Below are positions 1 to 64,000 of a stretch of DNA of 64,000 nucleotides, piece by piece (position 1 is the first letter of the stretch; every line of letters starts with the position of its first letter). The translations under genes were made by a program, and so were the position numbers. This stretch comes from a plasmid. The stretch is from the sequence record NZ_CP085281.1; one strand, 5' to 3'. The notes beneath the pieces were generated by a model that ran no database searches, was not told where the DNA came from, and saw only the letters and a list, made by a program, of their open reading frames with translations.

Positions 1-9
1 TCGCGGCAG

Positions 10-474
10 ATGTTGGCTGAATCGGCCGCTGACGTGCGGCGCGTCGCCGAAGACCTTGGGCTACGCACGGTCTGGTCACGGTGGCTGTGGTCGCTGCTGG
101 GTATCGACGGGCGGTTACCGCGGTACCGCGGTGAACCCGATCGGAGTCAACCGTTCATCCGTATGGCAGGGCTGCCAGCAGTGATGTGGCGGCGTGTAGC
201 GGCCGCGGCGATGATGGCGGGCGTTGCTCTTGCGGCGACACCGGTCGGGTTGCGGATCATCGCGGTGGCCGCGGCCGCAGCAGCAGTGTGGGCGTCCTAC
301 CATCTGCTGCGGGCCCGTCGCGGTGGTGTGGTGGGCAACCAGCCTTTTGAGTGGCCCAGGCTGGTTGTCTGGGTGGTGGTCTGCGTGGCCATGGTTCCCG
401 CCGGTGGGTTGATCGGACTGGCGTTGGTGGTGTTCATGATCCTTGCACTCGCCGAATTCATGCCGACGTTATGA
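10..474 (+). CDS. Hydrophobic membrane protein, probably the C-terminal part of a gene that starts upstream of the window
   Basis: The ORF track gives 154 aa with Ala/Val-rich transmembrane-like segments (AVAAAAAAVWASY, LVVWVVVCVAMVPAGGLIGLALVVFMILAL). The reading frame stays open back to base 1. Confidence 0.35.
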   Translation: MLAESAADVRRVAEDLGLRTVWSRWLWSLLGIDGRLPRYRGEPDRSQPFIRMAGLPAVMWRRVAAAAMMAGVALAATPVGLRIIAVAAAAAAVWASYHLLRARRGGVVGNQPFEWPRLVVWVVVCVAMVPAGGLIGLALVVFMILALAEFMPTL

Positions 475-520
475 CCGAATTGCCATCCTTACTATGCACG
501 CGCCGGTCGGCTGACATCGG

Positions 521-1050
521 TTAGCCTAGCTGGCGGTCGCCGGTGCGGGAAAGACGATGGCGGGTGACATCGCCGGAGGAGGCTGCGATGGGCGCGGCGC
601 CGGTGTAGGTGGCGAACGCGTCGGCTGAGCGGAAGCGGGTGAACGGTGCCGACTCGGGCCACGATTTTGGCGGCGTTGAGGACCCCGATTCCGGTGAGCT
701 CGGTCAGGGTGGTTCCGGATGCTTCGACGGCAGCTGCGATGTCGCCGGCGGCTTTGGCGATGCGACGGTCGAGTGCGCGGATCTCGGCGACGAGGTCAGC
801 GGCCAGGCTGCGCAGCGTTTGAGGGCGACTTCGCGGGACCGGATCTGGCGCAGGATGTCGGCGGCGCGGTCAGCAGTCAGGCCACGCGCAGCGCCTGACG
901 GTGTGAGGTGGGTCAGCAGGACGTGCAACCGGTTGAATGGTTTGAGTGCGCGTCTTGACCAGGTCCCCGCGGTGTTCCACCACGGCGCGCAGGGCGGTGA
1001 TGGCCGTGTCGACCGAAGCAGCGTGAAGCCGAGTGGCAGTCCCCCTACCT
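521..1050 (-). pseudogene. IS110-family transposase C-terminal remnant; frameshifted and lacking the N-terminus
   Basis: Translating the minus strand by hand gives typical IS110 C-terminal motifs split across three frames: LRSLAADLVAEIRALDRRIAKAAGDIAAAVEASGTTLTELTGIGVLNAAKIVARVG, then after a 1-2 nt frameshift FTRFRSADAFATYTGAAPIAASSGDVTRHRLSRTGDRQLG followed by a stop. There is no N-terminal DEDD domain, because the position is occupied by the tnpC-like gene at 1051-1461. The ORF-track entries 609..1121(+), 704..1258(-) and 870..1091(-) are fragments or artefacts of this remnant. Confidence 0.5.
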
Positions 1051-1461
1051 TCAGCGGTTCCGCCCCGCGTGTTTTCGTGGCATCGGAACAACGACGTTGG
1101 TTCCGTAGGTTTCGTGCGTGAGTTCGGTGATCACCGCGGAAAGCGTTCTGATCTTGCTTCTCAGCTGAGCGTTTTCGGCAGCCAATTCCTGGTGGTGATG
1201 ACGGGCCTGTGCAAGTTGTCGTTGCAGTGCCTCGGCATTCGGAGCGACGGGTCCGCACCCGACCGATGCCTTGAACTCGTTCAGCAGGTCGCTGTGATGT
1301 TCGTAGAGTCTCTGCCGTGATATTCCGGATTCGTCAGCCAAGGCCACAATAGTGTGCGCTCCGTTGCTGCGCTCGGCTTGGTTTTCTCGGAGGCGGATCA
1401 TGGCGGCCTGGACCAGCAGTCGTTCCTCATCGTTACGGGTGGCTTTGCGCACGAGAGTCAT
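1051..1461 (-). CDS. Small HTH + coiled-coil protein of the Tn554 TnpC type, terminal gene of the recombinase trio
   Basis: The likely start is at MTLVRKATRNDEERLLVQAAMIRLRENQAERSNGAHTIVALADESGISRQRLYEHH, followed by the coiled-coil ENAQLRSKIRTLSAVITELTHE. Its start codon sits directly after the stop of the upstream recombinase (1458). The architecture matches the protein at 20580-21200. Confidence 0.55.
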   Translation of the reverse strand: MTLVRKATRNDEERLLVQAAMIRLRENQAERSNGAHTIVALADESGISRQRLYEHHSDLLNEFKASVGCGPVAPNAEALQRQLAQARHHHQELAAENAQLRSKIRTLSAVITELTHETYGTNVVVPMPRKHAGRNR

Positions 1462-3596
1462 TCGTTCTCTCCGCCCTGTTGTGGCGTCGGCGGTCGGCTG
1501 GATTCGTGTTCTGCGAGTGCCTTTCGGTGCTCGGTCAGGCGAGTCTGAATTCGTTGCCGCAGCGGTTCGGGGAGTGCGGGGGTAGCCAGGTCTTGTTGGA
1601 GTGCGTTGACATGCTGGCGAAGGTTGGCCGCGTCGCGGTCGGTACGGGCAGCATTGACGCAGCCAAGACGGCACCGACCCCAGGAGGGTTCAGCGGAGCT
1701 GTCAGTAGGGTCAAGACACGCCGCAGTGGCGCGCCGGAACACGCACGTCACGACCGCGCCGTGGTGGATCTGCAAGTCGGGGTTTGATAGTGCGGTGTTG
1801 ATCTGACTCTTGGTGGTGATTGTCAAACCCGCAAATTTCCTTGCTCTGGTGACGCGGGCCCGGTACTCATCGGCAGCCGGACCGGAGACGTGCTCGCCGC
1901 GCTCGAGCCTTTGGGAATCGTCGTGGATGGTCTCAGCGCGGTGGAGAAACTGTTCGAACGTGATCTCGTCGAGAAATCCCGAGTCTGCTCCGCCGGCGTA
2001 ACCTTGAATCAGTTGTGTGTGCAGGTGGCCGTATTGCGTTGCGCCGGCGATCGTTCCGCCAGGCCGCCGCACGATGTGCCAGGCCAGTGTGCGCCGCAGG
2101 CGCGGCACTTGGATCTTGCCCTGCGGATCGGCAGCGATCAGCGGATGGCTGATTGCTGGACAGAGCTCGCGGTTGAACCATTCAATGAATCGTGTGATGT
2201 CGGTGTTAATGGACCCTGGCGTCCTGGTACGGGTGGAGCCGTAGAGGAATCGCTCCTGGGAGCACAAATTGAAGGCTGGGAAGAGGAGGTCGCTGACTGT
2301 GATCTGCCCAAGGACGCTGACGGCATGAGCGGTTTCGTCGGTCACGACCCACGGGACCGTGGCAGGGGATCGGTCCCGGCGCCGGTCATCGGCCTTCAAC
2401 TGGTGGCCGGACATGAATGTCAACGCCAGCTTCGAGTCTCGGGTTATGCAGCCGCGCCGCAGGTTGAGCGCCTCGCCGGTGCGAACACCCGAGAGGTAGG
2501 CGATCACGATGAAACAGGCTGCTGTGACGTGGCGAAGCAGTTCAACGAGTTCCATCGCATCGACGGGGTCTTCACGCCAGGGGCGCGTGCCGATGGCGCT
2601 GAATGTGTTGACGCGCAACATGTCAACTTCGATCGGCAATCCATACTCGGTCAACATGACCGAAGTTTCTTTCATACGTTTCAGTTCGCCGTGGTTCAGC
2701 CATCCGCCCACGGCCAAACCCATCAGATCGACACTGGTAGTTTCGCCCGTCCGGACACCCGGAAGTGAGGCGTCGTTGCGGTCAAGCGCGGCAAGCACGC
2801 AATCGAGTTGCTGCTTGGCGGTCTCGAATACCGACACCGTACGAGCAGGAGCACGGCGGATGTCGGGTGCGATCTGATGGGCTAAGTGACGCATCGCGAG
2901 AAGGTTGCGCGCTGCGGGAAGCAGATCGGCAGCGACCGAATTGGTAACCACCAACGCCGCCGAGAGCAGCGGTTCCATGACGTCGGGATGAATACGAGGG
3001 GTCGTGTTCGGCTTGCCCCAGGATGACTCATAGTTGGCAAGCCCTCGCGCACTCGCACCACCCCACAACGCGCCCGCGGGAAGCCGGCAATGCGCAGGCA
3101 GGACCTCCCGGTACAAGTGCAGACGCTTGATCGCCTGTAGCGCCGAGCGTTTGGATCCGGCGCTGACACCTCTCATTTCGGTGACATGGCGCAGATAGCC
3201 GTTGAGGTGTTCGGTGCTGACCTGCCCGAAGGATGTCACCCCCATCTCCACCAGCCACATCGTGAACCTTCGCAACGGCACCAGCTCACCCCAGATTGTC
3301 TTGATATGCGGATAGAGTGACCGGGCGCCGTCAAGCCGGGGTGCATCGTCAACCACGTTGAGCAAGGCGAACAGGTAGAGCTTGCAGGCGTGGCGAAAAG
3401 GCGTCGGGAACCCATCCCAGTGCACGGCTTGTCCGGCACTGTGCCGGTCCTCGATCGCCGCGGACAGGTCCCACACCGGGTCGCCAAATCGGCACCGGCT
3501 CCCATCGACGTGAAGGGTGCGGTTCAACAAGACCTCGGTGTCGGGGGCGACGTCGACACCGGCCACCAGGTCGAGTGCTACAACTGTTTGCGTCAT
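1458..3596 (-). CDS. Tyrosine recombinase, third gene of the trio (RitC-like, long form)
   Basis: The ORF is 762 aa; the likely start is MTQTVVALDL, making a 4-bp ATGA overlap with the gene upstream. It resembles phage-integrase-family proteins, for example the segment LRRTLAWHIVRRPGGTIAGATQYGHLHTQLIQGYAG. Confidence 0.7.
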   Translation of the reverse strand: MTQTVVALDLVAGVDVAPDTEVLLNRTLHVDGSRCRFGDPVWDLSAAIEDRHSAGQAVHWDGFPTPFRHACKLYLFALLNVVDDAPRLDGARSLYPHIKTIWGELVPLRRFTMWLVEMGVTSFGQVSTEHLNGYLRHVTEMRGVSAGSKRSALQAIKRLHLYREVLPAHCRLPAGALWGGASARGLANYESSWGKPNTTPRIHPDVMEPLLSAALVVTNSVAADLLPAARNLLAMRHLAHQIAPDIRRAPARTVSVFETAKQQLDCVLAALDRNDASLPGVRTGETTSVDLMGLAVGGWLNHGELKRMKETSVMLTEYGLPIEVDMLRVNTFSAIGTRPWREDPVDAMELVELLRHVTAACFIVIAYLSGVRTGEALNLRRGCITRDSKLALTFMSGHQLKADDRRRDRSPATVPWVVTDETAHAVSVLGQITVSDLLFPAFNLCSQERFLYGSTRTRTPGSINTDITRFIEWFNRELCPAISHPLIAADPQGKIQVPRLRRTLAWHIVRRPGGTIAGATQYGHLHTQLIQGYAGGADSGFLDEITFEQFLHRAETIHDDSQRLERGEHVSGPAADEYRARVTRARKFAGLTITTKSQINTALSNPDLQIHHGAVVTCVFRRATAACLDPTDSSAEPSWGRCRLGCVNAARTDRDAANLRQHVNALQQDLATPALPEPLRQRIQTRLTEHRKALAEHESSRPPTPQQGGENE

Positions 3597-5377
3597 GACG
3601 CTTCCAGGTTTCCCGACAGCAAGAGATTGACTGTGCGGTGATCGCTGTCGGTGATCTCGGCTCGCGCGGCGGTCAGCTGGGCCTGCTCGTACTCGGCGAA
3701 AATGTCGTCCAGTTGCGCGAGGGGACCCGCGTGATCGGTGATCCACTGCCCGATGGGCATCTCCTTGCGCAAGTCACGGAGCCGGTCAGCAACGACCAAT
3801 TGAACGGGCAAGTGGCGCGGGAAGGCGCGGGCGTTGCTGCAGTCAAGGCATGCCATAAACGACTGGCGACACCGTTTACCGTCGATCGGCGAGTGCTCAA
3901 AATCGGCGCAATTGCCCAGCACAGCGTCCTGGGCGGATCCGTTGTCGTGGTTGTCCGGATGCACCGTCATCGAGCGCCGGGCCAGCGCTTGTGCTACCTG
4001 CTCATCGAGCGCCTCGGCCACGATCTGGAACCCCTCGTTCCTCACCGACTCCATTCGGCCCAGATAACGAGCCAACGTGGCCGGCGTGTGGGCCGTGGGC
4101 TTTCGGACCTGCTCCAGGTAGGTTTTGCGCAGCCGATCCATACTGATCCCGAGGAGCAAGTCGTCATGCCCGGGATCGCCGGTGAGCCACGGTGCCATCC
4201 AACGCCGTCGAGCGCTGACGCCGGACGCAGTTCTGCTGATGCCGTATCCGAAGGGTTTCTGTTCGACATTGTCTGGCTGGGCACTGTAGTAGACGAAGGC
4301 GTGCTGGCACCCGGTCAGCGTGCGGGCCGGTTCGGTCAGTTCCAGCAGCAGCATGAAGACCCCGTAAGCGGTAGTCAGCGACGTGTTGGCCACGGCGGCG
4401 CGCCGATTGTCGCCACCGTGCGGCATTGGTTCAGGGCGCAGCGCGGTCACTGGCACCGTCATGGCCGACCGGTTCCCACGGCGGGGCTTGTCGGCGTTGA
4501 CGAACACGATGCCGGGCTCGTCTGGGCTGCTGGCTTGTCGGTGTGGGGCGGGCAGCGATTCGAGCGTTGACAGGTTCAGGCCGGTCAGTCCGGATAGGAG
4601 AACAGCGAACGCCCATGCTTCTCCCGGGCTCAAGTGCAGCAACGATTGAAGTCGGCATCCGCCAGCTGCGGTCACCGCGCGCCGCGTCACGAAAGCCCTT
4701 GCACCTGAGGCAGTGCGGGGGAAGTCGCCCTCACGGGCGCAGTGATCAAGCACTTCGGCCAGACTGCGCCCGGGGTGGGCACGGGGTTGATGATCGAACT
4801 GTCCCGCACGATAGTCAGCGACCATCCCCCAATGAGTCCGCAATCGTGCGCGCGCCCGCCGAACTATTCCCCGTGCCACCACGTTGATTCGGCGCATCTC
4901 GTCGGCGGAGTACGGTTGTCGCGCCTTCGCGTTCTTCTGGTGACGCACGCGCGCGAACGCCTGACGTGCCTCATCGGAGACGACAGGACTGCAGCGCAGC
5001 AGCGTCTTGAGGCTCGGTGCGGGGCCAGGGCCGCTGGGTACCCGACACGATAGGGCGAGCAGCCGGGCATCCGAGGCTGACAAATCTGCCAGTCCCCCTA
5101 TTCCTGGACGGTTTTCGGCGAGCCAGCAGCAGGCATGCCGGGCAGCCTGCCACAGCGCCCCAGCCCCCCGCAATCGCTTGGATACGCCCAGCACACCGGT
5201 GGCATCCTCGAACGCGATCGCGAAATCGTGGCGGATTCCGCTGTTGCCCGGCAGGGAACCGAAGTCGAAATCCTTCGACTGAGCACCATCCTCGCTGACG
5301 AACGTCACGATGAGCCCGCGTCGCCGCAATACCGGTCGCCACGCCGGATCCGGCTGCGCCGCGCGGCGACCCGTCAT
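3593..5377 (-). CDS. Tyrosine recombinase, second gene of the trio (RitB-like)
   Basis: 594 aa, with 4-bp overlaps to both neighbouring genes. The C-terminal catalytic region (SMDRLRKTYLEQV) is a plausible R..Y motif. Confidence 0.7.
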   Translation of the reverse strand: MTGRRAAQPDPAWRPVLRRRGLIVTFVSEDGAQSKDFDFGSLPGNSGIRHDFAIAFEDATGVLGVSKRLRGAGALWQAARHACCWLAENRPGIGGLADLSASDARLLALSCRVPSGPGPAPSLKTLLRCSPVVSDEARQAFARVRHQKNAKARQPYSADEMRRINVVARGIVRRARARLRTHWGMVADYRAGQFDHQPRAHPGRSLAEVLDHCAREGDFPRTASGARAFVTRRAVTAAGGCRLQSLLHLSPGEAWAFAVLLSGLTGLNLSTLESLPAPHRQASSPDEPGIVFVNADKPRRGNRSAMTVPVTALRPEPMPHGGDNRRAAVANTSLTTAYGVFMLLLELTEPARTLTGCQHAFVYYSAQPDNVEQKPFGYGISRTASGVSARRRWMAPWLTGDPGHDDLLLGISMDRLRKTYLEQVRKPTAHTPATLARYLGRMESVRNEGFQIVAEALDEQVAQALARRSMTVHPDNHDNGSAQDAVLGNCADFEHSPIDGKRCRQSFMACLDCSNARAFPRHLPVQLVVADRLRDLRKEMPIGQWITDHAGPLAQLDDIFAEYEQAQLTAARAEITDSDHRTVNLLLSGNLEAS

Positions 5378-6882
5378 ATTCCGACCGTCAACACACGAGA
5401 CTCACCGACGCCAGCTGCTTCGACGAGACGCTCAAGGGATTGCCGATCGTCAGCATCCATCAGCGCGATCAGCTCCTCAACCTGCAACGCCTGAAACGGC
5501 TCAAGATAAACGCTGCGTGTCACCTCAGCACTACGATGTCCAAGAAGTGTTGCCATGAGAAACCAGACATCACCAAGCTGATTGCGGAAGTCCCGCTGCT
5601 CCTGCTTCGTCAACATATCGGTACGGCGCCACGCCACGAAAGTGGCAATGCAATACCACCGCAGCGCAAAGGAATGCCTCAGCATGTGGGGACGGCACCA
5701 CAACGGCGTACCTCCCACTTGCACAATCGCTTTCGCGACCCTGGCGTTCGCGCGGTCGAATGTCTTGTACCAGGAGTGTTTAGGGCGAGGTATCCCGTCG
5801 TGATTCAGCCACATCCACATCGGCTCCAGGCCATCGGGTCCCCTGCGGAACAACTTCATTCGTGTCGACGGCCCGAGTGCGTCCAGGAGGACCGTACGAC
5901 GCGATCCCGTCGCATCAACAACCTCCAGTTGCCCATCCCGCCGAACGCGCTGAACAATCCAATGATCCGCAATGTGCTCATACCGACCAGCACCTTGCGC
6001 GCGGGCGATCGCAGCAGTGCGACTGCCTTCCTGCAGATAGAAGTGAACTTGTTGGGCGACGCGGCGCCGCATCCAGAACGGTCGCCCGCTACCACCCTTC
6101 GCGCAACAAGGCGCCACGCGCGAACGCACAAGCCCCTCAGACCCCGGCTTGGGCACCTCGATGGTTAACATGCTGGCCCACTCGCCGATTCGCAAACCCG
6201 TCCCGAACAACCCCTCAACGAACGCGACATCGCGGTCCTCAGTCACTCCGAGCCAATCCGGACGCGGCACGCCCTCCACCGTGAAACCACGCAACCCCAG
6301 GTTCCGCCACAACCGAAATGCCTGCGGGGTAAGCCACTTCACGTCGGCCCTGCGTATCCCGGAGGGAGTGCTCTCCAACACGACTTTGCCCCCAACCACC
6401 CGCGATGTGGCAATCACACGGGCTCGGACCGGGTTGTCGATTCCGTGCTGCTCGGCGGCCCACAAGTAAAAGCTGCGGATCGCGGCACGATCGACACAGA
6501 AACTATTGGCACTCACATGCTGAGGGTTTTCCTCAGCCGACAACCGCCACTCCTTGAACGCAGCCAGTTCCGATCGCGACGCCTGACCCCATCGAACGCC
6601 CATCGCGTGCAGAAAATCCAGCCACACCTTCAACGACAAGGCATAACGACGCAAAGTCCCCGTTGCTCGTCCCCTCACCAGCGGATCCCGCCAGTAGGCG
6701 TTCACCAACGCATCCGCACGCCCCCACGGATCAACAAAGAACGGAGTGCCATCACGCGCACCGTTTCGCCTCGCCCAGGTCTCGACATCACCCAAACCCG
6801 GAACCACTTCGTCCACCGATACGAACGGCTGGCGGAAATCGTAGAAATGAAGAGTCCAACCATCAGCCGAAGCACCAGCCAT
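5374..6882 (-). CDS. Tyrosine recombinase / integrase, first gene of the trio (RitA-like)
   Basis: 502 aa. It has the conserved LWCRPHMLRHSFAL (HxxR) box and the catalytic tyrosine context VTRSVYLEPF. Confidence 0.8.
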   Translation of the reverse strand: MAGASADGWTLHFYDFRQPFVSVDEVVPGLGDVETWARRNGARDGTPFFVDPWGRADALVNAYWRDPLVRGRATGTLRRYALSLKVWLDFLHAMGVRWGQASRSELAAFKEWRLSAEENPQHVSANSFCVDRAAIRSFYLWAAEQHGIDNPVRARVIATSRVVGGKVVLESTPSGIRRADVKWLTPQAFRLWRNLGLRGFTVEGVPRPDWLGVTEDRDVAFVEGLFGTGLRIGEWASMLTIEVPKPGSEGLVRSRVAPCCAKGGSGRPFWMRRRVAQQVHFYLQEGSRTAAIARAQGAGRYEHIADHWIVQRVRRDGQLEVVDATGSRRTVLLDALGPSTRMKLFRRGPDGLEPMWMWLNHDGIPRPKHSWYKTFDRANARVAKAIVQVGGTPLWCRPHMLRHSFALRWYCIATFVAWRRTDMLTKQEQRDFRNQLGDVWFLMATLLGHRSAEVTRSVYLEPFQALQVEELIALMDADDRQSLERLVEAAGVGESRVLTVGI

Positions 6883-6919
6883 CCCCGGCCCCCTCGCCTC
6901 ACGAACATTGCCCCCATCA

Positions 6920-8731
6920 TCACCGACATACTTCCCCGAACGTCTTCGACACGCCTGTCGGGCAGAGAACAGGGGACTGGATGTTTCCAGGGCAGGTCAC
7001 TCGATCGAACCCGGCGATGGTGGTGGCGAAGGCCTGAGTGAGTGCCTGTTGGTCGGCGTAGAGGGTGTAGGTAGCGGTCTGCGGTCCGCCGGGGTCGGAG
7101 TTGGGCCCGCACTTCACTGAGGCCTGCGCTGAGTCGTCGCGTGCGGTGCAGCTGGTATCTGAATACCCCTTGGGCACAGCGTTTTTGACTCGCTGAATGT
7201 CTGCGTCGGATGGGTGGACTGGGGTGGGTGCGGCCGCCTGGCCGCTGCCAGAGTCCGAACCGGCGACGTTATATATGGCGATCGCGGTGAGGATGACGCC
7301 GATGAGGATGACGGCCGATATCGCGATGGCCTTCGTCGAGGGTGTCCGCCGGCTCCGTGTCGTGGGAATGATTTGCGGCCACGCGGTGTGCTGCGGGGGC
7401 ATGTGAGGTGCAGGAGCGGGACGTGCGGGTCTGGCGGCCGGGGGCCAGGACGACGGGTAGGTGGGCGCCTCGCTGTGGCGCGTCGGGGACGGTGCCGGCG
7501 TCCTGGTGGCGGCGGCGACGGAGTGATCGTGTCCTGGCGGGCCCTGGGGAGGCGTCGGTAGACGCGCTGGCCCGCTTGCGATGTCCGCGCCGACGTCGGT
7601 GGGTGCGGGGGGACGTGCTGTCGTCGCTGTTGGGATGGGGCCGGTGATCTCGCTGGCGTCGGGGGTGCCCGTGGTTGGTGGCTCGCTGGCCACGGTCGGG
7701 CTGCTCGGCGCGGGGGTGGCGGGCAGGGTTTCCGCGCGTGTGGTCGTGTCGACGTCGCCGGTGTTGGGCTCCGCTGCTGTCGCCGTGCGAGCCGGGGTTA
7801 TCACCAACTCGGGGGCCCCGGTTAGGTCTGCCGCGATGGGCGCCGGACTGGACACGAGTGCGGGTGCGGGTGTCGGCGCGGCGGGATCCGGGTCTGATTC
7901 GCCTTCTTCGTCGGCTGCGATGTGTTGCTCGCCAGGGCGGTCATCGCCGACCGGCGGCACACCCGCGGGCAGGGCCACGCCGTCCGGCTCGCCGGCCGGG
8001 TCCTGTGCGACGAGCGGATCGTGGGGGGGTGCGGATGGTGCCGCGACCGCTGTGCTGGCGGTGGTCTGCCCGGAGTTCGCTGGTAGGTCGTCGCGTCCGG
8101 GCTCGGGGATGCTGTCGTCAGGGAGGTCTTCGATAGTGGCGAGTGCAGGACTGCGCCCCTGGTCTGCGACGGCTTCTTCCGCGGTGGCGTCCTGGGGAAG
8201 GTCGTCGATATCGACGGCGGCGACGGGATGGAGCTTGGCGTAGTCGACGGTCTGGTCGTCCCAGTAGCTGAGGTCGAGGATGTAGGCCAGATCGACCGGG
8301 AAGCGCTGCATGCCGTGATGGGGAGCCTCACCGGGGGTGCTCGCGCGCATCACGATGTCGCTCACCCACAGGAACGGTCCCGAGTCGTCGAAGTCCAGGC
8401 GCTCGGTTGGGAACGTGGACGTATCGGTGCTCGCCTCGATGTGGTGCTTGAGCTGTCGGTCGAGTCGTGCCGAAAAGTACGTCTGCCCGTCCGGGCCCTG
8501 CCGAATGTCGACAGTCTCCCCGCCGAGGGGAAGCTGTCGGCGCAGGTCATCAGGGCCTACCCGGAGGTGGCTGATCGAGAACCGTGACACAGCGCAACCT
8601 ACCGCCGTGGCGACCGAGTCGGCGCGACCGTCGAGCGATCCGAGGCGATGTCGCCGTAACCGTGGAGAACGAGGCGGCGCTGATCTTCCAGCAGCACGTC
8701 GACCCACCCGATGCCCAGGCGTTCGGTGCAA
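6920..8731 (-). CDS. Membrane-anchored protein: cytoplasmic N-terminal domain, long proline/alanine-rich linker, one transmembrane helix and a Cys-containing extracytoplasmic C-terminal domain
   Basis: 603 aa. The transmembrane helix is AIAISAVILIGVILTAIAIYNV. The C-terminal domain (YTLYADQQALTQAF... with 6 Cys) resembles the small sensor domains of mycobacterial kinase and lipoprotein ectodomains. The proline-rich core explains the long antisense ORFs 7581..8243 and 7675..8136. Confidence 0.55.
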   Translation of the reverse strand: MHRTPGHRVGRRAAGRSAPPRSPRLRRHRLGSLDGRADSVATAVGCAVSRFSISHLRVGPDDLRRQLPLGGETVDIRQGPDGQTYFSARLDRQLKHHIEASTDTSTFPTERLDFDDSGPFLWVSDIVMRASTPGEAPHHGMQRFPVDLAYILDLSYWDDQTVDYAKLHPVAAVDIDDLPQDATAEEAVADQGRSPALATIEDLPDDSIPEPGRDDLPANSGQTTASTAVAAPSAPPHDPLVAQDPAGEPDGVALPAGVPPVGDDRPGEQHIAADEEGESDPDPAAPTPAPALVSSPAPIAADLTGAPELVITPARTATAAEPNTGDVDTTTRAETLPATPAPSSPTVASEPPTTGTPDASEITGPIPTATTARPPAPTDVGADIASGPARLPTPPQGPPGHDHSVAAATRTPAPSPTRHSEAPTYPSSWPPAARPARPAPAPHMPPQHTAWPQIIPTTRSRRTPSTKAIAISAVILIGVILTAIAIYNVAGSDSGSGQAAAPTPVHPSDADIQRVKNAVPKGYSDTSCTARDDSAQASVKCGPNSDPGGPQTATYTLYADQQALTQAFATTIAGFDRVTCPGNIQSPVLCPTGVSKTFGEVCR

Positions 8732-8862
8732 ATCTCGACACCGCGCACCGTGCTGCCGTAGTCGGGGAGGTAATCGCCTTCTTGCAGGTCATGCACGACG
8801 ATGACCTGAGTCGTCTCCGTATGCGGTGCACTCGCCGTGGGACGCTCTCCGAGAACGGTCAT
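8599..8862 (-). CDS. Possible upstream small gene, or a frameshifted N-terminus of the 6920-8731 gene
   Basis: This 87-aa ORF in another frame reads like protein (VIVVHDLQEGDYLPDYGSTVRGVEICTERLGIGWVDVLLEDQRRLVLHGYGD) and overlaps the 5' end of the downstream ORF. Confidence 0.3.
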   Translation of the reverse strand: MTVLGERPTASAPHTETTQVIVVHDLQEGDYLPDYGSTVRGVEICTERLGIGWVDVLLEDQRRLVLHGYGDIASDRSTVAPTRSPRR

Positions 8863-9166
8863 GGTGTCGGTCTCCTCTTCGAGCGCCGGCCGCAGTCAGG
8901 CCGATGGTTGGCGGCGTTGCATCCAGGCTATCGGCGCGTTTGGCTCACACAGCGTCTCGACCACCTTCGATTTCGACAGCGGTGGCGGCCAGGTTCACGG
9001 CGTTCTGAAACAGAATCCCCGGGGCCGCGATCCAGGTAGCCAGGAAATCCCTCGCGTGCCAACATCTGCAGCCGCCGCCCCGTGACATGGTCGACCATCG
9101 AATGGTAGTGAATGTTAATTCGCGGCATGTCTGTTAGCAGATGGGTGTACATGTTATTTATGGTGC
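8863..9166. promoter_or_regulatory. Divergent intergenic region with an AT-rich patch, probably holding promoters for the 8862(-) and 9167(+) genes
   Basis: The sequence ttaattcgcggcatgtctgttagcagatgggtgtacatgttatttatggtgca is unusually AT-rich for this high-GC window. Confidence 0.3.
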
Positions 9167-10471
9167 ATGGAGAACACGCCAGCGTTCGGAAAGGCCGTCC
9201 GCGAGCAGCGCGGCGACCGCACGCAAACGGAGATCGCCAACCTTGGGGGTCCATACCGCCAGCTTCAAGGACGCATCGAAAAGGGCGACCACATCGAGGT
9301 CCCCGATAAAGCCTTGCGTCAGTTCGACGTCGCTTTCGGATGGGCTCCGGGCACCGCCGCGACCATCCTGCGCGGTTCACAGAAAGGCCTTGTCGCAGCA
9401 CCGCCGCCGCGCATCGCAGTTGGAGCGCTGGGCTACGACGCCGAGACCGGCCAAGCGGTTGAGTTCCCAGCCCGTCTGCGAACAACGCTTGCACCCGGTG
9501 ACCTCGTAGACGCAATCTGCTCCTGGCCGGGGATCGTCGTCGCCGATACTCAGGTTTTCGACAGTCCCGACCGCTCTGCTCTAAGAGGATTGCCGGGGCG
9601 TCTCCCCGAGTGGGTTCTGAAAAGCGAAATAGGCCCTACAGGACAGCGTTTAGCGTCCCAGTGGGGAGCTGGAGCCGACGATCGCGTCGCGCTTACGGTC
9701 GGTGTCCAGTGCGCCGGCATCGACAGCGTTGCCATCGACCCGATCCCGGGAATGACCAACAGCGAGCAAGCCTCGCGGTTGATCGCTGCCGTCCGAGACA
9801 TTCGCCCGGACAGTACGAGCGTGGCCGGACGGGAGTTGGAAATCAGTCATACGCTCCTGCAACTGGCATGCCAGCGCCCTCATCCGGAGCGTCATAGGCG
9901 TGCCCTGCTGACCGTGGAACGCCCATTCTTGCGAACCGATGACGTTCTCTACGAGCCACTTTCCCCCTCGTGGAAGGAATTCCTCGACCAGGCGGAAACA
10001 ACGCTGCCGATGGAATACGCGGCGCCGTCTGTTGCTGCCCTGCTCTCCGGTCTAACAACAGCCCGGGATAACTCGATCGACATCATCCTCGACAAGTCGA
10101 CAACGCCGGCGAGAATAGCCAAACGCGAAGTCCCGACAGTCATTTTCCCGCAGGATCTTTCGGCCGGAACGCTCCTGCTTCATGACGCCGAGGTCAGTCC
10201 CGAGCTTCCCGCTGTCGTCACATGGGCCACTGACCATCCCGTGTTGGTGATCGCGCAAAAGCCAGCCCCCACATTCTCGAAACGGCTTTCTCAACCGAAC
10301 GTCGTTGAATTCCTACTCCCGTACAGCTACGGGCTTGCCGACACACGCCTGGCGCCTGGCTGGGCCCTGCTTTCCCGCGCTACCGACATCAAGAACCCTC
10401 TGTTGACGTTCAGCGACGGCGACGGCCGCCGCTCCGCCAACGTGGTCCTGGCCTACACAGAGGCCGCATAG
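9167..10471 (+). CDS. HTH (XRE-like) domain protein with a large C-terminal domain of unknown function
   Basis: 434 aa. The N-terminal FGKAVREQRGDRTQTEIANL is HTH-like. Confidence 0.55.
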   Translation: MENTPAFGKAVREQRGDRTQTEIANLGGPYRQLQGRIEKGDHIEVPDKALRQFDVAFGWAPGTAATILRGSQKGLVAAPPPRIAVGALGYDAETGQAVEFPARLRTTLAPGDLVDAICSWPGIVVADTQVFDSPDRSALRGLPGRLPEWVLKSEIGPTGQRLASQWGAGADDRVALTVGVQCAGIDSVAIDPIPGMTNSEQASRLIAAVRDIRPDSTSVAGRELEISHTLLQLACQRPHPERHRRALLTVERPFLRTDDVLYEPLSPSWKEFLDQAETTLPMEYAAPSVAALLSGLTTARDNSIDIILDKSTTPARIAKREVPTVIFPQDLSAGTLLLHDAEVSPELPAVVTWATDHPVLVIAQKPAPTFSKRLSQPNVVEFLLPYSYGLADTRLAPGWALLSRATDIKNPLLTFSDGDGRRSANVVLAYTEAA

Positions 10472-10531
10472 CGGCCCCTCACTCGCCTGAACGGGATGCC
10501 AGCGCAGCCGTAGCCGCGATGGCTTCGGTTC

Positions 10532-10720
10532 TCACCGTCGTTGACGCCGCACCACCTGGGTGTCCCAGATGCCTGTTCCGGGCACCCGCAGCGTTCGCCG
10601 TACGGTGCCGTCGGCGGAGCGGCTGAATCGTACGGGTCCAGCGCCGACGCTGACGGAGATCCCCCGCTGGGTGAGCGTGAAGCGGAAGGGGCCCAGTGTC
10701 GTGGTTTTGCGGAACTGCAT
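10532..10720 (-). CDS. DUF4236-like small protein
   Basis: MQFRKTTTLGPFRFTLTQRGISVSVGAGPVRFSRSADG matches the typical DUF4236 N-terminal pattern (MGFRFRKSIKLGPGVRLNLSKSGVS...). Confidence 0.5.
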   Translation of the reverse strand: MQFRKTTTLGPFRFTLTQRGISVSVGAGPVRFSRSADGTVRRTLRVPGTGIWDTQVVRRQRR

Positions 10721-10929
10721 GGCGGTGCTCCTCTGGTGTCGGTGTCATAGATGAAGTACCGGCCTGGTGCCGTCTTTCCGTCACCTACGCCGCAAACTGG
10801 TCCACCGGACTGCGCTCGCATTCGATGTGTGAGCATGTGGTCTGGCAGTTGCTGAGCCGGACACCATCTCGGGAAATTCGAGGCATCGCAGCGCGCTTTC
10901 TGGGCTGTCTCGGGTGGGAGACTGACCGG

Positions 10930-11610
10930 ATGAGCCACCTAGTGCACGCCGCCGGTTTGCCGGTCCTACCGCCGGCTCGGGACTTCATCCTCTCCCCTGG
11001 CTTCGCAGGTGCGACAGCGCTGCTCGCCGCGCTCATCATCATGGGCGCCGTGGTGTACGGATCACGCCGCACCGGTAAGCGGCACCGCGCCGAACAGGAT
11101 CAAAACGAGCGGCATCACGCAGAGCGGCGCGCCGATGAACAGCACGCGGCCGCGGTCGCGCGCTGCTGGGATCGATGGTGGCAGGTATTGCAGACCGCTG
11201 CGCTCGAACCGGCAGCCAGCGAGGGGGCCACCTTAGGACTCGGTCCAGAGGTGACGCTGCAGGTGTTGAAAGGTCTTCTGCGAGACGCCGAGCAGCTCGG
11301 CGACGACACCCTCACCCAAGCGATCACCGTCTACCAGGAGCAATTCCTTCTCGTGCTGGCCCAGCAGAGCGGTCCGCTATCGCGGCTTGCCACTGAATCG
11401 ACAGCATCTCCCGCCGGCGCACGCTCCACCGCCCCGCTCCCGAGGGAAGCGGCTGCGCTCCCTATTGATGGCGCTGCACCACAGCGCAATTCAAGCTCCC
11501 CGCCCACGCGGCCAACGGCTATACCTTCTGCTTCCGGTGAGCCGGACGGCGCCGAGACCGCTGCCCCGGCCGCAGTGGACCAGACGACGGGAAGACGGCG
11601 CCGGCGATGA
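10930..11610 (+). CDS. Membrane protein with a Pro/Ala-rich tail; start uncertain, and the ORF is open from 10696
   Basis: The transmembrane segment is FAGATALLAALIIMGAVVY. The stop overlaps the start of the next gene (11607). Confidence 0.4.
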   Translation: MSHLVHAAGLPVLPPARDFILSPGFAGATALLAALIIMGAVVYGSRRTGKRHRAEQDQNERHHAERRADEQHAAAVARCWDRWWQVLQTAALEPAASEGATLGLGPEVTLQVLKGLLRDAEQLGDDTLTQAITVYQEQFLLVLAQQSGPLSRLATESTASPAGARSTAPLPREAAALPIDGAAPQRNSSSPPTRPTAIPSASGEPDGAETAAPAAVDQTTGRRRRR

Positions 11611-13145
11611 CGACCACCCGGCAGCACATCGCCGACCTCGATCCCGCAACGTGGGCCAGGGTGACCCTGCGCGCGGCACAGGAGTCGGTCGAGGCGTCGA
11701 CGCGGGCGGGCTTGCGGCCACGGCCGGAGACGATCGCACTCGCCGCGATGACCGAGGCCGAACTCGTTGAACACCGCCAGCAAAACGGCCCGGCCAAGGC
11801 ACGCCTGTCCCCGGTGATGCAACTCGTCGAAGCCGATCAACGAAGCCGTGAGGCGCACAGTCGTGAGCGCGAAGCCCATCAGGATCGGCTGGACGCGCTA
11901 GCGGCCGCGGCGATGGCCCGAGCCGACGCCGACGAGTCCGCCCGCATCGCCACCCAGGCGCGGGAGCGTGTGCGCGAGGTGCAGGCCGAGGCTGACGAAA
12001 AGGACCGGCGACGAGCGCAGGAGCATGCGGCCGACCAGCAGGCGTTGCAGGCCATTCGTGCCGAGATCGAACAGATCCGTGCGGCCACTGCCGCCGAGGT
12101 CGAGCAGGTCCGCGCCGACGCCGCCGCCGAGGTCGCCGCGGCACATGAACGGGCCCGTGCGGCCGAGGAACGCGCAGAGCAGCGCGCCGCCGAACGCACC
12201 GCTGAGCGCGCCGCAGCCGAAGCGCTGGTGCAGGAGCTTCGCGATCAGCTCGAACGGCTCCGCGCCGACAGCGCCGCTGAGGTCACTGCCGCCCGGGAAC
12301 GTGCTGCAGCCGCCGACGCGCGGGCCGAGCAACGCTTGAACGAACGCGTGCAGGAGCGTGCCGCCGCTGAGGCAGCCGCAGGGCGGCTGCGCGCCGAAGT
12401 CGACCAGATCCGCGCCGATGCGGCCGCTGAGGTGGCAGCAGCCCGCGATGCGGCGAAGGGTGAAGTGGCCGCAGTGCGCGAACATGCCGCGGCTGAAATC
12501 CTGGAGGCGCAGCTCGGCGCCCAAGTCGAGGTCGACGCCGCCCAGGCTCAAATCACCGACGCCCAGCTCGCAGCGCAAGCTGAGATCGCAGAGGCTCGTC
12601 GCGCCGCGCAAGCCGACATCGATCGCGCCAACGCATACGCCGAAGACGTGGTGCGCCAAGCGCAGGAAGAAGTCGCACGGGTGACGTCCGCGGTCCGCGC
12701 GTCGGAGCCGCTGATGATTCCCATCGCCTCGGTGACGGTCCGCCCGCAGATCGGGTCGCTGGAGTCGGTGTTGGATGCCCTCTACCGGATCGATTATCTG
12801 TTGGAGAACTCGATGGCCACGTCGAGCCCGCCGCTCGACGTCGAGTACGTGCGTGGCCTCACCCGCACGGTTCAGGAGCGGGCCCAGGTTCTGTCGACGG
12901 AGTTGGCCGAGCTGCCATCGCGGTTCATCGAGCACTCCGACGTGGAGGCGTCCGCGTCCTACGCCAACGCCGCCGGCGCCGCCTATAGCGGTCTGCTGCA
13001 GCGCATCGAGGACGCCGCCTGGCAGCTCATGGGCCGCAACGAACATTCCGACGAGGCCGTGGTGGCCGCCGTCTCGACGATGGTCCGTGACCCGTGGGTG
13101 CACGGCCTTCGGGTCACGACGCAGGCACCCCCGGACGACGTTTAG
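11607..13145 (+). CDS. Ala/Glu/Arg-rich coiled-coil protein, Scy/FilP-like low complexity, with a globular C-terminal domain
   Basis: 512 aa. It carries reiterated AAEVAAAxERAxAAEERAEQRAAER-type heptads. The C-terminal roughly 150 aa are non-repetitive. The antisense ORF 11898..13103 is an artefact of the repeat composition. Confidence 0.6.
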   Translation: MTTTRQHIADLDPATWARVTLRAAQESVEASTRAGLRPRPETIALAAMTEAELVEHRQQNGPAKARLSPVMQLVEADQRSREAHSREREAHQDRLDALAAAAMARADADESARIATQARERVREVQAEADEKDRRRAQEHAADQQALQAIRAEIEQIRAATAAEVEQVRADAAAEVAAAHERARAAEERAEQRAAERTAERAAAEALVQELRDQLERLRADSAAEVTAARERAAAADARAEQRLNERVQERAAAEAAAGRLRAEVDQIRADAAAEVAAARDAAKGEVAAVREHAAAEILEAQLGAQVEVDAAQAQITDAQLAAQAEIAEARRAAQADIDRANAYAEDVVRQAQEEVARVTSAVRASEPLMIPIASVTVRPQIGSLESVLDALYRIDYLLENSMATSSPPLDVEYVRGLTRTVQERAQVLSTELAELPSRFIEHSDVEASASYANAAGAAYSGLLQRIEDAAWQLMGRNEHSDEAVVAAVSTMVRDPWVHGLRVTTQAPPDDV

Positions 13146-13246
13146 TGCGTTGCGAAACAGCGTATTTCATCACCAGCGCGCGTCGCTGAGTCCGGCGATG
13201 CCGCCCCTGGCACGTGAGTCTGGCGTCAGATTCGTTCCCCCGCCGA

Positions 13247-14905
13247 CTATTTGAGGTTTCCGTTAGTGTCGGCGGAGACCAACCCTGGGTTTATGCGCAG
13301 TTCGCCACGACCGTAAGCGAGGTCGAGGGAACGCAACCGCGAGACGGCGTTGCGGAACCCACCTCCGGCGGGGCTGTACCCGGTCGCGTCGGCGATCTCG
13401 GCAATGGGTACGTCGCGATCCGGATTGTCCGCCAGATGACTCAGGATCATGCGCGGCGCCTTGTCGAGCTGCTCGGACCACCAGGTGATGAGCCCCGGGC
13501 CAGGTGCCGGCAGCCGTTCCCAGCTGCCCAGCGCGGCCCGTCCGGCGTCGGTGATGCTGATGTCACCGCGGCCCTCGATGAGGCCGGCGCTGCGCAGCGC
13601 CGATAGCGCGTTGCGGAACCCGCCGCCTTTATGGCTGCGCCCCGTCAACAGGGCCACCTGGTTGGTGCTCCGCTGCCCGTGCTGAGCCAGGACGGTGAGG
13701 ATTTGACGTTCGGCCAACCGGAGCCGGCCGTCACCGGTTCCCTCGCCGGCAGGCGCGGGCGTCACCGGCTCCTGTGCCGGCGGTTCGAGCCGCGCCGGCG
13801 GTGGGGACGTGTCGTGTTCCCTGGTCACGGCGGGTGGCGCGGCAGCCAAGGCGCGTTCGACGTTCGCCGCGGCCGCGCAGATCTGTTCACCGATCGCATG
13901 CAGCTGCGCGAGGGCGTCGGTGAGGGCCGCGAGGTCCTCTGGCGAGAGCACTGGCACTTCGACGCGCTGCACCTGGGCGGCGCGCGCTTGTTCGGCGGCC
14001 AGTTGTCGTCGTAGGTCTTCAATCTCGGCCTGGACGTGGTCCCCAGCCCCCGCTGGGGACGCGGGCTGCGCATCCTGGCCGTCGCCGGCGTCGAGCTGGC
14101 GGCGTAACCCGTCGACATCGACCGGTGCCAAGGTGGTGGCAGTGTGCCGGCGTGCTCCCGCCTTCGGTGTGGCGCTGGAGTCGAAAGTACGGCGCCGGCG
14201 GACGGTGATGTGCTGGGTGACGCCGAGCCACTCCGGCGACCACACCCAGGCTTGCCCGACCGGTAGCGACGGCAGGGATTGCCGGACTTCGCGGGCGCGT
14301 CCTTCCTCGGCGTGCTGGGCAACCCAGTCGCTGATGGTGTTGACGTCTTGGGGTGCGGTCACGCCAAGGGCGATCAGCGAGTCGATCTGGCTGAGTACCG
14401 TCTTGTGCAGTGCAGCCGCTCTTTGGCTGCAGAGCGTCACTCCGAGCCCTTTGACGCGGCCACGGCGCACGATGTCCTCTGTGGCCCCGAGGAGGCGCTC
14501 AATGCCTGCTGGTGCGCGCTGCGGCGCGAACTCGTCGGCCTCCTCAACTTTTCCGACCGGCTGCGCCATCAGAACCTTCTGTGACCAGGGCGGTAGTCGT
14601 CCCGAACATGTACGTATCGTCTTGTGCGGACCCGAGGCTGGCGCTCCACCAAATCTAAAGTCGGGACGGGTGTGACGGGCAGAAGTCGCGACCCTCAGAG
14701 TCCGAGACCCAGCCGCGAGCAGCGGCTCATCACGGGCCGGGTCGGCTGCTACCAGATCCACGTCCGTGGTGGCATTGCAGTCCAGTGAATCGCACTCGAT
14801 GAGTAGCCACTCATCCGACACGGGGTGGTCAGAAAGTTCCTCGCAGGATTCGTCGGCGCGATCTCCAAGCAAGGCGCGCTTGCGTTTTACGATCTCGTCT
14901 TCCAC
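13247..14905 (-). CDS. Hypothetical protein with a central coiled-coil and two tandem C-terminal winged-helix-like repeats
   Basis: 552 aa. The repeats are TGRSHKGGGFRNALSALRSAGLIEGRGDISITDAG and TGYSPAGGGFRNAVSRLRSLDLAYGRGELRINPG. Confidence 0.55.
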   Translation of the reverse strand: MEDEIVKRKRALLGDRADESCEELSDHPVSDEWLLIECDSLDCNATTDVDLVAADPARDEPLLAAGSRTLRVATSARHTRPDFRFGGAPASGPHKTIRTCSGRLPPWSQKVLMAQPVGKVEEADEFAPQRAPAGIERLLGATEDIVRRGRVKGLGVTLCSQRAAALHKTVLSQIDSLIALGVTAPQDVNTISDWVAQHAEEGRAREVRQSLPSLPVGQAWVWSPEWLGVTQHITVRRRRTFDSSATPKAGARRHTATTLAPVDVDGLRRQLDAGDGQDAQPASPAGAGDHVQAEIEDLRRQLAAEQARAAQVQRVEVPVLSPEDLAALTDALAQLHAIGEQICAAAANVERALAAAPPAVTREHDTSPPPARLEPPAQEPVTPAPAGEGTGDGRLRLAERQILTVLAQHGQRSTNQVALLTGRSHKGGGFRNALSALRSAGLIEGRGDISITDAGRAALGSWERLPAPGPGLITWWSEQLDKAPRMILSHLADNPDRDVPIAEIADATGYSPAGGGFRNAVSRLRSLDLAYGRGELRINPGLVSADTNGNLK

Positions 14906-15095
14906 CTGCTCAGCGAGTTGAGCGAGTGTGGCTTCCGAAAGGTCGATAGGGGGCAGGTGCCGCAGGCCCTCAAATGCGCTCAGCCCTCTGTGGTCGGCGA
15001 CGACGAGTGCATGATCGGCTGCGTCGCAGTTTTATCGGTCATCTTCGAGATCTCCTTGTTCCGTAGGGTGCCCCAGGACCACCTGGCACGGGGCG

Positions 15096-15932
15096 TTAGG
15101 CATCGGCTATCAGCCTCATCCGGTATTCGTGGTCTGGATCGCATTCATTCTCGTGCCACCAGCAGTCGGTGATTCTCGTTGCGACTTCCGCGGTTTCGTA
15201 CCGGGATAGCGCCGCCCAGAGTCCATCACTCGTGTCGAGACTGCCGGAGCGGAACTGCAGCCCGTCACGCTGCCAGATCTGCATCGTCACCGCGCCCTCA
15301 CCGGCCGGTTGCAGGCGCGTTAGCCAGCGGCCACAGAGTGGCAGTTCGGTGCCTTGTACCGCGGTCACATCCGGGGTGCTGAGCGCGTCGGCCGCAGACG
15401 CGTCTATGCGGATCTTGAACAGCGAGCTCGCCGGAAGTTCGTTGACCTCGCAGGGGCATGCCCAGCACCCGTAGGGCTGGCCGTCGAAGTCGACGCCCCC
15501 GCCGTGGCTGAGCAGGTCATGTTCACAGCCTGGGTTGGGGCACAGCTCGTCGTCGTGGGCGTCGAGGCCATCCATATGCTTGGTCATGTCGTGCGGTAGG
15601 CCGCCCGTCGTGAATCCTGGACACAGGCATCCGTCGTCGGCGGCGGCGATGTGAGCTGCTCCCGGCCTTTCGCCGTCAAATGCTCCGGGCAATGTCAACG
15701 GCGCCGGCCCGGCGGCAATACAGCCCGCACCATCGACGGTGCTGAAGTGGGCATGTACGGAGTGCTTGCAGATCCAGCACCGCACCGTCTGCGCAGAGAC
15801 TCGGCCTTCTCCCATCTCAGAACACAGCCGGCCATAAAGCGCTCGTGCTTGTTCGGCGGTGCGAGGAACCTCATCCGTCATGGTTGTCCCCTTCGCTGCG
15901 CGCGCTCGACGCTCGACCGGCTGTGTCGGCAC
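15096..15932 (-). CDS. Cys/His-rich hypothetical protein, a possible metal-binding protein
   Basis: 278 aa with many Cys and His (CWICKHSVHAH, CLCPGF, CPNPGCEHD, CWACPCE). The start may instead be at MTDEVPRT (15884). Confidence 0.45.
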   Translation of the reverse strand: MPTQPVERRARAAKGTTMTDEVPRTAEQARALYGRLCSEMGEGRVSAQTVRCWICKHSVHAHFSTVDGAGCIAAGPAPLTLPGAFDGERPGAAHIAAADDGCLCPGFTTGGLPHDMTKHMDGLDAHDDELCPNPGCEHDLLSHGGGVDFDGQPYGCWACPCEVNELPASSLFKIRIDASAADALSTPDVTAVQGTELPLCGRWLTRLQPAGEGAVTMQIWQRDGLQFRSGSLDTSDGLWAALSRYETAEVATRITDCWWHENECDPDHEYRMRLIADA

Positions 15933-15994
15933 CGGCCGGACGGTCCAACATCAGGCCTATGCCCTCGACGTCGTCGTCAGCTCGGACGTCACGC

Positions 15995-16327
15995 TCAGAG
16001 TGCTGTTTGAGGGTCCGTTTGCCATGCCGGGCCTCTCGTCAGCTCCTTGCATGAGATGTGTCGTGGCAGCACAGGATGTCCGCGAAATGCGTTGTAATCG
16101 GCGCGATCGAAGGCATCCGTATAGCTGTGCCCCGATGCGTAGAAGACTCCCAGGAACACTGCGTCGTCCTCTGCATCAGGCGATTGGTGTTCGTACGCCT
16201 CGCACCTGACGGTGACCATGGGATCTGCCCCCGCCGACGCGGCAAGCGCCAATGCTGCCGATAGCGCAGAAATCCCCACCACGCATCGCTGCGACAACAC
16301 CCGTCGGCGCACATGCTGTGTAGCCAT
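15995..16327 (-). CDS. Small secreted protein with a signal peptide
   Basis: MATQHVRRRVLSQRCVVGISALSAALALAASAGADP reads as a signal peptide. Confidence 0.45.
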   Translation of the reverse strand: MATQHVRRRVLSQRCVVGISALSAALALAASAGADPMVTVRCEAYEHQSPDAEDDAVFLGVFYASGHSYTDAFDRADYNAFRGHPVLPRHISCKELTRGPAWQTDPQTAL

Positions 16328-16374
16328 CGTCAGACTCCGTTTCTCGTTACCCATTCCGGGACATCTCGATCGTG

Positions 16375-17148
16375 TCACGAGCTGGCTTCGACCGGCTTGT
16401 ACCTGATGTCGGCCAGAGGCAGGTCATCAGGATGCAGCAGCTCGCCGCGGTGCGCCTCGAACTCCCAACGCAGCGCGTCATAGGACTGCTGTCCGAAATG
16501 CCGCCCGATGTGTGGGCGCAAAGCCAACGCCACATACGGGTCCGTGGTGCCCATGCACTCCAGCCGGTCGAGTAACCAGCCGAATCCCCCAACACGCTGC
16601 AGGAGCTCGCAGGCCTTCTCAATCACGCCGTTGCGCCGGTCATCGAACAACTCCGGGCCATACTTGCCGAACAGGTTCGGGTCATACGTCTCGGAGCCGT
16701 ACAGACAGGCCACCTCGCGCAACCGCGAATACTCACGACGGGCTGGATCGATCAACCAATCCCGCAACAGACGATCCTCCACGGCGACATAGCGGCTCAT
16801 ATCTCCGTCCAATTCCCCGGTCTCGACCACTCGAATCGCACGGAACCCCGTCGGATTTCCCTGCCATACCTCCCATATATCGATATCGCACCACGGATAC
16901 TCATCAGGGTTGTCGTACAGTTCGAAAGGCTCCGGATCTGGCTCCCTCAACTTTTCGTTGGGCACCCAAACAACTCCCGGCGGGGCCGTCGCGATTTTCA
17001 GCAGTGCCTCCCGATACTTCTGCCCATCTGGGTCAATCACGAGCCACCTCGACGCATCCTGCCCCGACCCATCGACCACCAAATCCGAATGCGGACAACC
17101 CAATGCCTCCGCTACCGCTGCACCACCACCATGTTCCTGCATCGCCAT
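16375..17148 (-). CDS. Hypothetical protein
   Basis: The ORF is trimmed to start at MAMQEHGG. Its amino-acid composition is protein-like. Confidence 0.5.
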   Translation of the reverse strand: MAMQEHGGGAAVAEALGCPHSDLVVDGSGQDASRWLVIDPDGQKYREALLKIATAPPGVVWVPNEKLREPDPEPFELYDNPDEYPWCDIDIWEVWQGNPTGFRAIRVVETGELDGDMSRYVAVEDRLLRDWLIDPARREYSRLREVACLYGSETYDPNLFGKYGPELFDDRRNGVIEKACELLQRVGGFGWLLDRLECMGTTDPYVALALRPHIGRHFGQQSYDALRWEFEAHRGELLHPDDLPLADIRYKPVEASS

Positions 17149-17179
17149 ATCGTCCTTTGGTTTTCGTACGGTCTGTGGA

Positions 17180-17722
17180 CTACGCGGCCATGTGGCCGAT
17201 GATCGTGGTGTCGTCTGCGCCGAACTGCCGGGCGCGAGCCTGGGCGAGGCGGAGCTTGCGCTGGACTGCCGGCAAGTCGGCGGGTGAGAGCCCGGGGTCG
17301 GTGAGCCGGCCGCTGAACACCGCGACATCGCGAAGGGCATGGTTGACGCTGTCACCGTGGATGTACGGACCGCAGCTCGAAATGCCGTTCTCACCCTCGT
17401 AGATACGAGCCCAGTCCCGCAGCTCGTCGACGTCCAGGCCGGAAGCTGCGTGGACTACGGCATCAACTGCTGTCTGGACGTGGCGCAGCTCGTCGATCGC
17501 TGGCTGACGAGCCGCGACCGCCCACACCGGGGTCGGGGTGGCGACGAGTCGCTTCGCCTCACGGGTCGAGACCCCCAACGCATCTGCGATCGTCTTGTCA
17601 TCGGCACCGTCGATCCGCAGTTTCTTCGCCATCGCTGTCGCGAGAAACTCGCCGCGGCGCTCAGCCCAGCGGGCCGCGGCCCGGGCGGCGCGCATCGCCT
17701 CGGAGTAGCTGCTGTACTCCAA
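17180..17722 (-). CDS. Hypothetical protein
   Basis: 180-aa ORF with consistent codon bias. Confidence 0.45.
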   Translation of the reverse strand: MEYSSYSEAMRAARAAARWAERRGEFLATAMAKKLRIDGADDKTIADALGVSTREAKRLVATPTPVWAVAARQPAIDELRHVQTAVDAVVHAASGLDVDELRDWARIYEGENGISSCGPYIHGDSVNHALRDVAVFSGRLTDPGLSPADLPAVQRKLRLAQARARQFGADDTTIIGHMAA

Positions 17723-17744
17723 CTCGGTCTCCTCTGCCTCGTAC

Positions 17745-17990
17745 CTATTCCGGACTGTCTTGTTGCTGAGATCCTGGTTCGTCCTCTATGGACGAACCAG
17801 AGGTACCGCATTCGACGTGTGCAGCGATCGCAGCATTCAAGACGTCGATACGTGCCATGTGGTGCTTGAAGTCGGCACCGTTCTCCTGGAAGCGCATCGC
17901 TAGCTCCGAAGCAGCCGTCGCGTGATGAGCGATGAGAGTCAGGATCTCCGAGAACAGCAAGCCTGGTGCCTCGTCGTTCTGAGCAGTCAT
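17745..17990 (-). CDS. Small helical hypothetical protein
   Basis: The ORF is trimmed to start at MTAQNDEAP. Confidence 0.35.
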   Translation of the reverse strand: MTAQNDEAPGLLFSEILTLIAHHATAASELAMRFQENGADFKHHMARIDVLNAAIAAHVECGTSGSSIEDEPGSQQQDSPE

Positions 17991-18056
17991 GTCAAATCCT
18001 CTGCTGCGCTTTACGTTTTGTGAAATACGGCTCGCCAACTAGGGCGCGCAGTCGCT

Positions 18057-18437
18057 CTACTTCATCCGCCAGACGATGAGCATGACCCGGCGCCGGAGGA
18101 TGACATCAGCATCTCCTACCGATCGCGGATCGTGTTCGCCCATACCGAAGCGCATTGCCATCGTGGTCGTCTTCGAGTACGCGACTCTGACGAGCCGATA
18201 TGTGAGCCAGACGAATCCCACAAGGGCGCCTAGAGCCATCACGGCCAGAACACGGCCAGCGGCGTTATCTAGCTGCGCGGCAACGCCAACCAACCAGGTC
18301 GATAGGCCAATACCGGCCCACAACGTGACCATTCCGGCACATAGTGCAGCGACAACGCCCAGCGCCAGCGCCCACGCGGCAACGTAGGGCAGTCGCGGAC
18401 TCCGCAGCCACCAGTCACGAGAACCGGAATCGCTCAT
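18057..18437 (-). CDS. Small membrane protein with two transmembrane segments
   Basis: Hydrophobic segments are VAAWALALGVVAALCAGMVTLWAGIGL and VLAVMALGALVGFVWLTY. Confidence 0.45.
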   Translation of the reverse strand: MSDSGSRDWWLRSPRLPYVAAWALALGVVAALCAGMVTLWAGIGLSTWLVGVAAQLDNAAGRVLAVMALGALVGFVWLTYRLVRVAYSKTTTMAMRFGMGEHDPRSVGDADVILRRRVMLIVWRMK

Positions 18438-18475
18438 ACACCCTCACCCAAGCCTTTCGCTATGCCGATACTCAG

Positions 18476-19333
18476 TCATCCGCGTGCCTGGCCACCCCAC
18501 CACCAGAGGGCGTTACCGACATGGTGTGGTCCGGGGTGCCCGTCAAAAAGCATGCACGGGGAGGTCGGCGATAAGTCGTCCCTGGACAGCGGGAGCTCCA
18601 ATGGGCAGTCGGGTTCTCGCCGGAACTCACGCAACGAATGAGTGTCGTCCCACACCAGCCATGTTTCATGACCGTCCCCAACGTTCTGGACCGGGTCATA
18701 GTGGGGTCCAGCGTGGCCAGCGGCAAGATTGCACCGCCCCCACAGTCGCGCGGGGTACTCGCCGCCTGGTGTGCTGTCGATAGAGCGCCGTTCCTGAGCG
18801 GTAATCTCCACTGTCTCTGCACACGTCTTCACCGCTGGCCACTCAGAGTCTGGATCATCTGGCTGCCTGCTGCGCGCACGCTCACGGTGCCCAATCGAAT
18901 CCTCTCCCAGGACTTCCAAGGTCTGTTCGACCGGGTCGAGGACTCGGCCCAGTAACTCGTGAGGTGTCGCACGCTGATCTTCAGGCAAGTCATTGATGTA
19001 GACCTGGAAATCGCCCAGCGCCCGCACCGCGCGAATGAGATGCGAACTGACGTGGTTCAGGGTCAGCACCCGCCCCAACTCGCTGGCACCCTCGTTGACA
19101 AAGACTCCTCGACCATGTTGAGCACTGACGAGTCCCTCCGACCGCAACTGCTGAATCGCCTGCCTCACAGTCATGCGCGCGACACCGAAATGCTTCATCA
19201 GCTCGACCTCAGACGGAATCCGCTCACCAGGCTGACACTCGCCCCCACCAATCGCGTCTCGCAACTGGTCGGCGATCTGCCGGTACGGGGGACGATCACT
19301 TATACGGTCGATAGCACCGAGAGCGATCCTCAT
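18476..19333 (-). CDS. GntR-family transcriptional regulator
   Basis: The N-terminal winged HTH is IPSEVELMKHFGVARMTVRQAIQQLRSEGLV. Confidence 0.6.
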   Translation of the reverse strand: MRIALGAIDRISDRPPYRQIADQLRDAIGGGECQPGERIPSEVELMKHFGVARMTVRQAIQQLRSEGLVSAQHGRGVFVNEGASELGRVLTLNHVSSHLIRAVRALGDFQVYINDLPEDQRATPHELLGRVLDPVEQTLEVLGEDSIGHRERARSRQPDDPDSEWPAVKTCAETVEITAQERRSIDSTPGGEYPARLWGRCNLAAGHAGPHYDPVQNVGDGHETWLVWDDTHSLREFRREPDCPLELPLSRDDLSPTSPCMLFDGHPGPHHVGNALWWWGGQARG

Positions 19334-19408
19334 CCGAACTCCTTTGCACTAGTGGCTAATTCGGCACCGATCGGGGATCGCCACCGACTTCGCCGCGCAG
19401 CATCGTGG

Positions 19409-19615
19409 TCATTTCTGAATCACTCTGCCCGGAACGTAGATTCCGCGCCCGGTCATCGACTCCACGGCTTCCCCCACCGCGTCATCGATCGAGTCGTACG
19501 CGAGCGTGTTTCCTAAGCCAATCGTTTCGAATTCCCCATCGTGTATCTGCCGTTCGAGCTGATAGGAAATCCGGTACACCTCTTTCGGCGACTCCTGCTG
19601 CGCCATCACAACCAC
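19409..19615 (-). CDS. Small hypothetical protein (68 aa)
   Basis: Protein-like composition. It lies opposite a 97-aa plus-strand ORF that looks less protein-like. Confidence 0.35.
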   Translation of the reverse strand: MVVMAQQESPKEVYRISYQLERQIHDGEFETIGLGNTLAYDSIDDAVGEAVESMTGRGIYVPGRVIQK

Positions 19616-19737
19616 CCTTCTCTCTTGGTTCTGTGCGCAGAGTAATCCGGTGCACCGACAACCTCCCGCGCTCTCGACATCAGGAATCGTATCACTAATC
19701 GCTACGTTATGTGTCAGTTTCCGCTACGCTACGCAGT

Positions 19738-20223
19738 ATGGGTAGGTACGCCACATCCACCGACGTCGCACCCGACCGGTCGCGCAGCGAGATTGAACGC
19801 ACGCTGCAGCGTTACGGAGCGCGCCAGTTCGCCTATGGGTGGGATGAGAACCGTGCGATGCTCGCGTTCGTCGCCAACGGTCGCCAGGTCCGGTTCGTGC
19901 TGCCACTGCCGGATCGCGACGCGCCGGAGTTCACCAAGACGCCAACGGGCAGGGACCGCTCGGCGAGCGCGGCCAACGAGGCATATGAGCAGGCGGTGCG
20001 GCAGCGTTGGCGTGCACTCGCGTTGGTGATCAAAGCCAAGCTCGAGGCTGTCGACACGGGGATTGTGGACTTCACCAGCGAGTTCCTTGCCCACCTAGTG
20101 TTGCCCGGCGGTGGCGGCGAGACGGTCGGCGAGGCCGTGGTGCCGCGTATCGACGAGGCGTACCGAACAGGCGAACCTCCGGATCTGTTGCCGGCGTTCG
20201 CGCCGCGGGCGCTTCCTCAATGA
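19738..20223 (+). CDS. Hypothetical protein
   Basis: The ORF is trimmed to start at MGRYATS. Its stop overlaps the next start in an ATGA arrangement. Confidence 0.45.
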   Translation: MGRYATSTDVAPDRSRSEIERTLQRYGARQFAYGWDENRAMLAFVANGRQVRFVLPLPDRDAPEFTKTPTGRDRSASAANEAYEQAVRQRWRALALVIKAKLEAVDTGIVDFTSEFLAHLVLPGGGGETVGEAVVPRIDEAYRTGEPPDLLPAFAPRALPQ

Positions 20224-20534
20224 GCCCACGGCGTCGGGGCACGGTTCCCGAGCCGCAGCGGACGCAGCTTCACGATGCTCACCGCACCGCCCAGACAGCC
20301 AGTGCCGAGCTGCGCCGAGCGGTCTGGGCTGCCTATCAGGCCGGTGCGTCGATTCGCGAGATCGCAGGTGAGCTTGGCATGTCCACCAACACGATCCAGC
20401 AGTGGATGAAGCTGGCGCGGGCGCACGACGCAGAATCGGCCGCGACGAGGATGGGCGTCGGCCCCGATGACCAGCATGGAGCTTCAGGCGTTCACGGTGC
20501 CGGATCTGACAAATGCTCGCCGCGCGACTCGTGA
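20220..20534 (+). CDS. Small HTH DNA-binding protein
   Basis: ASIREIAGELGMSTNTIQQWMKLAR is a helix-turn-helix. The likely start MSPRRRG overlaps the stop of the gene upstream. Confidence 0.5.
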   Translation: MSPRRRGTVPEPQRTQLHDAHRTAQTASAELRRAVWAAYQAGASIREIAGELGMSTNTIQQWMKLARAHDAESAATRMGVGPDDQHGASGVHGAGSDKCSPRDS

Positions 20535-20579
20535 TCGACGCTGAGAACGGTCCGCTGAGGTCCACACCGGTCTGGGCGC

Positions 20580-21200
20580 TCAGCGGATGTCTGGGGCCGT
20601 CCCATGGGTGTTCGTTGCCGGGTCGAGCAGTTGTGTTTCGAGGTCGGCGATGCGTCGGTCGAGGAAGCGGTTGTTGGAGCGGGCAGCTGCGAGTCGTTCG
20701 GTGAGGGTGGCGTGGTCCTCGGTGAGCTGTCGTATCCGTTGGCGCAGTGCGGTGTTCTCACTGACGAGGTGTTGCTGGCTCTCTGGTGACCAGGTTTGTT
20801 CGAGATCGCGAATCTGGCCCATCAGCTCGCCGATGCGTTGCCGCTGCCGCTGAATTTCAGCGTTGGTGGTAATGAGCGCTGCTTCGGCGTTGAGCGCGCG
20901 TTCGCGCCATCCCGAATCTGTGGTCCCCGTCGTCGCTTCGGGCGTACCACCGCCCGGGGCGGCGGTTTCGTTGGTGCGGTCGCCGGTGGCGGCGCGGACC
21001 AGTGCACGGGCCCGCGGATTTTCGTAGAGAAAGGTTCGGGACACATTGGCCTGATCAGCGATCGCCCGAGCGGTGATTGGTAGCTTGCGGCGGCGCATTC
21101 GCCGGATTGTGTCGTCGACGCGGGCGACAAGCTGGTCGGCGCGCGCCCGTCTGGCCTTGACTGCCGCGTCGGTACGGGCAGATCCGGTGGTGGCGGTCAC
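20580..21200 (-). CDS. TnpC-like small HTH + coiled-coil protein of a Tn554-like element
   Basis: 206 aa. The HTH is ITARAIADQANVSRTFLYEN and the coiled-coil is NAEIQRQRQRIGELMGQIRDLEQ. Its start abuts the stop of the long recombinase (21197). Confidence 0.55.
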   Translation of the reverse strand: MTATTGSARTDAAVKARRARADQLVARVDDTIRRMRRRKLPITARAIADQANVSRTFLYENPRARALVRAATGDRTNETAAPGGGTPEATTGTTDSGWRERALNAEAALITTNAEIQRQRQRIGELMGQIRDLEQTWSPESQQHLVSENTALRQRIRQLTEDHATLTERLAAARSNNRFLDRRIADLETQLLDPATNTHGTAPDIR

Positions 21201-23818
21201 GCGAGCTCCTCGGTCGGCACGGTGTCGTCGGCGTCATCGAGCTGGGCGAGTTCCTGTGCGCGGAACGCGGTGGCCCACATGCGGTTGAGATAGTCCTGGG
21301 GTCGGCGCATGTCGAGGGCGAGGGCTTCGTCGAGCAGTCCGACTGCGGAGAGCGCTTTTTCGAGTCCGTCGATGGCTTTGTTGGTCGGTTCGAACACCTG
21401 GTGCAGGTAGTCGGCGGTGGCGTCATCAGGTGCTCGTTCGGCGATCGAGCGCCACTGTTCGCGTTTGCGGCGCCAGTACAGCAGGTCTGCTCCGGACAGG
21501 ACGAACTTGTCGCAGTTGTGGCAGTCGAGGTTCCACGGGCACGCGTGGCCGTGGACGACCGGTTGGAAGGTGCAGAAGCCGCCTTCGGCGGGTGTGGAGC
21601 GTCGCGATAGGTCTAGAGCAAGAGCTTGGGCGTCAGTGCGGGTGAGGGTGGTGGTGCCGGCGGAGAGCACCTCACCAGGATGGGGCGCGGCGGGACCGGC
21701 GACCCAGACGTGCTGCAAGATGTCCTCGATGTCGCTGAGCGAGGCCTTCGCGTACCGCTCAGCCATGCGGGGTGAGATCTGGCCGAGGTAGCGCTGGATG
21801 TGGTGCAGCGGCGCGCCGTGGCGCAACAGTTTGGTGGCCAATGTGTGCCGGGCCTGGTGGGTGACGTAGTTGCCACCGAGATCAAGGCTGTCGACCCAGA
21901 GCCGAAACGACCGGGAGTACCACGGGTAGCCCATCGAGGCGGTGCCGTCGGAGTTGCGGAAGTTCGACGGGAACAGTGCCATCTTGTGCCGGTCGCGCGG
22001 TGCGGGTTCGTGACCGTGGTGTTGGACGTACTTCGCGATGGATTTGCGGCGGCGTGTTTCGATCAGCTCGTACACCGATTCGGGAATGCGGATAGCGGTG
22101 TCGTAGTTGCCCACCTTGGTTTGGTCGTGCCAGAGCAGCGGCAGGTCGTTGTGGCGGCCAGTGCAATCGAGGCGCAGTTTGAGCACCTCGTTGGCACGCC
22201 GGCCGGTGGCGATGATGATCGTCCACGCGTCGCGGATGCCGACGTCGTTGGGATCGTAGGCAGCAAGCGCCTGTAGGTTCTGCTCGTCGGCGAGCTGCTG
22301 AGCGACATGGTCGGGGAACGGCCGACGCGCTGGCGACGGCTGGGTGCCGCCGTAGGGTGCGGCGACGATAAATGATCGTGGGATGGCCAGGGTATCCGCG
22401 GCGCCGGTGTCGAGCGCCCACCGCAGAATACGGCGCACACTGTTGAGCGCTTGGCTGCTAGTCACGGTGGTGACGGTGCTGGGTTGTCCGTCGCCGCGGT
22501 GAATGCCCAGCGAGGGCAGACCGTGCTTGACCCGGTGGCGCTGGTCGGCGACGAACCGCTGCATGTCGACTTCGCCCAGCTGAGTCGGGTCGTGACCTCC
22601 ACCGACGGCGTCGGTTTCGAGGAAGGCGCTGAGTTCGACGACGCCGCGGCGCAGCCCATCGATCGGGCCTGCGGTAGCGGGCGGGCTGGGCGCTTGCAAA
22701 AGATCGGCAAGATAGTCCCACAACAGGTTTCGTAGCCAGGGCTGGCTGGCGCCGCGGAGATTGAAGTGGCTACCGCGGTTGGTGTAGCGGATGCCGAAGT
22801 GCTCGGTCTCCAGGAAGCCGGCCTCACGCGTGTCGGCGCGGGTGAAGTACACCAGCCGCAGCTCACCAAGCATCTCGCGGGCGACATGCTTGCGGGGGCT
22901 TCTCTTGCCAGCGTCGAGAACGTCGAGGTCCAGGTCGACCAGCGAAACAAGGTCATGCTCGCGACAAGCATTGGCCAGTGCCTGCACGTATTGCAGATCC
23001 CAGCGGGCCCGGCGCCCTTCGGTGTGCCGATACATACCCCACCGGATCTCGGCCGCGACCAAGGGCCGGAGGCCTAGCAGGTTCACCTGACCGCGCACAG
23101 GATGCGGTTCGACGGTGGCGCACCAGTGGTCGAACGCCGCGCGGTCCTCGCAGCGCAGCGGTGCGCGCTTTCCCTTGGCTTCGTAGCCCATCAGCCACCG
23201 GCCCGGCAGATGCGCGCCGCCGGGCCGGCCGACACGTTTGTAGATGGCGCCGTGCCACCGGCACAAACCGAGCGGGGACTGCGCCAGCTCGGGGCAGCAG
23301 ACGACTCGGCATTCCCCATAGCCGGGAAGCGCGTGCTGCGTGGGCAACCAGTCATCGAGGGTCAGTTCGGGATGGCGCTGCAACGCAAACCGGAACCGTT
23401 CGGAGTGCTGCAGGCACAGCCCGTTCTCCGATCGACGCGCGGGGCGTTCGGGGCAGATCCGACACATCCGTTCATCGGGTGGCAACGCGACCTTGATTGG
23501 TGTTGCGGCAGCGACGAATTCGGGGCGGTTGCCGCCCCGGTCGCGATGGCGCAGCCATTGCTTGTTGTGTTGGTTGCAGAGTTCGTTGCCGTTGGCGCGG
23601 GCAGCTTCGCACTCGGTGACTACGCATCGCCAGCCGAACACCGGATGCAGTGGCGGGAAGCGCAAGACGTCATCCCGAAACACGGGATCGACGCTGGGGC
23701 CCGACAACAGTGTCGTCAGCAGTTCGTGGCGATCGCGGACCTGCCGGCCGGGCTGGTCGATGCGCAGCGGCCACATGCTGTCACCCCATTGGGCGGGCTT
23801 GCTCATGTCAGCCCCCAC
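21197..23818 (-). CDS. Long tyrosine recombinase (TnpB-like) with a Cys-rich N-terminal extension
   Basis: 873 aa. It carries integrase-family motifs (ATGRRANEVLKL, THQARHTLATKLL, MAERYAKA) and an N-terminal CxxC/H-rich region. Confidence 0.7.
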   Translation of the reverse strand: MGADMSKPAQWGDSMWPLRIDQPGRQVRDRHELLTTLLSGPSVDPVFRDDVLRFPPLHPVFGWRCVVTECEAARANGNELCNQHNKQWLRHRDRGGNRPEFVAAATPIKVALPPDERMCRICPERPARRSENGLCLQHSERFRFALQRHPELTLDDWLPTQHALPGYGECRVVCCPELAQSPLGLCRWHGAIYKRVGRPGGAHLPGRWLMGYEAKGKRAPLRCEDRAAFDHWCATVEPHPVRGQVNLLGLRPLVAAEIRWGMYRHTEGRRARWDLQYVQALANACREHDLVSLVDLDLDVLDAGKRSPRKHVAREMLGELRLVYFTRADTREAGFLETEHFGIRYTNRGSHFNLRGASQPWLRNLLWDYLADLLQAPSPPATAGPIDGLRRGVVELSAFLETDAVGGGHDPTQLGEVDMQRFVADQRHRVKHGLPSLGIHRGDGQPSTVTTVTSSQALNSVRRILRWALDTGAADTLAIPRSFIVAAPYGGTQPSPARRPFPDHVAQQLADEQNLQALAAYDPNDVGIRDAWTIIIATGRRANEVLKLRLDCTGRHNDLPLLWHDQTKVGNYDTAIRIPESVYELIETRRRKSIAKYVQHHGHEPAPRDRHKMALFPSNFRNSDGTASMGYPWYSRSFRLWVDSLDLGGNYVTHQARHTLATKLLRHGAPLHHIQRYLGQISPRMAERYAKASLSDIEDILQHVWVAGPAAPHPGEVLSAGTTTLTRTDAQALALDLSRRSTPAEGGFCTFQPVVHGHACPWNLDCHNCDKFVLSGADLLYWRRKREQWRSIAERAPDDATADYLHQVFEPTNKAIDGLEKALSAVGLLDEALALDMRRPQDYLNRMWATAFRAQELAQLDDADDTVPTEELA

Positions 23819-24978
23819 GTCTTGCGCAACGCCGCGTCGAAAACCGGATCGTGCAGATCGGCGTGTGCGTACACCTCGTCGACTGTGGTCGTCGAGGACC
23901 AGCCTCCGGCGTCGCGGGTGACCACCAGGTTGCCACCGGACGCATCAAGGACGGCGGTGGCGAAAGAGTGCCGGAACATGTGCGGCCGGATCCGGCCCAG
24001 ACCCGCGCGGGCACCGGCGCGGCGCAGGACCGCCCGGGCGGCGTCGGGCGCCCATGCAGCGCCGATGTCGTCGCCGTCGAGCTGGACGAGCAGCATGCCG
24101 TGCTCATCGACGACCGCACGGGCGCGTTCACCGGTGACGTAGTCGAAGTAGGTGTGGATCATCGCAGGGCTGACCCGTTTAATCAGGCCGCCGGTGACCG
24201 TGCCGTCCTCGATCGTCCATGGCAGCTTCGTCTTCGCCCGTGCGCCGTTCGGATTGGCCGGGCGGTCGCAAACGTGTACGTGTGGCGATCGGCAGCCGCC
24301 GCACTCCGCACCGTCGCGCAAGTGCAGGTCCATCAGGTGCAGTCCGCACAACTCGCCGATACGGAACCCTCCGTCACATAGCCAGGCCACTACAAGCCGG
24401 TCCCGCGCGGTCCGCACCACCTGTTCCAATTTCGGGCGCGCCCCGTCGGGCAGCATCTTGGGATGGCGCCGACGAATCGACTTCGGCGCCAAGGGATTCG
24501 CGCGCACGCTGGTGGTCACGTGGCCGAGCATCGATCGTTCCCGGTCCGCTCGCGTCGGTAACCGCGTTTGGTCGAGTTCACGGCCCAGCTGCGGGCAGGA
24601 TCCGAGCACTGCGTGGTGCAGGTAGTAGCCCTTGAGGCACGCTGCAGTTGTCTGCAATGCACTGTTGCCGTAGGGACGCTCCCGCCAAGCGAGGCCGTGC
24701 GGGCCGGAGATCTTTGCGCCGACAGCCCCCATGTACCGGCGCAGGTCGCGCACGCTGATCGATTCCAGGTTCAAGCCTTCACGTGCGCACCAGCGCAGAT
24801 GATCGACCAGGTGGTACGCGTACGTGCGTTGCGTGGTGGAGCCGTCGAACTGTCGCAAAAACCCATCCGCGGGCTCGTGCACAGTGCCGTCCGGCCACAC
24901 GATCGTGAACGATCGCCACCCACCCCCGCGGTGCAAGGGCTGAACGCGTAGATCATCGACAATCGCGCGACGAGCCAT
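23803..24978 (-). CDS. Tyrosine recombinase (TnpA-like)
   Basis: It has the RPHMFRHSFATAVL (HxxR) box and the catalytic Tyr context VDEVYAHADL. The ORF track extends the frame to 25398; the start is trimmed here to MARRAIV. Confidence 0.7.
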   Translation of the reverse strand: MARRAIVDDLRVQPLHRGGGWRSFTIVWPDGTVHEPADGFLRQFDGSTTQRTYAYHLVDHLRWCAREGLNLESISVRDLRRYMGAVGAKISGPHGLAWRERPYGNSALQTTAACLKGYYLHHAVLGSCPQLGRELDQTRLPTRADRERSMLGHVTTSVRANPLAPKSIRRRHPKMLPDGARPKLEQVVRTARDRLVVAWLCDGGFRIGELCGLHLMDLHLRDGAECGGCRSPHVHVCDRPANPNGARAKTKLPWTIEDGTVTGGLIKRVSPAMIHTYFDYVTGERARAVVDEHGMLLVQLDGDDIGAAWAPDAARAVLRRAGARAGLGRIRPHMFRHSFATAVLDASGGNLVVTRDAGGWSSTTTVDEVYAHADLHDPVFDAALRKTWGLT

Positions 24979-25182
24979 CTCCGTCCTCCCCGGGTTAGCA
25001 ACCGTGTCGACGGGCAGCATTGCACCGGGCACCGACAACACGCGAAAAGCGCACATAGCTCCGATCGCGAATGCGAGCGTCGTTTGATCGCGAAATTCAG
25101 CGTCCGTCGTCAACTCGAATTGGCTCCAGTTGGGCGGTGCGAAGTGGCCCCACCTGGAGCCGGGTAGGGGGATGCTGGAGGG

Positions 25183-25545
25183 GTGGACGACGACGCGCTG
25201 CGTGAGGCGTTGATCGCGAAAGCGGCAAGCGATCTCGCGCAGTTGTTGACGTGGACCCGCGCCGAGCGGGCGCTGCGCGGTGATGACGATAAGCACGCCG
25301 CCTGGCTCGATGAGTTGCTCATCGGCCTGGAGCCGTTGGCCGAAGGTGTCGATGATGTGCAGACATCCATGGTGATGCGCCGGGTAGTGCAGCAGCATGG
25401 CGGGGAAGGCCCGTGGTCGATCGAGGATATGGCCGCGATGACCGGCCGCGATGCAAAGTCAATCGAGCGGGTGGTGGCTGGCCTGACCGAAGCCGGCGTG
25501 GCCTGCCCCGTCACGCCACCAGACGGTGATGATGAGTCGTCATGA
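25183..25545 (+). CDS. Hypothetical acidic protein
   Basis: 120-aa ORF with protein-like composition. Confidence 0.35.
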   Translation: MDDDALREALIAKAASDLAQLLTWTRAERALRGDDDKHAAWLDELLIGLEPLAEGVDDVQTSMVMRRVVQQHGGEGPWSIEDMAAMTGRDAKSIERVVAGLTEAGVACPVTPPDGDDESS

Positions 25546-26087
25546 TGGCCGGAGAGCACCACTCGCGGACGAAACTGCGGAATTTATACCAGATTTCATA
25601 CCAGCCAGCGGCGCCACGCTCCGACGGTCCAGCCCGGAAGGCACGTCATTGACCAGGCAGTGTTCCGGTTTCTGCACAAAATGCTGAGGGGTCGGCACCA
25701 CATCTGCTCGACTCCCGGGCCATTCCATTCCGGCGTCGCTCCCTCCCCTAAGCTCAGGCGCGCAGTGCGCTCGGGGCAGACGCGCCACCCACGAGCTCGT
25801 CGAGTGCTTGTGAGACGCGCGGGCAAAGGCCGCGGTGGTGGTGTGCTTGCCGGCGGATATACATGACGATGTCTGCTTCGTCGCCAGCGAGCGCCAGGCG
25901 GGCGAGGTGGACTAATACCTCCCCGTCAACTGATTCGCTCTTCCACTCGCCCGCCGCACTACCTGTTGACATGCCCTTTTCCGTTCATTCCGAGTGGACT
26001 ACTTCGCCGCCAGATTCATGCGAGTCGCCCAGTCCTGTGTCTCATCGTCCTGCCGCTGCTGCGGACACGCCGATGTCGAGCACGGTC

Positions 26088-26264
26088 CTATGTCAGGTTG
26101 CGGTCGAGTGCGGCCCGGATCAGTCGTGCATGGTCGCCGTCGCCCCAGGGCTGGATCAACTCCCGAATCTCACGCACCGCACGCTCTAGTTTCTGCTCGC
26201 GAGTGAGCGGCACCGCCGCACCCCGTTGACCGCCGAAATACTTGTTCATATCGTAAAACTCCAT
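26088..26264 (-). CDS. Small hypothetical protein (58 aa)
   Basis: The likely start is MEFYDMNKYFGG..., directly after the stop of a shifted frame of the ATPase upstream. Confidence 0.3.
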   Translation of the reverse strand: MEFYDMNKYFGGQRGAAVPLTREQKLERAVREIRELIQPWGDGDHARLIRAALDRNLT

Positions 26265-26274
26265 TTCACAACTC

Positions 26275-26948
26275 CTTCCATCGAGTGCTGGTGGCTTCCA
26301 ACAGAGCGGGATCGAGTCCAGTCGACGGCTCCCAAGGTCGCACGTGGCGAACACGGTCGGTTAAGGAGTCCGCCGGACGGTTGAGAAGGACCGCGACGAA
26401 CGTGGCGAACACCGTTCAGCGCGGTCGGTAAAGTCGATGATCAGGTGCAGGGGTTCGCGGTTGCGCCAGTACAACGTCTCCAGGAAGTCTGCGGCGAAGG
26501 ATCTACGTTCGGCCTTCCGCATCAGCGATAAGTCGAGTACGACCGGGAATCGCTGTTGGGCAACCAGTTCGGCGACGACTGCACCTTGGTTGGGACGCAG
26601 GGCGATGTCGGCGTGGTCGCCACCGAGGATGATGACGGGGAATCCCGCTTCGCGTCCGTCGGCGGAGGAACGCAGTCCGTGCCAGACGCCGGTGGGGTCG
26701 ATGACGCAGATTAGGCAGCCGGCGTTCATCAGTTCTTCGGCCAGTACCGAGGCGGTGTGGGTCTTACCCCGGCCTTTCTTGCCCAGGATGGCGAAGGTGG
26801 CGGTCACACTGTCCACGGGCATGGTGAAGTCGTCGGCCAGCGCAATTCGCGGCGCTAGCTCGTTCCCGCGTCCGGTGTCTGTCATATCTGTGCCTGTATC
26901 GGTTGACCTGCTCTGATCGGGCTTGCCGTCTTCGAGTATGCCCGGCAT
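26275..26948 (-). pseudogene. P-loop NTPase, apparently frameshifted near 26400 (or a sequencing error)
   Basis: Walker A is FAILGKKGRGKTHT, with DPTGVW and LHLIIDFTD (Walker B-like). The frame breaks just after this point, and the +1 frame continues with protein-like sequence (VFATFVAVLLNRPADSLTDRVRHVRPWEPSTGLDPALL...) to about 26275. Confidence 0.4.
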
Positions 26949-27088
26949 TGGGGTGCCCGAGCGGGTCCGCCGCGGCATGAGTTGTCTCCATCTGGCCGTC
27001 GGCGCCCCGCCGGCGCGGGCGCATCCGTCATGCCTACGGCGCGCGACCGCTGAGCAGGCGTGACGGCATGTCCCGCCAGCCACTTGGG

Positions 27089-27337
27089 TCAGGGGCGCAC
27101 CCGGGCGCGCCGTGACGTCGCGTCGTCGATCGGGACCAGGATTTCGGCGTCGGGGTCGTGCTCAACGGCAGTGACGGCCTGGATCTCGCGTTCCAAGCCC
27201 TGGAAGCCGTCGTCGTCGAGTTCGGCGAGCCGGTTCTCCAGGTCCAGCTCCTCGACGTCGGCGCCGGCGGGGACCTGAACGCGGGCTTTGTGTTGGGAGA
27301 TCTCGGTCCATTCGATGAGCACGGTGCGCATGGTCAC
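27089..27337 (-). CDS. Small acidic hypothetical protein
   Basis: 82-aa ORF. Confidence 0.35.
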   Translation of the reverse strand: MTMRTVLIEWTEISQHKARVQVPAGADVEELDLENRLAELDDDGFQGLEREIQAVTAVEHDPDAEILVPIDDATSRRARVRP

Positions 27338-27442
27338 GGCGTTCCCTTCCAGGGTCGGTGACCGGGCCTACAGGCCCGGCCGTGTGGTGTCGCCCATTCG
27401 CGGGCACATCTCAATTCTACTGTCCAGCACCGACACTCGACA

Positions 27443-27933
27443 CTAGCCGCCGTGCCTTCCGAGGCGTCCCGCGGTGCGCAGCAGTGATGCCGCGACCGCG
27501 CGTTGGTAACCGATCCCCGGTGCGGCCTCGAAGGCATCCAGCACGGCGATGTCGGCTAGGCCTGCCTCGTTGAGCGTGCCGACGGCGTCGGTCAGCACCC
27601 GCAGATAGGCTGCCGGCAGCATGGCGACGATCTCGTTCGGAGGGTCGGCGCGGAGCTGGTCGGCGACGTGCGTGGCGGTGATCGAGCCGGGCTGTCCCAT
27701 CCTGAGGTCGTAGGGCGCGACGACAGTCATGGGGTCGACGAGTCCGTGCAGCGCCGACAGGATCGCGACGTTGGCGCTCCCACCGCAGACGCGTGTCGTC
27801 TCGGTCGCTTCGCAGCGGGCTGCAGCCAACATCAGCGCGAAATGTGCGCTGCGGTAGAGCTTCTCGGCTGGGGCGCGATGGTTCAGTTTGGCGGCTCCGC
27901 AGGCCACCACGATCAGCACCTGGGCGCTCACCG
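27443..27933 (-). CDS. Hypothetical protein with an alpha/beta-fold-like N-terminus (VLIVVACGAAK)
   Basis: The GTG start overlaps the upstream stop in a GTGA arrangement. The ORF track shows a longer ORF running to 28111. Confidence 0.45.
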
Positions 27934-28230
27934 GAAGTCCTTGGAGGCAATGATGGCCGCGGTCAGCGCACGGCACCGCTCGGGGATCGCGACCACGGCG
28001 AGGTCCCCGCAGCGGATCTTGACTTTGCGGCCAGACTTGTCGAGGACCACCCGCACCCAGCCTCCAGGGACGCCGACGACCATGCCGCTGCGTTCCCCGG
28101 CACTGTGCCACTGCGTACCTGGACGGAGGGCCACACGGTCAGCCAGTTGGAATTGGCCAAGCGACGTCGCCCAAGTCAGCTCGCCATCGGGGTCTTGGAC
28201 GGGGGTGTAGAAGCGGTCGTCGAGCGGCAT
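27928..28230 (-). CDS. Hypothetical protein (100 aa)
   Basis: Protein-like composition. Its stop overlaps the GTG start of the next gene. Confidence 0.45.
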   Translation of the reverse strand: MPLDDRFYTPVQDPDGELTWATSLGQFQLADRVALRPGTQWHSAGERSGMVVGVPGGWVRVVLDKSGRKVKIRCGDLAVVAIPERCRALTAAIIASKDFR

Positions 28231-28335
28231 GGTGGGCTCCCCTGGTTCGGGTGTGGTGACCGGGCCCGCGGGCCTGGCCGGCTGGTGTGGTCGACGCGCA
28301 TCGCACTGTCGTTGCGACGTGGCCGCTGCCGCTGG

Positions 28336-28662
28336 TTAGGCGGACAGTGAGGACAGCAGGGCGTAGCTGATGGCGTGGTATTGCCGTTCGGTCATGGGCG
28401 CAGGGGTGCCGCTGGCTGGGTCGACGCCCACGACGATCGCGTCGCCGTAGATCATCGGCACGGTGTGAGGCCCGAGGTCACTCACGCTGGGCAGCAGGGT
28501 CATGGCGGCCATGTTGGGTTCGGCATCGGGGTCGGCCGCGGTGCGGTACCAGAGTTCGATGTTGTGCCGTAGCGCAACGGCGGCGGTCTGCGGACGGCTG
28601 GTCGTGGGGTCGATGTCGACGGTCTGCCACCATCCGCTGGCGGTGATGCGAAGTGCGCGCAT
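28336..28662 (-). CDS. Hypothetical protein (108 aa)
   Basis: Protein-like ORF. Confidence 0.45.
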   Translation of the reverse strand: MRALRITASGWWQTVDIDPTTSRPQTAAVALRHNIELWYRTAADPDAEPNMAAMTLLPSVSDLGPHTVPMIYGDAIVVGVDPASGTPAPMTERQYHAISYALLSSLSA

Positions 28663-28696
28663 GCTGTCTTCTCCTCCTGAATTGAGCGCGATTCTC

Positions 28697-29033
28697 GGGG
28701 ACGTGTCGTCGCCGCTGCTCAGCGGCGCAGTGGGGTCGCTCCTTCGGTGAGGTCCCTTCGGGGTGTGCCCCCTGCTGCCCGGGTCCGCAATCGCTTGGTG
28801 GCCCGACCGGGGCGGCGAATCGTCATCGTCGCTCGTCTCGGAGCCGGCGCACGTATCGGGCGACGGGGACGTGTCGTCGCCGCTGCTCAGCGGCGCAGTG
28901 GGGTCGCTCCTTCGGTGAGGTCCCTTCGGGGTGTGCCCCCTGCTGCCCGGGTCCGCAATCGCTTGGTGGCCCGACCGGGGCGGCGAATCGTCATCGTCGC
29001 TCGTCTCGGAGCCGGCGCACGTATCGGGCGATG
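28697..29033. repeat. Perfect tandem direct duplication, 2 x 168 bp
   Basis: The unit starting acgtgtcgtcgccgctgctcagcggcgcagtgggg... runs 168 bp and is repeated identically at 28701 and 28869. Each unit contains the hairpin gccgctg-ct-cagcggc. Confidence 0.85.
28879..28894 (-). terminator. Putative stem-loop (GC hairpin) inside each repeat unit, downstream of the 28991-29227 gene
   Basis: gccgctgctcagcggc is an inverted repeat with 6-7 bp arms. There is no clear U-tract, so this is only a tentative call. Confidence 0.2.
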
Positions 29034-29227
29034 TCGTCGACGCGGTCGGCGATCGCGTCGAGATTCCCTTCGATGACGAGGCCGTCGTTCTCTTCGCCGA
29101 GGAACAGTGCCCAGGGCTGAGTTACGGCTTCCGCCGAGGCAGCGTCGTGCACCGGGGTGCCCAACGCCTCTGGGGCGTGTTCGCGGTCCACCAACAGATA
29201 GTTGAGGTGATCGGCGGGGACCAGCCG
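28991..29227 (-). CDS. Small hypothetical protein whose last 14 codons and stop lie inside the 168-bp repeat
   Basis: ...EENDGLVIEGNLDAIADRVDDIARYVRRLRDERR followed by a stop. A possible GTG start lies near 29227. Confidence 0.35.
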   Translation of the reverse strand, partial: RLVPADHLNYLLVDREHAPEALGTPVHDAASAEAVTQPWALFLGEENDGLVIEGNLDAIADRVDDIARYVRRLRDERR

Positions 29228-29235
29228 TGTGGTGG

Positions 29236-29457
29236 TCACCGTGGGACCTCCTGGTCCGCTGCCGCCGCGTCGGTGTCGTCGAGCCACCACTGGCCTTCCT
29301 CTTCGGCGTACTGGCGGTCGGCGCAGTTGCCGCAGGCTCCGTTCCACCCTTCGCCGTCGTCGAGGGAGGCAGTGCAGCCTTCCTCGTAGGGGTCAGAACA
29401 GATGTCGTTGGCATCCAGGTCGTCGACGGCGTTCTCGGTAGCCGGTGTGGTTGTCAT
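29236..29457 (-). CDS. Small very acidic hypothetical protein
   Basis: 73 aa, rich in Asp/Glu with 5 Cys. Confidence 0.35.
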   Translation of the reverse strand: MTTTPATENAVDDLDANDICSDPYEEGCTASLDDGEGWNGACGNCADRQYAEEEGQWWLDDTDAAAADQEVPR

Positions 29458-29900
29458 CAGAGCATCCCGGCGAGGTGGTCGGAGTAGATGTCGGCAGCCT
29501 GTGCACGCAAGGCGCGCAGCACGGTGCGGGCATCGTGCGCAGTCAGCATTTCGAGGGAAACGTCCTCGCCGTCAATGCAATACATGCTTGATGTCACCCT
29601 TCGGGGGCTCGGTGACCGGGCCCTCGGGCCTGGCCGGTTGGTGTGGCGTCCTCTGTGTGAGTCGCTGCGTTCAGTGTATCGCGGGGATCCGACAGATCCG
29701 GGTGCCGTGATGCGCTCTCGGTCGATTGGCGTGGTCGCGGGGAATGCGGGCGGTTTGGCGTCCATACCAAAGAAGTACCGTCGCCGGGGCCTGTTTCCGT
29801 CGTGGCCGACGGGTCAGACTTCGGCTAGGCCGGTTTGGGTCATCGCACGGGGTGGGCCCGCCTCGGCGCTGCGGGTGAGCACCGGCAGGGTCTGGCGGCC

Positions 29901-30161
29901 TCATGGCCACGGGTCATCCTCCGCCCACCGTTCACCAGCTGCCAGGGGATCGAAGTCGGCGGGTGCCATTTCGGGGTAGCGAGCGCGGATGGCGGCCATC
30001 TTCGGGGCGGTGCGCTCGTAATAGACCTCCCAGTGGTGGTCGCAGCGGCTGTAGTACTCGCCGCTACCTGACAGCGCGGGCCGGGGGAACACCTCACCGC
30101 GGCAGTCCTGGGGACCATCGAGGCAGTCGTCGGTGTCGTGGGTCGTGCTTGCGTCGGGCAT
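29901..30161 (-). CDS. Small hypothetical protein (86 aa)
   Basis: The ORF is trimmed to start at MPDASTTHD. Confidence 0.35.
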   Translation of the reverse strand: MPDASTTHDTDDCLDGPQDCRGEVFPRPALSGSGEYYSRCDHHWEVYYERTAPKMAAIRARYPEMAPADFDPLAAGERWAEDDPWP

Positions 30162-30300
30162 TGCGTGATCCTTCCATCGGTGACCTGCCCCTCGGGGACG
30201 GCCGGTTATGTTGTGCGACTGCGCTTCCGCTTCTATAGACCAACGGTAGCAACGGCCTCCGACACCGCCACTCCGGAAGCGAACCTGTCTGTTGTCTCTG

Positions 30301-30936
30301 TCAGGAGCGTCGGTATGTGGACTCGAGTTCGAGGGGCTCGCCGGTTTGGGCCGCGGTGCGGATCTTGGCCAGGGCCGTGGTGGTGATGCCGGTATCCCGG
30401 TCTGCGGGGTCGACGTCGAGGCAGCCCAGGATGGTGTACAGCTCGTCGTCGGATAGGTCGCCGGCCCGGTGCAAGGTGATCGCACCTATGAGGGCTTCGA
30501 GCATGACGCGCTCTTCGGGCGCGTACTTCGAGAATTCGGCGCCGGCCCACGCCATCGGTTCGTCATTGGCGCGGCTGAGCCGCTTGAGTGCGCCGTCCAC
30601 ATCGCCGCGGAAGCGGCGCACGAAGACCGCATCGTCGTCGCTGAGGTCGGGGTTGGCCAGTTCGGCTTCGGCGTCGGTGAGCCACCGTTCGAGCATGGCG
30701 TAGACACCTTTGCGGTCGGCGAACGCGATTGCCCGCCAGAAGGTCCGGAACGCGCCCATGTAGCGCTTGTCCTTGGGGTGGCGGGGCACCAAGTGGGACC
30801 GAATCACGATGTCGCCGTTCTTGGATTTGGCGACCTTGCCTACCCAGGATGGGGTGAGTCGACCCTCGGGGAACTCCACCGGTGTTGCTGGCGGGAACCA
30901 GGGCTGCTCCGGCGAGTACACGCGGTTATCGGTCAT
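30301..30936 (-). CDS. Hypothetical protein
   Basis: The ORF is trimmed to start at MTDNRVYSPEQ. Confidence 0.45.
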   Translation of the reverse strand: MTDNRVYSPEQPWFPPATPVEFPEGRLTPSWVGKVAKSKNGDIVIRSHLVPRHPKDKRYMGAFRTFWRAIAFADRKGVYAMLERWLTDAEAELANPDLSDDDAVFVRRFRGDVDGALKRLSRANDEPMAWAGAEFSKYAPEERVMLEALIGAITLHRAGDLSDDELYTILGCLDVDPADRDTGITTTALAKIRTAAQTGEPLELESTYRRS

Positions 30937-31063
30937 GACAGGGGCTCCTTTGGTATGGGCTGGGTGTGCTGCCGGCGGCAGTGCTGCCGTGCAACCACGC
31001 TGGGTGCAGGGCCGACGGCATGTCCCCCGGCGCTGCATAGATGGTGGGCGGCGGGTGTGGTGG

Positions 31064-31540
31064 TCATAGCAGCCCCGCAGGGCTGAGGTGGATGCCGAGC
31101 ACGATGCCGACCAGTAGCGCGAGCACCATCAGGGCGGTGGCCAGCGCGGTCGCTGCGGGGGGCCAGTGGCGGAGGTTCAGGGGCGAGGGCGCGGTACGGA
31201 TCCAGTAGTTCAGCGTGGCGCGCAGCGCGTCGGGGTGGGTGGGTGAGTGCTCCATGGCTGTGCGGACCCACTGCCAGCGCACGCCTTGGTTCAGCATGAC
31301 CGCCGCGACCTGGGCGCGCAGGACGTCGGTGTCGCTGAAGCGCCGCCCTGGGGCGCCGGGTCTGTCGCTGGGGCCGCCAGGCCGTAGGAGTTCGGCGATG
31401 ATCGGCCCGGGGAGGCCGACGCGGATCGCGATTTCTTCTTCTGTCAGATGCATGCGTGGGTTCCCATCCGGGTTGTGGGACTGGGTACGCGTACCCGGCC
31501 GATTGTTGTCGTTGTGTGCCGTGAAGGCTTCGTTGATCAC
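31064..31540 (-). CDS. Hypothetical protein with a C-terminal transmembrane helix
   Basis: The C-terminal segment ALATALMVLALLVGIVLGI is hydrophobic. Confidence 0.4.
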   Translation of the reverse strand: MINEAFTAHNDNNRPGTRTQSHNPDGNPRMHLTEEEIAIRVGLPGPIIAELLRPGGPSDRPGAPGRRFSDTDVLRAQVAAVMLNQGVRWQWVRTAMEHSPTHPDALRATLNYWIRTAPSPLNLRHWPPAATALATALMVLALLVGIVLGIHLSPAGLL

Positions 31541-31882
31541 TGTACTGAGTGGTTTCTCCGGGCCGTCAGGTGAGGGTGTCGGCCGGTTTGATCGTTTCGA
31601 GGTGGGCGCAGATCTGATCGAGCGTGGGCAGGCTCAGGTCGGCCCATCGTGCGCTGCCGCCGTCGCCGAAGTCGATCCAGACCGTTCCAGTGGGTTCCGG
31701 TACTCCCGCCGCATCCGCGGAGGGTCCAGGCTTGCTGTCGACGGCGGAGAGATGCGATGTGGAGGTTGTATCCATTGTGGGGCTTCCTTTTTCGGTGGTG
31801 GGCCGGACTCTCGTGCCTGGCCGTATGGGTGACTCTTGCGCTTGTCGACTGTAGTGGTGGGCACCGACATTTGAGCCGCTGT

Positions 31883-32692
31883 CTAGTCGAGGATGCTCAA
31901 GGTGATGATGGTGCGCACGGTGAAGACGCGGGTGATGTCACCGTTCCAGTCGACCAAGATCTGCTGCGCAATTTGCTCGCCGAGGATCTCCTTCTGGGTG
32001 TCGATGTCCTCGGCGGCGTAGGCCTCGATGAAGTAGTCGGCGTCGTCTCCGTCGAGGGTGAGCTTGTCCGCGAGATGTTTGTCGACGTCAAGGGTCTCGG
32101 GCTCGTTCTCGCTGCGCTGCCCGTGTTGCAGGTCCCCGACGACGTTGAAGTCGATGACCATGGTCTCGGAGGTGTGGATGGGGCCGCCGGAGTCACGCCA
32201 TCGGCGTGCTTGGCCGGTGCTGATCTTGGCTCTGGAGGCGAACTGTTTGATACCGCCTGCGCGGTCGATGGCGGCCTGGCGGTCCAGGCGTTGTTGGTCG
32301 GCTCCCTTCGGGGTGCGCCCTTTGGAGGCGTTGCGGGTAATGGTGCTTGCCGCTGGTCGTTTTCCGGTTTCCCGTTCGAGGCGCTTGGCCATCTCGTCGG
32401 TGCCACGGCGGCGCGCCTCGGCTCGGCGTTTGGATTCTGAAATGCCCTGCCAGCGTTGCGTTTTGCTGAGTTCACGGAACTTGCGTTCGACGAGTGATCG
32501 GAATGCTGCGCCGAAGCCCTTGCCGGCGGGCTGCTGCGGGCCCGGACCGCCCGGCGGCGTGGTGGCAGCGCTGGGCGCCGGCGACGACGGTGGGGGCGGC
32601 GTCGGAGACGAGCTGGCGAAGCGTCCCTTCTTCACTGGTCGTCTCTTTGCGCCTCGGTGCCGTCCGTGGCGGGCTGATCGGCGCTGGTCCAT
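31883..32692 (-). CDS. Basic N-terminus / acidic C-terminus hypothetical protein, possibly DNA-binding
   Basis: The N-terminal half is Lys/Arg-rich and the C-terminal half is acidic. The start is uncertain because it overlaps the gene upstream. Confidence 0.45.
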   Translation of the reverse strand: MDQRRSARHGRHRGAKRRPVKKGRFASSSPTPPPPSSPAPSAATTPPGGPGPQQPAGKGFGAAFRSLVERKFRELSKTQRWQGISESKRRAEARRRGTDEMAKRLERETGKRPAASTITRNASKGRTPKGADQQRLDRQAAIDRAGGIKQFASRAKISTGQARRWRDSGGPIHTSETMVIDFNVVGDLQHGQRSENEPETLDVDKHLADKLTLDGDDADYFIEAYAAEDIDTQKEILGEQIAQQILVDWNGDITRVFTVRTIITLSILD

Positions 32693-34449
32693 TTGATCCG
32701 GTATTTGCCGTTGGCAGTGGACTTCTCGTCGAGGATCGCGGGGTCGGTTCCTGCTGGGACGCGGTAGATCCAGGCGTCGAGTTCGGCGGCGATCGGGTAG
32801 AGGCCGTGTGTCGAGGCGATGCCGGCCGCGTAGCGCAGGGCCCGGAATCGTGTGTCGGCGCGGATCGCGGCGTACCAGGCCGGTTGCTGGTGTTCACGTT
32901 GGTAGGGCGCCCATTTGTCGCTGGCCATTCGCCCGAGGTAGGTCGTGTAGATCGCCTTGATCATCTGCTGGTAGTCCAGTCGGTCGGCGTCTCGGGCTTC
33001 CTGGAGCTTGCTGCGCAGGGCGTCGGCCCATCCCCGGAGCAGTCGGGACTGCTCCGGCCAGACCCATGCGCTGGTGATGTCGAGTTCCTCGACGGCCAGG
33101 CCCGCGCCGCCGGATTCCACGGGCGCGGTGAGGTGCTGGATGCTGCGGGTGGTGACCCACAAGGTGGTGGGCTCCTTCCAGTGCATGCCCGGATGTGGCA
33201 GCGGCAGCTTTGTGGTCAGTCCGTCCATCTGCTCTGCCGGGGGCAGGTTGAGTCGCCAGAGGCCGAACGGGGGGCGTTGTTCGTGGAAGACGTCGACCTT
33301 GACTCGGTGCATCTCCTTGGGCTTGCCGAAGCCGAGTTCGACCTGCCCGGCGGAAGCGAGGTAGGCCGCTCGTTGATCGACCTGGACGTCGATGGCGTCT
33401 TCACGCCCGCGGTGCGGACGGTTGTCCCACTTGACCGGGAGGGTGGGTTCCAGATCGGCGCCAGCCTCCACGGTGACTTCGGTGGGCAGCGGGCAAGCCT
33501 CGATCGCCTTGGTTCGCCCTGACTGTCGTTTGCGGTCGAGGAGCTGGGCTCCCACGGTGGCCCATCTTGACGCCGGGACGAGGCCGGCGTCACCGATGCC
33601 GGCGAGCCAGGCGATGCGGTCGGCCAGGATCCTGACGGCCTCGGATTCATCCTCGGGCAATTCCGTCGGGGTTCCCTCGATCCCGGCCACGCCCATGTCG
33701 CCGGGGCGTTGCGGCGGCTGGTCCAGATAGAGCAGCGGCACCAAGACGATCTGTGCTTTGCGCGTGGTTCCGTCATGGTCGGTGAATCGACATGTGAACC
33801 AACCCGATTGGCTCCAGGTCACCTCACATCCGAAGGTCTGGGCAACCAGTGCCGCCACGTCGTCGGGCAGGTTGTCCATCGGCACGCCCAGTGCGGCGAG
33901 CGCCTCGTAGGTGAACCACACCTGCGGTTGGTCCTTGGGCTTGGGTCCCCAGTTCCAGACCAGGAACTTGTGCAGCGCGTCGCCGTTGGGCATGGGCCCG
34001 GCCACGACCACACCTGAGGGCTTGACGATGCCCCTACTGGTGGCGATCGCGACGCGGCCGTCGGCGATGATCGGGGTGTTGGTCCACTGCCGACTCTTCG
34101 GCTCCCATGGGGACGTGCCGTCATCGCTGGTCTCTGCCTGCCCTTGGTTCGTGGCCTCGGGCTCGGGGGTGGTGTCGAGGACGCGCTCTTCGTACTCCCG
34201 GACGGTCTCCTCGAACCAGCCTCTCCAGAAACCGTTCTCTCGCGAACGGTCCCCGATCGTCATATCGGAGTCGGGGAAGTCGGTGGGAAGGGCGCTGCGG
34301 CCGATCCGGGCCACCACCTGTTGACGGGACAGGCCCACCAAATCCTCTGGCGTGCCCTTGGTTTCGATATACCACTGGAGGATGTCGTTGGTTTCGTCGT
34401 CGGCGTCCAGACGGTATGTGCGACCGCCTACGGTCAGTCGATAGAGCAT
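32632..34449 (-). CDS. Large hypothetical protein
   Basis: About 605 aa, trimmed to start at MLYRLTVGG. No family recognised. Confidence 0.55.
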   Translation of the reverse strand: MLYRLTVGGRTYRLDADDETNDILQWYIETKGTPEDLVGLSRQQVVARIGRSALPTDFPDSDMTIGDRSRENGFWRGWFEETVREYEERVLDTTPEPEATNQGQAETSDDGTSPWEPKSRQWTNTPIIADGRVAIATSRGIVKPSGVVVAGPMPNGDALHKFLVWNWGPKPKDQPQVWFTYEALAALGVPMDNLPDDVAALVAQTFGCEVTWSQSGWFTCRFTDHDGTTRKAQIVLVPLLYLDQPPQRPGDMGVAGIEGTPTELPEDESEAVRILADRIAWLAGIGDAGLVPASRWATVGAQLLDRKRQSGRTKAIEACPLPTEVTVEAGADLEPTLPVKWDNRPHRGREDAIDVQVDQRAAYLASAGQVELGFGKPKEMHRVKVDVFHEQRPPFGLWRLNLPPAEQMDGLTTKLPLPHPGMHWKEPTTLWVTTRSIQHLTAPVESGGAGLAVEELDITSAWVWPEQSRLLRGWADALRSKLQEARDADRLDYQQMIKAIYTTYLGRMASDKWAPYQREHQQPAWYAAIRADTRFRALRYAAGIASTHGLYPIAAELDAWIYRVPAGTDPAILDEKSTANGKYRIKWTSADQPATDGTEAQRDDQ

Positions 34450-34468
34450 GGGGTCTCCCCGTTCTGGT

Positions 34469-34762
34469 TCAGCGTTGGTCTTTGCGTGGCGGCGGGATGT
34501 GGATGGCGAGTGCATCCGGTAGACGTCCTTGGCGCCATCGCAGGCGCAGCGATTCCACCGCGCTGGCGGTGCGTCCGACCCGAAGGGCGGCTTCGGGAAC
34601 GGACAGGGTCAGGTCCAGGGCCGTTTTGGCGTCATCGACGTTCCACGGTTTTTTGACGTTCTGCGGGCGTCCCGGCACAGCGGTTCGCCTGGCGCGCCGT
34701 TCGACGTAGCGGCGGCGTTCCTCACGGCGTCCCTCGGCGAAGCCGGCTCCGTCGTAATCCAT
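34469..34762 (-). CDS. Small basic hypothetical protein overlapping the start of the large gene
   Basis: MDYDGAGFAEGRREERRRYVERRARR...; 20-bp overlap with the next gene. Confidence 0.35.
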   Translation of the reverse strand: MDYDGAGFAEGRREERRRYVERRARRTAVPGRPQNVKKPWNVDDAKTALDLTLSVPEAALRVGRTASAVESLRLRWRQGRLPDALAIHIPPPRKDQR

Positions 34763-34958
34763 GGCTACACCGTAACACCCCTCAGGCATTACGGTCGGAA
34801 TACCTGAGTAGTATGTTGATACGAGCGTGGCGCCAGTCGCTGCCGGCCGAAGTTGTCAGAGGTCGTCGCTACAGTGCCCAACGAACGCCGGAACACGTTC
34901 CGGCGCTACTGAACCGGCCAGCCCCGAGGGGTTGGTCACCGAACCGAAAGGTGCTCCG

Positions 34959-37900
34959 ATGGCTCCTACTCTTTCCGCTGCCCGCGCCGCGCTCCACGCT
35001 GTTCACGCCCTACATGATCTGCGCCCTGGCGCCTCCCCCACCCCGCAACAGCGCGCCGTTCTGCTGCGCTTCCCCGGCTGGGGTACTGCTGCACCCTTGT
35101 TTGATTCGCAACCGGCCAAGTCGTGGGCTGCGCTGGCCGATGAACTCGAGGATCTGGATCCCTCTGCGATGAAGGCCGCCGCGCGGGTGGTCGATACGTC
35201 GTTCTACACCCCGCCGGTCTTGATCGAGCACATCTACCGACTGTTGCAGCACGCCGGCTTCCACGGGGGCGAGGTCCTGGATTTGGGCTGCGGTACCGGC
35301 CGCTTCCTGAGCCATGCCCCGACCGATCTGCCGATCGCCTACACCGGTGTCGACGTCGATCCGGTCGCCGCCCGCATCGGCGCCGTGTTGCATCCCGAGG
35401 CAACGATTCTCGCCGAGCGTCTCCAGAACGTCTCGTTGCCCAGCAACCGCTTTGACGCGGCCGTGGGCAATGTGCCGTTTTCGGCTGCCAACGTCTCTGA
35501 CCCGGGTATCGACTTCCACGGGCCGCTGCATGAGTACTTCCTGGTGCGCGCGGCGCGGGCGGTGCGCCCAGGCGGTTACGTGGTGATGGTGACCTCGCGG
35601 CACACCTTGGATGCGGCGGCCGGGTTGTCGTACTCGCTGCGGGCGCACGCCGACCTACTGGCGGCCATTCGTCTACCGGCGGGCTACTTCGCCGCCGAGG
35701 GCACCGATGTGGTCGCTGACGTGTTGGTGCTGCGGGCCCGCGACGTCGACGAGCCGCGCCAGGGGTGGGACCCCCGACAACCCGGGGAGTTGCTGAGCGG
35801 CACCGATGGCCAGGGGCGCTCCGCTTCGGCTCGCGTGAGCGCATTCTGGTCGGCCCACCCGGAGCTGGTCGCCGGGACGATGCGGCTGACGGGGTTTCAT
35901 CAGAACCCGGTCACGGTTGAGGCTGATGATCCGCACGGCTCGGTCGCTGAAGCCTTCGGCGCCGCCCGCCGCTTGCTGGTGCCGTATCCGACCGGCAACG
36001 CGGTCAGCAGCACGTTCTCCGATGTCGTGCTCACCGATGCCGAGGGACGCAAGGAGGGCTCGTTTCACCTCGTCGACGGGAAGATGGCGCGTGTCGTCGA
36101 GGGCCAGCTGCAGCCCGTTGTGCGGCCTAGCAAGGAGCTGCACGCCCTCGTCGCGCTGCGGGACGCCACGGTCGCCCTGGTCACCGCTGAGGCCGATTGG
36201 GACACCCAGGATTCGGCTCTGGATTCGTTGCGCACCACGTGCCGCGAGGCCTACCTGGCCTACGTGGAGCGCTTCGGTCCCCTCAACCGCGGCACGCTGA
36301 TCGAGGGCAAGATTGACCCTGACACCGGTCTACCCAAGCTGAGCTGGCGCGTCCCCACCATGTCGGGTTTCCGTGGAGATCCTGACGCCGCGCTGGTGTT
36401 CGCCTTGGAACGTTTCGACCAGGAGACCGGTGATGCCGCGCCGGCGGCCATCCTGCAGCGCCGGGTCAACCGGCGCCCCGTTCCCGTCACCCGTGTGGAC
36501 ACTGCCGGTGAGGCGATGGCCGTCTCCCTGGGCGAAGGCCGTGGCCTCGACCTGAGTCGCGTCGCCGAACTGTTGGGATTGCCCACCACAGAGGCCGCGT
36601 TCGCCGCGCTCGGGGATCTGGCCTACCGAGATCCCGCCACCGGTGCCGTGTGCACGGCCCGCGACTACTTGTGCGGCGATGTCCGCACCAAGTTGCAGGA
36701 CGCTCTGGCTGCTGCCGCGACCGACCCCTCCTATGAGCGCAATGTGACGGCGTTGCAAGAGGTTCAGCCGCGCTGGCTGGGCCGCGACGAGGTGCGTATC
36801 GAGCTGGGCTCACCATGGGTGACCGCTGGCGACATCGAGGACTTCTGCCGCGAGGTGTTCGGCGCGAAATGGGTCAAGGTCCATCACATTGCACCGCTGG
36901 CGGCGTGGGAAATTCAGGGAAACGCCCGTGAGATCAACCCCGAGGCGAAGATCACCTACACCACCACCCGCAAGTCGGCGTTCGACCTGCTGCAGGCCGG
37001 GCTGAATAGCACCTCCCCGACCGTGTACGACGAGGTTTACGACCCCATCGCCCGCAGCACCCGACGGGTCCGCAACGCCGATGAGACCGAGGCGGCGCAA
37101 GCCGCTCTGACCGCGATCGAGCAGCGCTTCTCGTTGTGGGTCTGGGAGTCACCACAACGCGAGCAGCGTCTCCTCGATCGCTACAACCACGCGATGAACT
37201 CCCACGTTCTGCGTCGCGATGATGGCTCCTACCTGACGTTCCCTGGACTCGCCGACGACTTGGAACTGTGGTGGTGGCAGCGCGATTTCGTCGACCGCGC
37301 ACTATCCATCCCCGCCGCCTTCAATGCCCACGAAGTCGGCTTAGGGAAAACGCGTACAGCTATTGCGTTGTGTATGACGTTGCGCCAGTTCGGAATTGCC
37401 AACCGCCCTCTCTACATTGTGCCGAATCACCTTATCGAACAGGCACAAAGAGAGACCTTGCAATCCGCCCCGGCGGGCAAGATCCTGGTGGTCACCCGCG
37501 AGGACCTGACCCGCTACGGCCGGCGCCTGTTCGCCGCGCGCTGCGCCACCGGCGACTGGGACATGGTGATCATGACGCACGAAACGTTCGCATCCATGCC
37601 GGTGCCGGCCGAGGTGGAGCGTGAATGGCTCGACGATCAACTCGCCGAGCTGGAGGACTACAAACGCAGCCAAGGCGACAACGGTAAGCGCATCGCCGCG
37701 GCTGTGCGTTCGCTGGAGGGCCGCATCGAGCGGCTGCGCGATGTCGCCACCGACGCCGATGCAATCACCTTCGACATGCTGGGCATCGACTATCTGGCGG
37801 TCGACGAGGCCGACCGCTTCCGCCGGCTGCCGATTACGACGCGAGCGGAAGGGTTCAGCCTGGGCGCCAGTAAGCGGGCCACCGATCTGTTGCTGAAGCT

Positions 37901-39635
37901 GTCGATGCTGCGCCGCGCCAATCCCACGCGGCCTTACGCGAGCCTTTTCACGGGCACCCCCTACACCAACACGCTGGCGGAAGCATATGTGTGGCAACGC
38001 TTTTGCGACCCCGGCCGACTGGTAGAGTCCGGCCTGGGCCACTTCGATGCATGGGCTGCACAGTTCGTCCGCTACGAAACCCTCGTCGAGGTCAGCCCGG
38101 ACGGTTCGGGCTTCCGCAGCCGCCGCCGCCCGGTGGTCATCCAGAACGTTCCCGAGCTGCGAACGATGATCGGCTCGTTCATGTCCATGGTGCGTAGCTC
38201 GATGACAGACCTGAAGCTGCCGACACCGCATCAGCACACCCTCGTCGTGCAGCCCACGGACAACACGCGCGCCTTCATGACCAATTTGGTCAAGCGCGCC
38301 GATGACCTGCGGGCCCGCCGAGTGCAGCCGGACAAGGACAACATGCTGGCGATCTGCGGCGATGGCCGCAAGGTGGCGTTGGATCCCAACCTGGTCGGCT
38401 TCGCCGAGGTGGCCCCGAAGCTGGAGGCGGTCGCCGAGAACGTGGCGGCGATCTACCACCGGACACGGCACTCGGTGTATCCGAATTCGCCTGTGCCGGG
38501 CGCTTTCCAGTTGGTGCTGTGCGATCTGGGCACTCCCCATCCCGGCGACGCGCAGAGCTACGGGCGGATCCGCAGCGGACTCATCGCGCGCGGTGTGCCG
38601 GCCGAGCGGATCCGATTCATCCACGAGGCGACCAATTCGAAAGCCAGAGAGGCGCTATTTGCAGCGTGCCGTGACGGTCGTGTGTCGGTGTTGTTCGGCT
38701 CGACGCCGAAAGTTGGTGTAGGAACCAACATTCAGAACAGGATGGTTGCTCTGCACCATGTCGATCCGACTTGGACGGCACGCGACTGGGATCAGCGCAA
38801 CGGCCGCGGTGTGCGCAACGGTAATCTGCACGATGACATCGACATCTACTGCTACGCCGTCGAGGGGTCGTTCGACGCCTACATGTTCCAGTTGGCCGAG
38901 CGCAAGAGCCGCGGCTTCGAGCAGCTCTACCGCACCGATTCCGAGGTCAGGGAGATCGAGGATTTGGGCGACGGGACACTGAGCTTCGGGGAGCTGAAGG
39001 CCGCCGCCGCGGGCAACACACTGCTGCTGCGCCAGCACGAACTGCAGGTCCTTGTCCGCAAGCTGCGCCTCAAGCATGTGACTGCCCGCCAGAACGTCAA
39101 CGCCGCGTTGAATGCCGCGGCCGAGGCCGAGCGGCACGCCGACGCCCTGCTGTCGCGGGCGCGACGGCTGGCCGAACTCGTCGACTACCGGAGCCAGCTG
39201 GCGCCGCTGGACTTGTCCCGGTGCGCGGAGAACGCCGTGTCGGGCAATGGCCATCGCGCCCGGTGGTCTAGTGGCCCGCTGGTGGTGCAGATCGCGGAGG
39301 AGCGCGGTGATCATCACGTGAAGGTCAGCTTCGGGTACCGCACGCTGTGGAGCCAGGTGTTGCCGGCCAAGGTCCGGCGTCAGGGAGCCGAGGCTGTCGC
39401 GGCATGGACGCGGGCCTGGGTCAGCGGATGCCTCGACGGCGCGGCCGCCGAGCACGCCGAGATCATCGGCCGCGCCAGCGCCGCCCAGGACCGGGCCGCG
39501 CAGTCCCGTGCGGCCGCGGCCGGCACGGATCTATCCGCACCGCAGGAGTTGATCGCCGCCGAGACGGAGCTGGCCGAGATCAGCGCCCGGATCAAAGACG
39601 AGATCCTCGACGCCCGCGGCGAGGAGGCCGCCTGA
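34959..39635 (+). CDS. DNA N6-adenine methyltransferase fused to an SF2/SNF2-type helicase; DarB-like anti-restriction / DNA-modification protein
   Basis: The ORF is open from 34827. The methyltransferase motifs are VLDLGCGTGRFL (motif I) and AVGNVPFSA (motif IV, NPPF-like). The helicase domain has the Walker B AVDEADRFRR, followed by further C-terminal helicase motifs. Confidence 0.8.
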   Translation: MAPTLSAARAALHAVHALHDLRPGASPTPQQRAVLLRFPGWGTAAPLFDSQPAKSWAALADELEDLDPSAMKAAARVVDTSFYTPPVLIEHIYRLLQHAGFHGGEVLDLGCGTGRFLSHAPTDLPIAYTGVDVDPVAARIGAVLHPEATILAERLQNVSLPSNRFDAAVGNVPFSAANVSDPGIDFHGPLHEYFLVRAARAVRPGGYVVMVTSRHTLDAAAGLSYSLRAHADLLAAIRLPAGYFAAEGTDVVADVLVLRARDVDEPRQGWDPRQPGELLSGTDGQGRSASARVSAFWSAHPELVAGTMRLTGFHQNPVTVEADDPHGSVAEAFGAARRLLVPYPTGNAVSSTFSDVVLTDAEGRKEGSFHLVDGKMARVVEGQLQPVVRPSKELHALVALRDATVALVTAEADWDTQDSALDSLRTTCREAYLAYVERFGPLNRGTLIEGKIDPDTGLPKLSWRVPTMSGFRGDPDAALVFALERFDQETGDAAPAAILQRRVNRRPVPVTRVDTAGEAMAVSLGEGRGLDLSRVAELLGLPTTEAAFAALGDLAYRDPATGAVCTARDYLCGDVRTKLQDALAAAATDPSYERNVTALQEVQPRWLGRDEVRIELGSPWVTAGDIEDFCREVFGAKWVKVHHIAPLAAWEIQGNAREINPEAKITYTTTRKSAFDLLQAGLNSTSPTVYDEVYDPIARSTRRVRNADETEAAQAALTAIEQRFSLWVWESPQREQRLLDRYNHAMNSHVLRRDDGSYLTFPGLADDLELWWWQRDFVDRALSIPAAFNAHEVGLGKTRTAIALCMTLRQFGIANRPLYIVPNHLIEQAQRETLQSAPAGKILVVTREDLTRYGRRLFAARCATGDWDMVIMTHETFASMPVPAEVEREWLDDQLAELEDYKRSQGDNGKRIAAAVRSLEGRIERLRDVATDADAITFDMLGIDYLAVDEADRFRRLPITTRAEGFSLGASKRATDLLLKLSMLRRANPTRPYASLFTGTPYTNTLAEAYVWQRFCDPGRLVESGLGHFDAWAAQFVRYETLVEVSPDGSGFRSRRRPVVIQNVPELRTMIGSFMSMVRSSMTDLKLPTPHQHTLVVQPTDNTRAFMTNLVKRADDLRARRVQPDKDNMLAICGDGRKVALDPNLVGFAEVAPKLEAVAENVAAIYHRTRHSVYPNSPVPGAFQLVLCDLGTPHPGDAQSYGRIRSGLIARGVPAERIRFIHEATNSKAREALFAACRDGRVSVLFGSTPKVGVGTNIQNRMVALHHVDPTWTARDWDQRNGRGVRNGNLHDDIDIYCYAVEGSFDAYMFQLAERKSRGFEQLYRTDSEVREIEDLGDGTLSFGELKAAAAGNTLLLRQHELQVLVRKLRLKHVTARQNVNAALNAAAEAERHADALLSRARRLAELVDYRSQLAPLDLSRCAENAVSGNGHRARWSSGPLVVQIAEERGDHHVKVSFGYRTLWSQVLPAKVRRQGAEAVAAWTRAWVSGCLDGAAAEHAEIIGRASAAQDRAAQSRAAAAGTDLSAPQELIAAETELAEISARIKDEILDARGEEAA

Positions 39636-39765
39636 CGCGGTAGCGCCGATGCCACGTCCCCGCCGCCCGCCTCGATGCGGGGACGTGGCATCACCCCTGG
39701 TCGGCGGCCTAACGGGATACGCTCGCTGCTGTGATCCGCTCAGCACTGCACCCAGGCCCCGCGCG

Positions 39766-40716
39766 ATGGTGAAACGCAGAGCTGCCCCGTGGGCCCCCAC
39801 CAGTGTGCCCGACATGCGCCGCCAGTGGTGCAAGGCTCTGGACACCCTGGTCGATCGCCAATCGTCAGCCCTGCATGAGCCGTCCGGCGCCCCAGCAGAG
39901 GGCGGTCGGCGCCTGCAGCGCATGCAGGCCAAGCTGGCCGAATCGCTGACCCAGATGAGCACCGAGACGGATGCGATCCGCCGCGCGGAGCTGTACTGGG
40001 TCTCGCGCGACATGGTCGACGTCGCTCTGGACGCCGCCGACTCGCTACCGGAGTGGACGCCGGCGATCGCCGCCCCCGCGCCCACAGGGGTGTTGTGCTG
40101 GGCCAAGCCGGCCGGCGACGTTCCCTGGAACGCGTTGAGCTCAACAGACCCCACCGAAGTGTCCTGGGACGGCTTGTGGTGGTGGTCGCGACCCGATGGC
40201 AAACTCCAGCTTCAACCGCTCTCACGGCTCGCCAAGAACCGCGAGCTGCTCGCCCCCTACGAGGTGTCCTCACCGCTGTGGGCGACGAACCCGACACTGC
40301 TGCTCGAACCGCTGGTTCCCCGTACCGCCGAGGTGGCCCGCTCCGCTGAGTCCTCCCCCTTGGTGAGCGTGGTCGGCGCGGCGTGGCTACTGATGGGCCA
40401 GCCCACCGTTGCGGCCACCAGGCCCCTCGAATCGTCGACGCGCGCTCGCGCCGACGGCGACTCGGATACGCGCCACCCAGATCCCGACCGGGTCAGCATC
40501 ATCGAACTGCGACGTCCAATGAGCCCTCCCCGCGAGCACGACGGCACCAGCTCCGAGCGGACATATCAGCGCCGATGGTGGGTGGGCGGGCACTGGCGTC
40601 AACAAGCGTGCGGACCCAACCATGCTGACCGACGTCCGAAGTGGATCGCACCATACGTCAAGGGCCCTGAAGGAGCCCCGTTGACCAAAGACCGCGTTCA
40701 CGTGTGGCGCCGCTGA
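39766..40716 (+). CDS. Hypothetical protein immediately downstream of the methylase-helicase gene
   Basis: The ORF is open from 39649 and is trimmed here to MVKRRAAP. Trp-rich, with no recognisable domain. Confidence 0.45.
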   Translation: MVKRRAAPWAPTSVPDMRRQWCKALDTLVDRQSSALHEPSGAPAEGGRRLQRMQAKLAESLTQMSTETDAIRRAELYWVSRDMVDVALDAADSLPEWTPAIAAPAPTGVLCWAKPAGDVPWNALSSTDPTEVSWDGLWWWSRPDGKLQLQPLSRLAKNRELLAPYEVSSPLWATNPTLLLEPLVPRTAEVARSAESSPLVSVVGAAWLLMGQPTVAATRPLESSTRARADGDSDTRHPDPDRVSIIELRRPMSPPREHDGTSSERTYQRRWWVGGHWRQQACGPNHADRRPKWIAPYVKGPEGAPLTKDRVHVWRR

Positions 40717-41948
40717 GCGCGCCTGTCAGGAGGGACTCGGTGACCACACCCCGCCACGACCCGCAGCTGTCCGCGATCCTCGACCATTTCGCATTGGTGA
40801 AGCGCGAAGGAAACTGCTCGGGGCCGGCAGCGCACCAACTCCGCAACCTGATTCTCGAGGAGTACCAGGAAAGACAGGCCCCGCCACGGCGGCTGGATGC
40901 CATCCGATTGATGACCAACCTGCGCGCCTACCGGGGGTGGAGCCCGCTGCCGTGTTCGACCGTGGCTCTCACCGATACCGACACCGAGGCCTATCTGGAC
41001 GACAGAGACGGCTCAATCATCCGCTGGATTCGCCGGATCGAGATGACCATGCTGCTGTACGCCGACGAGTTCGTCGAGCAAGATCCGCTGTCCTTTGAAC
41101 AGCACTACGCGGGCCCCTTCGATCCTGAAAGCGCCCCGGAAGGCCTCGCGTGGCGCTGCATGACAAGCCTTGACCGCCTCTCGAAGGTGAAGCCACTCAT
41201 CGACGCCGGGATCCTCATCATGGCTCCCATCGCCGATGATCCCGACGATTCGATGGACAGCACAGACACCGAGTTCGAGCAGTACTTGCGTGCAAGGGGA
41301 TTCACTGCTGGCGAGATCCGAGACCTCAGTCCTTTTGAGCCTTGGTATCTGCGCGACGCGCGCAGGAACGCGCTCCTTAATGACGCGACGCTCATACCCA
41401 CACAATCGTTTCACTGGCACTATCTCGCTTTTCTGGATGCTCGGGAGGCTGGCCGGCACCGCGCCCCGGAACCGCCGGCCGCCACCACTGCTGAGCAGGT
41501 GGCGTCGAGCCTTCTCACCCTCGATCTACCGATCTTTGCCGGCGCACCCGTCGACACCTTGGTGAAGATCCATCAGAACGAAGAGGCGTTCGCGGAGTGG
41601 AGGGCGGCGCTACGCGGGGCCGCTCGACAGATCAACGCAACATGCACTGACAGCGGGTTTCAGGACGACGCGAGAGAGGTCTATGAGGACATGCTGCTCC
41701 CCATAACCGCCGCCGTCGACCGTGCCACGAAACGTTCTCGCGTGCTCAAGAACCTTGCCCTGGAGCAGGCTGCGCGCGTCTCGTTGGGAGCGACCCTTGG
41801 GTATGCCAGCAGCACCATGCTCGGGTTGCCCCCGACTGGTGCGGTGTCCGGTGCCGTCGTCGGCGGATTGACCAGCGCCGCCTACGGCGTCATGCGACCC
41901 GAGAAGCCGAAGGGTGCGGCCGCCATCATCTCCATGCTCAAGCGATGA
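40704..41948 (+). CDS. Hypothetical protein with a Gly/Ala-rich hydrophobic C-terminus
   Basis: 414 aa, overlapping the previous gene by 13 bp. Confidence 0.5.
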   Translation: MAPLSAPVRRDSVTTPRHDPQLSAILDHFALVKREGNCSGPAAHQLRNLILEEYQERQAPPRRLDAIRLMTNLRAYRGWSPLPCSTVALTDTDTEAYLDDRDGSIIRWIRRIEMTMLLYADEFVEQDPLSFEQHYAGPFDPESAPEGLAWRCMTSLDRLSKVKPLIDAGILIMAPIADDPDDSMDSTDTEFEQYLRARGFTAGEIRDLSPFEPWYLRDARRNALLNDATLIPTQSFHWHYLAFLDAREAGRHRAPEPPAATTAEQVASSLLTLDLPIFAGAPVDTLVKIHQNEEAFAEWRAALRGAARQINATCTDSGFQDDAREVYEDMLLPITAAVDRATKRSRVLKNLALEQAARVSLGATLGYASSTMLGLPPTGAVSGAVVGGLTSAAYGVMRPEKPKGAAAIISMLKR

Positions 41949-42023
41949 CCTTGCCCCCGGTCAGCGCTGCTGCGCTGCTGTCGCTTACGTGCCCACCCGA
42001 GGAATTGGACTTCTGTACCGCTG

Positions 42024-42323
42024 TCATGACATCTCGGCGGGCGCGATGGTGATGGTCACCTTGTAGTCCTCCGGGACGACCAGGACCGCGGCGGCGGGAT
42101 GCAGGGCCACGTCGAAGTCGCCCAGCCGGCAGACCAACAGCGGCTTGGTCATCGACGGGGCGGGCTTGTAGCTCAGCGGCCCGGTCACGGTGTAGCGGCC
42201 CCGACGCACGGCGATCGTCAGCCCCACATGTCGAGACGTCAGCGCTCCGACGTTGATCTCGTAGGGGCCGAGTTCCGGAACGGGTTGCAGGCGTCGCGGC
42301 GCAGTTAGTTGCTTCAAACGCAT
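42024..42323 (-). CDS. Small hypothetical protein
   Basis: The 99-aa ORF is more protein-like than the overlapping 131-aa ORF at 41938..42333. Confidence 0.4.
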   Translation of the reverse strand: MRLKQLTAPRRLQPVPELGPYEINVGALTSRHVGLTIAVRRGRYTVTGPLSYKPAPSMTKPLLVCRLGDFDVALHPAAAVLVVPEDYKVTITIAPAEMS

Positions 42324-42325
42324 TC

Positions 42326-43072
42326 TCAGTCAACCCTTCTCACGTACTCGTCCAGGGCCCGTTGCATTCGTTCGTCATGGCGGTAGTCGTCGCGGGCGAC
42401 CTCGACGAAGTGGCGGATCTGTTCGGCGTTGAACTGGCCACCGACACCGCGGGGGTAACGCTGCAGTCGCTCTCCGGGCGGTGCCCACTGCAACGCCGGC
42501 TCGGCTCTGATGAAGTCGGACACCGCGGCGAGCTGCTCCAGCGGCTCCACCAGATGGTTGAGCCGTCGGTCATAGATCTCGGTGGCGACGACCGCGCCGG
42601 CGCCGAAGGCGACCTCCACCAACTCCTCGCGCGGGATCCTTCGGCCGCGGCACAGCGCGTCCCAGACTGGTTGGGCGATCAGCGTGAACACCACGGGGTG
42701 TCCGTCGAGCACGGTGCATGGTGGGTAGAGCCCGCCGTAGAGGTCGGCGCACGTGGTTGTCCGCTCGACGAGATAGAGCAGGGATTCGATCGCAATGTCG
42801 GGGTCGAACCAGTCTGGGTCTCCACGGTGGGTGTGATCGTGGGCGATGAATCGGCCCTGGCGGTACGCGTGGGAGAAGAACGCCGTGAGGGCGGCGGTGT
42901 TCGCATCGGTTGCGACGCCGTCGATGCACCCGAATCCGTCGTAGGTGCCATGGATTCCGAGCGCGATCGGGTGATACCGCCCGTCATCGGCGCGTTGCAG
43001 GAGTACGGCGGTAGCCTCGACCCCGCTGAGGCTCACCCCGCTGATGAGGCACGCCGCGTCATAGAATCCCAC
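42326..43072 (-). CDS. Hypothetical protein
   Basis: 248-aa ORF downstream of dnaB. Confidence 0.5.
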   Translation of the reverse strand: MGFYDAACLISGVSLSGVEATAVLLQRADDGRYHPIALGIHGTYDGFGCIDGVATDANTAALTAFFSHAYRQGRFIAHDHTHRGDPDWFDPDIAIESLLYLVERTTTCADLYGGLYPPCTVLDGHPVVFTLIAQPVWDALCRGRRIPREELVEVAFGAGAVVATEIYDRRLNHLVEPLEQLAAVSDFIRAEPALQWAPPGERLQRYPRGVGGQFNAEQIRHFVEVARDDYRHDERMQRALDEYVRRVD

Positions 43073-43133
43073 GCCGGGTGGCCGTCCTTCCTTGTTTACT
43101 TAGCGTCGACAGTGTCAGTCGCCGCTACTGCTC

Positions 43134-45260
43134 TCACCAATTCGCGCCGGTGTCAACGCTTTCTGCGCCGCCATACCCGCCTCGCGCCATGTTCGAGAAG
43201 CGACTGAGGTGAAGTTGGCTGGCGACGGTGATCGTCCGGCATGGTCCCGCCCTGTGCTTGCCGATGATGATCTCGGCTTCGCCTGCCTGGGGATGGTCTC
43301 GGTCGAACGCATCGGGTCGGTGCAGCAGCATGACGACGTCGCTATCCTGCTCGATGCTTCCCGACTCGCGAAGGTCAGATATCAGGGGGCGCTTGTCTGT
43401 TCGCTGCTCCGGCCCTCGGTTGAGCTGGCTGATCGCCACCACGGGCACGTCGAGTTCCTTGGCCATGAGCTTGAGCGTCCGGGAGAACTCCGAGACTTCC
43501 TGTTGACGGCTTTCGAAGCGCTTCCCTGAGGTCATCAGTTGCATGTAGTCGACCACGATCAGTTTCAAGGGGGTCTTCTGCGCCAGACGCCGCGCTTTGG
43601 CGCGGATCTCCATCATGGTGAGGTTCGGTGAGTCGTCGATGAACAGCGGGGCCTCGCTGATCTCACTCATCTTCTTGGCTAGCCGCGTCCAGTCGTCGTC
43701 GCTCATCTTCCCTGACCGCATGCTGGCCAACTTGATCTTGGCCTCCGCCGACAACAGACGCATGACGATCTCGGACTTGCTCATTTCCAAGGAGAAGATG
43801 ACGCTGGCCATTCGGTGCCGGATCGAGCATGACCGCATGAAATCCAGTGCGAGCGTGGAATTGTGGGTGGGCACCATGCCACCCCCGGCGAGGTAGAGGT
43901 GGTCGTCGTTGTCCACCTGGACGCAGCGCACGGCCACGCTGTGCCGCGGCTGCACCGCGGTCACGGTGCGCTCTCCTGCCACCACGCGGATCGGCTCCCC
44001 GGGCCACCCGGGGGCCAGCACGTAGCCCAGAGAGGCGAGCAGGTCGGTCGCCAGTGTGCGGTCTTCGGGCAGCCGCCACCGGGCGGTGATGGTGAAGCTG
44101 TCGCCCTGGCCGCCGTGGACCTGGCTGGCATCGAGCAGTCCCCGCAGCATGGCGCGCCGCTGCCGCAGCGATCCGCGCAGGTACCGCGAGACCACGGTGT
44201 CGTAGCCGCGCAGCTGTACGGCGGTGTCTCCGGCTAGGTAACGGCCCACGGTGTACGGGTCGTCCCCGTGCTCGCCGACCTCGGGTAGCTCTACGGGCGC
44301 GGCGGTGGGGATCAAGTCACCGGCTACCAGTTCGGCGGTGACCAGGATTCCGCGGCGAGTCGGCCACTGGTGGCGTTCATCGGCGGTGATGACCGTGCCA
44401 TCGGAGAAGGACACGTCGTAGCAGGGCCGGCCGTAGAGTACGGCGGTCGTGGCCACGACCCGTGTGGGGCGGCCGTCGGCGCCGAGTAGGTAGTCCCCGA
44501 CGTTGACGTCGCCCATCGTGGTCCAGCCTGTTGGTGTGGGCAGGATGGTGTTGAGCGCCAGGGCTTTTCCGACGCCGGGCCGCGCGGCCACGGTGATCAT
44601 CTGCCCGGGATGGAGGCCGTTGGTCAGTTCGTCGAGGTCGTGGAAGCCGGTGGGCACACCGCGGGCGAGGCCGCCGTGAGTGGATAGGTCGTCGAGTTCG
44701 TCCATCGTTGCTTGCAGCAGATCCGACAGCGATGCGTAGTCCTCGCGCCGGTCGCGGTTGTTGACGTTGTAGATCTCGGCTTGAGCCCGGTCCACGATGT
44801 CGCTGACCTCGGCACCCTCGGCGCCGGCGTATCCGTACTGAACCACGCGGGTGCCGGCCTCGACGAGGCGTCGTAACACGGCCTTCTCGGCGACGATGCG
44901 CGCGTAGTAGGAGGCGTTGGCCGCGGTGGGCACCGCCGCGAGCAGGGTATGGAGATAGGGGCCAGCACCGATGCGTCGCAGCTGGCCCCTGCGGTCGAGT
45001 TCGGCGGCGACGGTGACACCGTCTGCCGGTTCTCCTCGCCCGAAGAGATCCAAGATGGCGTCGAAGATCATCTGGTGCCGCGGCTTGTAGAAGTCACCTG
45101 GCTCAACGATTTCCAGGACGTCGGCGATCGCATCCTTGCTCAGCATCATGGCGCCCAGCACCGACTGCTCGGCAGTGTCGTCGTGTGGGGGGAGCCGACC
45201 GAAGTCTCCCTCGGAGACTGGCTCCTCGACTCTGGCGGGGCGGTGCTCGACGGCGGTCAT
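43134..45260 (-). CDS. dnaB: Replicative DNA helicase DnaB with an intein in the P-loop
   Basis: The N-terminal DnaB domain is SVLGAMMLSKDAIADVLEIV. The Walker A ARPGVGK is interrupted and resumes as STLALDF. C-terminal motifs include LIVVDYMQLM and SQLNRG. The ORF is trimmed to start at MTAVEH. Confidence 0.9.
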   Translation of the reverse strand: MTAVEHRPARVEEPVSEGDFGRLPPHDDTAEQSVLGAMMLSKDAIADVLEIVEPGDFYKPRHQMIFDAILDLFGRGEPADGVTVAAELDRRGQLRRIGAGPYLHTLLAAVPTAANASYYARIVAEKAVLRRLVEAGTRVVQYGYAGAEGAEVSDIVDRAQAEIYNVNNRDRREDYASLSDLLQATMDELDDLSTHGGLARGVPTGFHDLDELTNGLHPGQMITVAARPGVGKALALNTILPTPTGWTTMGDVNVGDYLLGADGRPTRVVATTAVLYGRPCYDVSFSDGTVITADERHQWPTRRGILVTAELVAGDLIPTAAPVELPEVGEHGDDPYTVGRYLAGDTAVQLRGYDTVVSRYLRGSLRQRRAMLRGLLDASQVHGGQGDSFTITARWRLPEDRTLATDLLASLGYVLAPGWPGEPIRVVAGERTVTAVQPRHSVAVRCVQVDNDDHLYLAGGGMVPTHNSTLALDFMRSCSIRHRMASVIFSLEMSKSEIVMRLLSAEAKIKLASMRSGKMSDDDWTRLAKKMSEISEAPLFIDDSPNLTMMEIRAKARRLAQKTPLKLIVVDYMQLMTSGKRFESRQQEVSEFSRTLKLMAKELDVPVVAISQLNRGPEQRTDKRPLISDLRESGSIEQDSDVVMLLHRPDAFDRDHPQAGEAEIIIGKHRAGPCRTITVASQLHLSRFSNMARGGYGGAESVDTGANW
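43860..44564 (-). other. Intein of 235 aa inserted in the DnaB Walker A loop; it starts with Ala (class-3-like)
   Basis: It begins with ALALNTILPTPTGW, has a block-B-like SDGTVITADERH, and ends with VPTHN|S. A possible WCT-equivalent is RCV. Removing it restores GVGK-STLALDF. Confidence 0.6.
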
Positions 45261-45553
45261 GCCAGCCTGCCTGGGTGTGGGGGCCGCACCGCCGGCGCCC
45301 GGTTGGCCTCGCGTACCTGGCGCTGCAGTGCCAGCGCCAGCTGCACGCCGCTGTCGCGTTCGGCGATCTGCTGCTGAGTCAAGGCGGGCGCTCCGGTGGA
45401 ACGCAGGTGGGGCCCGAAGTCGTCGAGGCATTCGCCGCAGGTGGCGCCCCACCGGTGCACCTCGTTGATGCAGCCGGGGATCACACACAGCGGGACAGCG
45501 CCGGATTGAGGTTCGGCATTCCGCTTCGAGGTTGATCGCTTGATGCGTTCCAT
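45257..45553 (-). CDS. Small Cys-rich (zinc-ribbon-like) protein
   Basis: It carries CVIPGC...CGEC. Its stop overlaps the dnaB start. Confidence 0.4.
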   Translation of the reverse strand: MERIKRSTSKRNAEPQSGAVPLCVIPGCINEVHRWGATCGECLDDFGPHLRSTGAPALTQQQIAERDSGVQLALALQRQVREANRAPAVRPPHPGRLA

Positions 45554-45699
45554 CGCCGCTGTCCCTTTCTCGTTCGCTTCCTAATTGGTGAAGTACCTGC
45601 GCGGCGGCCGGTTTCCGTCGCCGCGCCCCGATTTGCCTTCGATGACCTGGCCCGATGGCAGGTCCCCCGTGCGCGCCTGACCGTCCGGCTGGCCTTGCG

Positions 45700-46563
45700 T
45701 TAGGCGGCGGCCCGGCGCGGCTCGGGCGCGCACGGGCGCAGCACGCCTCGAAAGCCCGTCGGCATGGCCAGCCGGCCCCCGGCCGGCCGGCGCAGGTTGT
45801 AGCGCTCGTGGAACGTGATCGCGACGAACTTCGGCAGCGCCCCGCCGCCGTGCTTGCCGCCGGCCTTCTTGGCCTTGGCGAAGAAGCCGACCCGTTCGGG
45901 GGTCAAGTCGATCAGCGCATCGACGAGAGTGTCGCAGTCGAAGTTCTCGTCGGCGCCGAAAGCGTCGAGGAACACCGCCATGCCACCGACGAGGCCCGAG
46001 TCGTAGGCGCCCAGTTGCGCACCCCACGTGTCATGCAGTAGCCGCAGGGCATCGCGCAGCAGTGCGTGCCCGCCGCGGCTGCCGGCAATCTTCTCCAGCA
46101 TCGCGGTGCAGCGCAGGTGTCCATCCTTGGGCGCGTCGTCGACCCGCAGTCCCAGACGGGCCACCGTTTCTTCGATGGCGATCACGTCAGGGTCGAGCTG
46201 TGCGCGCCGCGCCTTCCACCGGTCCCATGTCGTCAGGCGGCGACGTTGCACGTCAATGCCGACGAACAGTTGCGCTTCCTCGGCGAGGGTCAGGCCGCTG
46301 TGCACGCGGGCGGCAATCGCTGCGCCCGGGTCCCGTAACGCTACTGCCGCCCAACGGTGTTGGCCCTCGACCACGGCATACCGCGGGTGATGCTCACACC
46401 CACGATCGGAGACCTCGATGACTCCCAGAAGACGCTGATCGAAGTTGTCGGCCATAGCTTGGGCCCGCCGAGGGTCAAGGGGCCGCTGGTAGCTGTGGTC
46501 GGCGAAGATGTCGGCGACGGAAATCGCCAGGACGTAGGGCTCGCTGGCCTGCGGTGTGGTCAT
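45700..46563 (-). CDS. ParB/Srx-like nuclease (ParB N-terminal) domain protein
   Basis: YAVVEGQHRWAAVAL fits the ParB N-terminal domain signature. The ORF is trimmed to start at MTTPQ. Confidence 0.55.
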   Translation of the reverse strand: MTTPQASEPYVLAISVADIFADHSYQRPLDPRRAQAMADNFDQRLLGVIEVSDRGCEHHPRYAVVEGQHRWAAVALRDPGAAIAARVHSGLTLAEEAQLFVGIDVQRRRLTTWDRWKARRAQLDPDVIAIEETVARLGLRVDDAPKDGHLRCTAMLEKIAGSRGGHALLRDALRLLHDTWGAQLGAYDSGLVGGMAVFLDAFGADENFDCDTLVDALIDLTPERVGFFAKAKKAGGKHGGGALPKFVAITFHERYNLRRPAGGRLAMPTGFRGVLRPCAPEPRRAAA

Positions 46564-46835
46564 CGGTCGTGACCTCCTGTGTGCGGGTTGGCCGTGTCGT
46601 TGGTGGTCGCGATCGACCAGGCGACGTGGCGGCGTCCCGGCAGCCGGACGCGACGGACCTCGCTGCGGTGTTCCAGGACGACCAGGTTGCGGTAGACGAT
46701 TTCGTTGACGAGCGCCGGCGCCCATGGCGAGAGCCGCTGACGAAGCTCCGCGGTGGTCAACTCAGCGCCGGCGCGGGTCAACTCGTCGAGCAGGTGCTTG
46801 CGTACGAGTTCCGGATCCAGGCGGATGGCGCTCAT
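46560..46835 (-). CDS. Small hypothetical protein
   Basis: Translationally coupled to both neighbours through ATGA overlaps. Confidence 0.35.
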   Translation of the reverse strand: MSAIRLDPELVRKHLLDELTRAGAELTTAELRQRLSPWAPALVNEIVYRNLVVLEHRSEVRRVRLPGRRHVAWSIATTNDTANPHTGGHDR

Positions 46836-47176
46836 CGCATTCGCACCGAGTCGCCGCGGTGGTTGAAGGCTTCGACCTGCTCGACGGGCGGGTGGGCGAT
46901 GGCCGCGCAGGCGGGGCATAGTGGGGCGCCGTCTTGCAGAAGTGCCGTCGGCGCCGACTGCACCAGGCGAACGCCGCATCGCGACCGTGGGGCCCGGCCC
47001 AGCCCGACGTCGAGCAGGTGCTGCAGCCGTCCGACGCAGTGGATCACCTGATCGCCGTCGTAGTGTCGGCGCGGGCACGCGCATGGCAATTGGTCTGCCT
47101 GCCAGTGCTTCAGCGACCCGTGCAGGTAGTCGGGCACCCACGCCGCGGGTGCCAGGACGACCCCGGCGACGGTCAT
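46832..47176 (-). CDS. Small Cys/His-containing protein, a possible zinc ribbon
   Basis: It carries CACPRRH...HC...CPAC. Confidence 0.35.
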   Translation of the reverse strand: MTVAGVVLAPAAWVPDYLHGSLKHWQADQLPCACPRRHYDGDQVIHCVGRLQHLLDVGLGRAPRSRCGVRLVQSAPTALLQDGAPLCPACAAIAHPPVEQVEAFNHRGDSVRMR

Positions 47177-47907
47177 GATCGGCCTCCAACACCACGCCCT
47201 GCCGCCCACAGCGCCCGGTAGTCCAGGTCCTGCAGCAAGGACAGGTCCTGGCGCTGCAACGTCGGCAGCATCCGCGCCAGCGCCGCCGCCGCAGTCCCGT
47301 CGTACTCCATGGCGGCCGGAAAGATCGCCTGCACATCACCGGGGATGTCGGCGACGAACCCGCCACAGGCGACGTCTTCACCGAGATCACTGATGTGCCA
47401 GCCGTATTCGCCGACCAACCGTGCGATCAGCCACGCCGCGCAGCGTCCCCTCCTCATGGGCTGCTCCTGCGCCGGCAGGATCGGAAGTGGCTCGCCGCAA
47501 CGCCAATGGTCTTGGTGGCGGTGCGGGGTGCGCACGTGCCACTGCGCCAACCAGCACAGCTGGGTGAGCCACTCGTCGCCGGTTTCGGCATCGTTTTGTC
47601 CCAGGCTTGCCACCGCACGCGCCAGCGCGATCAACCGGTGCGACACGTCGCGGCCGGGAACCTGTTGGCGTGCTGCACGATTGCCGCGCAGATCCCAGCT
47701 CACGGTGACGGTGCGCTGGGTGGGCGCCGCGGCGGTGACGAAGGCGGTGGCGGTGTGTGCGTCGAATGCGAGGCGCTTGGGTAGCCAACCGTAGGCGGCC
47801 AGGTCGACGATCATCCAGTAGGCGTCGATCACCTCGGCCGGGGGTTGCTCATCACCGAGACCGGGGATGCGTTCGCGGCCGGCGGACCGCTCGGCGGGCC
47901 GCGTCAT
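47173..47907 (-). CDS. Hypothetical protein
   Basis: 244-aa ORF; its stop overlaps the next gene's start. Confidence 0.45.
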   Translation of the reverse strand: MTRPAERSAGRERIPGLGDEQPPAEVIDAYWMIVDLAAYGWLPKRLAFDAHTATAFVTAAAPTQRTVTVSWDLRGNRAARQQVPGRDVSHRLIALARAVASLGQNDAETGDEWLTQLCWLAQWHVRTPHRHQDHWRCGEPLPILPAQEQPMRRGRCAAWLIARLVGEYGWHISDLGEDVACGGFVADIPGDVQAIFPAAMEYDGTAAAALARMLPTLQRQDLSLLQDLDYRALWAAGRGVGGRS

Positions 47908-48275
47908 CCGGCCAGCCTCACGTCCTGCTCGGCGGGGAGTGCGGCGGCCACGATGTGGGTGAGGTGGCGCAGCTCGTCGTGGTCCGCCGCCTCGCCGGGG
48001 TGGATACCGCGCTTGAGGCGCCGGCGCTCCCGCTCGGAGAGCCCGCCCCAGACCCCGAAGCGCTCGTCATTGTCGAGCGCCCACTGCAGGCACTGCTTCT
48101 GGACAGGGCATTCACGGCAGATCCTCTTGGCCTCCTTGGTCGAGCCGCCCTTCTCCGGATAGAACGCCTCCGGGTCGGTCTGGGGGCAAATCGCTCGGCT
48201 TGACCAGTCCTCATCGGATGGCTGCGGTTGCGCCTCCAACATGCCGATCAGCTCGATCACTGCCGCTTCAGACAT
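47904..48275 (-). CDS. whiB: WhiB-family (Wbl) iron-sulfur transcriptional regulator
   Basis: It has the four Cys (C-x19-C-x2-C-x5-C), the GVWGG turn and a basic C-terminal tail. Confidence 0.8.
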   Translation of the reverse strand: MSEAAVIELIGMLEAQPQPSDEDWSSRAICPQTDPEAFYPEKGGSTKEAKRICRECPVQKQCLQWALDNDERFGVWGGLSERERRRLKRGIHPGEAADHDELRHLTHIVAAALPAEQDVRLAG

Positions 48276-48582
48276 CGCATCTACCTCCCCAAGTCAGTCG
48301 CCCTAATCGGCGCGAATCTGCAAATCCAACCAGTTACGATTTGCATATCGGTAGGGGCAAGATTAGCGGCTGACTACGCCATATCCGGTTCCCCGAAAAG
48401 GTAAATTTCTCCGTGATGGTTAACTTGGCGACACCGTTCCGAGTGCACCTGGACCTTCACATCAGCCGGCACGCCCCAGCCAGGGAAAACGACACGTCCC
48501 CGCCGCCGAGTGCGGTTATCGGGTACCGGCGCCGCCGGGCAGGCCCCGTGGGTGGGGCTCTGCCATTTGCGCAGGCAGGCGA
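48276..48582. promoter_or_regulatory. Intergenic region upstream of the whiB-...-dnaB operon, a candidate promoter and possibly an origin-proximal region
   Basis: A relatively AT-rich stretch (tcggtaggggcaagattagcggctgac..., aaaggtaaatttctccgtgatggttaacttgg) in an otherwise high-GC window. Confidence 0.3.
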
Positions 48583-49611
48583 CTAATACGCGGTATGCCG
48601 CGCTACGGAGCCGACCTGGTCATAGCCGTCCACCATGGCCAATAGGTCGGTGTTCAGATCACCCAGCGCGGCGGCGGCCAACTCATTCTCCGCACCGGCC
48701 ACGAACAGCGAGCCGTCACCGGTGTCTATCGCGTCGGCATGGAGCCGGCGCGCGCGCTGCTGCACCTCGTCGAGCGTTGCCACACAGCGGTGTAGCACCG
48801 TCAACCGGTCGAGCAGGGCGTTAGTCAAGATGCGACGTTCGGAGCGCACCGCGGTCCGCGCAAGTCCCCTCAGCGTCACCATCTGCGCCAGCTGCGCCGT
48901 CTGGTCATCGTGCCGATCGAGGCTGTAGGCCGCGCGGGCGATCTGGAAGATCTCCTCGTCGGCATCGAAACGCGTTCGCAGCACGTCGACCCCGGGAAGC
49001 GTCCATGCTGGGCTGCCGGCCAGCTCATCCACCACCGAAATGCCTTCGAGCAGATAGGCGCCGCCGGCCGTGATCGATCCTTCGCCAGCCAGCGGATTCC
49101 AGTCCAAGACGCGCCGCGCAGCGTTGACTTCCCGCCGCTGGGCCGGGGCGAGCCTGAGCGGGTCCCGCACCGCCCAAACCAGGAGGGCGGCAATGGCCGA
49201 GGCCACGGTGATGCATGCGAGGGCACCCCAGCCCGCCAGGACGCCGACTCGAGCCCGATCGTCGGCTGCCCGAGCGCAGATCAATCCAGTGAGCGCCAGC
49301 AAGACCGAGGCGATCGCCCAGCAGGTGGCGCTACGCGGTGTGGCCCAGCGTGGGAGCCGGTGTTGCCGCGGCCCGGCCACACCGAACAGGGTTGCTGCGG
49401 GCATGCCGGCCGAACGGCGACCGGCGATCAGTTCCGCGGTGGTGGCGCTGAGGTCTGCCAGGCGCAAGGGTGCCACGTGCGGCCCACGCCACAACCACGT
49501 CGGGCCGGTGGTGATGCTGCGACGGTCCTGGGCCTGCCAGAACGCCAGTCGCATGCGGACGCGGGCCCGCAGCTCGTCGCCGTCGCTGTCCGCCTCTGGT
49601 TCGCCGCCCAC
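48583..49611 (-). CDS. Hypothetical membrane protein
   Basis: 342 aa with hydrophobic segments. Confidence 0.45.
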   Translation of the reverse strand: MGGEPEADSDGDELRARVRMRLAFWQAQDRRSITTGPTWLWRGPHVAPLRLADLSATTAELIAGRRSAGMPAATLFGVAGPRQHRLPRWATPRSATCWAIASVLLALTGLICARAADDRARVGVLAGWGALACITVASAIAALLVWAVRDPLRLAPAQRREVNAARRVLDWNPLAGEGSITAGGAYLLEGISVVDELAGSPAWTLPGVDVLRTRFDADEEIFQIARAAYSLDRHDDQTAQLAQMVTLRGLARTAVRSERRILTNALLDRLTVLHRCVATLDEVQQRARRLHADAIDTGDGSLFVAGAENELAAAALGDLNTDLLAMVDGYDQVGSVARHTAY

Positions 49612-49835
49612 GCTTCTGGCCTCTTTTCACGGTCCAGAGAACGAAATCCCCTGGAGGATAAAGCAACTCCGACATGGGGCGCGTTGCCGCACCGCTACCG
49701 GGAAACCCTTTGCCAAAGACCCCTGTGACCATGCCGGAGTTGCGAGCCTCAGTCTATGGCGTGGATGCCGGCCAACCGCCTGCCGCGCAGGGGTTGCTTT
49801 TCGCAACATCGCAGCCGTCCCGAGACCGGCGCGAC

Positions 49836-50588
49836 CTACTCGGACTCGGGCAGGAACTCGTCGGGGACGAAGTACGCCGGGGGCACACTGAAGAGCCGGG
49901 CCAGCTCGTGGACCACGTCCAGGCGGGGCGGTGCCTCGCCGTGGAAGTAGCGGTAGATCTGGGTCTGCGACACCGGCAGATCCGGGGCCTGCTCCTTGAG
50001 CATCCGCTGAATCCGCAACGGCGTGAGCTTGCGGACCCGATCGGTGTCGAGCATGCGCACGTTCATGCTGGCGGCCAGCGCCTGGAAACGCGTGGCGAAG
50101 TACTCCGTCGCAACGTGTGGCGGATCGATGGCCGTCTTGTCACGCTGTCCGCTGCGCGCCGATTCGAGATCCACGCCACTGAAGCTGGGGATCTCGTCGT
50201 CGGTGCCCTCGACGAAGTAGGTGGGCGTCACTCCGAAGAGCCGCGCCAGCTCGTAGACGACGTCCAGTCGGGGCGGCGCCTCGCCGTGGAAGTAGCGATA
50301 GATCTGGGTCTGCGACACCGGCAAATCCGGGGCCTGCTCCTTGAGCATCCGCTGAATCCGCAACGGCGTGAGCTTGCGGACCCGATCGGTGTCCAGCATC
50401 CGCACCTTCATGCTGCCAGCTAATTCTTGAAACTTCTTCGAGAAGAATTCGGTGGCGACATGCGGCGGATCAATCACCGCCCGCGCCTGCGCTGGCACCG
50501 CAGGAACCAACTGGTGCGATGCCACTTCCTGCCTTCCGCCAGCACGATCGGTGTCAACGTCGGAGGCGTTGTCCACGTGGTTGGTCAT
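49836..50588 (-). CDS. Transcriptional regulator with two tandem HTH (XRE-like) domains produced by internal duplication
   Basis: The protein contains two roughly 110-aa repeats beginning IDPPHVATE(F/Y)F...MLDTDRVRKLTPLRIQRMLKEQAPDLPVSQTQIYRYFHGEAPPRLDVV. Confidence 0.7.
   Translation of the reverse strand: MTNHVDNASDVDTDRAGGRQEVASHQLVPAVPAQARAVIDPPHVATEFFSKKFQELAGSMKVRMLDTDRVRKLTPLRIQRMLKEQAPDLPVSQTQIYRYFHGEAPPRLDVVYELARLFGVTPTYFVEGTDDEIPSFSGVDLESARSGQRDKTAIDPPHVATEYFATRFQALAASMNVRMLDTDRVRKLTPLRIQRMLKEQAPDLPVSQTQIYRYFHGEAPPRLDVVHELARLFSVPPAYFVPDEFLPESE
49890..50445. repeat. Intragenic direct repeat with a period of about 354 bp; the core of about 150 bp is roughly 95% identical
   Basis: The core cggggcgg(t/c)gcctcgccgtggaagtagcg(g/a)tagatctgggtctgcgacaccggca(g/a)atccggggcctgctccttgagcatccgctgaatccgcaacggcgtgagcttgcggacccgatcggtgtc occurs at about 49924 and about 50278. 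Confidence 0.8.
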
Positions 50589-50656
50589 CGGTCATCCAAT
50601 TCTGCGTCGATCCCACTCGGACAACCCCCCGGCCTCATGTGATTTCAGCAACTACC

Positions 50657-51079
50657 CTAGCCGCCCACACCCGATTCGCCACTCTGGTCCGTCATATTCG
50701 GGACAGCCGTGACCGGCGGCGGCAGGACACGCGCGACACCGGGGATCTGAACCCCACGTCGTTCGAGAAATTCCTGGATCGCCAGGGACGTCGCATCACC
50801 CTTGGGCAATTCGTACTCGTCGATGAACGCGGCAAAGGCGGTGTGCACCTGAGAGTTGATGTGCACGTTCAAGCCTGTGCGTTTGACCTTGCGGCTGCGC
50901 AGCTGCTCCAGGGCGGGATCATGGGCAACCAGATCGGCCACCGCGCTGCCTGCAGGTCCTGGCTGCGCGGCCGGTGCGGCCGCTGCCGCACCCGAGGGCA
51001 CACCACGAACCCGGGCGGCATCCGGTGACACCGCACGGCCACGGGCATTGGGCAGCGGCATGGCAGCGTCCTTAGCCAT
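50657..51079 (-). CDS. Small ParB/ParG-like centromere-binding protein (RHH-like C-terminus)
   Basis: 140 aa immediately downstream of parA with an 8-bp overlap. The C-terminal part is basic and helical (RSRKVKRTGLNVHINSQVHTAFAAFI). Confidence 0.5.
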   Translation of the reverse strand: MAKDAAMPLPNARGRAVSPDAARVRGVPSGAAAAAPAAQPGPAGSAVADLVAHDPALEQLRSRKVKRTGLNVHINSQVHTAFAAFIDEYELPKGDATSLAIQEFLERRGVQIPGVARVLPPPVTAVPNMTDQSGESGVGG

Positions 51080-51923
51080 TGGTCATCAGTCCTTCCTCGG
51101 CGATGCGCACCGCGAGCCGCTGATAGTCCTCGGCTGCAGTGCAATGCGGGTCGTACACCGAGATGGGCTGGCAGTGCGCCTTGGCCTCGGTAACACGGAT
51201 CGTGCGAGAGATGTAGCCCAGGTACTCCTTGGGCCAGGCCTGTTCGACAGCACGGCGAATGGCCTTGGTAGCCCGAGAGCCGCCCAGGTAGTTGGTGAGC
51301 AACACGTGGGTGATCTTGATGCCGGGATTGTTGAGGTCGACGTTCTCGACCGCAGCGTCCAGCGACGCGAGGGCCCCGACCTCGTCGGGACCGGTCCCTA
51401 CGGTGGCCAGAACCCACGTCGCTGCCGACAATGCCGCTGAGGCAAGCTCATTCAGCGTAGGACGGCAGTCGATGATGATGAAGTCGTAGGCGGGCAGGGT
51501 CTCCACCTCGCGGCGCAGACGCATCTGACCGCCGGGCCCCAGCCCCTTGTCGAGTTCATCGAGCGCTTCGCGTGACGGCGCGACGTCGACGCCGTAGTCG
51601 GTGCCCTGGATGACGTCGTTGAGCGGCAGCCGGCGGTGCTTCTCGGGGTTGAGGACGTTGAACATGGTGGGCGTGGGGTCGCCGTCCGGGGGGATCTGCA
51701 ATCCCAGTCCGGTCGTCGCGTTGCCTTGCGGGTCCATGTCGATCAACAGCACACGGATCGGACGCGTCTGACCTTCGGCCTCGTCGAAGACCTCCAGTCG
51801 AGTCAGCTCATAACTCAGGTTGACCGCGGTGGTCGTCTTACCCACACCGCCCTTGCGCATGGCCACCGCAATGACCACGGGCGGCGAATTCAGGGCCCGG
51901 ACCAGCTTCGGAGTCTTTGGCAT
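51072..51923 (-). CDS. parA: ParA partition ATPase
   Basis: It has the deviant Walker A AMRKGGVGKTTTAVNL, followed by DMDPQGN and DCRP. The ORF is trimmed to start at MPKTPKL. Confidence 0.85.
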   Translation of the reverse strand: MPKTPKLVRALNSPPVVIAVAMRKGGVGKTTTAVNLSYELTRLEVFDEAEGQTRPIRVLLIDMDPQGNATTGLGLQIPPDGDPTPTMFNVLNPEKHRRLPLNDVIQGTDYGVDVAPSREALDELDKGLGPGGQMRLRREVETLPAYDFIIIDCRPTLNELASAALSAATWVLATVGTGPDEVGALASLDAAVENVDLNNPGIKITHVLLTNYLGGSRATKAIRRAVEQAWPKEYLGYISRTIRVTEAKAHCQPISVYDPHCTAAEDYQRLAVRIAEEGLMTNG

Positions 51924-52014
51924 GCGCAAATCATAACCTTCCGGCACCGGGTGAGTGCCTCTGCTGCGCCAAAAAACCGGCAGTCATCAGGGGCCATACT
52001 GTCTTCGCAGGTCA

Positions 52015-52120
52015 CAGCATAATTCACACGCATTGTGCGCGACACGCGGGGACACATTCACGAACCATTGACGACAGATTCACGGATGGATCACGTGCCG
52101 CGTGCACAGAATGTGCACGC
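52015..52120. promoter_or_regulatory. Candidate par operator / centromere-like site with ATTCAC repeats and a 19-bp perfect palindrome
   Basis: ATTCAC occurs at 52022, 52056 and 52078. The palindrome cgtgcaca-gaa-tgtgcacg lies at 52101-52119. Confidence 0.4.
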
Positions 52121-52277
52121 GAGGCCGATTCCGAACCGGGCCTCACCCGCTGTTCATCTCACCGCCCCGTCGCGGTTCCCTTCCGGCGACACGCCGAGCC
52201 ACCGTCCAATCCGCTCCAAATTGGCCCTGCTCGGGCCCCGTATACGCCCTGGATACGGCCATACCATTGGACGATGA

Positions 52278-52546
52278 GCCCCCGCGCCGATGACCTGACC
52301 TCACCGGCCGGCGCCCTCAGCGCCGCCTTGGCTGCACTGTGCGAGGCCTCCACCGCGGATGAACAGTGGCGACGCTGGCAGTACGCACGCACGGCCGCCG
52401 ACTACGCCGCCGAAGCCTGGTGGCACCCCGACAGCACCGCCGAACAACGGGCAGAAGCCTCCCGCTGCCTCAAGCTGAGCGATGACCTCGACGAGGAGAG
52501 CAAGGCCCGACGCGACCGGGAGCGTCCCGGGGAGTGGTGTAAGTGA
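52278..52546 (+). CDS. Small hypothetical protein (about 89 aa), divergent from parA
   Basis: The ORF ends MSPRADDLTSPAGALSAAL...RERPGEWCK. Confidence 0.3.
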
Positions 52547-52580
52547 TGGCGGCGTGTCGGTCCCTGACGTAAGAGGGCCA

Positions 52581-53895
52581 TCGCGTGAGTCTCTGTGGTG
52601 AAACGACCAAGAATCACTACCGAGAGGAACATCGCGATGGCCCTGGACCAGTCTGCCTTGCTGGAGGTGCTCGACGCACTGCGCACCGCCGATGCCGGTG
52701 AGCGGATCACTCAAGCCGCCGAAACGATCTACCAAGCCTTGATCGACGCGGAGTTGACCGCGTTCATCGGGGCTTCTCCCCATGAGCGCACCGAGACCCG
52801 CTCCAATCAGCGCAACGGCTCGCGTCCGCGCACGCTGTCCACGGTCGCAGGGGACCTGGAACTGCGGATTCCCAAGCTGCGCACCGGGTCATTTTTCCCG
52901 GCGTTGTTGGAGCGGCGTCGCCGGGTCGATCAGTGCTTGTTCGCGGTGGTGATGGAGGCCTACCTGCACGGCACCTCCACCCGCAAGGTCGACGATCTGG
53001 TCAAGGCACTGGGTACCGATACCGGGATCTCCAAAAGCGAGGTCAGCCGGATCTGCAAAGACCTCGACACCGAGGTCGCGGCCTTCCGGGACCGGCCGTT
53101 GGGTGATCAGCGCTTTCCGTATGTCTTCCTCGACGCCACCTACTGCAAGGCCCGGGTGAATCATCGGGTGGTGTCGCAGGCGGTGGTCATCGCCACCGGG
53201 GTGGCCGCTGACGGGCGCCGCGAGGTACTGGGCTTTGAGGTCGGAGACTCCGAGGACGGGGCGTTCTGGACCGCGTTTTTGCGGTCGTTGAAATCCCGCG
53301 GTCTGGCCGGAGTCCAACTGGTCATCTCCGATGCCCATGCCGGACTGCGCAGTGCCATTGACGCCGTGCTGATCGGGGCCGCCTGGCAGCGGTGTCGAGT
53401 GCACTTCCTGCGCAACGTGCTCGCCCAAGTGCCCAAGGGCTCCGCAGAGATGGTCGCCGCCGCGATCCGCACCGTCTTCGCCCAGCCAGACGCCGAGCAC
53501 GTGCGCGAACAACTCGACACCATCGCCGGCATGCTCGGCCGCCAGTTCCCCAAGGTCGAAACCATGTTGCGCGAGGCCGCCGCCGACATCACCGCCTTCG
53601 CCGACTTCCCGGTGGCCCACTGGAAAAAGATCTGGTCAACCAACCCACTGGAGCGATTGAACAAGGAAATCAAACGCCGCACCGACGTCGTCGGCGTGTT
53701 CCCCAACCCCGCCGCGCTGTTACGGCTGGCCGGCTCGGTACTCGTTGAGGCCCACGACGAATGGCAGGTCGCCGACAAGCGCTACCTCTCCGAGACCAGC
53801 CTCGCTCTGCTCGACGTCAGTGACCAAAGTGCCGAAACCATTGCCCCCACAGCCGCTCTCACGGCATAGTGGCTACCACAGAGCCACACGCGGAC
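52581..53895 (+). mobile_element. IS256-family insertion sequence (IS1081-like), about 1.3 kb
   Basis: The transposase gene is flanked by imperfect inverted repeats: left gcgtgagtctctgtggt and right (reverse complement) gcgtgtggctctgtggt. The exact ends and target-site duplication are not resolved. Confidence 0.75.
52637..53869 (+). CDS. IS256-family (mutator-type) transposase
   Basis: Signature blocks are ERSNQRNGSRPRTL, GTSTRKVDDL, VISDAHAGL, WQRCRVHFLRN and NPLERLNKEIKRRTDVVGVFPN. It is strongly similar to IS1081 transposase. Confidence 0.85.
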   Translation: MALDQSALLEVLDALRTADAGERITQAAETIYQALIDAELTAFIGASPHERTETRSNQRNGSRPRTLSTVAGDLELRIPKLRTGSFFPALLERRRRVDQCLFAVVMEAYLHGTSTRKVDDLVKALGTDTGISKSEVSRICKDLDTEVAAFRDRPLGDQRFPYVFLDATYCKARVNHRVVSQAVVIATGVAADGRREVLGFEVGDSEDGAFWTAFLRSLKSRGLAGVQLVISDAHAGLRSAIDAVLIGAAWQRCRVHFLRNVLAQVPKGSAEMVAAAIRTVFAQPDAEHVREQLDTIAGMLGRQFPKVETMLREAAADITAFADFPVAHWKKIWSTNPLERLNKEIKRRTDVVGVFPNPAALLRLAGSVLVEAHDEWQVADKRYLSETSLALLDVSDQSAETIAPTAALTA

Positions 53896-53993
53896 ACGCG
53901 ACCGCTCTTACACCACTCCACGGGACGTGACCACGCGACCGACTGCGCGCAGGCATCCGTCGGCCGCGGCCGACAGCCAAATAACCCTCGGCC

Positions 53994-54818
53994 ATGGAAC
54001 GCCACCGGCGGCGGCCAGGCGATTCAGAACGGCGATCAGTGGAGCCACATACGTTGTCCAGCAACAGCATTCAATTGGCGTCGACGCCGGCCACCAATGC
54101 ACTCACGCACGCCCGGCTACAGATTCACCACGGTGGTCGAGGTGTCGCAGCCCGACGTGCGGTGACCGCGTCCCTGCTGCTGGTCCTCGCGGGGTGCGCC
54201 GCCACGGTCACCGGCCATCAGGAGCCTGGTGCGGCCGCTCGTCACGCGTCAGACCTCAACACGGTCCTACTGACTCCCGAAGAGGTCGACACCTCGATCG
54301 CGGCCGCCGGCGTACAGATCGACACCACCCAGAGCACTCTCGTCGACGACAGCCCCTACACCACACCGCTGACGTGCCTCGCGGTCAGCAGCATGGGCCA
54401 GGAGCATGTCTACGACCGAACCCAGTGGACGTCTGCGCGCATGCAGAGCATGCACGAACCCGGCGACAGCTACGCCCATCTGGTGCACCAGGCCGTCGTC
54501 GAGCTTCCCGACGCGGGCGCCGCCAACGCCTTCTACGCCAGGTCCGCCCGCGACTGGGCGGCGTGCGCGCCCGGCCGCTACACCTACAGCGCCGAGGCCG
54601 ACCAGGACGCCGCCGTATGGGATGTCGGGCCAGTCGCTGACCTCAATCACGTTCTCACAGCGACGATCACAGAGTCAGACAGCGACGATTGGTCGTGTCA
54701 ACGAGCCTTGACCACATCTCTCAACGTCGTGGTCGACGTGCTGAGTTGTTCAGCGACACCCGCTCAGTCGGCGGCAACGGTCGCGCAGAAGATCGCCGCG
54801 AAGATCACCGACGACTAG
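53994..54818 (+). CDS. Putative lipoprotein with a Cys-paired extracytoplasmic sensor-like domain; the start is probably the internal GTG at 54162
   Basis: The lipobox is LLLVLAGCAA. The mature domain has paired Cys (TCLAVSS, AACAPGRYTY, WSCQ), like PknH-C-type sensor domains. Confidence 0.5.
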   Translation: MERHRRRPGDSERRSVEPHTLSSNSIQLASTPATNALTHARLQIHHGGRGVAARRAVTASLLLVLAGCAATVTGHQEPGAAARHASDLNTVLLTPEEVDTSIAAAGVQIDTTQSTLVDDSPYTTPLTCLAVSSMGQEHVYDRTQWTSARMQSMHEPGDSYAHLVHQAVVELPDAGAANAFYARSARDWAACAPGRYTYSAEADQDAAVWDVGPVADLNHVLTATITESDSDDWSCQRALTTSLNVVVDVLSCSATPAQSAATVAQKIAAKITDD

Positions 54819-54920
54819 CGGCGTCAATCCCCTGGCCGCCGGGCGGTCTCGCGCGGGAACCCACAGCACACGAAGAGGCCCCTCCCCCGAGGGGGGCTCC
54901 TTCGTGCCGTGTTTCAGACG

Positions 54921-64000: not shown

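Follow-up and report, generated by a model that had tools for sequence, protein, structure and literature searches.

A very probable class 3 intein with an eroded homing endonuclease at the P-loop of a plasmid-encoded mycobacterial DnaB helicase

The replicative helicase gene dnaB on a plasmid of Mycobacterium avium subsp. hominissuis contains an insert (43860-44564, minus strand) that is very probably a class 3 intein at the DnaB-b (P-loop) site, with a dead endonuclease and a splicing mechanism assigned by homology. Coordinates refer to the window, the whole 64,000-nucleotide stretch of sequence record NZ_CP085281.1 that was analyzed. The gene lies within an open reading frame on the minus strand (43134..45488), in which the ATG at 45260 is the likely start, giving a precursor of 708 amino acids (43134..45260, minus strand, with the stop codon at 43134-43136). 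Its translation carries the Pfam DnaB N-terminal domain and DnaB_C and is an exact match, of the same length, to the NCBI protein WP_342314785.1 / WZT99916.1, named “replicative DNA helicase (plasmid)”, whose source is a plasmid of M. avium subsp. hominissuis (215,734-bp contig). Translation of 43134-45260 (minus strand) showed neither frameshifts nor stops in dnaB with its intein.

The N-extein (DnaB residues 1-232; 44565..45260, minus strand) ends within Walker A in ARPGVGK, and directly after GVGK the intein begins with ALALNTILPTPTGW, so that the N-terminal junction reads GVGK/ALALNT. The intein comprises 235 amino acids from Ala1 to Asn235, encoded by DnaB codons 233-467 over 705 nt from 44564 down to 43860 (minus strand), and ends in VPTHN. 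It is followed by the C-extein (43137..43859, minus strand), which starts STLALDF, whose Ser+1 (43857-43859) is the P-loop serine and which contains the rest of the DnaB ATPase domain; both exteins were delimited by translation, Pfam and a check of the codons. These boundaries, in frame and located here to the minus strand, are exactly those proposed by the sequence-only reading of this DNA, and its further proposal that excision restores the P-loop was borne out. When the intein is removed in silico, the remaining protein of 473 aa contains ARPGVGKSTLALDF and the P-loop junction GVGKSTLALDF. Pfam DnaB_C, found as two stretches in the precursor, becomes a single one after excision that covers profile positions 1-255/255, and the DnaB model TIGR00665 matches the excised protein in one stretch (positions 1-434/435) with 514 bits, the cut-off being 385. 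The insert at 43860-44564 is thus an in-frame insertion whose removal restores a motif of its host, as is characteristic of inteins. Its position between the Walker A Lys and Ser/Thr of GxGKS/T is that of the DnaB-b allele and has been described for the M. smegmatis intein DnaBi1 (PMC6195587, PMC5050341). The GK/A...HN/ST junction is common to 25/25 relatives from genome loci in which the intein could be delimited. A second intein is absent from the plasmid dnaB according to Pfam and the NCBI protein.

Homology and predicted fold both point to a HINT splicing domain. The intein was aligned with that of M. smegmatis DnaB, part of the check that had been suggested for it, and phmmer against the PDB returned 6BS8/6OWN, the M. 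smegmatis class 3 DnaB intein, with an E-value of 4e-46 and 6RIX (MchDnaB-1) with 2e-43; over the splicing core the identity is 0.77 to the M. smegmatis and 0.79 to the Mch intein. The alignment to 6BS8 extends over residues 1-83 and 194-235, contains blocks A, B, F and G and ends in THN/S. Residues 1-83, which form the N-terminal HINT portion with blocks A and B (44316..44564, minus strand), align residue for residue with DnaBi1 1-83; residues 194-235, the C-terminal portion with blocks F and G (43860..43985, minus strand), align with DnaBi1 98-139. AlphaFold2 (AF2) modeled the HINT core with pLDDT 78-94 and residues 97-187 with low confidence (pLDDT 31-59). Foldseek with the whole AF2 model gave 6BS8 and 6RIX as top matches, the first being “The class 3 DnaB intein from Mycobacterium smegmatis”, which confirms the intein fold only. 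Neither Pfam nor NCBIfam recognized the isolated intein at a significant level (best Pfam match Hom_end_hint at E 0.1; zero NCBIfam matches); the HINT subfamily to which it belongs falls outside these libraries, and the family was assigned from PDB and pairwise homology. Homologue searches with the intein sequence brought up mainly incomplete gene calls, broken at the intein or within it, and the usable material consisted of two proteins (P0021 and P0001) and the alignment.

The two HINT parts flank about 110 amino acids (residues 84-193; 43986..44315, minus strand) that are an eroded and, by all signs, dead LAGLIDADG homing endonuclease. This stretch matches P0021, which has a LAGLIDADG_3 domain, by BLASTP; hmmsearch with a profile of full-length endonuclease regions gave E 5e-12 at Z=1, and a further BLASTP comparison 5e-8. 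A Pfam LAGLIDADG domain was not found in it even at E <=10, and the longer relatives exceed the Pfam LAGLIDADG_3 gathering score. Compared with the 417-aa relatives the alignment shows four deletions that remove about 180 amino acids: one half-domain is largely gone, and the other has lost strands. Of the two motifs, the block-C-like DDPYTVGRYLA (44232-44264, minus strand) and the block-E-like RRAMLRGLLDASQVH (44115-44159, minus strand) both lack the expected acidic residue: motif 1 reads YLAGDT, with a scrambled GDG, against WLGDGT in the relatives, and motif 2 reads GLLDASQ against GLLDTDG. Where active-looking relatives read DTDG in motif 2, each of the five aligned members of the 235-aa class has Ser or Ala in place of the conserved acidic residue. 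Two motifs with an acidic end and two complete alpha-beta-beta-alpha-beta-beta-alpha half-domains, the hallmarks of an active LAGLIDADG enzyme, are thus missing, and the four deletions together with the loss of the acidic residue from both motifs argue that the endonuclease is dead. The term mini-intein, used in the sequence-only reading, is apt insofar as the intein probably behaves as one, its nuclease being presumably inactive. In structure, however, it exceeds a minimal form: a mini-intein has a short linker and no endonuclease-derived domain, whereas the 110 residues here share homology with the LAGLIDADG domain found in full-length relatives.

DnaB-b inteins form a graded series of sizes. 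We delimited inteins by regular expression in 80 genome loci, which yielded 25 complete inteins (six further loci matched the start motif only and about 50 did not match it), and DnaB-b inteins of Actinomycetota fell into sizes of ~500, ~417, 328, 276, 235-240 and 130-156 aa in what is a sample rather than a census. The window intein is a clear intermediate in this series. Its deletion boundary after block B (HQWPT..G) is common to it and to the mycobacterial mini-inteins, which fits the suggestion that the linker of DnaBi1 is a relic of a lost endonuclease (PMC6195587).

Across five plasmid-type loci all three parts had the same dS, about 0.75, and their mean dN/dS was 0.135 (exteins), 0.163 (HINT domain) and 0.30 (remnant); in each of six pairs 0/2000 bootstrap replicates had omega >=1. 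The remnant (omega 0.25-0.44, with an upper 95% bootstrap bound <=0.69 in the six pairs) is therefore under weak purifying selection, with dN/dS of about 0.3. The length of 235 aa is identical in seven sequences, zero indels occur within the 235-aa class at this dS, and the four-deletion architecture persists at 235-240 aa in the distant plasmid lineages of M. avium pS2b, M. fortuitum and M. aubagnense. Between plasmid lineages dS is saturated (0.8-1.9) and omega unreliable, so that amino-acid identities alone were used; they fall to ~30% for the remnant but remain at 64-73% for the HINT domain. One could read the constraint, the constant length and the persistence of the four-deletion form as signs that the remnant was co-opted, either tuning the kinetics of folding and splicing or binding something, and thereby adding a regulatory layer to maturation of the plasmid helicase. 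We consider this unlikely, since the remnant evolves at about twice the omega of the HINT domain, diverges so far across lineages and is of low-confidence predicted structure, and since other plasmid and chromosomal DnaB-b inteins work at 130-156 aa without it. Moreover, a segment inside an essential protein must not misfold, and this by itself would lead one to expect weak constraint.

Decay of the endonuclease might be thought to have extended to splicing, which would make the plasmid dnaB a decaying pseudogene or a gene for a protein that works unspliced, and at least one class 3-like “DnaB” intein, Arth_1007 of Arthrobacter FB24, has been reported as a pseudogene (PMC3196547). This is very unlikely here. 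The catalytic residues are all intact, the HINT domain and exteins of the five plasmid-type loci combine their low dN/dS with zero frameshifts or stops, and the exteins make up a complete DnaB that passes TIGR00665. Three related genomic contigs and the related plasmid p1-JPH1 carry the gene in synteny as well. A protein working unspliced would need its split Walker A to bind ATP, which we do not expect and which has been argued against likewise for DnaBi1 (PMC6195587).

The residues of the splicing domain are those of class 3, defined by the WCT triplet, in which Trp is the twelfth position of block B, Cys the fourth of block F and Thr the fifth of block G (PMC2807308). The intein has A1, D62, H65, W67, C214, T233, H234, N235 and S+1, and in the alignment its W67, C214 and T233 are the counterparts of DnaBi1 W67, C118 and T137. 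Position 1 is neither Cys, Ser nor Thr, the block F Cys sits in VRCVQVDN and the +1 residue is Ser; the earlier suspicion of a class 3-like intein, based on Ala1 and an internal Cys in RCVQVD, is in agreement with all of this. On the minus strand the codons, which were checked, are Ala1 44562-44564, Cys48 44421-44423, Asp62 44379-44381, His65 44370-44372 and Trp67 44364-44366, all invariant columns in the alignment of relatives, followed by Cys214 43923-43925 (the predicted initiating nucleophile), Tyr224 43893-43895 and Thr233-His234-Asn235 43860-43868. Inteins of the KlbA type have Cys at +1. A KlbA-like class 2 route, in which the N-terminal junction is the direct target of the +1 residue and no block F Cys intermediate is formed, is highly improbable: Ala1 is common to class 2 and many class 3 inteins, but class 2 by definition lacks the WCT triplet that is complete here, Ser+1 fits the thioester-to-ester transfer of class 3 (PMC2807308), and the splicing domain is ~77% identical to that of DnaBi1, whose splicing pathway has been assigned to class 3, Cys118 being the nucleophile (PMC6195587).

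The class 3 mechanism that we propose, like the redox and zinc sensitivity discussed below, is transferred from this homologue. Because Walker A is split, the precursor would be inactive as an ATPase. Cys214 would attack the Lys(-1)-Ala1 peptide bond to give a block F thioester branched intermediate, from which the N-extein would be transferred to the side chain of Ser+1. Cyclization of Asn235, assisted by His234, would release the intein, and an O-to-N shift would produce GVGKSTLALDF, and with it a helicase able to replicate the plasmid. In class 3 inteins the block F Cys is absolutely required and a branched (thioester) intermediate is formed there (PMC2807308); that both hold for the window intein we infer from DnaBi1 (PMC6195587).

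The closest characterized system is M. smegmatis DnaBi1 itself (PDB 6BS8 / 6OWN; PMC6195587, PMC7360933), which resides in the same host protein at the same DnaB-b site. It likewise has Ala1, DxxH (D62/H65), W67, a block F Cys, THN and Ser+1, as well as Cys48, the zinc-ligand positions (Cys, Val, Tyr) and two cysteines in total. DnaBi1 differs in its length of 139 aa and in having a 14-aa unresolved linker at the place of the 110-aa LAGLIDADG remnant. In M. smegmatis dnaB is chromosomal and carries a second intein at site a, which the plasmid gene lacks. Having a 110-aa remnant at the position of a 14-aa linker could slow or otherwise alter folding and splicing. MchDnaB-1 (PDB 6RIX / 6RIY, 145 aa) occupies the same site with the same class 3 signature and, unlike the window intein, is a mini-intein without an endonuclease remnant. 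Full-length DnaB-b inteins of 407-418 aa (among them L037 from Speluncibacter jeojiensis, L035 and L044 from Mycobacterium sp., and P0021) share the site and the class 3 residues and are 72-78% identical in the splicing core, and their middle region is homologous to the remnant; they retain the two LAGLIDADG motifs as LGDGT and LLDTDGT, a zinc-ribbon-like insert rich in Cys and ~180 more residues, all of which the window intein has lost. MP-Be DnaB of mycobacteriophage Bethlehem, the class 3 prototype, can be likened by its description (PMC2807308): as here it lacks an N-terminal nucleophile and has WCT, a hydroxyl residue at +1 and a DnaB-like helicase host, with Pro1 and Thr+1 in place of Ala1 and Ser+1. 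Its numbering (Cys320, Thr339) indicates ~340 aa, and its endonuclease is apparently active, being toxic in E. coli (PMC2807308).

The plasmid location, assumed in the sequence-only reading, agrees with the NCBI record and with synteny to the M. avium plasmid p1-JPH1. The region is 81-82% identical to p1-JPH1 and includes ParA, DUF6551, an MTase-SNF2 gene and ESX genes. The p1-JPH1 dnaB (NZ_AP020327.1, WP_095785663.1), annotated just as “replicative DNA helicase”, is an orthologue in the same gene neighborhood on a backbone of ~18% nucleotide divergence, and its intein is 235 aa long with the same four deletions and 83% amino-acid identity. In PLSDB at least seven mycobacterial plasmids carry a DnaB-b intein without annotation, and inteins at the same site of DnaB occur on at least six mycobacterial plasmids besides that of the window; plasmid-borne DnaB inteins at the P-loop site are not unusual. 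We also considered and rejected a phage origin: zero close copies were found in phage DnaB, and phage relatives are at most ~34% identical over the full length and mostly lie in terminase or exonuclease genes.

With the endonuclease apparently dead and dS equal for intein and exteins, the data argue for inheritance with the plasmid rather than homing; the intein seems no longer to home and to pass vertically with the dnaB of this plasmid family. The “mobile intein vector” of the sequence-only reading hence stands only in the sense that the intein rides passively with the plasmid, and fails as to self-homing. We give almost no credence to an autonomous mobile element, in which the 110-aa middle would be a compact active LAGLIDADG endonuclease (perhaps homodimeric with a single motif) invading intein-less dnaB with the plasmid as active donor: a recognizable LAGLIDADG helix, followed by strand-strand-helix elements, does remain, and the purifying selection and constant length noted above might suit such an enzyme, but the losses from both motifs, the ~180 deleted amino acids, the failure of Pfam to detect LAGLIDADG, the co-inheritance indicated by equal dS and the rapid divergence of the remnant relative to the HINT domain all speak against it.

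The window intein is a correct but ordinary find of an already well-studied type, and the mechanistic gain is small, as crystal structures, in vivo splicing reporters and redox and zinc regulation are already known for mycobacterial class 3 DnaB P-loop inteins. From a practical point of view the plasmid genes in PLSDB are labeled plain “replicative DNA helicase”, so annotated precursor sizes are misleading. The residues that matter for splicing of DnaBi1 were defined in PMC6195587 and its zinc ligands in PMC7360933, and the window intein retains every one of them; the ligands C118, V119 and Y128 correspond to C214, V215 and Y224, and Cys48, invariant among the aligned relatives, is one of just two Cys in the window intein. 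Conservation of Cys48, Cys214, Val215 and Tyr224 suggests that splicing is probably inhibited by redox state and zinc. Splicing, and hence the supply of plasmid helicase, would then probably be reversibly inhibited by oxidants, through a Cys48-Cys214 disulfide, and by zinc, as in DnaBi1. In a rather improbable extension, the remnant would set the rate of precursor folding or splicing and, along with the zinc site and the Cys48-Cys214 redox trap, would place helicase maturation under the control of host stress; if such co-option were true, replication and copy number of these large ESX (type VII secretion) plasmids would likewise be stress-gated. If conditional splicing applies, plasmid replication would be held back under stress separately from that of the chromosome.

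We identified dnaB within an open reading frame called on the minus strand at 43134..45488, whose product is 708 aa long when ATG 45260 is taken as the start and is then identical to NCBI WP_342314785.1 / WZT99916.1, encoded on a 215,734-bp contig. The intein occupies 43860-44564 on the same strand, exactly 705 nt or 235 codons, and the coordinates proposed by the sequence-only reading for an in-frame insert are thus exact. At the N-terminal junction ...ARPGVGK is followed by the start of the insert, ALALNTILPTPTGW, and at the C-terminal junction the insert closes with ...GGGMVPTHN before STLALDF. In the precursor Pfam detects DnaB_N and DnaB_C, the latter broken into two stretches. Removal of the insert in silico gave a DnaB_C match in one stretch (1-255/255) and a match to TIGR00665 (DnaB) over 1-434/435 with 514 bits (cut-off 385); there is no frameshift, and the junction restores the motif. 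No second intein is present at DnaB site a, since in the Pfam match of the precursor DnaB_C runs uninterrupted through its C-terminal part.

The closest PDB match of the insert in sequence searches is the M. smegmatis DnaBi1 intein (6BS8/6OWN, 139 aa, E 4e-46), and the MchDnaB-1 intein (6RIX, 145 aa) was found with E 2e-43. In an AlphaFold2 model of the insert the splicing core is predicted with confidence (pLDDT 78-94), and the model's best PDB matches by Foldseek are the same class 3 DnaB inteins, 6BS8 and 6RIX. Class 3 inteins as defined by Tori et al. lack an N-terminal Cys, Ser or Thr, carry a WCT triplet made up of Trp (block B position 12), Cys (block F position 4) and Thr (block G position 5), and have Ser or Thr at +1 (PMC2807308). 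The insert carries Ala1, Trp67, Cys214 (the block F Cys), Thr233 and Ser+1, in support of the class 3 assignment made from sequence. Its residues 1-83 align to DnaBi1 1-83 and residues 194-235 to DnaBi1 98-139, with the block B DxxH motif (Asp62 and His65 in both; PMC6195587), the C-terminal pair (DnaBi1 His138 and Asn139; here His234 and Asn235; PMC6195587) and the zinc ligands (DnaBi1 Cys118, Val119 and Tyr128; here Cys214, Val215 and Tyr224; PMC7360933) in register. Both inteins have only two cysteines, the other being Cys48 in each, which in DnaBi1 is required for splicing and forms an oxidant-induced disulfide with the catalytic Cys (PMC6195587). The insert occupies the "DnaB-b" site, where the P-loop Ser also serves as the +1 nucleophile (PMC6195587, PMC5050341). 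The two inteins differ between the splicing halves, where DnaBi1 has a 14-residue linker and the window intein 110 residues (84-193).

Scanning species-representative genomes yielded at least 128 relatives. In 25 of these the intein could be delimited, always with the junction GK/A...HN/ST, and the inteins fall into size classes of 154-156, 235, 276-277, 328, 407-418 and 497-502 aa. Tested members of the 328-, 417- and 501-aa classes reached the Pfam gathering score of LAGLIDADG_3, which the tested 277-aa member and the window insert missed. Alignment showed that the 235-aa form is the 417-aa form less four blocks: about 24 aa immediately after block B, about 11 aa ahead of the first LAGLIDADG motif, the greater part of the first half-domain with its Cys-rich zinc-ribbon-like insert, and about 37 aa following ...SLGY. 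The window intein retains PYTVGRYLAGDT (vs PYTLGAWLGDGT in the full-length form) and YLRGSLRQRRAMLRGLLDASQV (vs YLRGSESQRRAMLAGLLDTDGTV), and the acidic residue closing each LAGLIDADG motif is lost in all five aligned 235-aa sequences. The 110-residue segment alone significantly matches endonuclease regions of long relatives, with BLASTP E-values as low as 5e-8; against a profile derived from 12 long forms it has E 5e-12 (Z=1), and both motifs align by BLASTP to P0021, a LAGLIDADG-bearing protein fragment. Residues 84-193 are, to judge by their sequence, a dead homing endonuclease. The proposed term "mini-intein" therefore holds functionally but not structurally, the remnant making the intein larger than minimal. 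Among long DnaB-b inteins, those of 407-502 aa (genome loci L030, L033, L035, L037, L038, L044, L045, L062 and L066) contain, inserted between their two LAGLIDADG motifs, a Cys-rich segment that resembles a double zinc ribbon (CVVCG...CGQSCGG...CPRCG...C..C), and in those of about 500 aa block B is followed by an additional insertion of about 90 aa.

The 235-aa form was found at five loci, namely the window, the M. avium plasmid p1-JPH1 and loci of Mycolicibacterium palauense, Mycobacterium sp. NPDC006124 and M. rhodesiae JS60, and two more proteins of this form, from Mycolicibacterium sp. Y3 and a Mycobacterium MAG, fall in the same 90% cluster. Over all ten pairs of the five loci, mean dN/dS (Nei-Gojobori) was 0.135 for the exteins, 0.163 for the HINT splicing domain and 0.30 for the remnant, with dS equal in all three at about 0.75. 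Six pairs gave a remnant ratio of 0.25-0.44 with an upper 95% bootstrap limit of at most 0.69, and none of 2000 replicates reached 1. We conclude that both helicase and splicing domain are probably functional, that the remnant is under relaxed constraint and is not neutral, and that the intein has co-diverged with its host gene and so has not homed recently. The same four-deletion architecture occurs in the distant plasmid lineages of M. avium pS2b, M. fortuitum and M. aubagnense (237-240 aa; identity about 30% in the remnant and 64-73% in HINT), for which dN/dS was set aside because synonymous sites are saturated. True mini-inteins occupy this site on two plasmids, of M. intracellulare subsp. 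chimaera (145 aa) and M. alvei (130 aa), and the post-block-B junction HQWPT..G.R.T is common to the 235-aa class and the Msm and Mch mini-inteins. The shared junction fits a series in which full-length inteins eroded step by step and passed through a 235-like form before becoming mini-inteins, in an order that we infer. Such a series agrees with the homing-cycle model (PMC1654191) and with the remark that the linker of DnaBi1 probably derives from an endonuclease since lost (PMC6195587).

Anatomy, homology, conserved residues and selective constraint are established here, and the chemistry is drawn from DnaBi1 and MP-Be DnaB, the class 3 prototype of mycobacteriophage Bethlehem. By this analogy Cys214 would attack the Lys(-1)-Ala1 bond, the N-extein would be transferred to Ser+1, Asn235 would cyclise and an O-to-N shift would restore GVGKS. 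The unspliced helicase should be inactive because Walker A is split until splicing, and oxidants and zinc likely pause splicing reversibly.

The window is, on its sequence relationships, plasmid DNA: the NCBI name of the 708-aa protein marks a plasmid origin, and it agrees with synteny to p1-JPH1, an IS1245 copy that M. avium copies match at 100% identity and a block shared with pS2b in placing dnaB on a plasmid, as had been read. About 75% of window 39-64 kb, including dnaB, ParA and the ESX genes eccE, mycP and eccD, aligns to p1-JPH1 at 82.5% identity, and 27-39 kb aligns at 81%. The type VII secretion genes eccE and mycP (a mycosin-type subtilase) lie at 54921-58303 on the minus strand, with eccD also annotated in the syntenic p1-JPH1 region, and the plasmid groups with mycobacterial plasmids bearing ESX genes. 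The dnaB neighbourhood is common to the five loci. Upstream, the DUF6551 gene (45700-46725, minus) and homologues of ORFs 47173-47907 and 48583-49611 have matches in each of the four other loci; matches in three of them exist for the downstream gene of a 248-aa protein without a Pfam match (42326-43072, minus), for ParA and for a nearby 1602-aa ORF (34827-39635, plus). The DUF6551 and 248-aa proteins may belong to a plasmid replication module. The 1602-aa product fuses a SAM-methyltransferase domain to SNF2-family helicase domains, and its counterparts in p1-JPH1, M. palauense and Mycobacterium sp. NPDC006124 are 86-88% identical in aa sequence.

The region otherwise about 82% identical to p1-JPH1 is split by an IS256-family element (52518-53936; transposase ORF 52595..53869, plus; Pfam Transposase_mut, E 1.6e-137) that matches IS1245 copies of several M. 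avium plasmids at 99.9-100% identity. A 12-kb integrase-rich block (14533-26465) with 99.9% identity to pS2b (NZ_CP076860.1) includes genes for tyrosine recombinases that adjoin or overlap (21197..23818 and 23803..25398, minus), along with a DUF6262 gene and a GntR regulator. The block has the look of a mobile element that was shared recently, set in a backbone that has otherwise diverged. pS2b carries a different dnaB, whose 237-aa DnaB-b intein is 51% identical to that of the window. Three consecutive large ORFs at 3593-8731 (minus; 594, 502 and 603 aa), of which the second has a phage-integrase SAM-like N-terminal domain, may constitute another recombinase cluster, of recombinase-in-trio type.

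The overall interpretation of the sequence-only reading stands with two corrections, to the minimal size and to the "mobile intein vector": the plasmid would carry and spread the intein passively only, and a dead endonuclease and co-divergence with dnaB argue against an active mobile element. The mechanism and architecture are already known. Class 3-type DnaB-b inteins of 130-240 aa occur in dnaB of six mycobacterial plasmids in PLSDB (NZ_AP020327.1, NZ_CP076860.1, CP089609.1, NZ_CP122996.1, NZ_CP012886.2 and NZ_AP022566.1), and similar plasmid copies are already public, though all six genes are annotated as 'replicative DNA helicase' only, with no intein feature.
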